DNA of 47,798 nucleotides from Candidatus Aminicenantes bacterium UBA4820 (GTDB lineage Bacteria; Acidobacteriota; UBA4820), in assembly GCA_002402325.1 (NCBI GenBank), contig DHFQ01000128.1:1-47798 (forward strand), in the 5' to 3' direction. Below are positions 1 to 47,798 of the stretch, one piece after another (positions within the stretch are counted from its first letter, which is position 1; each line of letters begins with the position of its first letter). Both the position numbers and the translations under genes were made by a program. Below the pieces are notes generated by a model, which was not told where the DNA came from, did no database searches, and worked only from the letters and a program-made list of their open reading frames with translations.

Positions 1-34
1 GTAAATTAAAAAGAAGAAGGTCAAGTAACAGGAT

Positions 35-310
35 TTAAATTCTACCTTTTAGCTTTAGTTGAAGGATGTTAGAAATTGCAACCTGAGCACTTTGCAGTTT
101 AATGACCCTCTGATTTCTATCTCTGAGGGAAGGAAAATCGTTTGGGTCTATTACAAGACTTCTTTTCTCCCTTAATAGTTTCTCTATTTCAAAAAGAAGT
201 TCTCTCAATTCTTCAACAGTAAGTCTTTTAAGATTAACGGGGGATGGAATAATGTATCCTTCCATTAGAGATTGAGCCATCGCAAAGGAGGAACCACCCA
301 TAAAAGCCAT
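35..310 (-). CDS. hypothetical small protein (92 aa)
   Basis: ORF-track 35..409 trimmed to the internal ATG at 310 (MAFMGGSS...). GGAGG (rc of 319-323) lies 8 nt upstream, and the ATG sits 1 nt after the stop of the upstream gene (312-314). No family recognised. Confidence 0.5.
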   Translation of the reverse strand: MAFMGGSSFAMAQSLMEGYIIPSPVNLKRLTVEELRELLFEIEKLLREKRSLVIDPNDFPSLRDRNQRVIKLQSAQVAISNILQLKLKGRI

Positions 311-311
311 T

Positions 312-848
312 TTAAATACCTCCTTTAACAATTTTAGCATATTCATCTCTAAGAGACAAAAAGAATTTCTGTGCAAAATCTGATTGGTAGTCTGGGTATG
401 TCCATTCAAGGGGATGAAATTTGCCCTTTTTATAAATCAAAGTAACTTCGCCAAATATGCCTTCTCCAAGGTAGATTCTGTGGGAAAAATTCTTTGTGCT
501 GGCAAGAACTATTCTTGAGAGTGAAAGATATCCAGGGTCAACATTTACACTTCGTTTTCCGTCTTTTGTCAAAAAAAAGGATTCAAGATTGTTAGATTCG
601 ATCTTTCTTTTCTTTAAATTATCTTCACCCTCAAGAGGTAAAAATGAGGTGAAAAATTTGTAAAGATGTTTTCCCATTTCCTTTTCATAATAGTCCGTAA
701 ATCTATCAAAATCAAAATCATCGGAAATAAAAAAGGGTTTTCCAAATTTACTTAAAAGAACTTTCATTATTGAATCTTTTTGAACTAAATTTGAATGAGT
801 TATCCCTGCTATTAGTAAAGAAGGCTCTGGATAAGTTACAAACGTCAC
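312..848 (-). CDS. DUF4416 family protein
   Basis: 178-aa ORF. The C-terminal half (DPGYLSLSRIVLASTKNFSHRIYLGEGIFGEVTLIY...WTYPDY) matches my recollection of the DUF4416 signature. Confidence 0.6.
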   Translation of the reverse strand: MTFVTYPEPSLLIAGITHSNLVQKDSIMKVLLSKFGKPFFISDDFDFDRFTDYYEKEMGKHLYKFFTSFLPLEGEDNLKKRKIESNNLESFFLTKDGKRSVNVDPGYLSLSRIVLASTKNFSHRIYLGEGIFGEVTLIYKKGKFHPLEWTYPDYQSDFAQKFFLSLRDEYAKIVKGGI

Positions 849-858
849 TTAACAATCC

Positions 859-1338
859 CTACATTTTATACTTGCCAAAGTCTTCAACGGAAAGGGAACT
901 GAGCCATTTCTCAAGAGAATTACTCAGCGAAGGAGAATTTAGTGAATGGGAAGCCTCGCTTAAAACATGCTCAGCCACATATATTGGTGTCTTAAACCTG
1001 ACTGCAAGGGCAACTGCATCTGAGGGTCTTGCATCAATTCTTACCTCTTCATTACCCTTCTGGACGACCAACTCCGCATAGAAAGTGTTATCTTTCAAAT
1101 CACATATATCAACTCTTGTAAGTTTCCCGGCAAGACTTTTTATAACATTGCATAACAAATCGTGTGTCATAGGCCTCGGAGGAGAAATTGCCTGAAGTTC
1201 AAGCACTATTGCCTGAGCCTCACCTGGGCCAATCCATATAGGAAGAACCCTATCTCCTCCGTCTGTTTTAAGGATGAGGATTGGCTGTTCGGAAATGGGA
1301 TCAAGTAAAACGGTTTCAACAAATAGTTTATGAAACAT
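859..1338 (-). CDS. bifunctional nuclease family protein (DUF151/BFN)
   Basis: LPIWIGPGEAQAI...RPMTHDLL...ARPSDAVALAVR motifs. Start moved to ATG 1338 (MFHKLFVETV) because a sigma70-like promoter lies inside the longer ORF-track extension. Confidence 0.8.
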   Translation of the reverse strand: MFHKLFVETVLLDPISEQPILILKTDGGDRVLPIWIGPGEAQAIVLELQAISPPRPMTHDLLCNVIKSLAGKLTRVDICDLKDNTFYAELVVQKGNEEVRIDARPSDAVALAVRFKTPIYVAEHVLSEASHSLNSPSLSNSLEKWLSSLSVEDFGKYKM

Positions 1339-1356
1339 CCTTTTTCTCCAGACAAC

Positions 1357-1385
1357 AATATAATATTTTTGATAGAAATAGTCAA
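1357..1385 (-). promoter_or_regulatory. sigma70-like promoter for the BFN/DUF4416 operon (TTGACT-17-TATATT on minus strand)
   Basis: The rc of 1380-1385 is TTGACT and the rc of 1357-1362 is TATATT, with a 17-nt spacer. It lies about 20 nt upstream of ATG 1338. Confidence 0.5.
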
Positions 1386-1446
1386 GTGTGTCATATAACA
1401 TATAGTTTTATATGTCATAAGAAATATAGTTGATAGGACAAGGTTG

Positions 1447-1455
1447 TGATATAAT
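1447..1455 (+). promoter_or_regulatory. extended -10 promoter element (TGATATAAT)
   Basis: TGnTATAAT match 18 nt upstream of ATG 1473. GGAG at 1464-1467. Confidence 0.45.
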
Positions 1456-1472
1456 ATTGAATTGGAGTTGTT

Positions 1473-2237
1473 ATGAATGTAACATTTCTTGGAACGGGCA
1501 CATCGACCGGGGTTCCAGTCATTGGTTGTGATTGCAAGGTTTGCAAATCTTCTAATCCCAGAAATAAAAGACTGAGGCAATCTGCCCTTGTTTCTCAAGA
1601 CAACTATTCATTGTTGATTGATGCTTCCATTGATTTAAGGGAACAGTGTCTAAAATTCAATGTAAAAAAAATAGATGCGATACTACTCACCCATTCTCAT
1701 GCTGACCACATTTTAGGGCTTGATGAAACAAGGGTTTTTTCTTATTTGCAAAAAAAGGCGATAAAACTTTTTGGAAGTAGAAATACATTGCAAGGAATAA
1801 GGAGGAGTTTGTGGTACTGCTTTGAAGAGGGTGTGCCTGTAGGTGGGGGACTTCCATGTTTTGAACTGATAGAAGTTGATGGAAAATTTAAAGTTGGTCC
1901 TTTTGAAATAACGACTTTAGATGGTGACCACGGTTTTCAAAAGGTAACAGGATACAAAATTAATAATCTCTGCTATATGACAGATTATAAGTATGTTCCT
2001 CAAAAAACAATAGATATTGCAAAGCACTGCGAAGTTCTTGCAATAAACGCTTTAAGAGAATCTCCATCGCATCCAACTCACCTTACCACTGGTGAGGCAA
2101 TATCTGTCATAAGACAAATACAACCACGAAAGTCGTTTCTTATACACATTGGTCATTCAGTTGATTATGATGAAATTTCGAAAAAACTTCCAGATGGAGT
2201 TGAACTTGCCTATGATGGCTTACAAATAAATTTATAA
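1473..2237 (+). CDS. MBL-fold metallo-hydrolase (PhnP/GPMB-like)
   Basis: HSHADH metal-binding motif, N-terminal GTGTSTGVP, 254 aa. Confidence 0.8.
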   Translation: MNVTFLGTGTSTGVPVIGCDCKVCKSSNPRNKRLRQSALVSQDNYSLLIDASIDLREQCLKFNVKKIDAILLTHSHADHILGLDETRVFSYLQKKAIKLFGSRNTLQGIRRSLWYCFEEGVPVGGGLPCFELIEVDGKFKVGPFEITTLDGDHGFQKVTGYKINNLCYMTDYKYVPQKTIDIAKHCEVLAINALRESPSHPTHLTTGEAISVIRQIQPRKSFLIHIGHSVDYDEISKKLPDGVELAYDGLQINL

Positions 2238-2247
2238 AGGAGATAAA

Positions 2248-3000
2248 ATGAGTAAAGTTATTTTTCAGGATTTGAGGGGGAAGAAGGTTTTGATCACTGG
2301 AGCATCAAGCGGTATTGGACTTGAAAGCGTAAAACAATTTTTAAATCAAGGGGCTATCTGCTATGGGCAGTATAACTCGAATCAGAAACCAATTTTTAAA
2401 TTTAAGGAAGAACATCCCGAGAAATTCTTCAGCGGTAGCTTCGACCTTTCCAATGAAGAAGATTGTGTTTCAATGGTCAGGGAGGCAAAAGAAAAAATGG
2501 GAGGAATAGATACTCTTGTTCATTCTGCGGGTATCTGGACTGACGGCGCAATAAGGTCAATTGATAGAGATACCCTTGAAGAAATATTTAAGGTGAACAC
2601 CTTTTCGTCATACTATCTTGCAAGAGAATGCTCCAATGTGATGAAAAGGGGATCAATGATATTTGTTGGATCGACGGCTGGAGAGAGGGGCGAACCTTAC
2701 CATTCCCACTATGCGGGCAGCAAAGGCGCCGTTCAATCTCTTGTTTACTCAATTGCTCAAGAACTTGCTCCGAGTATAAGAGTTAATATAGTATCTCCAG
2801 GTTGGGTAAGAACTCCAATGTCTGAAAAAACACTGAATGAGAAAGAGGAAGAAATCATAAAAAATATTCCTTTGAAGAGGGTTGCAGAAAGCGAAGATGT
2901 TGTTTATGGGATAATGTTTTTTGCAAGCGATGTAAGTTGCCATTACACAGGAGTTGACCTTTGTTGTTCAGGTGGAGCACTTCTTCCTTTACCAAGGTAG
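2248..3000 (+). CDS. SDR family oxidoreductase (FabG-like)
   Basis: TGASSGIG cofactor motif and the YxxxK catalytic motif (YAGSK). 250 aa. Confidence 0.85.
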   Translation: MSKVIFQDLRGKKVLITGASSGIGLESVKQFLNQGAICYGQYNSNQKPIFKFKEEHPEKFFSGSFDLSNEEDCVSMVREAKEKMGGIDTLVHSAGIWTDGAIRSIDRDTLEEIFKVNTFSSYYLARECSNVMKRGSMIFVGSTAGERGEPYHSHYAGSKGAVQSLVYSIAQELAPSIRVNIVSPGWVRTPMSEKTLNEKEEEIIKNIPLKRVAESEDVVYGIMFFASDVSCHYTGVDLCCSGGALLPLPR

Positions 3001-3058
3001 ATAACTATTCAAAATATTCATTATAAAGAATAAAGTATGTCAAATGATGTATACAAAT

Positions 3059-4630
3059 TTATTCATTGGATTGTAGGGTTTGTGTCAATAATAAAAAGGT
3101 TGAGTCACCAATCTCCCCCTCCCAGATAGGAGATGAAAAATCGCCAAATTGGTTTGTAATTTTGGGGTCTTTTTCAATCAAAAGGCAATTTCCTTGAGCC
3201 AAAAACTTTCTCGCTTCCTCAATTTTGTCCTTTTTAAAAACGGGAGTATTTGAGTTGAGATAATAATTTAAAGAAGGGATTAAAGAAGGATAAACCCCAA
3301 TTTTTAAGCCATTTTCGACAAATGGTTTGACACTCTTTATAAGATCATAAGGGACCTTAACAGAATCAAGATTTTTCAAAAATGGAAGGACAAATAAAGA
3401 TAAGAAGAAAACTCCCATCGTTAAATACCCACAAATAAACTTTTTCTTCTTATAAATTAGTAAGATAGAGATTATTGAAAACAGCGTTAAAATAATTAAA
3501 CCAATAAAAATTAGAAACGCAGAGTCAGAAAATTGTGGAGGCGATTTTTTTATCACTACGAAAGAAGTTACAAAACTTACCAGAGGCACGATGGCAAGAA
3601 ATGGGGCAATTATTTTAATTTCCTTAAATTTTCCGTCAATTTCTTCGAGAAAAAAGGCGATTATGAAAGAGGCCATCGGATAAATTGGTAAAATGTAGAC
3701 ACTCCTCTTTCCAGAAGATGCCGAAAAAAACACAATATATATGACAATAAACAATATTGCTAATAAATATTGTGGTTTTTTAAATCCTTTGGTTTTAATA
3801 ATATACAAAATGGCAGGGATTATTAAAAATATCATTGGAAAGCCATCACCCCACATAACACCCAGATAATAATACCATGGAGCATAGTGGTGCCATGGGT
3901 CAAGATATCTTGTCAAAGTCTGCTTGAAAAGAAGAGTTTTTGGATAATCAAAACCCGCCAGTAACCCTGAAATATAAAGCCAGATTGCCACAAAAATAAG
4001 GCAAAAAATAAGAGGTAAAAAAAACCGTAATCCCCTTTTTAAATCGGTTGCAAGAAATGAGAAAACAAGCAAGGTTAAAAATACGGGAATAACCCCTGCT
4101 GCGCCTTTTGCAAAAATAGACAAAAAAAGAAGAAAAGAGAGAAGTAGATATTTTAAGAAGAGATAATTTTTACTTTCTAATGTCAAATAACCTACATAAA
4201 GTGATCCATAAATTAAGGCACAAAGAAGCATATCTATCTGTCCGAATTGGGACTGCCATAAGAATTTAATATCTGCCAATACAATAAGTGGTATTAACAG
4301 GAGGTTTTTTAAACCAAATCTTGAGGCTAATGCCATTGTCAGCAAAATTACCGCAAGTGAAGAAAGAAGAGATACAATTTTGACTGCATAAGTTGGAACA
4401 CCCTTACTAAAAATTGAGAAAAGAATAGCTATGTCAAAAAACAAAGGAGGCTTCTCTTTATATACTTCTCCATTTAAGTATGGAATCAGATAACTTCCAT
4501 TTTGCTTCATTTCAGAGGCAACCCTCGCATATCTTGCTTCATCTGGAGCCCAAACTCCTCTTGTATTTATTAGCGCAATCTCCAGAACGATAAAACCTAA
4601 TAACAGAAAAACAAGTTTCTTATTCATCAT
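3059..4630 (-). CDS. GT39/ArnT-like polyprenyl-phosphate-sugar-dependent glycosyltransferase (integral membrane)
   Basis: 523 aa with many TM segments. The N-terminal APDEARYA...EKPPL region is typical of the ArnT/PMT family. Confidence 0.75.
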   Translation of the reverse strand: MMNKKLVFLLLGFIVLEIALINTRGVWAPDEARYARVASEMKQNGSYLIPYLNGEVYKEKPPLFFDIAILFSIFSKGVPTYAVKIVSLLSSLAVILLTMALASRFGLKNLLLIPLIVLADIKFLWQSQFGQIDMLLCALIYGSLYVGYLTLESKNYLFLKYLLLSFLLFLSIFAKGAAGVIPVFLTLLVFSFLATDLKRGLRFFLPLIFCLIFVAIWLYISGLLAGFDYPKTLLFKQTLTRYLDPWHHYAPWYYYLGVMWGDGFPMIFLIIPAILYIIKTKGFKKPQYLLAILFIVIYIVFFSASSGKRSVYILPIYPMASFIIAFFLEEIDGKFKEIKIIAPFLAIVPLVSFVTSFVVIKKSPPQFSDSAFLIFIGLIILTLFSIISILLIYKKKKFICGYLTMGVFFLSLFVLPFLKNLDSVKVPYDLIKSVKPFVENGLKIGVYPSLIPSLNYYLNSNTPVFKKDKIEEARKFLAQGNCLLIEKDPKITNQFGDFSSPIWEGEIGDSTFLLLTQTLQSNE

Positions 4631-4922
4631 TTTTTCTTGAATGCTGTCCGCTTTTTTGAATAAGCACGAGGTTTCTTAAATAAATGAAAAGACCGGAAGC
4701 CTGTCCAAGGATAAAAACGGGATCAAGCCTATAAATTGCATAAACTAATAGAATCAATCCGCCAAAAATTGAGAAGTACCAGAATGAAAGCGGAACCACA
4801 CTTTTTTTTGCCTTCTCTGAAGCAATCCACTGGACAAGAAATCTTGCTGCGAAGCATAATTGTCCTGTAAAGCCAATGATCAACCAGAATGTCTCTGATG
4901 TCAAGATAGATAAGAGATTCAA
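4620..4922 (-). CDS. lipid-A-disaccharide synthase N-terminal domain protein (small membrane protein)
   Basis: GQLCFAARFLVQWIASEKAKKSVVPLSFWYFSIFGG...DPVFILGQ matches the LAB_N family pattern. It overlaps both neighbours. Confidence 0.7.
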   Translation of the reverse strand: MNLLSILTSETFWLIIGFTGQLCFAARFLVQWIASEKAKKSVVPLSFWYFSIFGGLILLVYAIYRLDPVFILGQASGLFIYLRNLVLIQKSGQHSRKNDE

Positions 4923-5626
4923 ATTTCTTCCTTTATTTTATACGGCACAACTCGTTTTTTCATCCACATCACAGCAAATAAATCAAATGTTGCGGTTGAA
5001 AATCTGTCGAAAAAACCGTACTTTGTTTTTCCGGAAAATCTTGGTCTATGATTAACTTTGACTTCGCTAACTTTGTATCCCTCCATAGTAACCAGGGCAG
5101 GAAAAAACCTGTGCATTCCTCTAAAAAGTTTAAGCCTTTCAACACTTTCTCTTTTAAATGCCTTCAAAGAACAGCCTGTATCGTGAATTTTTTCTCCGAG
5201 AAAAATGTTCCTGAAAAAATTTCCTAATTTTGAAGTTATCTTTTTGCTTAATGGGTCTTTTCTTGACGCCCTCCATCCAACGACGAGGTCGTAGTGGTCA
5301 ATCTCAGAAAGAAGTAAGGGAATATCTTTTGGGTCATTCTGTAAATCTGCATCCATAGTTATAATTATCTCGCCCCTTGATTTTCTGAATCCAGCTTCGA
5401 GGGCTGCGCTTTGACCACTATTTTTTTCAAATGAGATGCATCTTACCATAGGATATTGTGATTTTAGTCCCTTTATAACAGCAAAACTTCCATCTTTTGA
5501 GCCGTCGTCTATGAAAATTATTTCATAATCATCTGAAATTTGCTCAAAAACAGAGACAATCTCCTTAGTAAGGATTTCTATGTTGCCCTCCTCATTAAAG
5601 ACAGGAATTACTATTGAATAATTCAT
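4919..5626 (-). CDS. GT2 polyprenol-phosphate glycosyltransferase (ArnC/DPM1-like)
   Basis: IVIPVFNEE...DDGSKDGS...MDADLQNDP motifs. 235 aa. Confidence 0.85.
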   Translation of the reverse strand: MNYSIVIPVFNEEGNIEILTKEIVSVFEQISDDYEIIFIDDGSKDGSFAVIKGLKSQYPMVRCISFEKNSGQSAALEAGFRKSRGEIIITMDADLQNDPKDIPLLLSEIDHYDLVVGWRASRKDPLSKKITSKLGNFFRNIFLGEKIHDTGCSLKAFKRESVERLKLFRGMHRFFPALVTMEGYKVSEVKVNHRPRFSGKTKYGFFDRFSTATFDLFAVMWMKKRVVPYKIKEEI

Positions 5627-6504
5627 CTTGATTTTTCCTCAATGTAGCCGATCATTTTATAGATTATTTTGCCAATTAAAAAATCGGGTGAAACAAAGGG
5701 TGGAGATGGAATAAATTCTGTGAAATCCATCCCTACGATGTTCTTTTTGTTTGCCACTCTCCTCAATAAATGTAATGAATCATAGTAGTTAATGCCACCA
5801 GGTTCGGGGGTTCCTGTAGATGGCATAATTGAAGGGTCAAGCCCGTCAACATCAAAGGTCAAATAAACATTTTGTGGAAGAGATTCTAAAACCTTCTCAA
5901 TCCAATCAATATTTCCATAACACTCTTTTGCCCAGAAAATTTTTCCTTTGTAATCACTTTTTATAAACTCTCCCTCCTCTTCAGATAAAGACCTTATTCC
6001 AACTTGAACAACATTCTTACATTTATCATAAATTCTTCTCATAACCGATGCGTGGCTAAAAGGAGTTCCTTCATAACTTTCTCTCAAATCAAGATGGGCA
6101 TCAATTTGTAAAACGCCTAAATCTTCATAAAATTTGCTATGGGCAAGAAAAAGAGGATAGGAAATAGAGTGTTCCCCGCCAAGTGAAATAAGAGTCTTTC
6201 CCTTTGAGATAAAATCTGAGGCACATTCAAAAACGGTTTCAACCATATCTTCAGGAAGAATGCTTTCAAAAAGCAAATCATCAAGAGTGCAAATTCCTTT
6301 AAGGTATGGTCTTGAAAAAAGCTCCTCATCGTAAAGTTCCATATTTCTTGATGCCTCTATTATTGCCTTAGGCGCCTTTTTTGTTCCTTTGCCATAAGTT
6401 GTAGTAATTTCATAAGGGATTGGCAAAACAACATATCTTGAATTCTCAAGTTCACTAAACTCTTCTGGCAATCCGCCAAAATTAAAAGGATAAAAACTGG
6501 GCAT
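5623..6504 (-). CDS. speB: agmatinase (arginase/ureohydrolase family)
   Basis: GGEHSIS, DAHLDLR and FDVDGLDPS manganese-ligand motifs. 293 aa. Confidence 0.85.
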   Translation of the reverse strand: MPSFYPFNFGGLPEEFSELENSRYVVLPIPYEITTTYGKGTKKAPKAIIEASRNMELYDEELFSRPYLKGICTLDDLLFESILPEDMVETVFECASDFISKGKTLISLGGEHSISYPLFLAHSKFYEDLGVLQIDAHLDLRESYEGTPFSHASVMRRIYDKCKNVVQVGIRSLSEEEGEFIKSDYKGKIFWAKECYGNIDWIEKVLESLPQNVYLTFDVDGLDPSIMPSTGTPEPGGINYYDSLHLLRRVANKKNIVGMDFTEFIPSPPFVSPDFLIGKIIYKMIGYIEEKSR

Positions 6505-6635
6505 AGAAACTCCTTTAAATTTAATTTTACACTATTTTTAAAAAGAATAAAAAGGATTGAGGGTTGAAATGATTATTTTGATTATTTGACTTTTTTCTAT
6601 AAAAGTATTTAATATTAAATGATAGGAGGATTGTT

Positions 6636-7136
6636 ATGACGACAAAAGATCCCCATGAGATTTACCTTTTTAAAGATCTTGAAGCAGAAGAATTTGCTAA
6701 ACTTATGTCTGCATTCACAATAGAGAACCATCCATCAGAAAGCCAGATCCTTGTAGAAGGATATAGCGTATTGAAATTATATTTACTTCAAGAGGGAGAA
6801 GTTAAAGTTTTTAGACAGATAGGTTCTAAAGAGATTCTTATTGCGACCTTTGGTCCTCCTCATATTTTTGGTGAAATTGGAGTAATTGACGGAGGCCCTG
6901 CAAGCGCTACAGTTGAAACTGTAACACCCGTTACACTACTTTCTATAGACCGTGATTCCTTCCTCACAATTCTTGATGATAATCCTCTAATTGGTTCTGT
7001 GGTATGGAGAAATATCGCTTTTGAACTTTCAAGCAGGTTAAGAAGGACCACAAACGACCTTCAAGATCTTTTTTCACTAAATCAAGCTTTGTGCGACAAT
7101 CCTCAATTTCTTGAATTTTATAAAAAGTATGGATAA
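6636..7136 (+). CDS. cyclic-nucleotide-binding domain protein (stand-alone CAP effector domain)
   Basis: FGEIGVIDGGPASATVET phosphate-binding cassette. 166 aa with no output domain. AGGAGG lies upstream of the ATG. Confidence 0.8.
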   Translation: MTTKDPHEIYLFKDLEAEEFAKLMSAFTIENHPSESQILVEGYSVLKLYLLQEGEVKVFRQIGSKEILIATFGPPHIFGEIGVIDGGPASATVETVTPVTLLSIDRDSFLTILDDNPLIGSVVWRNIAFELSSRLRRTTNDLQDLFSLNQALCDNPQFLEFYKKYG

Positions 7137-9651
7137 GCAAAAAGGTTCAATAGTTCTTACAATAGCGATAATAATTCTAATTTGTGGACTGATTTCTGGA
7201 GTCGCAGTAGGGCTATATTTAACAAAAGGAATTCCAGAAGTTGATAGTCTTGCCTATAACCTTCCGATGGAAACAACAAAAGTTTATGGAAAGGATGGAA
7301 CCCTTCTTCAAGAATATGGAGTTGAAAAGAGAATTCTTGTAAATTACAGTGAGATTTCACCAAAATTTTTTGAGGCATTGATAGCGGTTGAGGATGAGAA
7401 TTTCTATAAACACCACGGAATTTCAGTCAAAGGTATAGTAAGGGCAGTGCTAAAAGATATTATTCAAAGGAAAGCGGGGCAAGGAGGATCCACGATTACT
7501 ATGCAACTTGCAAGGCAATATTTCCTTACTCCTGAAAAGACAATCACAAGAAAAATAAGGGAGATGATACTTGCTTTAAAAATTGAGAGAAGATACACAA
7601 AACAACAAATTCTTGAGATGTATGCAAATAAGGTTTGCTTTGGAAACGGTTATTACGGAATAGAGGCTGCATCAAAATACTACTTTGGCAAGAAGGCGAT
7701 TTCGCTTGATGTTGAAGAGGCGGCATTTCTTGCAGGCGTAGTCCAGAGACCCACATACTACTCACCAGGGAAATATCCCGATAGGGCAAAGGAAAGAAGA
7801 GACTGGGTTTTATTCAGAATGTATAAAACAGGAAAGATAAATTCTATGGAGTATGAAAATTTAAGAAAAAAGCCTCTTAAATTGCATAAATCACCGATTG
7901 AAAAAGGAGCGCAGGCATATCCTGCTGAAAGAGTCAGAATTTATCTTGAATCAAAGTATGGAGAGGAAGAAATTTACGAAAGAGGCTTGAGAGTCTATAC
8001 AACGATTGACCCAAAACTTCAGGAATTGGCGGTTAAAGCGATAAAGGAGGGGCTCAGAGATTATCAAAGAAGAAGGCCTTACAACAAAAAGAAATATAAA
8101 GATAAGGAAGTTGGTTCAACTGAAGAGTTTGAAGAGGGAGAATCCTACTGGGCAAAAGTTGATGATGTAAGTAGAGATGGAATGAGTGTTTCATTTAGCG
8201 ATAAAAGTTTTGAATTAAGAAAGGAAAATTTCAAATTTTTTCCATCAATAACCCCAGGTATTGTGTTTGATAAGGAAGACCTTGTGCTTATAAATGTTGC
8301 AAAAAAGGAGCCTCTTGAACTTCAACTTGATGCACCTTCTGAAGCCCAATCCGCACTTTTTTCTTTCAATGTGAAAACGGGAGAGGTTTATGCCCTTGTT
8401 GGCGGTTCCGATTTTTCTGAAACCATGTTCAATAGGGTTATGCAGGCTAAAAGGCAGACAGGTTCTGCCGTTAAACCTCTAATATACGCAGTTGCCTTCA
8501 GAGATAGCAAAAATATTTGTGATAGGGAACTTGACTCTCCTACACTTTTATTGTATGGAACAGAATCTCCTTCAGGGTTGTGTTCACAAGGGTACATCCC
8601 ACACGACTTTGACAGGGGATATTTTGGGCTTGTACCATTAAAACGAGCGATTGAACATTCAATAAATATTTGTGCAGTAAGAGTATTAAACGATATTGGC
8701 TATTCAAAAGTAATTGACTTTATGAAAAAGGTTCATATTACAACAGATTTAAAGCCCTATCCTTCAATGGCTCTGGGTGCTTTTGAAATAACTTTATGGG
8801 AACTGACGGCGGCTTACGGTGCATTTGCAAACAACGGTGTGTATGTAACTCCCTATTTTATTCAGAGGATTGAGGATAGAAGCGGGCAGATACTTGAAAG
8901 TTTTTCACCAAACTACGAAGAGGTTCTTGATAAAGATGTTGATTATATTCTCATTTCCGCAATGAAAGGTGTTATAAAAAGAGGCACTGCGGGAAGTGCG
9001 GCGAATATGAAAGGAAATTTTGCCGGAAAAACTGGAACGACAGATGATTACACCGATGCGTGGTTTATTGGCTTTAACCCCAATATTGTTACGGGAGTCT
9101 GGACGGGAAGGGATGACCACAAACCTTTAGGAAGCCTTGAAACAGGCTCAAGGGCAGCACTTCCAACATGGCGAAAGTTTATGGAAGTTGTAACTATAGG
9201 GCAAGAATCAGATGATTGGAAACCATCAGAGAACATAGTTTTTCTTCCCGTTTGCGGCGAAACAGGGCTGAGAGCGGGAATGGATTCCCCCTGCAAGATT
9301 ATCGTTGAAGAACCTTTCATAAAAGGAAGAGAACCACTTGTAGTTTGCAACTCATTGGAACATTTAAGATTGACCTTACCCTATTTTCTTCAGAGATACG
9401 ATTTAAAAAATAAAGATACCATAAAAATTCCCTCTTCAGACCTTGAAGAACTTTGTTCCTTGTATCCATCAACAATAGAAAGAGTTTCAAAAGAAAAAAT
9501 GAAGATAAATTGGGGTGGAGAAGGAAAAGTCTTTCAGGTAGAAATTCTTCCACCAAGAAATGAAAGGGCACCTGAGGCTGTCTTTGATAATTTGCCTTGC
9601 GAAGGTGATATAAGGTGCGGAGCGGAAGTGAAATATGTCCACAAGAAGTGA
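7111..9651 (+). CDS. mrcA: penicillin-binding protein 1A (bifunctional glycosyltransferase/transpeptidase)
   Basis: GT51 motifs EDENFYKHHG and GGSTITMQLAR. Transpeptidase motifs SAVKP, SIN and KTGTT. An alternative start is ATG 7129. Confidence 0.9.
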   Translation: MNFIKSMDKQKGSIVLTIAIIILICGLISGVAVGLYLTKGIPEVDSLAYNLPMETTKVYGKDGTLLQEYGVEKRILVNYSEISPKFFEALIAVEDENFYKHHGISVKGIVRAVLKDIIQRKAGQGGSTITMQLARQYFLTPEKTITRKIREMILALKIERRYTKQQILEMYANKVCFGNGYYGIEAASKYYFGKKAISLDVEEAAFLAGVVQRPTYYSPGKYPDRAKERRDWVLFRMYKTGKINSMEYENLRKKPLKLHKSPIEKGAQAYPAERVRIYLESKYGEEEIYERGLRVYTTIDPKLQELAVKAIKEGLRDYQRRRPYNKKKYKDKEVGSTEEFEEGESYWAKVDDVSRDGMSVSFSDKSFELRKENFKFFPSITPGIVFDKEDLVLINVAKKEPLELQLDAPSEAQSALFSFNVKTGEVYALVGGSDFSETMFNRVMQAKRQTGSAVKPLIYAVAFRDSKNICDRELDSPTLLLYGTESPSGLCSQGYIPHDFDRGYFGLVPLKRAIEHSINICAVRVLNDIGYSKVIDFMKKVHITTDLKPYPSMALGAFEITLWELTAAYGAFANNGVYVTPYFIQRIEDRSGQILESFSPNYEEVLDKDVDYILISAMKGVIKRGTAGSAANMKGNFAGKTGTTDDYTDAWFIGFNPNIVTGVWTGRDDHKPLGSLETGSRAALPTWRKFMEVVTIGQESDDWKPSENIVFLPVCGETGLRAGMDSPCKIIVEEPFIKGREPLVVCNSLEHLRLTLPYFLQRYDLKNKDTIKIPSSDLEELCSLYPSTIERVSKEKMKINWGGEGKVFQVEILPPRNERAPEAVFDNLPCEGDIRCGAEVKYVHKK

Positions 9652-10669
9652 ACTTTTCGAATCACCATTTTATGAGAAATTGGATGAAAACAAATTAAGG
9701 TGCACCCTTTGTAACCACAGATGCGTAATAGTCGAAAATAAGAAGGGGATTTGCAATGTAAGAAAAAATGTTGGAGGAAAACTCTACTCTTTAAATAAGA
9801 ATCTATTTATTGCAATAAATATTGACCCAATTGAAAAAAAACCCCTATTTCATTTTTTACCCGGCTCTTTTTCCTTTTCACTTGCAACTATGGGGTGCAA
9901 CTTTAAATGTCGTTTCTGTCAAAACCATGAGATAAGCCAGATTGAGGAAAGGGAGGTAGTGGGAAATTTCTTTGAATCTAAGGAGATTGTTGAAAAGGCA
10001 ATAGAAGAGGGGTGCAGTTCAATTTCTTACACCTACACCGAGCCAACAATCTTTTTTGAAACTGCTTACGAAATAGGAGTTCTTGCCAGGAATAAAGGAT
10101 TAAAAAATATTTTTGTTACAAACGGATATATTTCAAAAGAAGCAACGCTAAAAGCAAAAGAGTTTCTTAATGCGGCGAATGTTGATTTAAAAAGTTTTAA
10201 GGAGGAGACCTACAAGAAATACTGCGGGGCAACTTTAAAAGGGGTTCTTGAAGGAATAGACAATCTTCTTGAAGCGGGATGCTTTATTGAAATAACTACT
10301 CTTATAGTGCCGGGAGTCAATGATGGTGAGGATGAATTAAGGGCAATAGCAAAGTTCATTGCTTCCCGTTCAAAAGAAATTCCGTGGCATATTTCAAGAT
10401 TCTTCCCAAATTATAAGATGGAAAACTGCCATTCAACGCCACTTCCAACCATTGAGAAAGCATTTAAAATAGGCAAGGAAGAAGGGCTTGAGTATGTTTA
10501 TAAAGGAAATGTATGGGGAGAGGGAGAAAACACCTATTGTCCCGAATGCGGTGCTCTTTTGGTTGAAAGAAGGGGATTTGAAGTTTTAAAAAATTTGGTT
10601 GATAATGGAATCTGTTTTAGTTGTGGTAAAAAGATAAATGGTTTCTTTAGGAGGCAAAATGGCTTTTAA
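9635..10669 (+). CDS. AmmeMemoRadiSam system radical SAM enzyme
   Basis: N-terminal C-x2-C-x-x-C...GICNVRKN, DPIEKKPLFHF and the GCNFKCRFCQNHEIS radical-SAM cluster motif. Confidence 0.8.
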   Translation: MSTRSELFESPFYEKLDENKLRCTLCNHRCVIVENKKGICNVRKNVGGKLYSLNKNLFIAINIDPIEKKPLFHFLPGSFSFSLATMGCNFKCRFCQNHEISQIEEREVVGNFFESKEIVEKAIEEGCSSISYTYTEPTIFFETAYEIGVLARNKGLKNIFVTNGYISKEATLKAKEFLNAANVDLKSFKEETYKKYCGATLKGVLEGIDNLLEAGCFIEITTLIVPGVNDGEDELRAIAKFIASRSKEIPWHISRFFPNYKMENCHSTPLPTIEKAFKIGKEEGLEYVYKGNVWGEGENTYCPECGALLVERRGFEVLKNLVDNGICFSCGKKINGFFRRQNGF

Positions 10670-11084
10670 TTCTTTAAGAGATGAAGGTTCGCCCGTATCC
10701 GATATAAATGTTACACCGCTTGTTGATGTTATGCTTGTCTTGCTAATAATTTTTATGATAACAACACCACTTTTTGAAAGAGGGATAGATGTAAATTTGC
10801 CCCAATCTCAAACGACCAACATAAGCGGAAGTGAGAGAATAATACTAACGATTCCTCAAGATAAAAACTATGTCTATTTTAATTCTCAACCTGTCAACAG
10901 AAATCTTTTAAAAAGTTATCTTGAACAGATTTTTGCGGGAAGGCAGGATAAGACGATTTACCTCTTTGCAGATAAAAATGTGCCTTACGGTGATGTAATA
11001 AATATCATTGATGAGGTAAAACTTGCCGGAATTGACACAGTGGGACTTGCAACGGAGCCTTCAGAACAAAATAATAAGAAGTAA
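10659..11084 (+). CDS. ExbD/TolR family biopolymer transport protein
   Basis: INVTPLVDVMLVLLIIFMITTP TM signature. Start set at ATG 10659, which is preceded by AGGAGG. Confidence 0.85.
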   Translation: MAFNSLRDEGSPVSDINVTPLVDVMLVLLIIFMITTPLFERGIDVNLPQSQTTNISGSERIILTIPQDKNYVYFNSQPVNRNLLKSYLEQIFAGRQDKTIYLFADKNVPYGDVINIIDEVKLAGIDTVGLATEPSEQNNKK

Positions 11085-11086
11085 AG

Positions 11087-11803
11087 ATGACAGGGACTCT
11101 TCCCAGGCCTGTCAAGTCTTTTCCTTTTCATCAAAAGCAAAGAAACACATTCCCTCTTGCTATTATAGTTTCAACGATCGTTCATTTTTCATTTCTTTTT
11201 TTTCTGATCAATCAGGGGATAATATTTTCAAATATAGAAAAGAAAGATGTATTCATTGAGGTGAAAATTGTTGAACTTCCCTACGGAACGGGTGGTGCTT
11301 TATACGGCACTCCCGGCGGGAAATATGAATCAAGAAGCGTTGAAGCAAACACTCAAAAAGAAAAGCCCAAATTAACCCTTAAAGGCAAAGAGGAGAAAAA
11401 AGTCGAAGGAAAAAGCCCAATAAAAAACGGCGATGAAAAAGGTGTTGCCGTAGGACTTGGAGGAAAAGGTGTAGTTGGGCTTGGAGGAAAACAAAAGGGT
11501 CTACTTCTTGATGCCGCTGATTTTCCCTACGAGTGGTATAAGGCAAGGCTTGAGCAAACATTGAAGGCTAACTGGAGAAAGCCTTTGATGAACAAAAAAC
11601 TTGCCACATCAGTTCACTTTACAATACTTGACTCGGGGCGAATAGAAGATTTAAGAATAGTCAAGTCAAGTGGAAACAGCGAGTTTGACAAATCCGTTTT
11701 AAATGCAATTTATGATTCTGTTCCCTTTCCAAAATTCCCACCTCAATACACATCAGATAAACTTGGAGTTTTATACACATTTGAACTTGAAAAAGAAGAT
11801 TAA
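11087..11803 (+). CDS. TonB/TolA-like energy transducer (single TM, Lys/Gly-rich linker, TonB_C-like domain)
   Basis: N-terminal TM segment, a KEKPKLTLKGKEEKK linker and a C-terminal SGNSEFDKSVLNAIYDSVPFPKFP region. Confidence 0.75.
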   Translation: MTGTLPRPVKSFPFHQKQRNTFPLAIIVSTIVHFSFLFFLINQGIIFSNIEKKDVFIEVKIVELPYGTGGALYGTPGGKYESRSVEANTQKEKPKLTLKGKEEKKVEGKSPIKNGDEKGVAVGLGGKGVVGLGGKQKGLLLDAADFPYEWYKARLEQTLKANWRKPLMNKKLATSVHFTILDSGRIEDLRIVKSSGNSEFDKSVLNAIYDSVPFPKFPPQYTSDKLGVLYTFELEKED

Positions 11804-12018
11804 ATCCTCAACTTCCTCCTCCCATCTCAGGGGATGCTGGGAGGGGTTAAAACTTGTAGGAAACCCGCTCTTGTTCTCCCCCTGCGAGGAGGAGATTCTT
11901 CTTTTTATCCTGAAAGGAGGGGATGGTTCTTCTGTGGCTACCACCATTTTGCAATATATTTTTCTTTCATTGAAAGTCCAATGTCCAGAATATGTCTTTT
12001 GTCGAAGTGTCCATTCTT

Positions 12019-12642
12019 CTAAAGAAATGGATAGATTGAAAGAATTTTTGCCACGTATGATTTTGTCTCTTCAATTTCAGGAATACCGTTTGCGTTAACA
12101 ACCCTTCTAAGACCAGCATTGTATGCTGCGAGTGCAAGCCCAAGGTCTCCCGAACAGGCATCAAGCAATCTTTTTAAATACCTTACTCCCGCGAATATAT
12201 TTTCTTTTGGGTCAAAGACATTTTTTACTTTTTCGTCTTTTACAACAGAAGGCATAAGTTGCATAAGTCCCTTTGCCCCTTTTGGAGAAACAGCCTTCGG
12301 ATTAAAGTTTGATTCAACTTTTATAACCGCAGCAACCAATTTGACATCAAGTTGCTCCTGCTGACAGGCTTTTGCTATTATTTCTCTATAGGGGATTTCT
12401 TTGGGAAGAGATTTTTCTGGTTCGACATCTTCTTTTGGTGGGACATATCCAGAATAGGAAACAAGAATCAAATCTTTAGGGCAGCCAAGTTTGTTTCCAC
12501 CGGGAAGAAAAATTGTTGCGTAGTTGCCTTCGTATTCAATCTTTTCTGCCACGAGTGTCTTCTCTGATGTGAAAACAACAAGTTCCATTGAAAAAAGATT
12601 TAAAGATAAAGTTAAAAGGAAAAGCAAAAAGATTTTTTTCAT
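12019..12642 (-). CDS. lytic transglycosylase (SLT domain), secreted
   Basis: Signal peptide, then catalytic VIKVESNFNPKAVSPKGAKGLMQLMP and AAYNAG motifs. Confidence 0.85.
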   Translation of the reverse strand: MKKIFLLFLLTLSLNLFSMELVVFTSEKTLVAEKIEYEGNYATIFLPGGNKLGCPKDLILVSYSGYVPPKEDVEPEKSLPKEIPYREIIAKACQQEQLDVKLVAAVIKVESNFNPKAVSPKGAKGLMQLMPSVVKDEKVKNVFDPKENIFAGVRYLKRLLDACSGDLGLALAAYNAGLRRVVNANGIPEIEETKSYVAKILSIYPFL

Positions 12643-13442
12643 ATCAAATCCGCAAGAGTCCCAAAAAATCTATCTGAACCACTTTTTGCTGTAACCACAT
12701 AACTTTTATCAATAAGCAAATTTGGGACATCCTCTGGTTCAATGTTTTTGTAGATTAAAGAAACTGTTGCTGACATTCCCCTCTCTTTTTGAAGAAAATG
12801 GATTAAAGTTTTCAAAAGTTTATAATTTATCTTTTTTGTTTTTTCTTTTGAAGATGATCTGCCGGTAAGTTTATTGAGAGCGCTTGTCCAGAATGTATTT
12901 TTTTTGGGAGAGATGCCATTATATTTTTCAAATATTTCTATAAATCTTTTTAAATTCTCTTCTGAAACATACTCCATAACAGCAATTGAAGGAGAGGTCG
13001 GGTCAGAAGTCAAATAGAGTGCCGTGTAAATTCCCGGCTTATCCCATTTGATTGTTGGATCCACAGGTTCTACAGCAGAACCTGTAACAAGCCCGTATCT
13101 TGGATCAATTCTAAATAGAACGCTCTCTTTTTGAGCCACAAGATAATCTCTTAATCTTTTTGAAAGAGGGATTATGGCTCTGCTCGCTTCACTACTTGTT
13201 GAAACGATTATGAAGGTTTCAAGGATATCGCTTAAAGTTTCAAGTTCATCGAGAAGATAAATGGAAAGTTTTACTGGCGTTTCAAGATTTTCTCCCTGCC
13301 ACAAAGATTCAAGTTTTGCCTCTTTTAAAAATGTTTGTCTTGGAAGAAATCCAGTCCTTACATCTTTTTCATATTGCAAAAGAATTGTAAGGAAATCATC
13401 AAGTGGGAAATTGTCTATTCTTAAGGTCGAACCTTCTGCCAA
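12639..13442 (-). CDS. hypothetical protein (267 aa, no signal peptide or TM segment seen)
   Basis: Long ORF with a TTG start preceded by GGAGG (rc of 13448-13452). Its stop overlaps the SLT start (ATGA). No family recognised. Confidence 0.6.
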   Translation of the reverse strand: MAEGSTLRIDNFPLDDFLTILLQYEKDVRTGFLPRQTFLKEAKLESLWQGENLETPVKLSIYLLDELETLSDILETFIIVSTSSEASRAIIPLSKRLRDYLVAQKESVLFRIDPRYGLVTGSAVEPVDPTIKWDKPGIYTALYLTSDPTSPSIAVMEYVSEENLKRFIEIFEKYNGISPKKNTFWTSALNKLTGRSSSKEKTKKINYKLLKTLIHFLQKERGMSATVSLIYKNIEPEDVPNLLIDKSYVVTAKSGSDRFFGTLADLI

Positions 13443-13473
13443 AAAAACCTCCAGATTAAAATATGGACTATCT

Positions 13474-13908
13474 TTAAGAATTTGTCAAATTTTCAATAAT
13501 AATTTTTCTGTTTTTATTCAGGAAAAACTTTATGACTATTACATTTCTTGATGAAGTTCTAAAAAGTTTTTCGGCGATTTTATACCACTCAACCACAACG
13601 AGACCTTTCCCTGATAAAAGTTCATCAAGCCCTAATGAATAAAGGTCGCTAACCTTTTCAATTCTGAAAAGGTCTATGTGGTAAATCTCCTTTCCTTCCT
13701 TTGAAATATAATGCTGGACAATTGTAAAGGAGGGGCTTGAGACATCATTTTCATTAAATTTAAGATGCTTTGCAAGAAATTTTACAAAGGTAGTTTTCCC
13801 TGCTCCAAGTTCCCCATCAAGCAAAATTATCTCATCAAAAGAGATTTTTTTTGCCAACTCTCTTGCAACTTTTTCAGTATCCTTCAAAGAATTTATTTCA
13901 TATTCCAT
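13474..13908 (-). CDS. tsaE: tRNA t6A37 biosynthesis ATPase TsaE
   Basis: GELGAGKTTFVK Walker A motif. 144 aa. Classic position downstream of nnr. Confidence 0.85.
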   Translation of the reverse strand: MEYEINSLKDTEKVARELAKKISFDEIILLDGELGAGKTTFVKFLAKHLKFNENDVSSPSFTIVQHYISKEGKEIYHIDLFRIEKVSDLYSLGLDELLSGKGLVVVEWYKIAEKLFRTSSRNVIVIKFFLNKNRKIIIENLTNS

Positions 13909-15457
13909 TTCTGAGTTTTGATTCTGTAAGGGGAAGATTATTTGCTACATCTGAGGCGAGGATTCCATAACCAGTTTCTTTGAAAACAAACTGAGAAGAC
14001 AAACCGTGAAAGTATGCTCCTATCGATGCTGAATCAAAAGGGTTAATCTTTCTTGATAACAATGCACCAATTATTCCTGTCAAAACATCGCCCATTCCCG
14101 CACCCGCCATGTAACTTCCACCTGTTGAGTTTATCCTTAAAAAGCCGTTTTTATCTGCAATTAAAGATTTGTAGCCCTTCAAAAGAAGCGTTACCCCCCA
14201 CTTTTGAGCATACTCTGTTACAAGTTTATACCTGCTTGATAAAACATCTCTGGCACTTAAATCTAAAAGCCTTCCAAACTCTCCAGGGTGTGGAGTAAGA
14301 ACCCTTTCGCCCTTTTTATTTGAGAGTAAATCGCTTCTTTTAGAAAAGGCGTTTAAACCATCAGCGTCAACAACCATAGGAATTTTCGTCTCTGAATAAA
14401 GTTTTCTTGATAATTCAGAAGTTTCTTCTTCAGTTGAAATGCCTGGTCCAATTGCCACTGCATCAACATTTTCAATGAAATTTAACAAAATATTGAACGA
14501 GTTTAAAGAAATCTTTCCACTATCGGTTTCTTTAAGAGGAAGAGTCATCGCCTCTGGAACAGAAGAGGTTACAAAAGGGCACAAAGACTCAGTTGTTGCG
14601 ACTGTTACAAGCCCTGCACCGCTTCTTAAAGCGCCCTTTGCGGTTAGGATTGATGCTCCCAATTTTCCTCTTCCACCTGCTATGATTAAAAGATGCCCCA
14701 GATTTCCTTTATGGATATTTTTTCCTCTTTCGGGGAAAAATCTTCTTGCAAATTCAAAATCAATTAGTTGTGAATGGGGGGAAATCTTTTCAAACGCCCT
14801 ATCTGAAAGCCCAATCTCAACCTTTATTACTTCACCGCAAAACTCTTCACACTCTGGAGAGGCAAGCGGAAGTTTCAATCCCCCCAATGTTACCGTCAAA
14901 TCAGCCCTGACAGCAATTTGAGAAGGAAGGAAAGAATCACCCGAAAGACCACTTGGAATGTCCACTGAAACGACATTTGTCTTATGTGAATTTATTTGTT
15001 CAATTATTTTTTTATAAAATCCCTGAACCTCCCCCTTTGTTCCTGTTCCCAGAAGAGCATCAACGACTATCTTTGATCTCTTAAGATAACTTGAAAGGTC
15101 ATTTATAAAATCATCCTCATTTTGAAGAAGATGAACTTCTCCATCGTAATTTTCAAATTGAATTTTTGAATCCCTTGAGAGATCCTCCTTTTTTGCCGCT
15201 AAAAATAAAATTGGCGAAAACTTTAAATGGTGAAGGATTCTTGCAACGCAAATCCCGTCTCCGCCATTATTTCCCTTTCCAGAAATTATGAGACACCTTT
15301 TTATCTCATCTTCGCTAAAATTTTTAAGGATTTCATTAACCACCGCCTTTGCAGCGTTTTCCATCAAATACAAAGATGGAACACTCTCCTCTTCAATTGT
15401 TATCCTGTCAATCTCCTGCATCTGTCTTGATGTGTAAATATTCATCTTAAAAACCAC
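13898..15457 (-). CDS. nnr: bifunctional NAD(P)H-hydrate epimerase/ADP-dependent dehydratase
   Basis: YjeF N-terminal domain (GKGNNGGDG) plus a C-terminal carbohydrate-kinase-like domain (GGSYMAGAGMGDVLTG). 519 aa. Confidence 0.9.
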   Translation of the reverse strand: MVFKMNIYTSRQMQEIDRITIEEESVPSLYLMENAAKAVVNEILKNFSEDEIKRCLIISGKGNNGGDGICVARILHHLKFSPILFLAAKKEDLSRDSKIQFENYDGEVHLLQNEDDFINDLSSYLKRSKIVVDALLGTGTKGEVQGFYKKIIEQINSHKTNVVSVDIPSGLSGDSFLPSQIAVRADLTVTLGGLKLPLASPECEEFCGEVIKVEIGLSDRAFEKISPHSQLIDFEFARRFFPERGKNIHKGNLGHLLIIAGGRGKLGASILTAKGALRSGAGLVTVATTESLCPFVTSSVPEAMTLPLKETDSGKISLNSFNILLNFIENVDAVAIGPGISTEEETSELSRKLYSETKIPMVVDADGLNAFSKRSDLLSNKKGERVLTPHPGEFGRLLDLSARDVLSSRYKLVTEYAQKWGVTLLLKGYKSLIADKNGFLRINSTGGSYMAGAGMGDVLTGIIGALLSRKINPFDSASIGAYFHGLSSQFVFKETGYGILASDVANNLPLTESKLRNGI

Positions 15458-17243
15458 CAGACATAAGGCGCCACTGAATAATTTTGAGGTTTATCTCTCT
15501 CAATCTCTGTGTGAGAATTCTACAAAGAATTGAAAGAAATTGATAGGCAGATTCAATGTCAACGGATAAAATTTCATTTAAAACTTCTCTTGAAATTGTC
15601 AAAACAGTTGTCCCATTTATGTGTGCCTTCGCATCAGCAGAACGGGGCTCATTGTCTATTAAAGCCATTTCACCAAAGAAATCTCCCTTTTCAAGAATGG
15701 CGAGAGCCTCTTCACCAACGCCCGGAATATACTTTGTTATTCTAACCTTTCCATCAAGGATTATGTAAAGTTTATCTCCTTTATCTCCCTCTCTAAAAAT
15801 CAAATCCTCTCTGTTGTAGAGTTCTTCCTTAGAAAATGCTGCGAGGAGTCTCAACTCCTTTGCAGAAAGCCCTCTTTCTTGAAGAAGTTGAATTTTTCTA
15901 TCAAGTTCTATTGAAATTGCCTTTGATTTTGCAATTTCTTCCTGACTTAAAGGAGTTTTTTTTGAAGAGGAACTCTCTTCAAAAAATGTTTTTAAGAGGT
16001 TGTTTGCTTCTCTTGTCCTTATTGATAGTGATTTCCAGAAGTGCCAATAAAAATTGACGGCGACTTTCTTGTTTTCTTCAAAAAGAATCTCAAGGTCGCT
16101 TCTTTTTATTGAAAATAGCGAGCAATCCTCTTCACAAACAGCATCGGCACTTCTTGATGCAGGGTCAATGAAATTCATTTCTCCAAAAAAATCACCCGCA
16201 GAAATTCTTGAAAGAATCTGCTCTCCAAATGGGGTTTCCTTTCTTATTTTGATTGAGCCAGTTTCAAGGAGATATAATTCCTCACCTTCGTCGCTCTCAT
16301 CAAAAACTATTTCACCACTCTTTAATGACAAATTTTTAGCCCTTTTTGCTATAATAAAGAGGTGTTCATCATTCAAATCCTTCAAAAGAGAAAAAAATTT
16401 CAATCTTAAAGCCAGTTTCAACAACTCCTGCTTTGATTCATCTTCAATTTTTGGCTTTATAAGTTCTTTTACCCCTTTAATTCCCGTTTTTCCAATAAGG
16501 GACTCCTTTTCAACATCAAGAGATTTTACGCACTTATTAAAGAGTTCAAGCCTTGATTTTACAAGTTCATTTCTCGCAACTTTGCTGTGGATTCCAAGTT
16601 TATCGAGAAGAAATTTGAATTTCTCAACTATCTCTGAAGGAGTATCGCTATTTGAAACATTATCAAGTATCATTGAATCGGTAATGGAATTGAGTGAAGC
16701 CCTAAAATTTTTTAAATAGAAAAAACTTTTTCCAAGAAGTGCGTGTGCTTCAGAAAGGAATGGATCAACCGCAATTGCTATTTTTGATTCTTTTAAGCAG
16801 TTAGAGAAATCGTTATTTTTATAGTATGCCTTTGCCAGTTCAAGCCTTGCCTGAGGATTGTTTGGGTTGTGAAAAAGTGAAAGCCTGAAAAATTCTTGTG
16901 CCTTCTCAACCTGTCCCTTTTTTAAAAAGATAATACCCATAGAAAAGAATTGACTTGAAAGGCAGTCCATCTTTGTTCTTTCATCTTTGAATTTCTCAAG
17001 GAGTTTTTTCTTCTCCTCCTCATCCCTTTCCTTTAATAAGTTTCTTGTCTTCCCCAAATTGATTTTTAAGGCAAGACTTTCAGGATAGAGTTTTATCGCT
17101 CTTTCATAAAGTTTGACTGCTTCGTCAAGCCTCCCCTGAACTGCAAACTGATTTGCAATCTCGCAAAAGTCATCGGGACCAAGGTCAAAAGTCTCATCTT
17201 TCTTCTTGATTTTTCCTTCATTCTTTTCCAATGCAACCTCCAT
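15447..17243 (-). CDS. TPR-repeat protein with two C-terminal cyclic-nucleotide-binding domains
   Basis: TPR-like N-terminal half, then two cassettes: FFGEMNFIDPASRSADAV and FFGEMALIDNEPRSADAKA. Confidence 0.8.
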   Translation of the reverse strand: MEVALEKNEGKIKKKDETFDLGPDDFCEIANQFAVQGRLDEAVKLYERAIKLYPESLALKINLGKTRNLLKERDEEEKKKLLEKFKDERTKMDCLSSQFFSMGIIFLKKGQVEKAQEFFRLSLFHNPNNPQARLELAKAYYKNNDFSNCLKESKIAIAVDPFLSEAHALLGKSFFYLKNFRASLNSITDSMILDNVSNSDTPSEIVEKFKFLLDKLGIHSKVARNELVKSRLELFNKCVKSLDVEKESLIGKTGIKGVKELIKPKIEDESKQELLKLALRLKFFSLLKDLNDEHLFIIAKRAKNLSLKSGEIVFDESDEGEELYLLETGSIKIRKETPFGEQILSRISAGDFFGEMNFIDPASRSADAVCEEDCSLFSIKRSDLEILFEENKKVAVNFYWHFWKSLSIRTREANNLLKTFFEESSSSKKTPLSQEEIAKSKAISIELDRKIQLLQERGLSAKELRLLAAFSKEELYNREDLIFREGDKGDKLYIILDGKVRITKYIPGVGEEALAILEKGDFFGEMALIDNEPRSADAKAHINGTTVLTISREVLNEILSVDIESAYQFLSILCRILTQRLREINLKIIQWRLMSGGF

Positions 17244-17301
17244 TTTTAGAAGAGAGTAGTTTAGTTTAAAATGGGTTTAAAGGTCAATAGTAAAAAAATA
17301 C

Positions 17302-17330
17302 TTGACAAATTAAAATTTTTGAAGTATATT
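17302..17330 (+). promoter_or_regulatory. sigma70-like promoter P1 (TTGACA-17-TATATT)
   Basis: TTGACA at 17302-17307 and TATATT at 17325-17330, with a 17-nt spacer. Confidence 0.5.
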
Positions 17331-17389
17331 AAAGTTGAGTTTGAAGAAAGGAGGTGTTTAAAGGTAAATTGACAATTGCAAAGAACCTC

Positions 17390-17418
17390 TTGACATTCTC
17401 TTTTGATTTTTGTATAAT
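17390..17418 (+). promoter_or_regulatory. full-consensus sigma70 promoter P2 (TTGACA-17-TATAAT)
   Basis: TTGACA at 17390-17395 and TATAAT at 17413-17418, with an exact 17-nt spacer. It lies about 50 nt upstream of the small ORF. Confidence 0.65.
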
Positions 17419-17469
17419 TGCATTTGGTAAAAATATGTCCCTTAAACTTTTATGAAGGAGGGATTGAAA

Positions 17470-17607
17470 ATGGTGAGATTGAGAAAAGAATGGGAGCAAG
17501 CAGGCAGAAGATGGCCCAATGTAAGAGGAGACCCTAACGGTAAAGGAAAAGGAAAATTGGCTATGTTTGGTTTTAACTTTTTGAAATGTAAGGAGGTAAA
17601 GAGATGA
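17470..17607 (+). CDS. candidate 45-aa basic upstream ORF (MVRLRKEWEQAGRRWPNVRGDPNGKGKGKLAMFGFNFLKCKEVKR)
   Basis: Translated by hand because it is below the ORF-track cutoff. GAAGGAGGG at 17454-17462 lies 7 nt before the ATG. Its TGA stop overlaps the ATG of the 1285-aa gene (ATGA at 17604-17607). An in-frame ATG at 17452 would give 51 aa. Confidence 0.4.
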   Translation: MVRLRKEWEQAGRRWPNVRGDPNGKGKGKLAMFGFNFLKCKEVKR

Positions 17608-20600
17608 AAAGAATGAAAAGGTACTGGTTTTTAGGGGTCGTAGTAATTATGGCCCTGCTTTTTGCCGGGATGACTTTTGCTAATGAAAAGCCAGGTATTC
17701 TGGGAAAAAGCAATTCAATCAACAAGAAGACGGGTTTGTCCCCTATTTGGACTAATTTAAAAGGCAATAAAAGCCCGTCACCAATTAACTTCTCCGATTT
17801 GGCTACGCCGGTTTATAAAAGTCATATTTGGGACAGAAGCGAATCCACTCCACAGCCGGAAGGACTTTGTGACCCAGGTTATTACGATATGATGGGCGAA
17901 ACTTGGACAGCTGACACTGACGGAACAACTATGGTGTGGGCTGCGGGGGGGAATCTTTATTTTGCCGATGCCACTGACCCAACGCATCCATTAGAAATGT
18001 GGTGGGGCGATATTCCCATCAAAGTGAGAATCCACAATGGGATTGTTTATGTCTTCTGCTATTTTGGAACCTATTTACTTGATACTTCGGGTGGTTACAT
18101 GGGTGGCCTTAGTGTCGGTGCTTACTATGGTTATTGTGATGCTATCCCTTCTGCTGATGATTCTTACTTATTTGCATTTAGGTGGGACTTTTTTAGTATG
18201 GGTACTCCTGGGGATATGGAAGTCTATGAAATTAGCACTTTTAGTCTTCTCTACACGGTGCCACCATCGCCTAGTGGTTACTACACAGCAGGTTTTATTC
18301 CTGAAGACGAACATAGTCAAGGTAAGGTACTAATAGCAGCTGATATTGTGAATGGCTATCTTGATTTCTACGATATTTCCCAACTTGATGTGTGTGCGCC
18401 ACAGTATATTGGAACTATTGCTGATCCATACGGCAATGCCGGTCAAATATTGTATAAATACCCCTATCTATATGTAAATTATGAGCCAACATGGTATTAC
18501 CATCCTTTCTTATACTGGGGTTGGGATGATTGGTGCTGGATAAGTGTTTATCGACTTGACGATGTAAGCGATCCCAATAATCACTATTTCATTAAACAAT
18601 ATGAGGATATTTATGATGTTACGGCTATGAAGCCTGCCGATACAGGCATTTTTGTAGCAAACTTACAGGGAAGAGTTGCTCTTTTTGAAGATCAATTTGC
18701 AAATGTTATTAAGACAGGCTATTTCACTCAGCCATCAAATTACTGGATTGATAAGGCTGTATATGACGCAGGATTTTCTGCAAATGGCGGTCTTGTTGCA
18801 GATGGGGTTAAAGGGGCAAGATTTTTTGACGGTGATCTAAGGGAAACATCTCACTTTATTACAGGTGGATTTGCCTATGATGTCATTCCACAGGGTAATT
18901 ACCTCTATGTTCCGAGTGGTGGTGCCGGACTTGCAATAATTGACAATACAGATCCTACTTATCCAATCACTTTATCTTTCTTTGAACCACCCGGAATTGA
19001 TCATCTTGGTTACGGCTTTGATGAGATATATTTTGCTGCAATTTCAGGAGATGGTAATTTTGCCTATGTCAGCGATGGAACCGACAAAGTCTGGGTTGTA
19101 AATATTTCCGATAAAAGTCATCCTGTCTTACTATCAGGTATAACCACACCTTATACTACTGGTGGATCTCCAGTAACAGGTTTAGTTATGTCCGGTTCCT
19201 ATCTGTTGGTAGGAACTACCACTGATTTGCAACTGGTAGATGTTGAATCGATTGCTTCTATGCCTGCACTCATTACCAGCGTTCCTGTTGCCGGTGGAAT
19301 CTATAAAATAGAGGGATTTTCCCACAGCGCTTATCCAGGCGAAACATTTATTGGTGTTGAAAACAATGGTGCCCCTTACAATCTTTACACCTTCAGGATA
19401 AATACTCAAAACAGTCCACCCACGCTTGACCCAACCGGTGATACGACAGCGTTTCCTTTCGCAAATCTGTTAGAGGATATGACAATTGCAGGTGAAGTTG
19501 TCTATGTAATGGACAGCACTGCTACGGTTTATCCAATAAGGTTTATAGCCAACTCTCCAGCAGTTCACTTTACTTTAGATACAACGGGACAAGTACCCTA
19601 TGTATCTACTGCTGGTCCACAGGGAACAAATTTTGTTGAGGCAATCAGTTTGACAAGATTGGCTGTTACGAATTCTGGTTATATGCTTTTACTTTTGGAT
19701 ATTACAAACCCAATGGCTCCAACACTTCTTCCCACAGGAATAGGTGGTTTTGTTCCTGTTTATCCAATGAATAATGTTACTGCACTCCATTTCTACAATG
19801 GTTACCTCTATTATGGCTCCGACTGGTTTGGAACAGGGGCGGTAACTTATGACAGTACAGATGACGACCTTCCCACTGTTACCGCAGGACCGTTACCAGC
19901 CACTATTTATGCCAACTGTGCCCCAAAAATGCTGGAGGGAGTTGTTCCAATTACAGTTAAGGTGAAAGATACAACAACTGCGATTAAACAAGTGGATTTT
20001 TATTTCATTGATTATGTCGTCGGCCAGTGGAGGCGATTCAAGCAAATTAAGACGCAAACACCTGCCGGGGTTGAGGGAACATATACAGCCAACTTTGATA
20101 CTCTTGCGTGGTGGAAACAAACAGGCAGTAAAGACCCATCTCCAATTCGAGTAAGGGTCTACGATTCGGCCTGCAACACTCTAGTTTATAACTCCGTTGA
20201 TTCATATGGAATAAATGTTCCTCCTGAGTTCACGGTCACCTTTGATGCTGGATGTAATCATCCACCTCTTTCCCAGCCGTGTGAGTCAGAAAACTGGATA
20301 GTCTGCGGCAAACTTGGCTTCACAGTTACTGGAACGGATTATCCTACCAATTTGAAGCCGGATTGCGCTGCTTCTAATGTAAGTCAAATTGCCTATAATA
20401 TTGATAAAGGCACTGATGGTCCCTGGACAATATTTAGCCCCGTAACTTCACAGTATATTACCATTGACACAGCCTCTTTAACTGATGGACCTCACACGCT
20501 TTATATCAGGGTTACCAACGCCGTTGGGCTTTCCCAGATGACTGAGCAAACAACTGGGAGGAGTTCGTGGACATTTATTGTTGACAACAATGGACCAAGT

Positions 20601-21461
20601 CCCTATATAACCGCACCTATGGCAGGAGACCTTGTTAAAGGATCTTCTATTAAGCTTGCTGCAAAAATGCAAGATGAATTAGAGGGAAAACCTGTCAAAA
20701 AAGTTGAGTTTTACCTTGATGATCCCAACCCGGGAGATGATATTATAGGAGGAACTCTTATTGGTACAGTAACTACAAAGGATGAACAAGGTGAGTACTC
20801 AACAACATGGGATGCATCAACGTTTACTTATGGCGACCATGTTCTTGTGGCGTGGGCGTATCTTGATACCGCCTGTTGTTTTGGACCATTTAAGACTCCA
20901 CTCGTTTCCTTTAACCTTGTTCAGTATGTTGCTATGACAGTAACAGCAACCGCAGCACCGACTTCAGTGGGTATTGATCAGGCGGTTACCTTTACAGCAG
21001 CAGTTACGGGTGGACAGGAACCATATACTTATGCTTGGGCATTTGGTGATAGTGAAACTGGTTCAGGGCAAGTTACAACTCACAGTTATACAACCGCTGG
21101 TTCTTACAGCGCAACTGTTACTGTTACCGATAATACAGGCACCTCGGTAACATCACAGCCTGTTACAATAACTGTTAGTGGTACACCACCTCCACCGCCA
21201 CCTGAAAATCCTGTTATCACAAGCGTGAAAAAGGCAAGAAGCCCATTCAGACTCCACATCTATGGCTCTAAATTTAAGCCCGGTTGTGAAGTTTATATTG
21301 GCACTACAAAAGTTCCAATAACCACATACAAGGATTCATCCCATGTAGTTGCCAAGAAGGGCGCTGCACTCAAGGCTCTTTGCCCGAAGGGTGTTCAGGT
21401 TATGATCACGGTTAAGAACCCTGATGGCGGAGTGTCTAACGAATTTCCATACACAAGATAA
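17604..21461 (+). CDS. large secreted LVIVD-repeat beta-propeller protein with Ig-like, PKD and C-terminal IPT/TIG-like domains
   Basis: Signal peptide MKRMKRYWFLGVVVIMALLFAGMTFA. Repeated LVIVD-type strands (LAIIDNTDPTYP, VWVVNISDKSHP, LQLVDVESIASMP, LLLLDITNPMAP). PKD motif (YTYAWAFGDSETG...YSATVTVTDNTG), a PPPPPP linker and an IPT-like tail. AAGGAGG SD. Confidence 0.8.
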   Translation: MKRMKRYWFLGVVVIMALLFAGMTFANEKPGILGKSNSINKKTGLSPIWTNLKGNKSPSPINFSDLATPVYKSHIWDRSESTPQPEGLCDPGYYDMMGETWTADTDGTTMVWAAGGNLYFADATDPTHPLEMWWGDIPIKVRIHNGIVYVFCYFGTYLLDTSGGYMGGLSVGAYYGYCDAIPSADDSYLFAFRWDFFSMGTPGDMEVYEISTFSLLYTVPPSPSGYYTAGFIPEDEHSQGKVLIAADIVNGYLDFYDISQLDVCAPQYIGTIADPYGNAGQILYKYPYLYVNYEPTWYYHPFLYWGWDDWCWISVYRLDDVSDPNNHYFIKQYEDIYDVTAMKPADTGIFVANLQGRVALFEDQFANVIKTGYFTQPSNYWIDKAVYDAGFSANGGLVADGVKGARFFDGDLRETSHFITGGFAYDVIPQGNYLYVPSGGAGLAIIDNTDPTYPITLSFFEPPGIDHLGYGFDEIYFAAISGDGNFAYVSDGTDKVWVVNISDKSHPVLLSGITTPYTTGGSPVTGLVMSGSYLLVGTTTDLQLVDVESIASMPALITSVPVAGGIYKIEGFSHSAYPGETFIGVENNGAPYNLYTFRINTQNSPPTLDPTGDTTAFPFANLLEDMTIAGEVVYVMDSTATVYPIRFIANSPAVHFTLDTTGQVPYVSTAGPQGTNFVEAISLTRLAVTNSGYMLLLLDITNPMAPTLLPTGIGGFVPVYPMNNVTALHFYNGYLYYGSDWFGTGAVTYDSTDDDLPTVTAGPLPATIYANCAPKMLEGVVPITVKVKDTTTAIKQVDFYFIDYVVGQWRRFKQIKTQTPAGVEGTYTANFDTLAWWKQTGSKDPSPIRVRVYDSACNTLVYNSVDSYGINVPPEFTVTFDAGCNHPPLSQPCESENWIVCGKLGFTVTGTDYPTNLKPDCAASNVSQIAYNIDKGTDGPWTIFSPVTSQYITIDTASLTDGPHTLYIRVTNAVGLSQMTEQTTGRSSWTFIVDNNGPSPYITAPMAGDLVKGSSIKLAAKMQDELEGKPVKKVEFYLDDPNPGDDIIGGTLIGTVTTKDEQGEYSTTWDASTFTYGDHVLVAWAYLDTACCFGPFKTPLVSFNLVQYVAMTVTATAAPTSVGIDQAVTFTAAVTGGQEPYTYAWAFGDSETGSGQVTTHSYTTAGSYSATVTVTDNTGTSVTSQPVTITVSGTPPPPPPENPVITSVKKARSPFRLHIYGSKFKPGCEVYIGTTKVPITTYKDSSHVVAKKGAALKALCPKGVQVMITVKNPDGGVSNEFPYTR

Positions 21462-21486
21462 TCTCACCATATTGTGTGATATAAAA

Positions 21487-21513
21487 GGGCGGCTAAAAGC
21501 CGCCCTTTTTTTT
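21487..21513 (+). terminator. rho-independent terminator
   Basis: GGGCGGC-TAAAA-GCCGCCC stem-loop followed by T8, 25 nt after the stop codon. Confidence 0.85.
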
Positions 21514-21522
21514 GTTTCAATA

Positions 21523-21531
21523 TGGTATAAT
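21523..21531 (+). promoter_or_regulatory. extended -10 promoter element (TGGTATAAT)
   Basis: TGnTATAAT match 22 nt upstream of ATG 21553. GGAGG at 21539-21543. Confidence 0.5.
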
Positions 21532-21552
21532 TTAATCTGGAGGTTAGTATAA

Positions 21553-23130
21553 ATGGCGTATCTTTCCTTTAAAATTGGGGGAGAAGATCAAAAATTTGAA
21601 ATTAAAAAAGAGATTATTTCTATTGGTAGAATGGAGGGAAACGACCTCATCCTTTTTGATCCAACTATTTCAAGAAGGCATTGTGAGTTAGAAAAAAATG
21701 GGAAGAGTTATATTTTAAAAGATTTAAATTCAAGAAATGGATTATTCGTTAATGGAGAAAAGATATCAACAAGGGAAGTTAAGGATGGGGATGAGATAAA
21801 GGTGGGGAGTTTTCCATTAAAATTTAAAATGGGTGAACCAGATGATGTTTTGATTTCTGATAGTCAGATGTCTATGGCTGAAGGGACTATTGTCCGCTCT
21901 CTTGATGAAATTCAGGCGATGTTAAAGGGGGAGATAAAAGAATCAAAGATAGAGGAAGCAAAGACAATAGAGTTTGATAGAATTCAAAAGAATCAAAAGA
22001 TACTTTCAAGTCTCAATGAGGTTTCAAGGCAGTTGATTGAGGCGCAGAGTTATGAGGAGGTTCTTGAGAAGGTCATAGAAATCATTTTTGAGCAAGTTCA
22101 AGCCCAAAGAGGCGTCATCCTTTTAACAGATGAAAAAAGTGGCGAATTGGAACCAAAAATAATAAAACAGGCGGACAAAAGTGGTGAACAGATTAGAATC
22201 AGTCAAACAATAGCAAAAAAGTCCTTTAACGATAAGGTTGCAATTTTATGCCACGATGCTCAGACGGATGAAAGATTTCAGGCAGGTGCATCAATAAGGA
22301 TGCTTGGAATAAGATCTGCATTGTGTGTTCCATTGCTTGTTGGAGATAAGGCAATTGGGCTAATTTATGTTGATACTCCTTTGAGGGTAAAGGCTTATGG
22401 AAACTATGAACTTGAACTTCTTTCTGCCCTTTCGGGACTTTGTGGAGTTGCCATTCGTCAGGCGTCATTGAGAGCGAAACTTGAAGAGGAAAAGATGGCA
22501 AAATCAAGGCTTGAAAGATACCATTCACCGAGCGTTTTAAAAAGAATTCTTGAATCAATAGAAAAGGCTGGAAGCCTTGTTGCTAAAGAGGTTGAAGCGA
22601 CTGTTTTATTTGCTGATTTATGCAGTTTTACTTCAATGAGTGAAAATATGGAGCCGGGTAAAGTTGCAGAAATTTTAAATGGTTTTTTATCAAGGATGAC
22701 CGATGTCATATTTGATAATGAAGGAACTCTTGATAAATTTATAGGGGATTGTGTGATGGCAGTCTTTGGTGCACCTGTTGAAAGAGATGACCACGCCGAA
22801 TGTGCGATAAAGTGTGCGATTGAAATGAAAAATGAACTTATGGAATACAATAAAAATGGAGACATTCAACTGAACTTTAGAGTTGGGATAAATTCAGGAA
22901 AAATGGTTGCAGGAGATATTGGAAGCCCGAAAAGAATGGAATACACAGTTCTTGGAGAATCTGTCAACCTTGCTTCAAGGTTACAATCTTATGTTGCAAA
23001 ACCGGGTCAAATTGTAATTGGACAAAGAAGTTATGAGTTGACAAAAGGTAAATTTAAAACCATAGAGATTGGCGGTGTTCAGGTAAAAGGTATCACTAAA
23101 ACGCTCACTGCTTATGAGGTGATTGGATGA
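21553..23130 (+). CDS. FHA-GAF-class III adenylate/guanylate cyclase
   Basis: N-terminal FHA domain (GRMEGNDLILFDPTISRRHCEL...NSRNGLFVNG), central GAF-like region and a cyclase domain (ATVLFADLCSFTSMSE...KFIGDCVMAVFGAP...GESVNLASRL). Confidence 0.85.
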   Translation: MAYLSFKIGGEDQKFEIKKEIISIGRMEGNDLILFDPTISRRHCELEKNGKSYILKDLNSRNGLFVNGEKISTREVKDGDEIKVGSFPLKFKMGEPDDVLISDSQMSMAEGTIVRSLDEIQAMLKGEIKESKIEEAKTIEFDRIQKNQKILSSLNEVSRQLIEAQSYEEVLEKVIEIIFEQVQAQRGVILLTDEKSGELEPKIIKQADKSGEQIRISQTIAKKSFNDKVAILCHDAQTDERFQAGASIRMLGIRSALCVPLLVGDKAIGLIYVDTPLRVKAYGNYELELLSALSGLCGVAIRQASLRAKLEEEKMAKSRLERYHSPSVLKRILESIEKAGSLVAKEVEATVLFADLCSFTSMSENMEPGKVAEILNGFLSRMTDVIFDNEGTLDKFIGDCVMAVFGAPVERDDHAECAIKCAIEMKNELMEYNKNGDIQLNFRVGINSGKMVAGDIGSPKRMEYTVLGESVNLASRLQSYVAKPGQIVIGQRSYELTKGKFKTIEIGGVQVKGITKTLTAYEVIG

Positions 23131-23987
23131 AAAGAGTCGTTTTTCTTTTTGTTGTGTCAATTCTAATTCTATCCTGCGCTGGACCTGAGACGAGGCTGCC
23201 TTCTTCTACTAACGCTGTTAAATCAATGAAAGTTGATAGTGATGACACCTTTAAATCCCTTCCTGGGGATGAGAATATAAAAAATAGTGAAATTGCTTAC
23301 AACCTTGCCCTTGAGTATGCTCAGGCAAGAAATATGAATGCTGCTCACCACTACATTGATCTTGCGATGAGGCTTGAACCTCATGCAAAATATTCATACA
23401 CAAAGGGGGTCTTTTATCTTGGAGAAAAGAGATACGATAAGGCAATTTTATGGCTTGATAAATCTATGTCTCAAGGTCCGGATGAACTACAGGCAAAACT
23501 TGACATTTTGAACGCTCAGGGAATTGCGCTTTTGAACCTTAAAAGATATGAAGAGGCTAAAGGTAAATTCAGGGAAATAATAAACACAGAAGGGCTGGTT
23601 TCAAAGTTCAACGCCTATTACAACCTTGGACTTATCTATCTTGAAGAGGGTAGCACTGACGATGCTGAAAATGTTTTGAGAAAAGCGCTTGAAGAAAATC
23701 CAAACGATTACAGGGTATATGTCAAACTTGGAAATATTGCAAAAAAGAGAGGAGATTACCTTTCTGCTTATGGAGATTTTTCAAAAGCGGGAGAACTCGT
23801 TGAGCAAGTGTATTCTTCTTTACAGGCAGATGGACCAGAAATTTATTTTAATCTTGCTGAGAGTCTTTTAAAATTAAATAGGGTTGAGGAGTGCAGGAAT
23901 GCCCTTTTGAAGGTGATAAAGATAGCGCCAGAGGGACCTTTTGGATTAAAGGCAAAAGAGGTTCTTTCAAAACTTCCTCAGGAGTAA
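23127..23987 (+). CDS. TPR-repeat lipoprotein
   Basis: Lipobox ILILSC followed by several TPR-like repeats. ATGA overlap with the cyclase stop. Confidence 0.7.
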   Translation: MKRVVFLFVVSILILSCAGPETRLPSSTNAVKSMKVDSDDTFKSLPGDENIKNSEIAYNLALEYAQARNMNAAHHYIDLAMRLEPHAKYSYTKGVFYLGEKRYDKAILWLDKSMSQGPDELQAKLDILNAQGIALLNLKRYEEAKGKFREIINTEGLVSKFNAYYNLGLIYLEEGSTDDAENVLRKALEENPNDYRVYVKLGNIAKKRGDYLSAYGDFSKAGELVEQVYSSLQADGPEIYFNLAESLLKLNRVEECRNALLKVIKIAPEGPFGLKAKEVLSKLPQE

Positions 23988-23992
23988 AGAAA

Positions 23993-24865
23993 ATGTTTGG
24001 AAAAATAAGGGAAGGTTTAAAAAAGACGAGAGAGTCTTTTGGAAAGACGATAGACTCTCTTTTTAAGGATAAGAAAGAAATTAAAAAAACGATAGAAGAA
24101 CTTGAGGAGACCCTCATTCTTGCAGATATTGGAATTTCCACAGTTTCTAAACTGATAAAAGGGCTTGAAAAAGAGGATAATCCAAAAGAATCTTTGATGA
24201 AACGGGTCAGAGAAATTTTGTCAAGCGCTGAACCTTTCAAGACGCAAAATCAAAAGCCTTATATTCATTTATTTGTTGGTGTAAACGGGGTTGGAAAGAC
24301 TACGACAATTGGAAAAATAGCAAGAAAAAGAAGCGAATCGGGTGAAAGAGGTGTAGTTGCTGCCTGTGACACATTCAGGGCTGCGGCGGTTGAACAACTT
24401 GATATATGGGCAAAAAGAAGTAATGTTGAAATAGTAAAAAATCTTGAAGGAACCGATCCCGCATCAATTGCCTACGATGCTGTAGCAAAGTGTGTTTCAA
24501 AAAATTACGATTTCTGCCTCATTGATACAGCGGGAAGGCTTCATACAAAGCACAATTTAATGGAAGAACTTGAAAAAGTTGTGAGGGTAATAAATAAAGG
24601 TTTAAGTGGAGCACCACACCAGATCAGTCTGGTTCTTGATTCTACGACGGGGCAGAATGGACTTAATCAGGCGAGAGAATTTCTTTCTAAAATAAAGGTT
24701 ACAGATTTAATTTTGACAAAACTTGATGGTAGCGCAAAAGGGGGAATTGCCCTTTCAATTGTTGATGAATTGAAAATACCCATAAGTTATGTTGGCGTTG
24801 GAGAAAAGGTGGAAGACCTTGTTTTATTTGACGCTGAAGAGTATGCTCAAGGACTTTTTGAATGA
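23993..24865 (+). CDS. ftsY: signal recognition particle receptor FtsY (short form, no acidic A domain)
   Basis: MFGKIREGLKKT start, GVNGVGKTTTIGK, DTAGRLH and TKLDGSAKGG GTPase motifs. The ORF-track N-terminal extension (23891) overlaps the TPR gene and was rejected. Confidence 0.9.
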   Translation: MFGKIREGLKKTRESFGKTIDSLFKDKKEIKKTIEELEETLILADIGISTVSKLIKGLEKEDNPKESLMKRVREILSSAEPFKTQNQKPYIHLFVGVNGVGKTTTIGKIARKRSESGERGVVAACDTFRAAAVEQLDIWAKRSNVEIVKNLEGTDPASIAYDAVAKCVSKNYDFCLIDTAGRLHTKHNLMEELEKVVRVINKGLSGAPHQISLVLDSTTGQNGLNQAREFLSKIKVTDLILTKLDGSAKGGIALSIVDELKIPISYVGVGEKVEDLVLFDAEEYAQGLFE

Positions 24866-25953
24866 TTGAAGAGAAATTTCTTAGAAAAGCGATTTCTCTT
24901 GCAAAGAGAGGATGGGGAAGAACCCACCCGAATCCATCTGTCGGTGCTGTTTTAGTTAAAAATGGAAAAATTGTCGGTATGGGTTATCACAAAGGTGTTG
25001 GAAAAGACCACGCTGAGGTTATGGCTATAAAAAATGCAAATGAAAATGTCAAAGGTTCAGACCTTTATGTTACACTTGAACCATGTTCGATTTATGGAAA
25101 AACTCCCCCCTGCACAAAGGCGATAATAAATGAGGGAATAAAAAGGGTTATATCAGGAACCATTGACCCAAATCCAAAGGTAAATGGTAAAGGCTTTGAA
25201 GAGTTAAGAGTAAGTGGAGTTGAAGTAATAGAAAATGTTTTAAAGGAAGAGTGCGTAAATTTGGACAAACCTTACTTTATTTTTCATACAAAAAAAAGGA
25301 GTTTTATTCATTTAAAGTGGGCTCAAACTCTTGATGGAATAACATCTCTTGAAGAAGGTGGTTATATCTCTTGTAAGGAAACTTTAGAAAATGTTCACAA
25401 AGAGCGATTTCTTTCTGATGCAATTTTGGTAACATCTGGAACCATTTTAAGAGACCATCCAAAACTTACGATAAGACATTACAAAAAAAAGAAACCTATA
25501 ATGAGGGTGATAATTGATAAAAATGGACTCTCTTACATTCCCTCAGAAACCCTTGAAACTGCAAAAGATTGTGGAGAAATCATTATCTTTAGGTCCACAG
25601 TTTTTAAAAATCTCAAACCTATTAAAGGTGAAAATGTAACTACGATTCTTTGTGATGTTGATAATAGTTACAAAGAACTTTTTTATGAAGTTCTAAAGTA
25701 TTTAAAAGAAAAAATGGTTGTCTCTTTATTTGTTGAAGCGGTTGGAGGTCTTGCGACATCAATCCTTGAAGAGAACATTGTTGACAGATTAACTGTTGAA
25801 GTGTCTCCACAAATTGGTGGAAGGAATTTTTCTCCTCCACCTGTGTTAAAACCCTTGAAGAATAGAGTTAATTTTTTTGAAGGAAAAGTTAGAAAGGTTG
25901 GAAGAGATTACATCTTTACAACTGATTTAGAGGGAAAATGTTTACAGGAATAG
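24862..25953 (+). CDS. ribD: bifunctional diaminohydroxyphosphoribosylaminopyrimidine deaminase / 5-amino-6-(5-phosphoribosylamino)uracil reductase
   Basis: Deaminase motifs HAEV and PCSIYGKTPPC, plus a C-terminal reductase domain. ATGA overlap with ftsY. Confidence 0.9.
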   Translation: MIEEKFLRKAISLAKRGWGRTHPNPSVGAVLVKNGKIVGMGYHKGVGKDHAEVMAIKNANENVKGSDLYVTLEPCSIYGKTPPCTKAIINEGIKRVISGTIDPNPKVNGKGFEELRVSGVEVIENVLKEECVNLDKPYFIFHTKKRSFIHLKWAQTLDGITSLEEGGYISCKETLENVHKERFLSDAILVTSGTILRDHPKLTIRHYKKKKPIMRVIIDKNGLSYIPSETLETAKDCGEIIIFRSTVFKNLKPIKGENVTTILCDVDNSYKELFYEVLKYLKEKMVVSLFVEAVGGLATSILEENIVDRLTVEVSPQIGGRNFSPPPVLKPLKNRVNFFEGKVRKVGRDYIFTTDLEGKCLQE

Positions 25954-26567
25954 TCAAGGAATTGGGAATAATTAAGGAAGTAAAAGAAAAGGGCAAGGGA
26001 AAAATCTTTAAAGTCGCCTGCAAAGAGTGTTTGAATGGCATAAAATTGGGAATGAGCATTGCTGTAGATGGCGTTTGTTTAACCGTTACTGATTTTGATA
26101 AGAGTTCTTTTTCTTCTTATGCATCATCGCAAACCATCAGCGTAACAACTCTTTCAACTCTTAAGAAAGGAGATTCTGTCAATCTTGAGCCTGCATTAAG
26201 GGCAGAGGACACTTTTTCAGGCCATTTTGTTCAGGGGCACATTGAAGGAGTTGGAAAAGTTGTCTCTTTGAGAAAAAATAAAAATGATTATCTTTTAAAA
26301 ATTAGAGTACCCAAAAATTTGATGGATTGTGTGATAGAGAAAGGCTCAATTGCAATTTCTGGTGTGAGTTTGACTGTTTCTGAAATTCAAGGCGATGTCC
26401 TCTCAATAGTTTTAATTCCATTTACATTGAAAAATACGACTCTTTTGAAATTGAAAAGAGGAAGCAAGGTCAATATTGAAACGGACATTCTTGTAAGAAG
26501 CATTCAAAGTGTTTTAAAAAAACAAAGCAATCTAACAATCGAAAAACTTATTGAAGAGGATTTTTAG
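25938..26567 (+). CDS. ribE: riboflavin synthase alpha chain
   Basis: MFTGIV start and a duplicated lumazine-binding repeat (SIAVDGVCLTV / SIAISGVSLTV). Confidence 0.9.
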   Translation: MFTGIVKELGIIKEVKEKGKGKIFKVACKECLNGIKLGMSIAVDGVCLTVTDFDKSSFSSYASSQTISVTTLSTLKKGDSVNLEPALRAEDTFSGHFVQGHIEGVGKVVSLRKNKNDYLLKIRVPKNLMDCVIEKGSIAISGVSLTVSEIQGDVLSIVLIPFTLKNTTLLKLKRGSKVNIETDILVRSIQSVLKKQSNLTIEKLIEEDF

Positions 26568-27770
26568 ATGGGAATAATATCAATTGAAAAGTCGCTTGAA
26601 TTAATAAAGAAGGGAAAAATGGTTATCCTTGTTGATGATGAAAACAGGGAAAACGAGGGTGATCTCTTTGTTCCAGCAGAAAAAGTTACTCCAAAGGCAA
26701 TAGCATTTATGGCAACTTACGGAAGGGGACTTATATGCCTTTCAATGACAGGGCAAAGGCTCGATGAACTTGAAATTCCCCTTATGGTTGAAAAAAACAC
26801 ATCAAGTTTTCAAACAGCCTTCTGTGTTTCAATTGAGGCAAAGGATAAAACAACAACAGGTATTTCTGCCTATGACAGGGCTGCGACAATACTTACAGCG
26901 ATTGACCCGAAAACAAAATCATCTGATTTGTTAAGACCAGGCCACATTTTTCCTTTGAGAGCAAAAGAGGGAGGAGTTTTAAGAAGGCCGGGGCAAACAG
27001 AAGCCTCAATAGACCTCTGTCGACTTGCAGGGCTTTATCCTGCGGGTGTCATTTGCGAGATAATGAAAGATGATGGGACTATGGCAAGGCTTCCTGATTT
27101 ACTAAAATTTTCAAAAAAGCACGGGGTTGATATTGTTTTAATCGCTGATTTAATAAAATATAGATTGAAAAGGGAAACACTCGTCAAAAGGATAGCGGAG
27201 CCGAAACTTCCCACAAAATATGGTGAGTTCAAAATCATCGCCTATCAATCTGAACTTTGCGAAAAACCAAACCTTGCTCTTGTTATGGGAAAATGGAAGA
27301 AGGGGGAGGAGGTTCTTGTGAGGATGCACTCAGAATGCCTCACCGGTGATGCTCTCCATTCTCTCAGGTGTGATTGCGGAGCCCAACTTGAATATGCTAT
27401 GAAAAAAATTTCTGAAAATAAAAAGGGTGCGATTGTATATTTGAGGCAGGAGGGAAGGGGAATTGGGCTTTTAAACAAACTTAAAGCCTATGAACTTCAG
27501 GACAAAGGGCTTGACACAGTTGAAGCAAATGAGGCGCTTGGATTTAAGCCTGATGAAAGAGATTATGGAATAGGTGCTCAAATTTTAAGAGATCTGGATA
27601 TTCACAGAGCAAAATTGCTTACAAACAATCCAAAAAAACTTGCAGCCCTTTCTGGTTTTGGAATTGAAATCACAGGGACAGAGCCAATTGAAATTACTCC
27701 AAACCCATTAAACTTTAGATATTTAAAGACAAAAAAAGAGAAGTTGGGACACACACTCAAGAAGGTTTAG
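26568..27770 (+). CDS. ribBA: bifunctional 3,4-dihydroxy-2-butanone-4-phosphate synthase / GTP cyclohydrolase II
   Basis: DDENRENEGDL (DHBP synthase) and HSECLTGDALHSLRCDCG zinc motif (GCH II). 400 aa. Confidence 0.9.
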   Translation: MGIISIEKSLELIKKGKMVILVDDENRENEGDLFVPAEKVTPKAIAFMATYGRGLICLSMTGQRLDELEIPLMVEKNTSSFQTAFCVSIEAKDKTTTGISAYDRAATILTAIDPKTKSSDLLRPGHIFPLRAKEGGVLRRPGQTEASIDLCRLAGLYPAGVICEIMKDDGTMARLPDLLKFSKKHGVDIVLIADLIKYRLKRETLVKRIAEPKLPTKYGEFKIIAYQSELCEKPNLALVMGKWKKGEEVLVRMHSECLTGDALHSLRCDCGAQLEYAMKKISENKKGAIVYLRQEGRGIGLLNKLKAYELQDKGLDTVEANEALGFKPDERDYGIGAQILRDLDIHRAKLLTNNPKKLAALSGFGIEITGTEPIEITPNPLNFRYLKTKKEKLGHTLKKV

Positions 27771-30700
27771 AAGAATAGATTCTCCTTAAATTTTCTCCTT
27801 TAATTTCTTTTGAAGAATTGAAGGAATCGTCGTTTAAAAAGATCACATCTCCCGTTGAAGTTCCTAAAATTATTGTCTTTCCATCATTTGAATTAAGCAC
27901 TGATGAGGGAATAGAAGGATGAGGAAGCAAGAGTGTTTTATAAGAGTACAAGATTTTATCTTCATCTCCCCTTTTAATTTCAATTCTTATAACCTCCCCA
28001 CCTGTTGCAAAGTAGCAAACATTATTTTCAGGACCTTTAGAAATTGAGAAAGAAAGAGGATTTGTCGTGATTTGTGGCAATAAAAAAAGTTCCTCATTTT
28101 TAAGGTCAAAAGCATAAAGTGAGAATATATCATAAGAACCTAAAATCATCACAACTTCTAAGGAAGGAATATAGGCAAAAGATATTCCCGCCTGAGATGG
28201 GATTTCAAAAATTTTTGAAGAAAATTTATCTCCCTCTTTTTTGAGATAGATCAGTGTACTATTCCAACTGCCTATCAAAAAGCGATTTTCATTTTCATCA
28301 ACCCAGAATCCGTGAAGCGAAAGTTTTTTATTCAAAAGGTCGCCTGTTGAAATTGTTATCTCCTCTTTTAGATTTGGCAATCCCCACGACTTTAATTTCC
28401 CGTCTGAAGAAGATGACCACAACTTATCTTCCCTTTTTGAAATTTGAAGGTAGTTAATCAAAAAATCGTGTGCGGTGCTTCTAAATTGAAGGTCTAAAGA
28501 GGGAAGAGAAAATAGAGCGATTGTTTTATCATCAGATGAGGTTATTAAATTGTTTTCTGTTGTAACCATTGATGTTACGCCAAGTGTGTGTAACTCCTTT
28601 GACTTTACATCTCCATTTTTATCTATTGAATAGATTTTTCCATCGCTACTTCCTGCAAACACAAGGTTGTTTTTCTTATCTTCAGCAAGGCACCAGATTT
28701 CACTTTTGCAAACCTTTACGATCTTTGATGGCGATGATGTTTTTAATGAATATCTGATTATCGAAGAGTTCTGCTTTGATAAAGATAGAATTCCATCAGG
28801 TGAAAAAGAAATTGAATCAAAGGGGACATTTTCTTTTGATTGGTAGAGAAGTTTTCCATCATCAAGATCAAAAATTTTAAGCCCATAATTTCCAGCAGAG
28901 GCAAAAAGTTTTACTTCTGAAAGTACAAGCAAGTCCATTGTCTCACCTGATATAGCAATTTCTTTTGTTTCCTGTTTTAAAAAATCATAAAGAACAATTC
29001 TATCAAACCACCCCCAGATTGACAGAATATTAAGAGCATCATTAGTCATTATTCCATTTATTCTTTCAGAAAATTGTTTTTGATAAACTTTTTTTCCTGT
29101 TTCAAATTCGAAGGAGACAACATCGCTTCCTTTTACTGCTGAAAAATATTTATCACTAAGAAAATAGCGCCCTTTTTCAATCCCGTCATCTTTGATTGTC
29201 GTCATTGGCTTTTCTGGGTGATTTATTAAAGAATAGAGAGAGACTTCATCCTTTTTGATTAGTGCCAATGTTCTATTTGATTTTGATATAATCACTTTTT
29301 CTATTACCATTCCTTTAAGGTCAAAGATGGGGATTTCATTTCCAGAGTCTAAGGACTTCTCATAAATTCTTTTTCCATCAAATAAAATTGGATTGTTGAT
29401 TGAGGAAGTACAAATCAATTCTTCACCAGTTTTAAGTTGTATTGGTGTAGGGACTTTTGAATCCAACTTCATCAGATAAAGAGAACTTGAACCTCTTATT
29501 AAAATATCTTTCTCAACATTTGAAGAGAGAATTTCAATTGAATCCGCTGGCGCTTCCCACTCTCCCGTTTTTTCAAAGGGATTTGATTGATTCTCCCAAT
29601 TTTCTTTTTTCTTTTTTGAAAGAAAAAATATAGAAAGTAGAAGCAGAGCGAAAATCAAAACAACTGTCGCAGGGACAAAAACTTTTTTGAAATTATTGTT
29701 TTTAACCTTCTTGCTTTTCTCTGCCTCTTTTGTCTTTTTTGATTCTCTTGAAAGTTGTGAAATTACCTCACTTCCAGATGGCGTGGAGATTGTAGGCGAA
29801 TAACCTGAAGTTTCTTTCAAAATTATATTTTTCATCGTATCAAGATTTGATGGTTCTTTCAGTTTCAACTCTTCGATGAATTGTGAGACACTCTCAAATC
29901 TCTCCTCCGGGTGAACAGATGTTGCTTTTTGGATAGCATTCACAATATTTTCAGGAGTATTTTCGGGAAGAGAGGCGCCTCCTACAGGAAAATTAATATC
30001 CTTTGCAACAATTTCGCCGAGTGTTTTTCCTTCTCTTAGAGATTTTTTAGAGATAATTTCAGCGACTATCAAAGCGAAGGCGTACTGGTCAGTTTTAGGA
30101 GATACTCCTTTTGAAAGTAGTTGTTCGGGTGCGATGTAGTTTATTGTTCCGATTATGTTCCCTTCGCCTGTCAATGTTTTTGACGAATCTTCGGAAAGAA
30201 CCTTTGCTATTCCAAAATCAAGGATTTTTGGTGAAACCCTGTTTTCTGAAATTGTCAAAAGAATGTTTTCGGGCTTTAAGTCCCTGTGAATGACATTTTT
30301 ACTATGGGCGTAATCAAGTGCTGATGCTATTTCTTTAAGAATGGTTGAAAAATCATCAACATTAAAAATCTTTGAATGGTGCAATAAAAGAGTTCTTAAT
30401 GAGATTCCCTCAACAAATTCCATAGCGTAGTAGGCAGAGCCGTAGTCGCTTACATCAAAATCGTAAATGCCAACGATATTTGGATGCTTTAAGGTGGCAA
30501 GGAGTTGAGCCTCTCTCAAAAATCTTTCAAGGAAAGTTGATTCCTGTTCAAGAGAGGGAATGATCATTTTTAATGCTGATAGTCTATTTAAAATTGAATG
30601 TCTTGCAAGATAGACAATTCCCATACCGCCATAACCCAGAACACCCTCTATCTTGTATTTCCCAAAGGATTTTCCAACAAAGAAATCGGGTTCTTTTAAC

Positions 30701-30783
30701 TCAAGGCTTGAGGAGCAATAGTTACATTTAGTTCCTTTAATCGAGATTTTATTGCACTGTTTGCAGTATTTAAAATCAATCAT
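27757..30783 (-). CDS. Ser/Thr protein kinase with N-terminal zinc ribbon, one TM segment and a large C-terminal WD40-like beta-propeller region
   Basis: CKQCN...CNYC ribbon, GYGGMGIVYLARH...ALK, HRDLKPENIL, DFGIAK and APE motifs. One TM segment (VPATVVLIFALLLLSIFFL). WD-like repeats (GSSDGKIYSID, SSDDKTIALFS, SSSDGKLKSWG). The start could instead be ATG 30954 (see findings). Confidence 0.8.
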   Translation of the reverse strand: MIDFKYCKQCNKISIKGTKCNYCSSSLELKEPDFFVGKSFGKYKIEGVLGYGGMGIVYLARHSILNRLSALKMIIPSLEQESTFLERFLREAQLLATLKHPNIVGIYDFDVSDYGSAYYAMEFVEGISLRTLLLHHSKIFNVDDFSTILKEIASALDYAHSKNVIHRDLKPENILLTISENRVSPKILDFGIAKVLSEDSSKTLTGEGNIIGTINYIAPEQLLSKGVSPKTDQYAFALIVAEIISKKSLREGKTLGEIVAKDINFPVGGASLPENTPENIVNAIQKATSVHPEERFESVSQFIEELKLKEPSNLDTMKNIILKETSGYSPTISTPSGSEVISQLSRESKKTKEAEKSKKVKNNNFKKVFVPATVVLIFALLLLSIFFLSKKKKENWENQSNPFEKTGEWEAPADSIEILSSNVEKDILIRGSSSLYLMKLDSKVPTPIQLKTGEELICTSSINNPILFDGKRIYEKSLDSGNEIPIFDLKGMVIEKVIISKSNRTLALIKKDEVSLYSLINHPEKPMTTIKDDGIEKGRYFLSDKYFSAVKGSDVVSFEFETGKKVYQKQFSERINGIMTNDALNILSIWGWFDRIVLYDFLKQETKEIAISGETMDLLVLSEVKLFASAGNYGLKIFDLDDGKLLYQSKENVPFDSISFSPDGILSLSKQNSSIIRYSLKTSSPSKIVKVCKSEIWCLAEDKKNNLVFAGSSDGKIYSIDKNGDVKSKELHTLGVTSMVTTENNLITSSDDKTIALFSLPSLDLQFRSTAHDFLINYLQISKREDKLWSSSSDGKLKSWGLPNLKEEITISTGDLLNKKLSLHGFWVDENENRFLIGSWNSTLIYLKKEGDKFSSKIFEIPSQAGISFAYIPSLEVVMILGSYDIFSLYAFDLKNEELFLLPQITTNPLSFSISKGPENNVCYFATGGEVIRIEIKRGDEDKILYSYKTLLLPHPSIPSSVLNSNDGKTIILGTSTGDVIFLNDDSFNSSKEIKGENLRRIYSSKPS

Positions 30784-30813
30784 CTTTCTACCAAAAAAAA
30801 GTCTATCATAAAG

Positions 30814-30845
30814 TTGAAAAATTTTCTTGAAAAAACTACAACTAT
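30814..30845 (+). repeat. direct repeat copy A (degenerate copy of the 32173 promoter)
   Basis: TTGAAAAATTTTCTTGAAAAAACTA is identical over 25 nt to 32173-32197. 30 of 32 positions match over the extended span. Confidence 0.8.
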
Positions 30846-31007
30846 TTCCTTTAAGGCAAAACAAAATTGGAGAATTTGATTGGTTGATGTAAAATAAAAT
30901 CTGTGGAATATAGATGCATAAAGAAATGGCAGCAACATATTCAAAATACAACATTATGAGCGTCCTCGTGCTAAGAGAATTTCTCTTTCAAGTTTAAAGG
31001 CTAATTT

Positions 31008-32168
31008 ATGATTTTAAGTTATAAAGGCAAAAAGACAGAAAGAGAAATACTTGAATACAGGAAGAAAACTTTCATAAAAACTGCAGAAGGAAAGATTGGT
31101 TCAAGATCAAGACTCATTAAGGGTGAAAACCTTTCAGTTATGAAATATCTCCTTTATGAGAAAGGATTGGCAGAAAAGATTGACCTTGTCTATATAGATC
31201 CGCCGTTTTCAACAAACAATATTTTTACCATAAGCAAGAATAAAGCAAACACGATAAGCAGAAGCAATGAAGATGCAATCGCATACAGGGATTCGCTTCT
31301 TGGAGAAAATTACATTGAGTTTTTGAGAGAAAGGCTTATTTTATTAAGGGAACTGTTGTCAAATAAAGGCTCTATTTATGTTCATATTGATTACAAAATA
31401 GGACACTATGTTAAAGTTTTGATGGATGAAATATTTGGTAAAAAGAATTTTTTGGCGGACATTACGAGAATAAAGTGCAATCCAAAAAACTTTGAAAGAA
31501 GGTCTTTTGGAAACATAAAAGATATGATTTTGTTTTATTCAAAAACAGGAAATCACATCTGGAACGAACCAAAGGAAGAACTGAATGAAGACGATATAAA
31601 AAGGTTATTCAAAAAAGTTGATAAAGATGGAAGAAGATATACAACAATTCCACTTCACGCACCTGGGGAAACCAAAAATGGAGAAACGGGTAAAATCTGG
31701 AACAACATATCTCCACCCAAAGGAAGACATTGGAGATGTTCTCCCTCAGAATTGGACAAACTTGAAAAAGAAGGGTTGATAGAGTGGTCAAAAACGGGGG
31801 TACCAAGAAAAAAGATTTACGCAGATGAAAGGAGCGGGAAAAAAATTCAGGATATCTGGGAATTTAAAGATCCACAAACCCCAATGTATCCAACAGAGAA
31901 GAACCTTGATTTACTAAAATTGATTATAATTTCATCCTCAAATCAGGAGAGCATTATTCTTGATTGTTTCTGTGGGTCCGGGACAACTTTAATTGCTTCA
32001 GAAGAATTGGGAAGAAAATGGATAGGAATAGACAATTCAGAAGAGGCGATAAAAGTGGCAAAAGAGAGATTATCTATTTTGTCAAGGGAAAGCCTCTATC
32101 AAGATAATGATTATGAGTATTGTGAACAAATTGATTCAGATGTAAATTCAATTGAAGTTATTTGCTGA
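31008..32168 (+). CDS. beta-class DNA methyltransferase (N6-adenine or N4-cytosine), apparently orphan
   Basis: Catalytic motif IV (VYIDPPFSTNN) near the N-terminus and AdoMet motif I (LDCFCGSGTT) near the C-terminus, which is the beta permutation. No nuclease-like neighbour. Confidence 0.8.
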   Translation: MILSYKGKKTEREILEYRKKTFIKTAEGKIGSRSRLIKGENLSVMKYLLYEKGLAEKIDLVYIDPPFSTNNIFTISKNKANTISRSNEDAIAYRDSLLGENYIEFLRERLILLRELLSNKGSIYVHIDYKIGHYVKVLMDEIFGKKNFLADITRIKCNPKNFERRSFGNIKDMILFYSKTGNHIWNEPKEELNEDDIKRLFKKVDKDGRRYTTIPLHAPGETKNGETGKIWNNISPPKGRHWRCSPSELDKLEKEGLIEWSKTGVPRKKIYADERSGKKIQDIWEFKDPQTPMYPTEKNLDLLKLIIISSSNQESIILDCFCGSGTTLIASEELGRKWIGIDNSEEAIKVAKERLSILSRESLYQDNDYEYCEQIDSDVNSIEVIC

Positions 32169-32172
32169 ATTC

Positions 32173-32201
32173 TTGAAAAATTTTCTTGAAAAAACTATAA
32201 T
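32173..32201 (+). promoter_or_regulatory. sigma70-like promoter (TTGAAA-17-TATAAT) for the glycine-zipper lipoprotein gene
   Basis: TTGAAA at 32173-32178 and TATAAT at 32196-32201, with a 17-nt spacer. GAGGAGG at 32208-32214 and ATG at 32220. Confidence 0.6.
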
Positions 32202-32204
32202 TAT
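32173..32204 (+). repeat. direct repeat copy B (overlaps the functional-looking promoter)
   Basis: See copy A. It begins 5 nt after the methyltransferase stop codon. Confidence 0.8.
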
Positions 32205-32219
32205 CTTGAGGAGGATAAA

Positions 32220-32747
32220 ATGAAGAAAGTCTTTTCTTTGATTGTTCTTATTTCTTTGGTAATTGCCTGTGCACCGCACTACAGGAGTTCGGGATATGAC
32301 CCTGACGATGTCGGAAAGCCCATAACAATTCAAAAAGGCGAAGTAGAAAATGTTAGACCTGCAGAGATTGAACACAATCAAGAAACAGGTATGGGAACCT
32401 TAGCCGGTGCTACTCTTGGCGGTGTAGCGGGTAATGCTGTTGGCAATGGCACAGGACAGGATATTGCCACTGTTCTTGGAGTTATAATTGGGGCGATAGC
32501 GGGGTCTTCTGCGGAAAAGGGCGGAAACAAAAGAAAGGCTGATGAGATAACGGTTCGCCTTGATGATGGTAGAGTTTTTGCTGTGGTTCAGGAAGTTGGA
32601 CAGGAAAAATTCCAGATTGGCGACAGGGTTGAAGTTTTAAAAACCCCCGATGGCAGAATGAGAATAAGAATGGCACCTAAAAACGCCCCACCCGCACCGA
32701 CGACAGGTGAAAAAGTAAGAGAACCGGGAGAAACACCTAATAAGTAA
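32220..32747 (+). CDS. glycine-zipper 2TM domain lipoprotein (SlyB/17-kDa-antigen-like)
   Basis: Lipobox LVIAC. GTLAGATLGGVAGNAVGNGTG...GVIIGAIAGS glycine zipper. Confidence 0.8.
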   Translation: MKKVFSLIVLISLVIACAPHYRSSGYDPDDVGKPITIQKGEVENVRPAEIEHNQETGMGTLAGATLGGVAGNAVGNGTGQDIATVLGVIIGAIAGSSAEKGGNKRKADEITVRLDDGRVFAVVQEVGQEKFQIGDRVEVLKTPDGRMRIRMAPKNAPPAPTTGEKVREPGETPNK

Positions 32748-33053
32748 TAAACAAAGAAAGAGAGTTGGACAAGAAAATAACTACCCTAATGGTTTTGCAA
32801 GGTGTTCTTGTTCCTAACTTTCTGAAGGGTCAATAAGAGAAAGTAGAGGTTGAGAGAAAATGTTAGAGGGAAAAATAGAAGACATAGTCTCAAAAACACA
32901 CGCTTTGTGGATGAAAAGAACAGGGAGGCAAGAAAAAAATTCAACTATTCTGGGGCGGATAACTAAAATTAAAAATATGGGTAATGAGAGAACCACAACA
33001 CAAATGGTGTGGGGACCAATTGATAGGAATTCGTAACATAAATGGTTCAGATA

Positions 33054-34004
33054 CTAATCCTGTTTCTGTCCACAGGAGGGGCAGATTCTTGCCCTTTTTG
33101 GGAGAGGGCGTCTGCAATTAAAGCAAAATGATTCTTTTGCCTCTTCCCTGAATTTTATTCTCTCCCGGATTTCAAGGATTTCCCTCTCTCTTAATGGGGT
33201 GAGTCTCAACCTCTTTAAATCGGAAAGAAGTTCAGATGCTGATTTATATCTCTGGCTTAAATCCCTTGCCATAGCCTTAACAATGATGTCGTTAAACTCT
33301 TTGCTAATTGACCTTTTCCTGATTATTGGCGGGGTAAACCTTCCGAGTGCGACCATCTCCTCAATTTTTGAGGGGCTAATATCAAAATAGGGAAGCGTTC
33401 CTGTAGCCATCTCATACATCATCACGCCAATTGAATAGACATCGGATTGGAAATTTGCCCTTCCCTGAAAATGCTCCGGTGCCATATAGGGCGGAGAGCC
33501 AATTCTTGTTGAGGCATAACTTTCATCCTCTTTTAAAAGCCTTGAAATTGAAAAATCTGTAACCTTTGCAACTTCATCTTTTGTTAAAAGTACATTTGAG
33601 GGCCTTAAATCGCGATGAAGAATATTGAGTTTGTGGGCATAAGAGACTGCATCTGTAACTTCAATCGATATTGAAATAGCCTTTGGTTCTTCAAGGAATT
33701 GAGAGGTTGAAAGTGTATCTGCAAGAGACTCTCCGTTCACATACTCCATAACGATATAGAAAACTTCAGTTTCAGGATCAATCTCTGCTGTCAAAACAGA
33801 GACAATATTTGGATGGTTTAAAGGCGCCATCAATTTTGCCTCAGCGACCAGTTTTTCCTTCTCTTGATTCTGGTTGTGGGGAACTTTCAATGCGACAAGT
33901 TTTCCTATGATGGTATCTTCTGCAAGATAGACTACGCCAAAACCACCCGTTCCGAGTGCTTTGATTATCCTGTATTTTCCAACAACCTGTTCTTTTAAAA
34001 ACAT
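33054..34004 (-). CDS. Ser/Thr protein kinase with C-terminal zinc ribbon
   Basis: GTGGFGVVYLAED...ALK, HRDLRPSNVLL, DFSISR and APE motifs. C-terminal CFNCRRPLPKRARICPSCG. Confidence 0.85.
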   Translation of the reverse strand: MFLKEQVVGKYRIIKALGTGGFGVVYLAEDTIIGKLVALKVPHNQNQEKEKLVAEAKLMAPLNHPNIVSVLTAEIDPETEVFYIVMEYVNGESLADTLSTSQFLEEPKAISISIEVTDAVSYAHKLNILHRDLRPSNVLLTKDEVAKVTDFSISRLLKEDESYASTRIGSPPYMAPEHFQGRANFQSDVYSIGVMMYEMATGTLPYFDISPSKIEEMVALGRFTPPIIRKRSISKEFNDIIVKAMARDLSQRYKSASELLSDLKRLRLTPLREREILEIRERIKFREEAKESFCFNCRRPLPKRARICPSCGQKQD

Positions 34005-34260
34005 CAGTTAACCTTATAGTGTTTTTTTAAAGCCTTAAGGACCCTCCATTTGCAGGAGAGCCCTTCGGGGAAAAATAATCCCCCTCTTTGAATTTTACAC
34101 TTTCCAAATCAGTTTTTACTTTCGCTTTACCCTCTATTATTAAGCATGTTTCATTCGTATCGTAATGAAAGTCAAACTCACCAACATCACAACTCCAGAC
34201 AGGCCATTCTTTTGCCTCTTTAATCTGCGCTTTTGTTGGTTTTTGAACTTTTATTTTCAA
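34004..34260 (-). pseudogene. cupin_3 (DUF861/EutQ-like) small cupin, interrupted by a 1-nt frameshift in a homopolymer run
   Basis: The ORF-track product (34027..34260) ends in a non-family tail (SPKGSPANGGSLRL). Shifting frame at the T5C4 run (rc of 34067-34075) gives ...GDYF(F/S)PEGLSCKWRVLKALKKHYKVN*. This matches the family's C-terminus, and its TGA overlaps the kinase ATG (TGATG, 34002-34006). Confidence 0.6.
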
Positions 34261-34272
34261 TTTAAACTCCTA

Positions 34273-34632
34273 TTAAAAGGGTCTTACGAAGGAATTCATT
34301 ATTGCCCTTCCACCAAAGAAGAAATACCACGCTATTGAGAGGCAACTTAAGAGAATTGAAAGTAGCCCAAGAATAATTCCAACAAGAGCCATCCATTTCC
34401 CTTTCTCTGAAGATTTTCCTGCCTTGATGTTGTTATTTTCAATCCAGCCAACTATTAACGCTGGAATACCGGCAAAAAGACCACAGCAACAGAAACTCAG
34501 AATACCAAGCACAAGGGAAGTTATTGCAAGCCCTGATGGCTTGTCCTTCTTTTCTGATCCAACGACTTCAGCATCATAAACAGGCGTATTCTCCTGAGAT
34601 TCATCATTTACCTTAATTTCATCATCAGCCAT
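34273..34632 (-). CDS. DUF4190 domain membrane protein
   Basis: Acidic N-terminus followed by TM helices (LAITSLVLGILSFCCCGLFAGIPALIVGWI..., LVGIILGLLSILLSCLSI). Confidence 0.65.
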   Translation of the reverse strand: MADDEIKVNDESQENTPVYDAEVVGSEKKDKPSGLAITSLVLGILSFCCCGLFAGIPALIVGWIENNNIKAGKSSEKGKWMALVGIILGLLSILLSCLSIAWYFFFGGRAIMNSFVRPF

Positions 34633-34683
34633 TTTTTCCTCCTAAATAAAAATTATAGCACAAATTGATTGAACACATAGATT

Positions 34684-37053
34684 CTACTTTACATTCCCGT
34701 AGTTGCAAAATACTATTCTCATCGGGTCAACATCAATCTTCTTTGGTTTAGAAGGGCTCTTCCATTCTCCCTGCGCCTTGCCATTTTGAAAAAGCAAAAT
34801 GTAATCAAACTTCCTTTTGTCATCAAGCGACACCCTCACCGGAACACCAAAAAAACAATTTATATCACATTTTCCTATTGCCTCTATCACATAACCACCA
34901 TCTTTAGAAACAACATCTGTCTTCACTTCAACCTTTGGCAATCCCGTTGATTCATACCAATCCTTTAAAAATTGTGAAAGTGGAACGCCCATACTACTTT
35001 GCATCTCCCCAAAGAACATCTTTGTAGAAATCTTTTGTCCACGATATTTTGAGCAGATGGTTTGAAGTCCTTTGAAAAATGAATCCTGACCGCCTTTTGT
35101 AAATTTTGATAGAGCAAAAAGCATCTGAAAAACGAAATTGCCCTTTGTATAAATGACATATTGATAACCAAGGTAAGGTTTTGTTGTGAATGTTGAATAA
35201 AGCCTTGAGCCTAAACAGATTGGTCCTTCTTCAAAAGGAACGACCATATCACCCAGAGATGAAGAATTGAATTTGAAAGGATTAAATTCATTCGTGGGGC
35301 TATAATCTTCAGCGTTGATATCTGAATCAAGAGAACTTGTCTTTACAAGAGTTCCATTTAAAAGCATATTTTCATGATAGAGTTTTATTTTATCCTCACC
35401 AAATCTTATTCCCATATAAAGCATTGAAGAGAATTCTGCCATTCCTTCAGAAAGCCACACATCTCTATATGAAAGTCCATCAACAAGATTTCCCCACCAC
35501 TGGTGGGAAACTTCGTGAGCCATAAACTTGTCAGGCCAGGTTGAGCCAAGTCTAAAAAAGGCAGATTCAGAAAGAAGTAACATAGTAGGAAATCCTCTTC
35601 CGTGAGAGTAATGCGTTATTGCGACTTTGAGGGTAGGGTAGGGCAATGGACCAAAAGCCTTTGAGTAAAAAACTATATTGTTTTTCAACTCGTTTAATGT
35701 GTAATCCTGCGCCTGTGTAAGGAGATTCGTTCTAACTCCCTTTGGCAGGGCAACATCAAGTTTTAATCCTTCCGCGTCCATAATTTTATGAATGAATTTG
35801 CCTATGACAAAAGTCGCAAGTTTGACAGGGATTTCAGACTCCCAGACATAGGTTTCAGTTGAATCATCATTTACATTGTGGCTTTTTAGTTCTCCTGTTG
35901 CTATTACTTCATTGTCTTTCGGAACTGTCATTTTGAGTTTATATGTTGCACCATCCCAATCTTTTAAGCAAGGATACCATAAATCTTCATCTCTCAGATA
36001 GAGATAACCATTTGCAGGTTTAAAAAGAATTGCAGAGGTTTTAAAGGTCAATGTGATGTCTCCCTCTTTTGGAGTTTTGAAACCAACGAGAAGTGAATCC
36101 TCATAATATCCCCATTTTTCCGAACAATCCTCCTTAATGAATGAGGCATCCTCTCCATCAACTTTTACACCTACAATGTAGTAATCCGGAAAATATTTAA
36201 AAAGAAGTGCGCTATGTTTTTTCTTTAAGGAAACCTTTACTGTAACGTTCCCATCCAATATTTTTCCATTTTCATCCATTTTATAATCTATTTCGTAACC
36301 TTTGACATCGTAAGGATATTTTTCTTTATACTCCTCCTGAGTAATATCAGGAGTCAAAGAGCCACTTTTGGTCCTATGTATTGCAGAAACACTATCCCAG
36401 AAAAAATCATCCTGTGCAGGAGGATGGGCAAGCCTTAGAAGTTGAACCTCTGTCTCAAGCCGTGAGTCATATCTATAAGCCCAAACATCATCCTTCATTT
36501 CAAAAAGAACTATTATATCCATAGGGTCTGCGAGGTTGTTGTTTATTAGCATAGACAATGTTTCAATTCCTTCTCTTCGTAAAGCGGTTTTGAATCGAGA
36601 AAAATCTTTTGAGGGTGCGGATGGCTGGGAGTCATCCTTCTTTAAAATTGGTAGGTCAGGGCAAGTCCCTATCGGCAGGACATAAAAAGACTTTACCGAA
36701 AGATTTTTGATTTCTCTACTTCCTAAAAATCTTTGAAGTCTTTCCTGCTCAACGATATCATTAACTGCAAAGTTGATCGTTGCATTACCTTCATAAAAAA
36801 ATCCTCTAAAAATGTTCAGTTCATCCTTTTCATAGTATGTGGTTCCATTTGAACAAACAATCTGAAAAGAAGGCCTTTCAATTTTAAAACCATCTGTTAA
36901 CGAAGGTGTGACAGAAAACGCACCGCACATCTTGTTTATAAGCGTAAGGAGGTCCTTTGATGATTCCTTTTGATAGGTATGCGACCATTCAAAATCCATT
37001 GAGAAAAAATTGATTGAAATAACTGCAAATAAAATTGCTAAAATTTTTTTCAT
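34684..37053 (-). CDS. M1 family metallopeptidase (aminopeptidase N-like), secreted
   Basis: HEVSHQWWG zinc motif plus WLSEGMAEF. Signal peptide MKKILAILFAVISINFFS. Start set at ATG 37053, preceded by GGAGGG. Confidence 0.8.
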   Translation of the reverse strand: MKKILAILFAVISINFFSMDFEWSHTYQKESSKDLLTLINKMCGAFSVTPSLTDGFKIERPSFQIVCSNGTTYYEKDELNIFRGFFYEGNATINFAVNDIVEQERLQRFLGSREIKNLSVKSFYVLPIGTCPDLPILKKDDSQPSAPSKDFSRFKTALRREGIETLSMLINNNLADPMDIIVLFEMKDDVWAYRYDSRLETEVQLLRLAHPPAQDDFFWDSVSAIHRTKSGSLTPDITQEEYKEKYPYDVKGYEIDYKMDENGKILDGNVTVKVSLKKKHSALLFKYFPDYYIVGVKVDGEDASFIKEDCSEKWGYYEDSLLVGFKTPKEGDITLTFKTSAILFKPANGYLYLRDEDLWYPCLKDWDGATYKLKMTVPKDNEVIATGELKSHNVNDDSTETYVWESEIPVKLATFVIGKFIHKIMDAEGLKLDVALPKGVRTNLLTQAQDYTLNELKNNIVFYSKAFGPLPYPTLKVAITHYSHGRGFPTMLLLSESAFFRLGSTWPDKFMAHEVSHQWWGNLVDGLSYRDVWLSEGMAEFSSMLYMGIRFGEDKIKLYHENMLLNGTLVKTSSLDSDINAEDYSPTNEFNPFKFNSSSLGDMVVPFEEGPICLGSRLYSTFTTKPYLGYQYVIYTKGNFVFQMLFALSKFTKGGQDSFFKGLQTICSKYRGQKISTKMFFGEMQSSMGVPLSQFLKDWYESTGLPKVEVKTDVVSKDGGYVIEAIGKCDINCFFGVPVRVSLDDKRKFDYILLFQNGKAQGEWKSPSKPKKIDVDPMRIVFCNYGNVK

Positions 37054-37154
37054 TCTTCCCTCCACTAAAAAATTCAATTACTAAAGACTATTTGACAACA
37101 AAAACTAAACTCTGTCAATAAATTTTTGAAGGAATTTAGATTTTTAAAGGAGTT

Positions 37155-37177
37155 AAAAAAAGGGGGCTAGAGCCCCC
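37155..37177 (-). terminator. rho-independent terminator downstream of the ferredoxin gene
   Basis: The minus strand reads GGGGGCT-CT-AGCCCCC followed by T7. It starts 6 nt after the ferredoxin stop codon. Confidence 0.8.
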
Positions 37178-37182
37178 TTTAA

Positions 37183-37416
37183 TTATTCACCATCATCACC
37201 GATGGCTTCTGTTGGGCAGGAACCTTTTGCATCTTCAGCAAGTTGAGTTTCTTCAGCATTTTCGGGTTGTTTTTTTACGAAAGCGTGAGAAGAATCATCA
37301 TTCATCGCAAATAAATCGGGTGCGATTGAAATACAAGAATCGCAAGCGATACAGTTCTCATCAACATACCATTTTCCCGGAACATTTTCACTAAATTTCA
37401 AACTCTTATCTGCCAT
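37183..37416 (-). CDS. small single-cluster ferredoxin
   Basis: CIACDSC...CP cluster ligands. 77 aa, acidic. GGAGG lies upstream of the ATG. Confidence 0.8.
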   Translation of the reverse strand: MADKSLKFSENVPGKWYVDENCIACDSCISIAPDLFAMNDDSSHAFVKKQPENAEETQLAEDAKGSCPTEAIGDDGE

Positions 37417-37588
37417 TTAATCCTCCTTAAAATACGACTAAAATTATCAAAGAGAAATACTATAACCTTTAATAGCCATTCTTGTCAAGGCCATGAAAAT
37501 GGCCATCAATTTAACCTTCAGATAAAATTGGGAATTTTTATTGACAATGTTGCTTTAAGGTTATATTCTTATATCTGAAGGAGGATTT

Positions 37589-39502
37589 TTGAACTATACT
37601 CTCCTGAAAAGGATAAATAATCCTGAGGATTTAAAAAAACTTTCTATAGAAGAACTTCCAAAACTCTGTGAAGAGATAAGAGAGTTTTTGATAGAAAATG
37701 TCTCAAAAACGGGAGGACATCTTGCTTCAAGTCTCGGTGTTGTTGAACTCACCGTTGCTTTGCACTACATCTTTGACACTCCAAAGGATGTAATTGTATG
37801 GGATGTTGGTCATCAAGGATATGCTCATAAAATTTTAACAGAAAGAAGAGATAGATTTCACACATTAAGACAATACGGCGGAATCTCTGGATTTTTAAAA
37901 AGAGAGGAAAGCGTCTATGATGCTTATGGAGCAGGGCACGCCTCAACATCACTTTCAGCAGGGTTTGGAATTGCAGTAGGAAGAGATAAGAACAAAGAGG
38001 ATTTCAGGGTTGTCTCCGTTTTTGGAGATGGTGCTTTGACAGGAGGTCTTTGTTATGAGGCAATAAACAACATTGGCTCAAGCAGTGTTCCAAAATTTAT
38101 TGCCATCCTCAATGACAATAACTGGTCGATTTCAGAAAATGTTGGAGCGATAAACAAATATTTAAACAATTTTGCTCAGACAACGCTTTACAACAGGTTC
38201 AGAAGAAGGGTGAGAGAAGGGCTTGAAAAATTTCCAAAAATTGGTAAGCAGATGACATTTCTTGCAAGAAGAATTGAGGAAGGTGCAAGGGGGATTCTTA
38301 CCTCTGGAGCATTGTTTGAAGCTCTCGGTTTCGATTACATAGGGCCAATAGATGGCCACAATTTAAAGGAACTTATAAAGACACTTAAAAATTTAAAAGA
38401 TACAAACCATCCCGTGCTTCTTCACATTACCACACAAAAGGGAAAGGGTTATCCTCCCGCAGAAAAGGAACCAGAAGACTATCACGGTGTAAAACCTTTT
38501 TGCCCTGAAGATGGGCTTATAGACACTATTCCCGGCGTTCTTCTTTATCAGGATGTGTTTGGAAAAGAGTTAAAGAACCTTGCCCAAATTGATGAAAGAA
38601 TAATAGGGATTACTGCGGCAATGCCTACTGGAACGGGGATAATCCCATTTCTAAAATCTTTTCCCGATAGATTTTATGATGTTGGAATCGCTGAAGAACA
38701 TGCTGTTGTTTTCTCGGCAGGGCTTGCTTCAAGAGGATTAAAGCCCTATGTCGCAATCTATTCAACCTTTCTCCAGCGATCTTACGATCAGATTGTCCAC
38801 GATGTCTGCCTCCAAAAATTACCGGTTGTTTTTTGTATTGACCGTTCTGGAGTTGTTGGAGAAGATGGTCCAACCCATCATGGAACTTTTGACCTTTCCT
38901 ACCTTGTTCACATTCCAAACATCGTAGTTTCAGCTCCAAAAGATGGAAATGAGTTAAGAAACCTGATGTTCACAGCCCTAAAATATGATAAAGGACCTTT
39001 TGCAATAAGATACCCAAAAGCCGAAGCAACACCTTACAATGAGGAAGCAGCACCAGAAGAGATTGAAGTTGGGAAATGGGAAATATTGAATGAGGGAAAG
39101 GATGTTTCCATTCTTGCAGTTGGCTCAATGGTTGCAGAAGCAATGAAGGCGGTAACTCTTTTGAAAGATAGTGGAGTTGATGCTGAACTTGTGAATGCAA
39201 GATTTGTAAAGCCTCTCGACCTTAATTACATTAAAAGTAGAATTCCTTCCTTCTCAAAAATTGTTACGGTAGAAGAGAACTCAATCATTGGAGGCTTTGG
39301 TTCTTACATCGGGATAGTGCTTCAAGAACTTGAAATAAAAACAAATAAGTTGTCTTTAGGGATTCCGGATAAGTTTATTACACAGGGAAAAAGGAATATC
39401 CTTCTTGACGAAATAGGGTTGACGGGAGAAAAAATTGCTGAAAAAATAAAATCCTTTTTAAGAAAATCTGATTCAAAATTGTTAAAAATCCATTCAAAAT
39501 AG
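37589..39502 (+). CDS. dxs: 1-deoxy-D-xylulose-5-phosphate synthase
   Basis: GGHLASSLGVVELTVALH, GDGALTGG and IAEEHAV motifs. TTG start 6 nt after GAAGGAGG. Confidence 0.9.
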   Translation: MNYTLLKRINNPEDLKKLSIEELPKLCEEIREFLIENVSKTGGHLASSLGVVELTVALHYIFDTPKDVIVWDVGHQGYAHKILTERRDRFHTLRQYGGISGFLKREESVYDAYGAGHASTSLSAGFGIAVGRDKNKEDFRVVSVFGDGALTGGLCYEAINNIGSSSVPKFIAILNDNNWSISENVGAINKYLNNFAQTTLYNRFRRRVREGLEKFPKIGKQMTFLARRIEEGARGILTSGALFEALGFDYIGPIDGHNLKELIKTLKNLKDTNHPVLLHITTQKGKGYPPAEKEPEDYHGVKPFCPEDGLIDTIPGVLLYQDVFGKELKNLAQIDERIIGITAAMPTGTGIIPFLKSFPDRFYDVGIAEEHAVVFSAGLASRGLKPYVAIYSTFLQRSYDQIVHDVCLQKLPVVFCIDRSGVVGEDGPTHHGTFDLSYLVHIPNIVVSAPKDGNELRNLMFTALKYDKGPFAIRYPKAEATPYNEEAAPEEIEVGKWEILNEGKDVSILAVGSMVAEAMKAVTLLKDSGVDAELVNARFVKPLDLNYIKSRIPSFSKIVTVEENSIIGGFGSYIGIVLQELEIKTNKLSLGIPDKFITQGKRNILLDEIGLTGEKIAEKIKSFLRKSDSKLLKIHSK

Positions 39503-39519
39503 GTAAGGAGAAAAAAAAG

Positions 39520-40998
39520 ATGAAACTATCAATTGAAAAGAAAGATTATTCAAAGGTAAAAAGCGAAGCGGTTGTTTTAGGCGTTTTTGAAAAATTCTCT
39601 TTTCCAAAGGAGCCATTTTGTAAGACAATTGAAGAAGAGGCAAAAAAAGCTCGATTTGATGGTAATGTTGGAGAAAGTTTTTTTCTTAAAGGAACTCATT
39701 TTGATGGAAAGGTTGTTTTAGTTCTGGGGCTCGGGAAAGAGGATGAATATTCCATAGAAAAAATCAGGGTAGCGCTATCTAATGCAGTGAGGAAATTAAA
39801 GGAAAGATTCATTGAGAGTGCTGTTTTTGCTATACACCCTGAGAAATCAAAAGATGATTTTAAAGAGACAATTTCAACCATTGCAGAGGTTATTGTCCTT
39901 ACAAATAGGAAGTTTGACCGTTACATTACGGATAGGAAAAAACTATTCTTTGGCTTAAATGAAGCAATAATTGTGATAAAAGAGTTAAACAAAAAGGCTG
40001 AGGAAGGGATAAAGAAAGGTAAAACTTTGTCAGAGGCTGTTGTTTTTGCGCGGGACCTCATAACCCTTCCCTCAAATGAAGTAACCCCGACCTATCTCGC
40101 TCAAGAGGCTATGAGTATTGCAAAAGCATACAACTTCAAAGCTAAAATATTAAATGAAAAAGAGTGTAAGAAGTTGGGTATGAATGCCTTCCTTACGGTT
40201 GCGCAGGGCTCAAAAAATCAGCCAAAGTTCATTCATCTTACATATCAGAACGAGAATGCAAAAAAAAGTATCGGCATAATTGGAAAGGGGCTTACCTTTG
40301 ACAGCGGAGGCATATCACTAAAGCCAGCACAGGGAATGGGTGCAATGAAAAGCGATATGTCAGGAGCGGCGGCTGTTCTTGCAACTATGAAGGCAATTGG
40401 GGAGTTAAAACCAGAAGTCAATGTTGAGATGATCATTGCCGCCTGTGAAAATATGCCATCAGGTAAAGCTTACAGGCCCGGGGACATAATTTACACTATG
40501 AGTGGAAAGTCAATTGAAGTTCAAAATACCGATGCAGAGGGAAGATTGACCCTTGCAGATGCAATCACCTACACACAAAAACAAAAAGTTGATGAAATAA
40601 TAGACCTTGCAACTTTAACAGGGGCGTGTATGATTGCCCTTGGACCTGATATTGCCGGGATAATGGGAAACGATCAAAATTTGATAAACTCTCTAATTTC
40701 AATCTCAAAAAAGACGGGAGATTCATTATGGCAACTTCCTCTTGAAGAAGGCTATTTCAGATTTATAAAATCTCCCATCGCTGATATTTGCAACAATTCA
40801 AGTGTAAGATGGGGAGGAGCGATAACTGCGGGGCTATTTTTAAAGTTTTTTGTTGAGAAAAAAATAAAGTGGGCGCACATTGATATAGCAGGTCCAGCAT
40901 ATAGAGATGATGACTTAAATGAAAATCACAAAGCAGAGGGCGCAGGATTTGGAGTGAGGTTACTTGTAAATTACCTCTTAGGGCAAAAAAAGGTTTGA
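39520..40998 (+). CDS. pepA: leucyl aminopeptidase (M17)
   Basis: GKGLTFDSGGISLKP, MKSDMSGAAAV and NTDAEGRLTLADA signatures. 492 aa. Confidence 0.9.
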   Translation: MKLSIEKKDYSKVKSEAVVLGVFEKFSFPKEPFCKTIEEEAKKARFDGNVGESFFLKGTHFDGKVVLVLGLGKEDEYSIEKIRVALSNAVRKLKERFIESAVFAIHPEKSKDDFKETISTIAEVIVLTNRKFDRYITDRKKLFFGLNEAIIVIKELNKKAEEGIKKGKTLSEAVVFARDLITLPSNEVTPTYLAQEAMSIAKAYNFKAKILNEKECKKLGMNAFLTVAQGSKNQPKFIHLTYQNENAKKSIGIIGKGLTFDSGGISLKPAQGMGAMKSDMSGAAAVLATMKAIGELKPEVNVEMIIAACENMPSGKAYRPGDIIYTMSGKSIEVQNTDAEGRLTLADAITYTQKQKVDEIIDLATLTGACMIALGPDIAGIMGNDQNLINSLISISKKTGDSLWQLPLEEGYFRFIKSPIADICNNSSVRWGGAITAGLFLKFFVEKKIKWAHIDIAGPAYRDDDLNENHKAEGAGFGVRLLVNYLLGQKKV

Positions 40999-41018
40999 GA
41001 TAAGTCCTTAGACTTATC
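40999..41018 (+). terminator. perfect 8-bp hairpin just after the pepA stop (possible weak terminator)
   Basis: GATAAGTC-CTTA-GACTTATC. The U-tract is poor and displaced (ACAATTCGGATTTTGGG). Confidence 0.35.
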
Positions 41019-41067
41019 ACAATTCGGATTTTGGGCTCAATGAGTGGGTTATTATATTGAAGAAATA

Positions 41068-41076
41068 TGTTATACT
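41068..41076 (+). promoter_or_regulatory. extended -10 promoter element (TGTTATACT)
   Basis: TGnTATACT match 28 nt upstream of ATG 41104. GAGGAG at 41091-41096. Confidence 0.45.
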
Positions 41077-41103
41077 CAAATATTAAAATGAGGAGAACAT
41101 ATT

Positions 41104-42201
41104 ATGGACATTGAGAAACCAAAATTTTGTGTCGTTGGAGCAGGCAATGGCGGACTTGCTATGGCAGGACACCTTGCAATAATGAAGTTTGATGTCAGGT
41201 TGTTTAATCGTTCGGAAGACAGGTTAAAGGCAATCAAATTTGAAGGTGGAATAGATGTTACTGGAGAGGTTAATGGATTTGGAAAAATAGAGGTTGCGAC
41301 ATCAGACCCTGAAGAAGCGGTAAAAGATGTTGATGTTATAATGGTAGTTGTTCCTGCAACGGCTCATAAAAACATCGCAAAAATGGTTGGCAAATTCTTG
41401 AAGGATGGACAAATAATAATATTGAATCCCGGTAGGACATTTGGCGCGCTTGAATTTTTTAACACTTTAAAGAGAGAAGGATGTAGTTCAGATGTCATTG
41501 TTGGTGAAACACAAACTTTTTTATATGCAAGCAGAGTAACAGGACCTGGACAGGCTAAAATATTTCGGATAAAAAATTCTGTTCCTCTTGCAACCATAAG
41601 GGCATATAAAATTCCTCAAGCCCTTTCGGTTGTCAGAAAAGCATTTCCGCATTTTGTCTCAGGAGATAGTATTTTTAAGACAAGTTTTGATAATATTGGG
41701 TGTGTTTTTCATCCCGCATTGGTGATGTTAAACGCAGGCTGGATAGAAGACCCAATTGATTTTGAGTTTTACTTGCAAGGAACAACGCTATCAACCAGCA
41801 AGGTGCTTGAAGCCATTGATAAGGAGAGGCTTGAAGTTGCATCAGCACTTGGTTTTAGAGCAATGTCTGCAAGAGAATGGCTTTATTATGCTTATGATGT
41901 TTCAGGAAAAACCCTTTTTGAAGCAATTCACGCAAATCCAGGGTATAGGGGTATAATGGCTCCTCACAACACTAATATGAGGTATATAACTGAAGATGTT
42001 CCTTGTAGTCTCGTTCCTATGGCATCAATAGGAAAGAAATTCAATGTTGAAACTCCTCTCATTGATTCAATAATAAAAATTGCATCTGCTATGCATGAAA
42101 GAGATTACTACAAGGAAGGACGAACCATTGAATCTCTTGGAATAGAGGATTTGAATTTAAAGCAGTTAAGATTAGTTGCCATTGGAGAAGACCCAAAATG
42201 A
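41104..42201 (+). CDS. NAD(P)-dependent octopine/nopaline (opine) dehydrogenase family protein
   Basis: N-terminal VVGAGNGGLAMAGHLA dinucleotide fold. The length of 365 aa and the overall pattern fit the opine dehydrogenase family. Confidence 0.7.
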   Translation: MDIEKPKFCVVGAGNGGLAMAGHLAIMKFDVRLFNRSEDRLKAIKFEGGIDVTGEVNGFGKIEVATSDPEEAVKDVDVIMVVVPATAHKNIAKMVGKFLKDGQIIILNPGRTFGALEFFNTLKREGCSSDVIVGETQTFLYASRVTGPGQAKIFRIKNSVPLATIRAYKIPQALSVVRKAFPHFVSGDSIFKTSFDNIGCVFHPALVMLNAGWIEDPIDFEFYLQGTTLSTSKVLEAIDKERLEVASALGFRAMSAREWLYYAYDVSGKTLFEAIHANPGYRGIMAPHNTNMRYITEDVPCSLVPMASIGKKFNVETPLIDSIIKIASAMHERDYYKEGRTIESLGIEDLNLKQLRLVAIGEDPK

Positions 42202-43829
42202 AAAAAGTAATACTTGGTTGTGCCTTAGGACAATGTGTCCATATAGCGGGTTTAAGCCATTTTCTGAGGTTATGTGAAGAAGAGGGATACAGAACGGTTA
42301 ACTTAGGCCCTGCTACAAAAGTTAAGAAATTTCTTGAACAAATTGAAATTATAAGACCCGAAGTTTGTGCGGTTTCTTTTAGACTTACACCAGAAGATTT
42401 TGAACCCTTGCTAAAAGAGTTTATTTCTGGATTTGAAAAACTCCCATATAAACCAATCCTTTTTCTTGGAGGGACTCCACCTGTTGCCGAGTTGGCGAAG
42501 AAGTATAAAATTTTTGATCAGATTTTTGATGGTGAAGAGACTCTTGAAGAGACGAAAGATAGAATTAAAGGGAAAAGACGAACAAGAAGTAAAAAGAGCT
42601 ACCCCTCAACTCTTCTTGAAAGGATTGAATATTGTTATCCTTTGCCTTTAATAAGACACCATTATGGAGAACCTGATTTACTTCGCACTGTAAAAGGGGC
42701 AAGAAAAATAGCCAGATCTGAAGTATTGGATGTGTTGTCTTTAGGACCAGACCAGAATTCTCAAGAATTCTTTTTTTCTCCAGAAAGGATGAACCCAACG
42801 CAAGAGGGCGCAGGGGGAGTGCCTTTGAGAAAAAAGGAAGATTTGAAAGCAATTTACGAGGCAACAAGATGTGGGAATTATCCGCTTTTAAGGTGCTATA
42901 GCGGGACTAATGATCTTATTAAATGGGCAGATATGCTCATTGAAACTATAGACATTGCCTGGGGTGCTGTTCCCTTGTGCTTCTATAGTTCTCTTGATGG
43001 AAGAAGTAAAAAAGGGCTAATAGAAGCAATAGAAGAGAAACAGAAAGCAATAAAGCACTACGCAGAAAGAAAAATTCCCGTTGAAGTCAATGAATCACAC
43101 CAGTGGAGTTTAAGAGATGCACACGATTCGCTTGCTGTTGCAACCGCATTCCTTTCCGCATACAACGCCAAAAAATTGGGCGTAGAGACCTTTATTCTTC
43201 AGATGATGTTTAATACGCCCCCTTCAACTGCCCCACACATGGATCTGGCAAAAATGTGGGCAAAACTTGAAATGGTTACATCCCTTGAAGATGAAAGATT
43301 TAAAGTTTTAAGAGAAGTGAGGGCCGGTATTGCAAGCCTTCCTTCTCAACCTGATATTGCAAAAGGACATCTTTCTGCGTCAACAGTTTATTCAATGTTT
43401 TTAAAGCCACATATCCTTCATATAGTTGGTTTTAGTGAGGGTTACAAGATTGTTAATCCAGAAATTTTAATAGAAAGTTGCAGAATAGGAAGGGGGGCAG
43501 TAAATCTTTCAATAAGTTGTGAATTGGATTTTAAAAACGATAATAAAATTTTCAAAAGAAAGAACCACCTTATAAACGAGGCTCAAGTGATCCTTGAGGC
43601 AATGAAAATTATAGGTAAAGATAGTGAAGACCCTCTTATATCCTCATCAAATCTTACAAAAGCAATCGAGCTCGGAATTCTTGATACGCCACATTTTAAA
43701 GGATTGAGAGGATTAAAAGGTGATGTCCTTACATCTTGCATAAACGGAGGCTGGGATGCGATTAACCCCAATACCAGAGAGCCTATATTAGAAAAAGAGA
43801 GGCTTAAGAATCTGGGCATAGATATCTAA
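42198..43829 (+). CDS. uncharacterised fusion protein: N-terminal cobalamin-binding-like domain (CxHxxG variant) plus a ~400-aa C-terminal domain of unknown function
   Basis: KKVILGCALGQCVHIAGL...GYRTVNLG...EVCAVS...ILFLGGT aligns by eye with glutamate mutase S / B12-binding domains. There is no radical-SAM CxxxCxxC motif. ATGA overlap with the upstream gene. Confidence 0.5.
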   Translation: MKKVILGCALGQCVHIAGLSHFLRLCEEEGYRTVNLGPATKVKKFLEQIEIIRPEVCAVSFRLTPEDFEPLLKEFISGFEKLPYKPILFLGGTPPVAELAKKYKIFDQIFDGEETLEETKDRIKGKRRTRSKKSYPSTLLERIEYCYPLPLIRHHYGEPDLLRTVKGARKIARSEVLDVLSLGPDQNSQEFFFSPERMNPTQEGAGGVPLRKKEDLKAIYEATRCGNYPLLRCYSGTNDLIKWADMLIETIDIAWGAVPLCFYSSLDGRSKKGLIEAIEEKQKAIKHYAERKIPVEVNESHQWSLRDAHDSLAVATAFLSAYNAKKLGVETFILQMMFNTPPSTAPHMDLAKMWAKLEMVTSLEDERFKVLREVRAGIASLPSQPDIAKGHLSASTVYSMFLKPHILHIVGFSEGYKIVNPEILIESCRIGRGAVNLSISCELDFKNDNKIFKRKNHLINEAQVILEAMKIIGKDSEDPLISSSNLTKAIELGILDTPHFKGLRGLKGDVLTSCINGGWDAINPNTREPILEKERLKNLGIDI

Positions 43830-43841
43830 AAGGAGGCAAGA

Positions 43842-45362
43842 TTGTGTGGAATAGCAGGAATTTTTGGAAAAGGCGAAATTGAAAAAAAAGAGATAACAAG
43901 AATGCTCTCAAAATTGAGACATAGAGGGCCTGATGAGAGGGATGTGTTGAAGGTTTCCCCGATAGGTTGGCTTGGCCATACAAGGCTTTCCATTATAGAT
44001 TTAAAAAAGGGGAAACAGCCTATAAGTAACGAAGATGGAAAAGTTGCGATTGTTTTTAATGGAGAAATATACAATTTTAAAAAATTGAGAAAGGAACTTG
44101 AACCACGGCACAAATTTAAAACAGAAAGTGATGCGGAAGTAGTACTCCATCTTTACGAGGATTTTGGAGAAGAGAGTTTTAAAATGCTTGACGGTATGTT
44201 TGCAATATTAATGACCGGACCCAAAAATTTTATTCTTGTGCGTGATCCCATTGGGATTAAACCTTTATACTATGGTAATAAAGGAAACAGGATATATGTA
44301 GCATCAGAGCTCAAAGCCTTTCCACATCCTATGGATGGGATAAAATCGCTTAAACCTGGACACTATATGATCGGAGGAGAGACTAAACTTTTTGAAAATA
44401 TTCTTGATTCTTCTATACAAATTTATGATCTGAATACAGAAAAAATTAAATCAGATTTGATTTTTCTTCTTGAAGAGGCTGTAAATAAAAGGCTGATAGC
44501 AGATGTACCCGTTGGTGTTTTTCTTTCTGGTGGATTTGATAGCAGTCTTGTAGCCTCTATAATGAAAAAGAAAATAAAATGTTTGCATTCCTTTACTGCA
44601 GGAATGAAAGATGCCCCCGATTTGAAGATGGCTTCAGAATTGGCTGATTTTCTTAAAACAGAACATCATCAATTAATCTACAATAAAAGGGAAATGTTAA
44701 AGGCTTTACCTGAAGTAATTTATCATCTTGAATCATTTGATTCGCCAATCATTAGATCCGCAATACCGATGTATTTTATTTCTAAAATTGCCTCTGAATA
44801 TGTAAAGGTAACCTTAAGTGGAGAAGGAGCTGATGAACTTTTTGCAGGTTATTCTTATCTAAAAAGGTTTAAAGGAAATAGACTAAGGAAAGAACTAAAC
44901 AAAGTAATAAGGTCTTTAGAAAATACAAATCTGCAAAGGGGAGACAGAATTGCAATGGCTTTTGGACTTGAAGTTAGAGTCCCATTTCTCGACAAAAGGC
45001 TTTTGAAATACACTTTGAGAATACCTCCATCCCTTCTTGAATCTGGGGCAAATAGACAGGAAAAACATCTTTTAAGAGAAACTTTTAAAAATTATTTACC
45101 GGAAACTGTTCTTAAGAGGCATAAAATGAAGTTTTCAATCGGGGCAGGCTCGTCGGATCAGTTATTTGAGGAAAGTAGAAAACGCATTACAGACAAGGAA
45201 TTTGAGAATAACAAAATGCTTCCAGATGGGTCTTTATTGCGTTCAAAGGAGGAATATTACTATTATAAAATTTTTAAAGATATTTTTGGAGATACAATTC
45301 CGTTGAACTTGGTTGGAAGGACAGTGGATAAAAGCGCAGGAACAGAGAAGGAAAATGGTTAA
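43842..45362 (+). CDS. asnB: asparagine synthetase (glutamine-hydrolysing) family amidotransferase
   Basis: TTG start immediately followed by the Cys nucleophile (M)CGIAGIF. SGGFDSS PP-loop. AGGAGG lies 5 nt upstream. The physiological substrate is uncertain given the gene context. Confidence 0.75.
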   Translation: MCGIAGIFGKGEIEKKEITRMLSKLRHRGPDERDVLKVSPIGWLGHTRLSIIDLKKGKQPISNEDGKVAIVFNGEIYNFKKLRKELEPRHKFKTESDAEVVLHLYEDFGEESFKMLDGMFAILMTGPKNFILVRDPIGIKPLYYGNKGNRIYVASELKAFPHPMDGIKSLKPGHYMIGGETKLFENILDSSIQIYDLNTEKIKSDLIFLLEEAVNKRLIADVPVGVFLSGGFDSSLVASIMKKKIKCLHSFTAGMKDAPDLKMASELADFLKTEHHQLIYNKREMLKALPEVIYHLESFDSPIIRSAIPMYFISKIASEYVKVTLSGEGADELFAGYSYLKRFKGNRLRKELNKVIRSLENTNLQRGDRIAMAFGLEVRVPFLDKRLLKYTLRIPPSLLESGANRQEKHLLRETFKNYLPETVLKRHKMKFSIGAGSSDQLFEESRKRITDKEFENNKMLPDGSLLRSKEEYYYYKIFKDIFGDTIPLNLVGRTVDKSAGTEKENG

Positions 45363-45963
45363 TAATATAGTTAGTTCGCTAATACACGATTTTTTAATCC
45401 TTTTTGGAATTGTGAATATCATTGGAAACATACCTCACATATCAGTCTTGACCTCTGATCTGTCTAAAAGGGATAAAAAGAGCATTTTTTTTATCTCTTC
45501 TCTAACTTCTTTTGCCTTAGTTCTATTATTTGCGCTTTGTGGAAATTTTATTCTTATAAATGTCTTTGATATAACTTTCGCCTCTTTTAAAGTTGCCGGT
45601 GGAATTATAGTGTTTTTAGTCGCTGTAAGAGGGGTCGTTCTTGGTCCCTCTAAGGCTATTGCTACTTTTCAGGAGGAAGAGAAATCACAGAGGTTTTTTT
45701 CAATTGTTTTCCCTTTCCTTGTTGGACCAGGAACAATGGTAACTACAATCCTTTTAATGCAGGCAAGCGGCAAATTACACACTTCTTTAGTCGTTTTCTT
45801 TGTCTATATTACATCTTTTGTAATTCTTTTAACAATTCCAATAATTGAAAAACTTGTTGGAAAATTAATTATGACTATGATTTCAAGGATTCTTTACATC
45901 TTTATTGCAGCGAAGGCTGTAAAATTTATAATTTCAGGGTTGAAAGAATGTTTTGCGGGTTAA
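45355..45963 (+). CDS. MarC family (UPF0056) integral membrane protein
   Basis: About 200 aa with 6 TM segments and an N-terminal FGIVNIIGNIP motif. Start set at ATG 45355 (MVNNIV), overlapping the asnB-like stop. Confidence 0.7.
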   Translation: MVNNIVSSLIHDFLILFGIVNIIGNIPHISVLTSDLSKRDKKSIFFISSLTSFALVLLFALCGNFILINVFDITFASFKVAGGIIVFLVAVRGVVLGPSKAIATFQEEEKSQRFFSIVFPFLVGPGTMVTTILLMQASGKLHTSLVVFFVYITSFVILLTIPIIEKLVGKLIMTMISRILYIFIAAKAVKFIISGLKECFAG

Positions 45964-45966
45964 AAA

Positions 45967-47658
45967 ATGAAATCCAGGACATTTATTGAACATTTGAAAA
46001 ATGCCTTTATTGCTTTTTTAGATATTATTTCAAAGGATATCGGGATTGAACCGCACAGCCGTTTTAAAATTTACACTTTTTTATATGAAGAGACAGACAT
46101 AACAAATTTCTTTTACTGGATTTCTCTTCTTTGTTCAGTAGGTATAGCCACATTGGGGCTGGCACTTAATAGCTCCGCTGTAATAATAGGTGCGATGCTC
46201 CTCTCACCACTTATGGGTCCCATAATTGCGCTTGGGCTATCAATGACAATTGGCGATTTTTATCTCGGGATGAGAGCGGTTGTTAATCTGATTTTATCCA
46301 TAGTTATTTCTCTTATTTTTTCCTCTTTAATAACATTTTTTCTTCCATTTCAAATAGAAACTTCAGAAGTTCTCTTAAGAACAAGACCCAACACTCTTGA
46401 TTTAGCTGTTGCTCTACTGTGTGGTTTAATTGGTTCTATATCTGTTGCAAGAGCGCCTTCTAAGGGTTTTGCAACAACAATTCCTGGAGTTGCCATTGCA
46501 GTTGCATTGATACCACCTCTTTGTTCCATAGGGTTCGGAATAGGAATCGGTTTCAAATGGAATATAATGGGGGGGGCATTCCTCCTTTTTCTGACCAATT
46601 TGGTTTCAATAGTGTTTACATCTATATTGGTTTTTCTATCATTAAGAATGGGAGCGGAGGAAGAAATAGAAACAATTCGTTCTTTTGTGCAGGGTAGGGC
46701 AGAGAAAAACAGACTTTATATGGCATTTATGGGTAAAAAACATTTTCAAATATTTAAGAAAGTGGGGAATTTAAAAAACAGGTTGATATTTGTTGGTATT
46801 GCATTACTTGTTCTAATTATTCCTTTAAGCATAATATTGAATCAGATTAAAAGAGAGATAGTCATAAAAAAAGAGACACAAAAAGCAATATCACGGTTCC
46901 TTCAAGATGAATCCATCCTTTCTAAGGAAATAGTGATAGACAAAAATAAAGTTAATCTTCACTTTTCAATTTTAACTGGAGAAGAATCTGTTGGGACAAA
47001 TATAAAGAAGATGGAAGACTATTTGAAAATAAAACTGAATGAAAATGTAAGTGTTTCATACATAGAAGTTCCAAACAAAGCGATGCTCTTAATGGCAAAA
47101 GAAAAAGTGCAGCCAATGCCTCCTGATTTGAAAGCATTATCAAATGAAATTCATTCAAGATATTTAGAAAAAGTGAAAAATCTTTTACCAGAATCTCGAA
47201 AAAATGAACTTATCAATCTATCTTTGTTTTACAATGAAAAAACGAGGAAACCCAACATTCAGGGCGTTTTCCTCACAGATCAGTTAATCACTGAAAATGA
47301 AAAAGATATACTTAAAAAAGCAATATCTTCGATTTTCTCTGAAGATATAGAGATGTCCATCATTTCTCTTCCTTCTCAAATTGATATAGTTAAATTAAGA
47401 AAAAAAATTGAAGAGATTGACATTTCTGATATAAATTCAAAAATATCCATTTATAAATTTTATATTTACAACCCTACGCTTTTGCTTGAGATTCATACTA
47501 AAAGCGGGCAAAAGACATCTAAAAGCATTAATGAAAAGATACAATATCTTTCAGAATACTTATCTGACACTCTTTCGATACCCTGTGAAATTGGAGCATT
47601 TAAAGAAGACTCTCAATCGAAAGAAACTTTTGTTCTTATAAAGGTTAAGAAAGGGTAA
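45967..47658 (+). CDS. DUF389 domain membrane protein with a long soluble C-terminal extension
   Basis: IGAMLLSPLMGPIIALGLS and GVAIAVALIPPLCSIGFG motifs typical of DUF389. The remaining ~270 aa are Lys/Glu-rich and non-membrane. Confidence 0.7.
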   Translation: MKSRTFIEHLKNAFIAFLDIISKDIGIEPHSRFKIYTFLYEETDITNFFYWISLLCSVGIATLGLALNSSAVIIGAMLLSPLMGPIIALGLSMTIGDFYLGMRAVVNLILSIVISLIFSSLITFFLPFQIETSEVLLRTRPNTLDLAVALLCGLIGSISVARAPSKGFATTIPGVAIAVALIPPLCSIGFGIGIGFKWNIMGGAFLLFLTNLVSIVFTSILVFLSLRMGAEEEIETIRSFVQGRAEKNRLYMAFMGKKHFQIFKKVGNLKNRLIFVGIALLVLIIPLSIILNQIKREIVIKKETQKAISRFLQDESILSKEIVIDKNKVNLHFSILTGEESVGTNIKKMEDYLKIKLNENVSVSYIEVPNKAMLLMAKEKVQPMPPDLKALSNEIHSRYLEKVKNLLPESRKNELINLSLFYNEKTRKPNIQGVFLTDQLITENEKDILKKAISSIFSEDIEMSIISLPSQIDIVKLRKKIEEIDISDINSKISIYKFYIYNPTLLLEIHTKSGQKTSKSINEKIQYLSEYLSDTLSIPCEIGAFKEDSQSKETFVLIKVKKG

Positions 47659-47798
47659 TATAATTTAAAATATTCGTCTTTCTGTCCCTCTGAAAATCTT
47701 TGCTTTCCAATCATAAGAAAACGGATGACGGATGAAATCGTTGCAGGAAGAAGAACAAAAGAATTTCCTGAATCCTTGTCAAGCAATTTAAGTAGCGC

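Follow-up and report, generated by a model that had tools for sequence, protein, structure and literature searches.

Gene organization of the locus

The window analyzed here, i.e., the whole stretch of 47,798 nt, harbors five consecutive genes on the forward strand (41104-47658), located downstream of pepA, whose stop codon lies at 40996-40998. Right after this stop, a perfect 8-bp hairpin with arms GATAAGTC and GACTTATC and loop CTTA is found (40999-41018, + strand); it has no T-run behind it and the terminator scan gave no call there, and this candidate single match may represent a weak terminator or a boundary element. Further downstream, a candidate extended -10 element, TGtTATACT (41068-41076, + strand), was read directly as a single consensus match, followed by a Shine-Dalgarno-like GAGGAG (41090-41095, + strand) placed 8 nt before the first ATG. 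The five genes are: gene 1 (41104-42201, ATG at 41104, 365 aa), of the opine dehydrogenase (ODH) family; gene 2 (42198-43829), a fusion of a B12-binding domain and a GlmE-like barrel; gene 3 (43842-45362, 506 aa), an AsnB-family amide synthetase that opens with TTG-TGT (Met-Cys) at 43842 and is preceded by the Shine-Dalgarno sequence AGGAGG (43832-43837, + strand); gene 4 (45355-45963, ATG at 45355, 202 aa), an integral membrane protein of the MarC/NAAT family; and gene 5 (45967-47658, 563 aa), a DUF389 membrane protein. Junctions measure -4, +12, -8 and +3 nt: genes 1 and 2 overlap by 4 nt (ATGA), genes 3 and 4 by 8 nt, and 3 nt separate genes 4 and 5. On the source contig, a gene call made independently gave the same gene 4 start (45355, 202 aa), and the contig genes beyond gene 5 lie on the opposite strand. 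When the sequence was reread, the hairpin, the extended -10 element, the gene coordinates and the junctions were all located where the initial annotation had placed them.

Across the unit, promoter-like sites, scanned with models of -35/-10 promoters only, numbered 23 versus 22.3 ± 4.9 in shuffled sequences, and terminator-like sites 7 versus 4.5 ± 2.2, with none of the latter in any intergenic junction. A single transcription unit is therefore plausible from the sequence, since neither class of site was enriched and no junction contains a terminator-like site; the internal promoters and terminators that would have spoken against such a unit showed no excess over shuffles. An osmoregulated promoter or riboswitch was also searched for, and none was found.

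Distribution and conservation of the cassette

Among 185,579 species genomes scanned, 339 relatives of gene 2 were recovered, from which 80 loci were kept. The ODH-like gene directly adjoins the B12-domain gene in 72 of the 73 testable loci, and an AsnB-like gene lies directly downstream in 62/74. The trio was found as neighbors in Acidobacteriota, Nitrospirota, Hydrogenedentota, Ignavibacteria, Bacteroidales, Clostridia, Chloroflexi and others, in agreement with the conservation that the initial annotation had anticipated; carriers are mostly anaerobic bacteria together with some archaea, including one Methanomicrobia archaeon among the 80 loci. In Asgard archaea and Chloroflexi the ODH and mutase genes are adjacent in reversed order, and the pair is also present in Halanaerobiales. 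Rosettibacter primus, Halothermothrix orenii and Anoxybacter fermentans are carriers available in culture. The adjacent amidating gene is absent from approximately 16% of loci, including all Halanaerobiales and Asgard loci examined; thus, amidation is not obligatory, and the universal core consists of the ODH and mutase genes only, the amidating gene being usual, not constant. MarC comes next after the AsnB-like gene in 22 of 71 loci (about one third), a DUF389 gene occurs near the cassette in 11 of 80 at varying positions, and the complete five-gene order of the window is repeated in L001 and L002. DUF389 at the gene 5 position is a lineage-specific trait, restricted to the closest relatives.

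The pairing itself had been described. Zhang, Rodionov, Gelfand and Gladyshev (BMC Genomics, 2009; PMC2667541) reported, as an uncharacterized prediction, a new family of proteins dependent on B12 which we matched to gene 2 by its description: a distant N-terminal B12-binding domain, encoded in 11 genomes from four phyla, and always next to a pfam02317 octopine/nopaline dehydrogenase, with an asparagine synthase or a D-Ala:D-Ala ligase near the pair in some genomes. Neither a fold assignment, a mechanism nor a role was given there, and we found no report in the literature on the function of the pairing.

Gene 1 is related to CENDH and carries a predicted NADP-type cofactor site

Gene 1 matches Pfam PF02317 (Octopine_DH, 8e-47) and aligns over its full length, at approximately 45% identity, to N-(1-D-carboxyethyl)-L-norvaline dehydrogenase (CENDH) from Arthrobacter sp. 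1C (PDB 1bg6, 3e-78), with which it has in common the two-domain architecture and the catalytic residues His202, Arg292 and Asp297. These three residues and Glu296 are invariant in 70/70 gene 1 orthologues. In contrast, gene 1 has Asn in place of Asp34, the NAD-specifying residue of CENDH; next come Arg and then Ser, Gly or Thr, a cofactor site of NADP type that is displayed by 68-69 of the 70 orthologues. Gene 1 would thus encode a CENDH-like enzyme with a predicted NADPH-type site, which points to function in the reductive, anabolic direction. A further difference to CENDH is the translational coupling to the gene of a B12 enzyme.

Gene 2 is predicted to encode a novel type of B12-dependent isomerase

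The product of gene 2 consists of an N-terminal B12-binding Rossmann domain (approximately aa 1-125) and a GlmE-like TIM barrel (approximately aa 140-543). The first scores 24.7 bits against the Pfam B12-binding model, under the gathering score of 32, and contains the motif C13-x-H15-x-x-G18, S60..L63 and G91-G92; its profile aligns with corrinoid-protein B12 domains, with His15 falling on the ligand His, and the His ligand is conserved among homologues, as are the S..L and GG motifs. Pfam and NCBIfam bear out the families initially assigned to the five genes (Octopine_DH, B12-binding, Asn_synthase plus GATase_7, MarC and DUF389). NCBIfam holds no model for gene 2, and its sequence relatives in the PDB are limited to the B12 domain. 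Foldseek searches with an AF2 model (pLDDT 88) retrieved glutamate mutase subunit GlmE as best match (6h9e_B and 1cb7_B, 1.6e-16, TM approximately 0.6), followed by ornithine and lysine aminomutases, with acyl-CoA mutases also ranking after GlmE. Furthermore, some homologues reach Pfam Met_asp_mut_E, and distant paralogues are fused to a MutL domain (PF13941), the family to which GlmL/MutL from glutamate mutase operons belongs.

Gene 2 and glutamate mutase GlmS/GlmE (1cb7, 1i9c, 6h9e) have in common a B12-binding Rossmann domain with a His ligand and a TIM barrel; the alignment also extends to scaffold residues and to the C-terminal helical region. However, gene 2 is one fused chain that begins with the B12 domain, identity is only about 16%, the PF06368 threshold is not reached by the protein of the window, and the family is never found beside methylaspartase and almost always beside an opine dehydrogenase. 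The motif reads CxHxxG in gene 2 and DxHxxG in GlmS/GlmE, Cys standing where Asp is usual. In a weak profile alignment (E 0.045), GlmE Arg66, Arg100, Arg149, Glu171 and Tyr181 correspond to His, no basic residue, Tyr, Pro and Asp, respectively; as all five glutamate-binding residues appear replaced, glutamate mutase was ruled out as the identity of gene 2. From its model and sequence we regard the protein as a putative adenosylcobalamin-dependent isomerase of a new uncharacterized subfamily, consistent with the initial expectation that it would not fall into a characterized stand-alone family.

Gene 3 and the proposed amidation step

Gene 3 matches Pfam Asn_synthase and GATase_7, with Cys2 as nucleophile and an SGGFDS PP-loop, and Escherichia coli AsnB is its top PDB match (1ct9, 1.6e-89). 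It retains the glutaminase residues (Cys, Arg49, Asn74, Gly75, Glu76 and Asp98), the Ser346/Gly347/Glu352/Tyr357/Arg387/Lys449 contacts, and Glu348 and Asp351. The acyl site differs from that of the E. coli enzyme in four replacements, namely Asp384 to Asn, Lys376 to Val, Leu232 to Phe and Thr-Thr to Pro-Ile; Asp384, Lys376 and Leu232 contact beta-aspartyl-AMP in E. coli AsnB (PMC4659947). All 52 cassette-linked AsnB-like proteins retain the adenylation core, and all 52 display, with E. coli and human AsnB as the only references, Asn or Ala for Asp384, a hydrophobic residue for Lys376 and an aromatic one for Leu232. Their synthetase domains are nearer to one another than to E. coli AsnB. The Cys nucleophile is missing in 39/52 (type B), of which 36 also lack most of the glutaminase domain; orthologues in other phyla are devoid of the glutaminase function whose site is complete in gene 3 and all other type A proteins. 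Gene 3 is thus predicted to be a glutamine-dependent amide synthetase with an altered acyl-substrate site, the type A form. In one locus type A and type B genes stand in tandem, a pairing left unexplained by the simple scheme proposed below.

Gene 3 could nonetheless be a true asparagine synthetase, as it passes the NCBIfam AsnB equivalog cut-off of 499 bits (NF006949, 542 bits; type A proteins including gene 3: 542, 531, 575 and 550 bits). It is sub-threshold for the NAGGN amidotransferase model (263 versus 570 bits) and for the lasso cyclase models. The AsnB scores, the E. coli AsnB structural match and the Halanaerobiales and Asgard pairs devoid of an AsnB-like neighbor would fit a reading in which gene 3 is housekeeping asparagine synthetase B, the ODH/B12 pair is unrelated to it, and the pathway is an artefact of gene order. 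We consider this unlikely, given the position of AsnB-like genes directly downstream in most loci of many phyla, the departure of all 52 from E. coli AsnB at the same three positions, and the numerous proteins devoid of Cys and glutaminase domain, a poor fit to a housekeeping glutamine-dependent enzyme. Moreover, in L084 an ATP-grasp domain is fused to the mutase and followed by a class-I glutamine amidotransferase, a non-homologous substitute for the AsnB-like role.

Membrane proteins and neighboring genes

Gene 4 matches PF01914 (MarC, 3e-28) and scores 85 bits against TIGR00427, under the cut-off of 99; it is a candidate exporter or importer of an amino-acid-like product or substrate. Gene 5 matches PF04087 (DUF389, 1.7e-36) and has a long C-terminal extension. 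Among the 80 loci, MscS genes lie within 13, from approximately 8 independent lineages, and in L004, L051, L073 and L035 they adjoin the cassette directly or sit inside it; ClC channels were found in 10. This transporter enrichment was gauged against a rough expectation rather than a measured background, and synteny is shared among related genomes. Also recurrent near the cassette are Kef/Na-H exchangers, a 741-aa AA_permease, mannosylglycerate-synthase-like GT2-HAD genes and an MGH1-like hydrolase. These neighbors, and the presence of the ODH-mutase pair in Halanaerobiales, speak for an osmotic link.

Opine dehydrogenases finish known opine metallophores, and the cassette might accordingly yield a staphylopine or pseudopaline analogue exported by the MarC or DUF389 protein; the membrane proteins coupled to the cassette, and the many invariant Arg residues of the gene 2 barrel, which make a polycarboxylate product likely, are in line with this. 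We consider it very unlikely, as the recurrent neighbors are ion channels and antiporters, and no nicotianamine-synthase-like gene, histidine racemase, metallophore ABC importer, TonB receptor or Fur/Zur regulator was found among those annotated. Of the three products initially envisaged (an opine, a metallophore-like compound or a compatible solute), the neighborhood favors the compatible solute over the metallophore.

Proposed pathway and alternative interpretations

Together, these results support the small-molecule pathway interpretation of the initial annotation. We propose, with a probability of about one half, that the cassette directs the biosynthesis of a rearranged and amidated opine-type solute, a small polycarboxylate derivative containing nitrogen, most likely an organic osmolyte or counter-ion. 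From the enzyme families, fold, conserved catalytic residues, gene linkage and altered substrate sites described above, we infer the following substrates and order of steps. Gene 1 would catalyze the NADPH-driven reductive condensation of an amino acid with a 2-oxo acid to an N-(1-carboxyalkyl) amino acid (opine); gene 2, presumably B12-dependent in vivo, would perform a 1,2 carbon-skeleton shift of the glutamate mutase type by adenosylcobalamin radical chemistry on a substrate other than free glutamate, most likely an N-substituted one (opine); and gene 3 would adenylate a carboxylate of the product and convert it to a carboxamide with glutamine-derived ammonia, lowering the net charge. The product would then accumulate, to be moved or released via MarC-type, DUF389 or mechanosensitive-channel proteins, and would most likely serve as organic osmolyte or counter-ion in ion homeostasis.

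Known compatible-solute clusters provide an analogy: ablAB for N-epsilon-acetyl-beta-lysine, asnO-ngg for NAGGN, made by an ATP-grasp ligase and an AsnB-like amidotransferase, and the Nitrosopumilus ectoine operon (ectABCD-mscS), which includes an mscS gene. A similar logic may apply, in which a central amino acid is made non-metabolizable by radical rearrangement, amidation neutralizes its charge, and genes for MscS and ion transporters lie nearby; the enzyme families, however, are unlike those of the cassette, and no compatible-solute pathway is known to include an opine dehydrogenase or a B12 enzyme. Precursor supply for streptolydigin, in which the glutamate mutase SlgE1/E2 acts before amidation of 3-methylaspartate, offers a precedent for glutamate-mutase-type rearrangement plus ATP-dependent amidation of an aspartate analogue, although with a canonical two-subunit mutase, an amidating enzyme of a different family and no opine dehydrogenase, within a Streptomyces PKS-NRPS cluster.

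Glutamate mutase and the B12 aminomutases, the structural matches of gene 2, are classic fermentation enzymes, and the carriers are mostly anaerobic fermenters; a catabolic route, with the mutase rearranging an amino acid in the manner of the methylaspartate pathway and the ODH serving as redox sink or opine cleaver, is nevertheless highly improbable, given the NADP-type rather than NAD-type cofactor site, the ATP-consuming and hence anabolic amidation, the loss of GlmE substrate residues in gene 2, and the neighbors surveyed, among which no methylaspartase, mesaconase, citramalate lyase, thiolase or CoA-transferase gene accompanies the cassette.

We give even less credence to a cell-wall or peptide building block, e.g., a D- or beta-branched amino acid destined for ligation or amidation. 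In Lactococcus peptidoglycan, the AsnB-like enzyme AsnH amidates D-Asp cross-bridges, and one gene 2 homologue has an ATP-grasp fusion and another a weak Peptidase_M15 match; the D-Ala:D-Ala ligase seen beside the pair in 2009 (PMC2667541) would also fit. Nonetheless, the M15 match is sub-threshold (20.6 versus 23.2 bits), mur, pbp and ddl genes do not recur across the 80 loci, and the pair is found in archaea too.

Lactam-forming secondary metabolism, with Cys-less AsnB-like proteins closing a ring between the opine's secondary amine and a carboxylate, merits equally little weight: type B is devoid of the nucleophile, as are beta-lactam synthetase (beta-LS) and CarA, whose substrates are secondary amines with a beta-position carboxylate, a geometry that an opine from an aspartate-like moiety would have, but type A proteins keep the complete glutaminase site, the two types match AsnB with 304 and 169 bits versus 58-70 bits for beta-LS/CarA, distribution and sequence conservation resemble core physiology and not a sporadic natural-product cluster, and the ATP-grasp and glutaminase substitute points to ammonia transfer.

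Genomic organization and conservation of the cassette

The pepA gene ends at 40998 and is directly followed by a perfect 8-bp hairpin (40999-41018), with a TGtTATACT element at 41068-41076 and a GAGGAG motif at 41090-41095 ahead of the ATG at 41104. From this start, five genes follow on the forward strand: gene 1, encoding an opine dehydrogenase (ODH; 41104-42201); gene 2, encoding a B12-domain protein with a barrel resembling GlmE, the large subunit of glutamate mutase (42198-43829); the AsnB-like gene 3, with a TTG-Cys start preceded by AGGAGG (43842-45362); gene 4, of the MarC/NAAT type (45355-45963); and gene 5, encoding a DUF389 membrane protein according to Pfam (45967-47658). The gene 4 product matches PF01914 (MarC) with 99 bits (gathering score 23.9), and scores 85 bits against TIGR00427, under the cut-off of 99.

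All coordinates assigned to this unit in the initial annotation hold up against the raw sequence and the table of ORFs. Its proposal of a single unit remained plausible when the interior was scanned, with promoter- and terminator-like sites not exceeding those of shuffled sequence and no terminator-like site at the gene junctions. Further, a separate gene caller returned the identical five genes on the 80-kb metagenome source contig, where the next genes past gene 5 lie on the opposite strand. Co-transcription of the five genes is plausible because their junctions are tight (-4, +12, -8 and +3 nt), internal promoter- or terminator-like sites are not in excess and the gene calls match. Ordinary chromosomal genes surround the cassette (dxs, pepA, a PBP1-type transglycosylase/transpeptidase gene and ribBA), and its GC content (0.34-0.39) is the same as in the remainder of the window, thus giving no sign of recent horizontal transfer.

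At 90% identity, the sequences of the gene 2 family fall into more than 3,700 clusters, and a scan of one genome per species (185,579 species) found relatives in 339 species genomes, of which the best 80 loci were analyzed. Among these, the ODH gene lies directly upstream of the gene 2 homologue, on the same strand, in 72 of the 73 testable loci; an AsnB-like gene is found directly downstream of the mutase gene in 62/74, and a MarC gene follows within 2.6 kb in 22/71. The loci span Acidobacteriota, Nitrospirota, Hydrogenedentota, Ignavibacteria, Bacteroidales, Clostridia, Aminicenantes, Armatimonadota, candidate phyla and one Methanomicrobia archaeon, so that the ODH, B12-domain and AsnB-like trio is conserved as neighbors across many phyla. 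The family has a second branch, whose members come from Halanaerobiales (Halothermothrix orenii among them), from Anoxybacter fermentans, Chloroflexi and Poribacteria, and from Heimdall-, Thor- and Promethearchaeota; it keeps the ODH gene adjoining the mutase gene, at times in reverse order, and no amidating gene adjoins the pair in the Halanaerobiales and Asgard loci examined. The five-gene order of the window is common only to its closest relatives (loci L001 and L002), and the universal core is therefore the ODH-mutase pair. Altogether, we regard it as highly probable that the cassette, i.e., this core, often accompanied by an AsnB-like gene and in some loci by membrane-protein genes, is a real and conserved enzyme module with no assigned function.

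Some loci of the second branch display particular surroundings. In the Halanaerobiales loci L082, L083, L086 and L087 (H. orenii, A. fermentans and MAGs), the pair is followed by a gene for a Crp/Fnr-family regulator and preceded by that for EF-G, and in the MAGs, genes for MgtE and an isocitrate/isopropylmalate-type dehydrogenase also lie ahead of it. In a Heimdallarchaeaceae MAG, a 350-aa protein without NCBIfam or precomputed Pfam match is encoded directly downstream of the archaeal mutase (L085:9581-10633), and corrinoid methyltransferase genes (MTTB, Met_synt_B12, S-methyl_trans) are found nearby.

The gene pairing was already in print, and our finding is thus not wholly new: a B12-protein family always adjoining a pfam02317 octopine/nopaline dehydrogenase was described with its function left open, and D-Ala:D-Ala ligase and asparagine synthase were found close by in several organisms (Zhang et al., 2009; PMC2667541). 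No later paper assigning a function to this association was found in a search that covered a minority of subscription journals, and a brine-pool preprint mentioning opines proved to be unrelated. Within the same literature, we found no earlier report that assigned a fold to gene 2, noted the loss of substrate residues known from GlmE and AsnB, traced the decay of the glutaminase domain, or described the amidation variant built from non-homologous enzymes, the NADPH-type cofactor site of the ODH or the richness in channel genes around the cassette, all presented below.

Gene 1 encodes an opine dehydrogenase with a predicted NADPH site

The gene 1 product is a full-length opine dehydrogenase, consisting of an N-terminal Rossmann domain (GxGxxG motif, GAGNGG at aa 12-17) and a C-terminal Octopine_DH helical domain, the latter matching PF02317 with 159.5 bits (8e-47; gathering score 30). 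Its closest comparison was N-(1-D-carboxyethyl)-L-norvaline dehydrogenase (CENDH; PDB 1bg6), aligned across aa 3-356 with about 45% identity (3e-78), and the catalytic His202, Arg292 and Asp297 (CENDH numbering) are kept. Together with Glu296, these residues are invariant in all 70 cassette-linked ODH orthologues. The acidic residue that ends beta-2 in CENDH (Asp34) is replaced by Asn in 68 of these orthologues; the next position is Arg in 69/70, and the one after it Gly, Ser or Thr. By the usual Rossmann-fold rule, such a site predicts NADPH as cofactor. A predicted NADPH site would in turn point to the reductive, biosynthetic direction, and gene 1 is thus predicted to carry out the NADPH-dependent reductive condensation of an amino acid and a 2-oxo acid into an opine.

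Gene 2 resembles glutamate mutase in predicted fold and appears to differ in its substrate residues

Sequence searches placed gene 2 only in part. The score against the Pfam B12-binding model was 24.7 bits, under the gathering score of 32.1; PDB searches matched the B12 domain only; NCBIfam contained no model for the family as of June 2026, and Pfam gave no PF06368 (Met_asp_mut_E) match for the protein of the window, this model reaching 25-27.5 bits on some homologues (gathering score 26.6). An AlphaFold model was built from a 30-sequence alignment (pLDDT 88) and compared by Foldseek. In this predicted model, the barrel formed by the C-terminal 400 residues is closest to GlmE (6h9e_B and 1cb7_B; E 1.6e-16, probability 1.0, TM 0.57-0.65), followed by ornithine and lysine aminomutases (1e-10) and then by acyl-CoA mutases. 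Over its first 125 residues, gene 2 aligns with corrinoid-binding domains, and His15 falls on the cobalt-ligand histidine; His15, Gly18, Ser60..Leu63 and Gly91-Gly92 are conserved in the family. For the B12-binding-like domain attributed to gene 2 at the outset, these conserved residues speak in favor, and the sub-threshold Pfam score and a Cys in place of the motif Asp speak against. Gene 2 does not fall into a well-characterized stand-alone family, given the missing NCBIfam model, the GlmE-like fold and the apparent replacement of the glutamate-binding residues described below.

The canonical DxHxxG motif reads CxHxxG in gene 2 (aa 13-18; 42234-42251), with Cys13 in place of Asp. No exception to this Cys occurs among the 30 close homologues, and at least 90% of 33 more diverse members have it. 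A Cys-His pair at this site is not known from other B12 enzymes, and could tune or redox-gate the lower ligand.

The comparison with GlmE, whose sequence was taken from the PDB search output, required family profiles on both sides, since hmmsearch and hhalign against the single GlmE sequence aligned the C-terminal helices only. The profile-profile alignment covers 366 columns and is statistically weak (E 0.045). Within it, scaffold residues invariant in both families are paired (GlmE/gene 2: Asp89/Asp178, Asp96/Asp185, Gly68/Gly157, Asn143/Asn227, Pro145/Pro229, Gly151-Thr152/Gly236-Thr237, Asp154/Asp239, Trp167/Trp255 and Tyr177/Tyr263). In GlmE, glutamate is bound by Arg66, Arg100, Arg149, Glu171 and Tyr181. 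According to the same weak alignment, these correspond in gene 2 to His155, no basic residue, Tyr234, an invariant Pro259 and an invariant Asp267, respectively; the replacements accord with the pairing of the shared scaffold residues in that alignment. Taken together, the model and the alignment indicate that gene 2 has the fold of GlmE, probably carries out the same type of chemistry, and probably acts on a different substrate. Several Arg residues are conserved in the barrel region (153, 211, 232, 269, 306 and 375), which suggests a polyanionic substrate.

A PLP-dependent B12 aminomutase was considered and rejected for gene 2, since its structural likeness to these enzymes is weaker than to GlmE and the conserved Rossmann Lys is lacking: lysine 5,6- and ornithine 4,5-aminomutases carry the PLP-binding Lys in their Rossmann (B12) domain, whereas no invariant or nearly invariant Lys was found at aa 1-130 of the gene 2 family. 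The public names of gene 2 homologues ('methionine synthase', 'methylmalonyl-CoA mutase cobalamin-binding subunit', 'glutamate mutase epsilon subunit' and 'hypothetical protein') are not supported by the residue analysis; the first two, which annotation pipelines currently give to gene 2, are probably misleading.

Among more distant relatives in the representative library, the proteins P0150, P0151 and P0154 (826-1266 aa) combine a gene 2-like barrel with a MutL domain (PF13941), the family of GlmL/MutL from glutamate mutase operons, in which GlmL is a putative glutamate mutase reactivase; these fusions in distant paralogues support radical adenosylcobalamin chemistry for the superfamily. A separate paralogue group has about 620 aa (P0161, P0174 and others).

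The AsnB-like proteins retain adenylation residues with a changed substrate pocket

The gene 3 product scores above the AsnB equivalog cut-off (NF006949; 542 bits, cut-off 499) and matches E. coli AsnB (1ct9) with 304 bits (1.6e-89). An identity as NAGGN amidotransferase (AsnO, TIGR03104) was rejected at 263 bits against a cut-off of 570. So was a beta-lactam/carbapenam synthetase, with Cys2 being present and the AsnB score far higher than those against beta-lactam synthetase 1jgt (66.7 bits) and the CarA-type 1q15 (58 bits); a lactam natural-product pathway, against which there is specific evidence, is considered unlikely.

Cassette-linked AsnB-like proteins were found in three forms. Type A (n = 13, about 487-507 aa, start MCGI), to which gene 3 belongs, keeps the Cys nucleophile together with Arg49, Leu50, Asn74, Gly75, Glu76 and Asp98 (E. 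coli AsnB numbering, here and below) in all 13 members. The Cys and the glutamine-site residues are missing in 39/39 intermediate and type B proteins of other loci; the intermediate form (n = 3) is full length with the Cys lost, and type B (n = 36, about 445 aa, start MAGIAGI or MSGIAGI) has a truncated glutaminase domain and reaches 315-387 bits against NF006949, under the cut-off of 499. Identity in the synthetase domain is 45% between types A and B, 40% between A and E. coli AsnB, and 35% between B and E. coli AsnB.

In the synthetase domain, the PP-loop (SGGxDS), Gly347, Glu348, Asp351, Glu352, Tyr357, Arg387 and Lys449 are kept in all 52 cassette-linked proteins, and position 346 is Ser or Thr (Ser in gene 3), with Met in one. 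In E. coli AsnB, contacts to beta-aspartyl-AMP include Asp384, Lys376 and Leu232 (PMC4659947). Across the 52 proteins, Asp384 is always replaced, by Asn in type A and by Ala in the intermediate form and type B, as is Lys376, by Ile, Leu, Val or Ala (Val in gene 3); Leu232 is changed to Phe, Tyr or Trp with the exception of one Leu (Phe in gene 3), and the Thr-Thr ahead of Arg324 reads Pro-Leu or Leu-Leu in most, and Pro-Ile in gene 3. This pattern points to adenylation chemistry that is retained and to a changed pocket for the amino-acid head group. The rival explanation, that gene 3 is a plain AsnB and its neighbors coincidental, could draw on type A passing the AsnB HMM, though the changed pocket argues against a plain Asp-to-Asn conversion; we rank it low, among other reasons on account of the altered aspartyl site, and the annotation 'asparagine synthase B' is probably misleading.

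One locus from a Logan contig of SRR21412986 (L084:35-4463) carries the ODH gene, an 863-aa fusion (P0136) and a class-I glutamine amidotransferase (Peptidase_C26). P0136 joins the mutase to a C-terminal ATP-grasp (GSH-S_ATP/RimK-like) domain, thus linking it physically to a carboxylate-amine ligase; judging from these domains, the ATP-grasp and amidotransferase pair is a predicted non-homologous route to carboxylate amidation.

An Anaerolineales MAG (JAFGCG010000191.1; L089:9896-12821) carries two AsnB-like genes in tandem: the first encodes a type B protein of 447 aa with Ala384 and no Cys nucleophile, and the second a type A protein of 497 aa with Cys2 and Asn384. The two may be non-redundant, through two amidations or a heteromeric enzyme, and a simple three-step scheme does not account for both.

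Neighboring genes and proposed function of the cassette

Genes for ion and solute handling recur near the cassette. Among the best 80 loci, MscS channel genes are found in 13, lying on both flanks of the ODH-mutase pair in L004, between the mutase and AsnB-like genes in L051 and immediately downstream in L073, and ClC channel genes are found in 10. Kef-type Na/H exchangers with TrkA domains, a 741-aa AA_permease protein, CitMHS-type permeases and DUF389 proteins are also recurrent; three Bacteroidota loci (L053, L064 and L075) encode a GT2-HAD protein with a mannosylglycerate-synthase GT match, and the L089 locus also has a Na/Ca exchanger and an MGH1-like glycoside hydrolase. A neighbor cluster (c4) composed of ODH shadow ORFs and a Pfam-less membrane protein was left out of the transporter counts. 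The recurrent neighbors come from about 8 independent lineages, set against a chance level that is a rough estimate (a few MscS genes per genome). The recurrent MscS, ClC, Kef, AA_permease and mannosylglycerate-related genes lend indirect support to a candidate compatible-solute cluster. A metallophore pathway, a fermentation route and a system for cell-wall precursor synthesis are each considered unlikely on specific evidence, and neither metallophore importers, fermentation enzymes nor cell-wall genes recur near it in the 80 loci. No riboswitch or T-box naming a ligand was found with Rfam in the window and in eight loci with long leaders upstream of ODH.

Our overall reading is that of a three-step biosynthetic module with an osmotic or ionic role, to which we assign a probability of about one half. 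After NADPH-dependent opine formation, an adenosylcobalamin-dependent step would rearrange the skeleton of a substrate other than glutamate, probably N-substituted and polyanionic, and a carboxylate would then be amidated at the expense of ATP; the product might be transported or released via MarC, DUF389 or MscS proteins, its most likely role being in osmotic or ionic balance. The order of the steps and the osmolyte role are put forward more tentatively. A specific version appears somewhat unlikely, in which the ODH and the GlmE-like protein would form a B12 system of a kind not known before: an amino acid would first be N-carboxyalkylated, the resulting opine would itself be the substrate of the adenosylcobalamin rearrangement, and amidation would yield branched imino-diacid amides acting as osmolytes or ion-balancing solutes; if true, it would represent a new type of adenosylcobalamin isomerase reaction and a new family of compatible solutes in many uncultured anaerobes and Asgard archaea.

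The adenosylcobalamin-dependent isomerases are few, with about a dozen reactions, and have been studied intensively. To the gene 2 family, flagged in 2009, no reaction has been assigned so far; finding its substrate would add a reaction to B12 biochemistry, and would partly explain the B12 demand of abundant uncultured anaerobes such as Bacteroidales, Ignavibacteria, Acidobacteriota, Hydrogenedentota and Asgard archaea. Sediments, digesters and hot springs might in this way turn out to contain an unrecognized organic solute.

Other features of the window

A 523-aa ORF on the reverse strand (3059-4630) has no Pfam match at E <= 1e-5 and is surrounded by ordinary genes. Three signaling proteins form a cluster unrelated to the cassette: a TPR protein with a double cNMP-binding domain (15447-17243, reverse strand), an FHA-GAF-adenylate/guanylate cyclase (21553-23130, forward strand) and a Ser/Thr kinase of 1065 aa that carries a WD40 beta-propeller (27757-30954, reverse strand).
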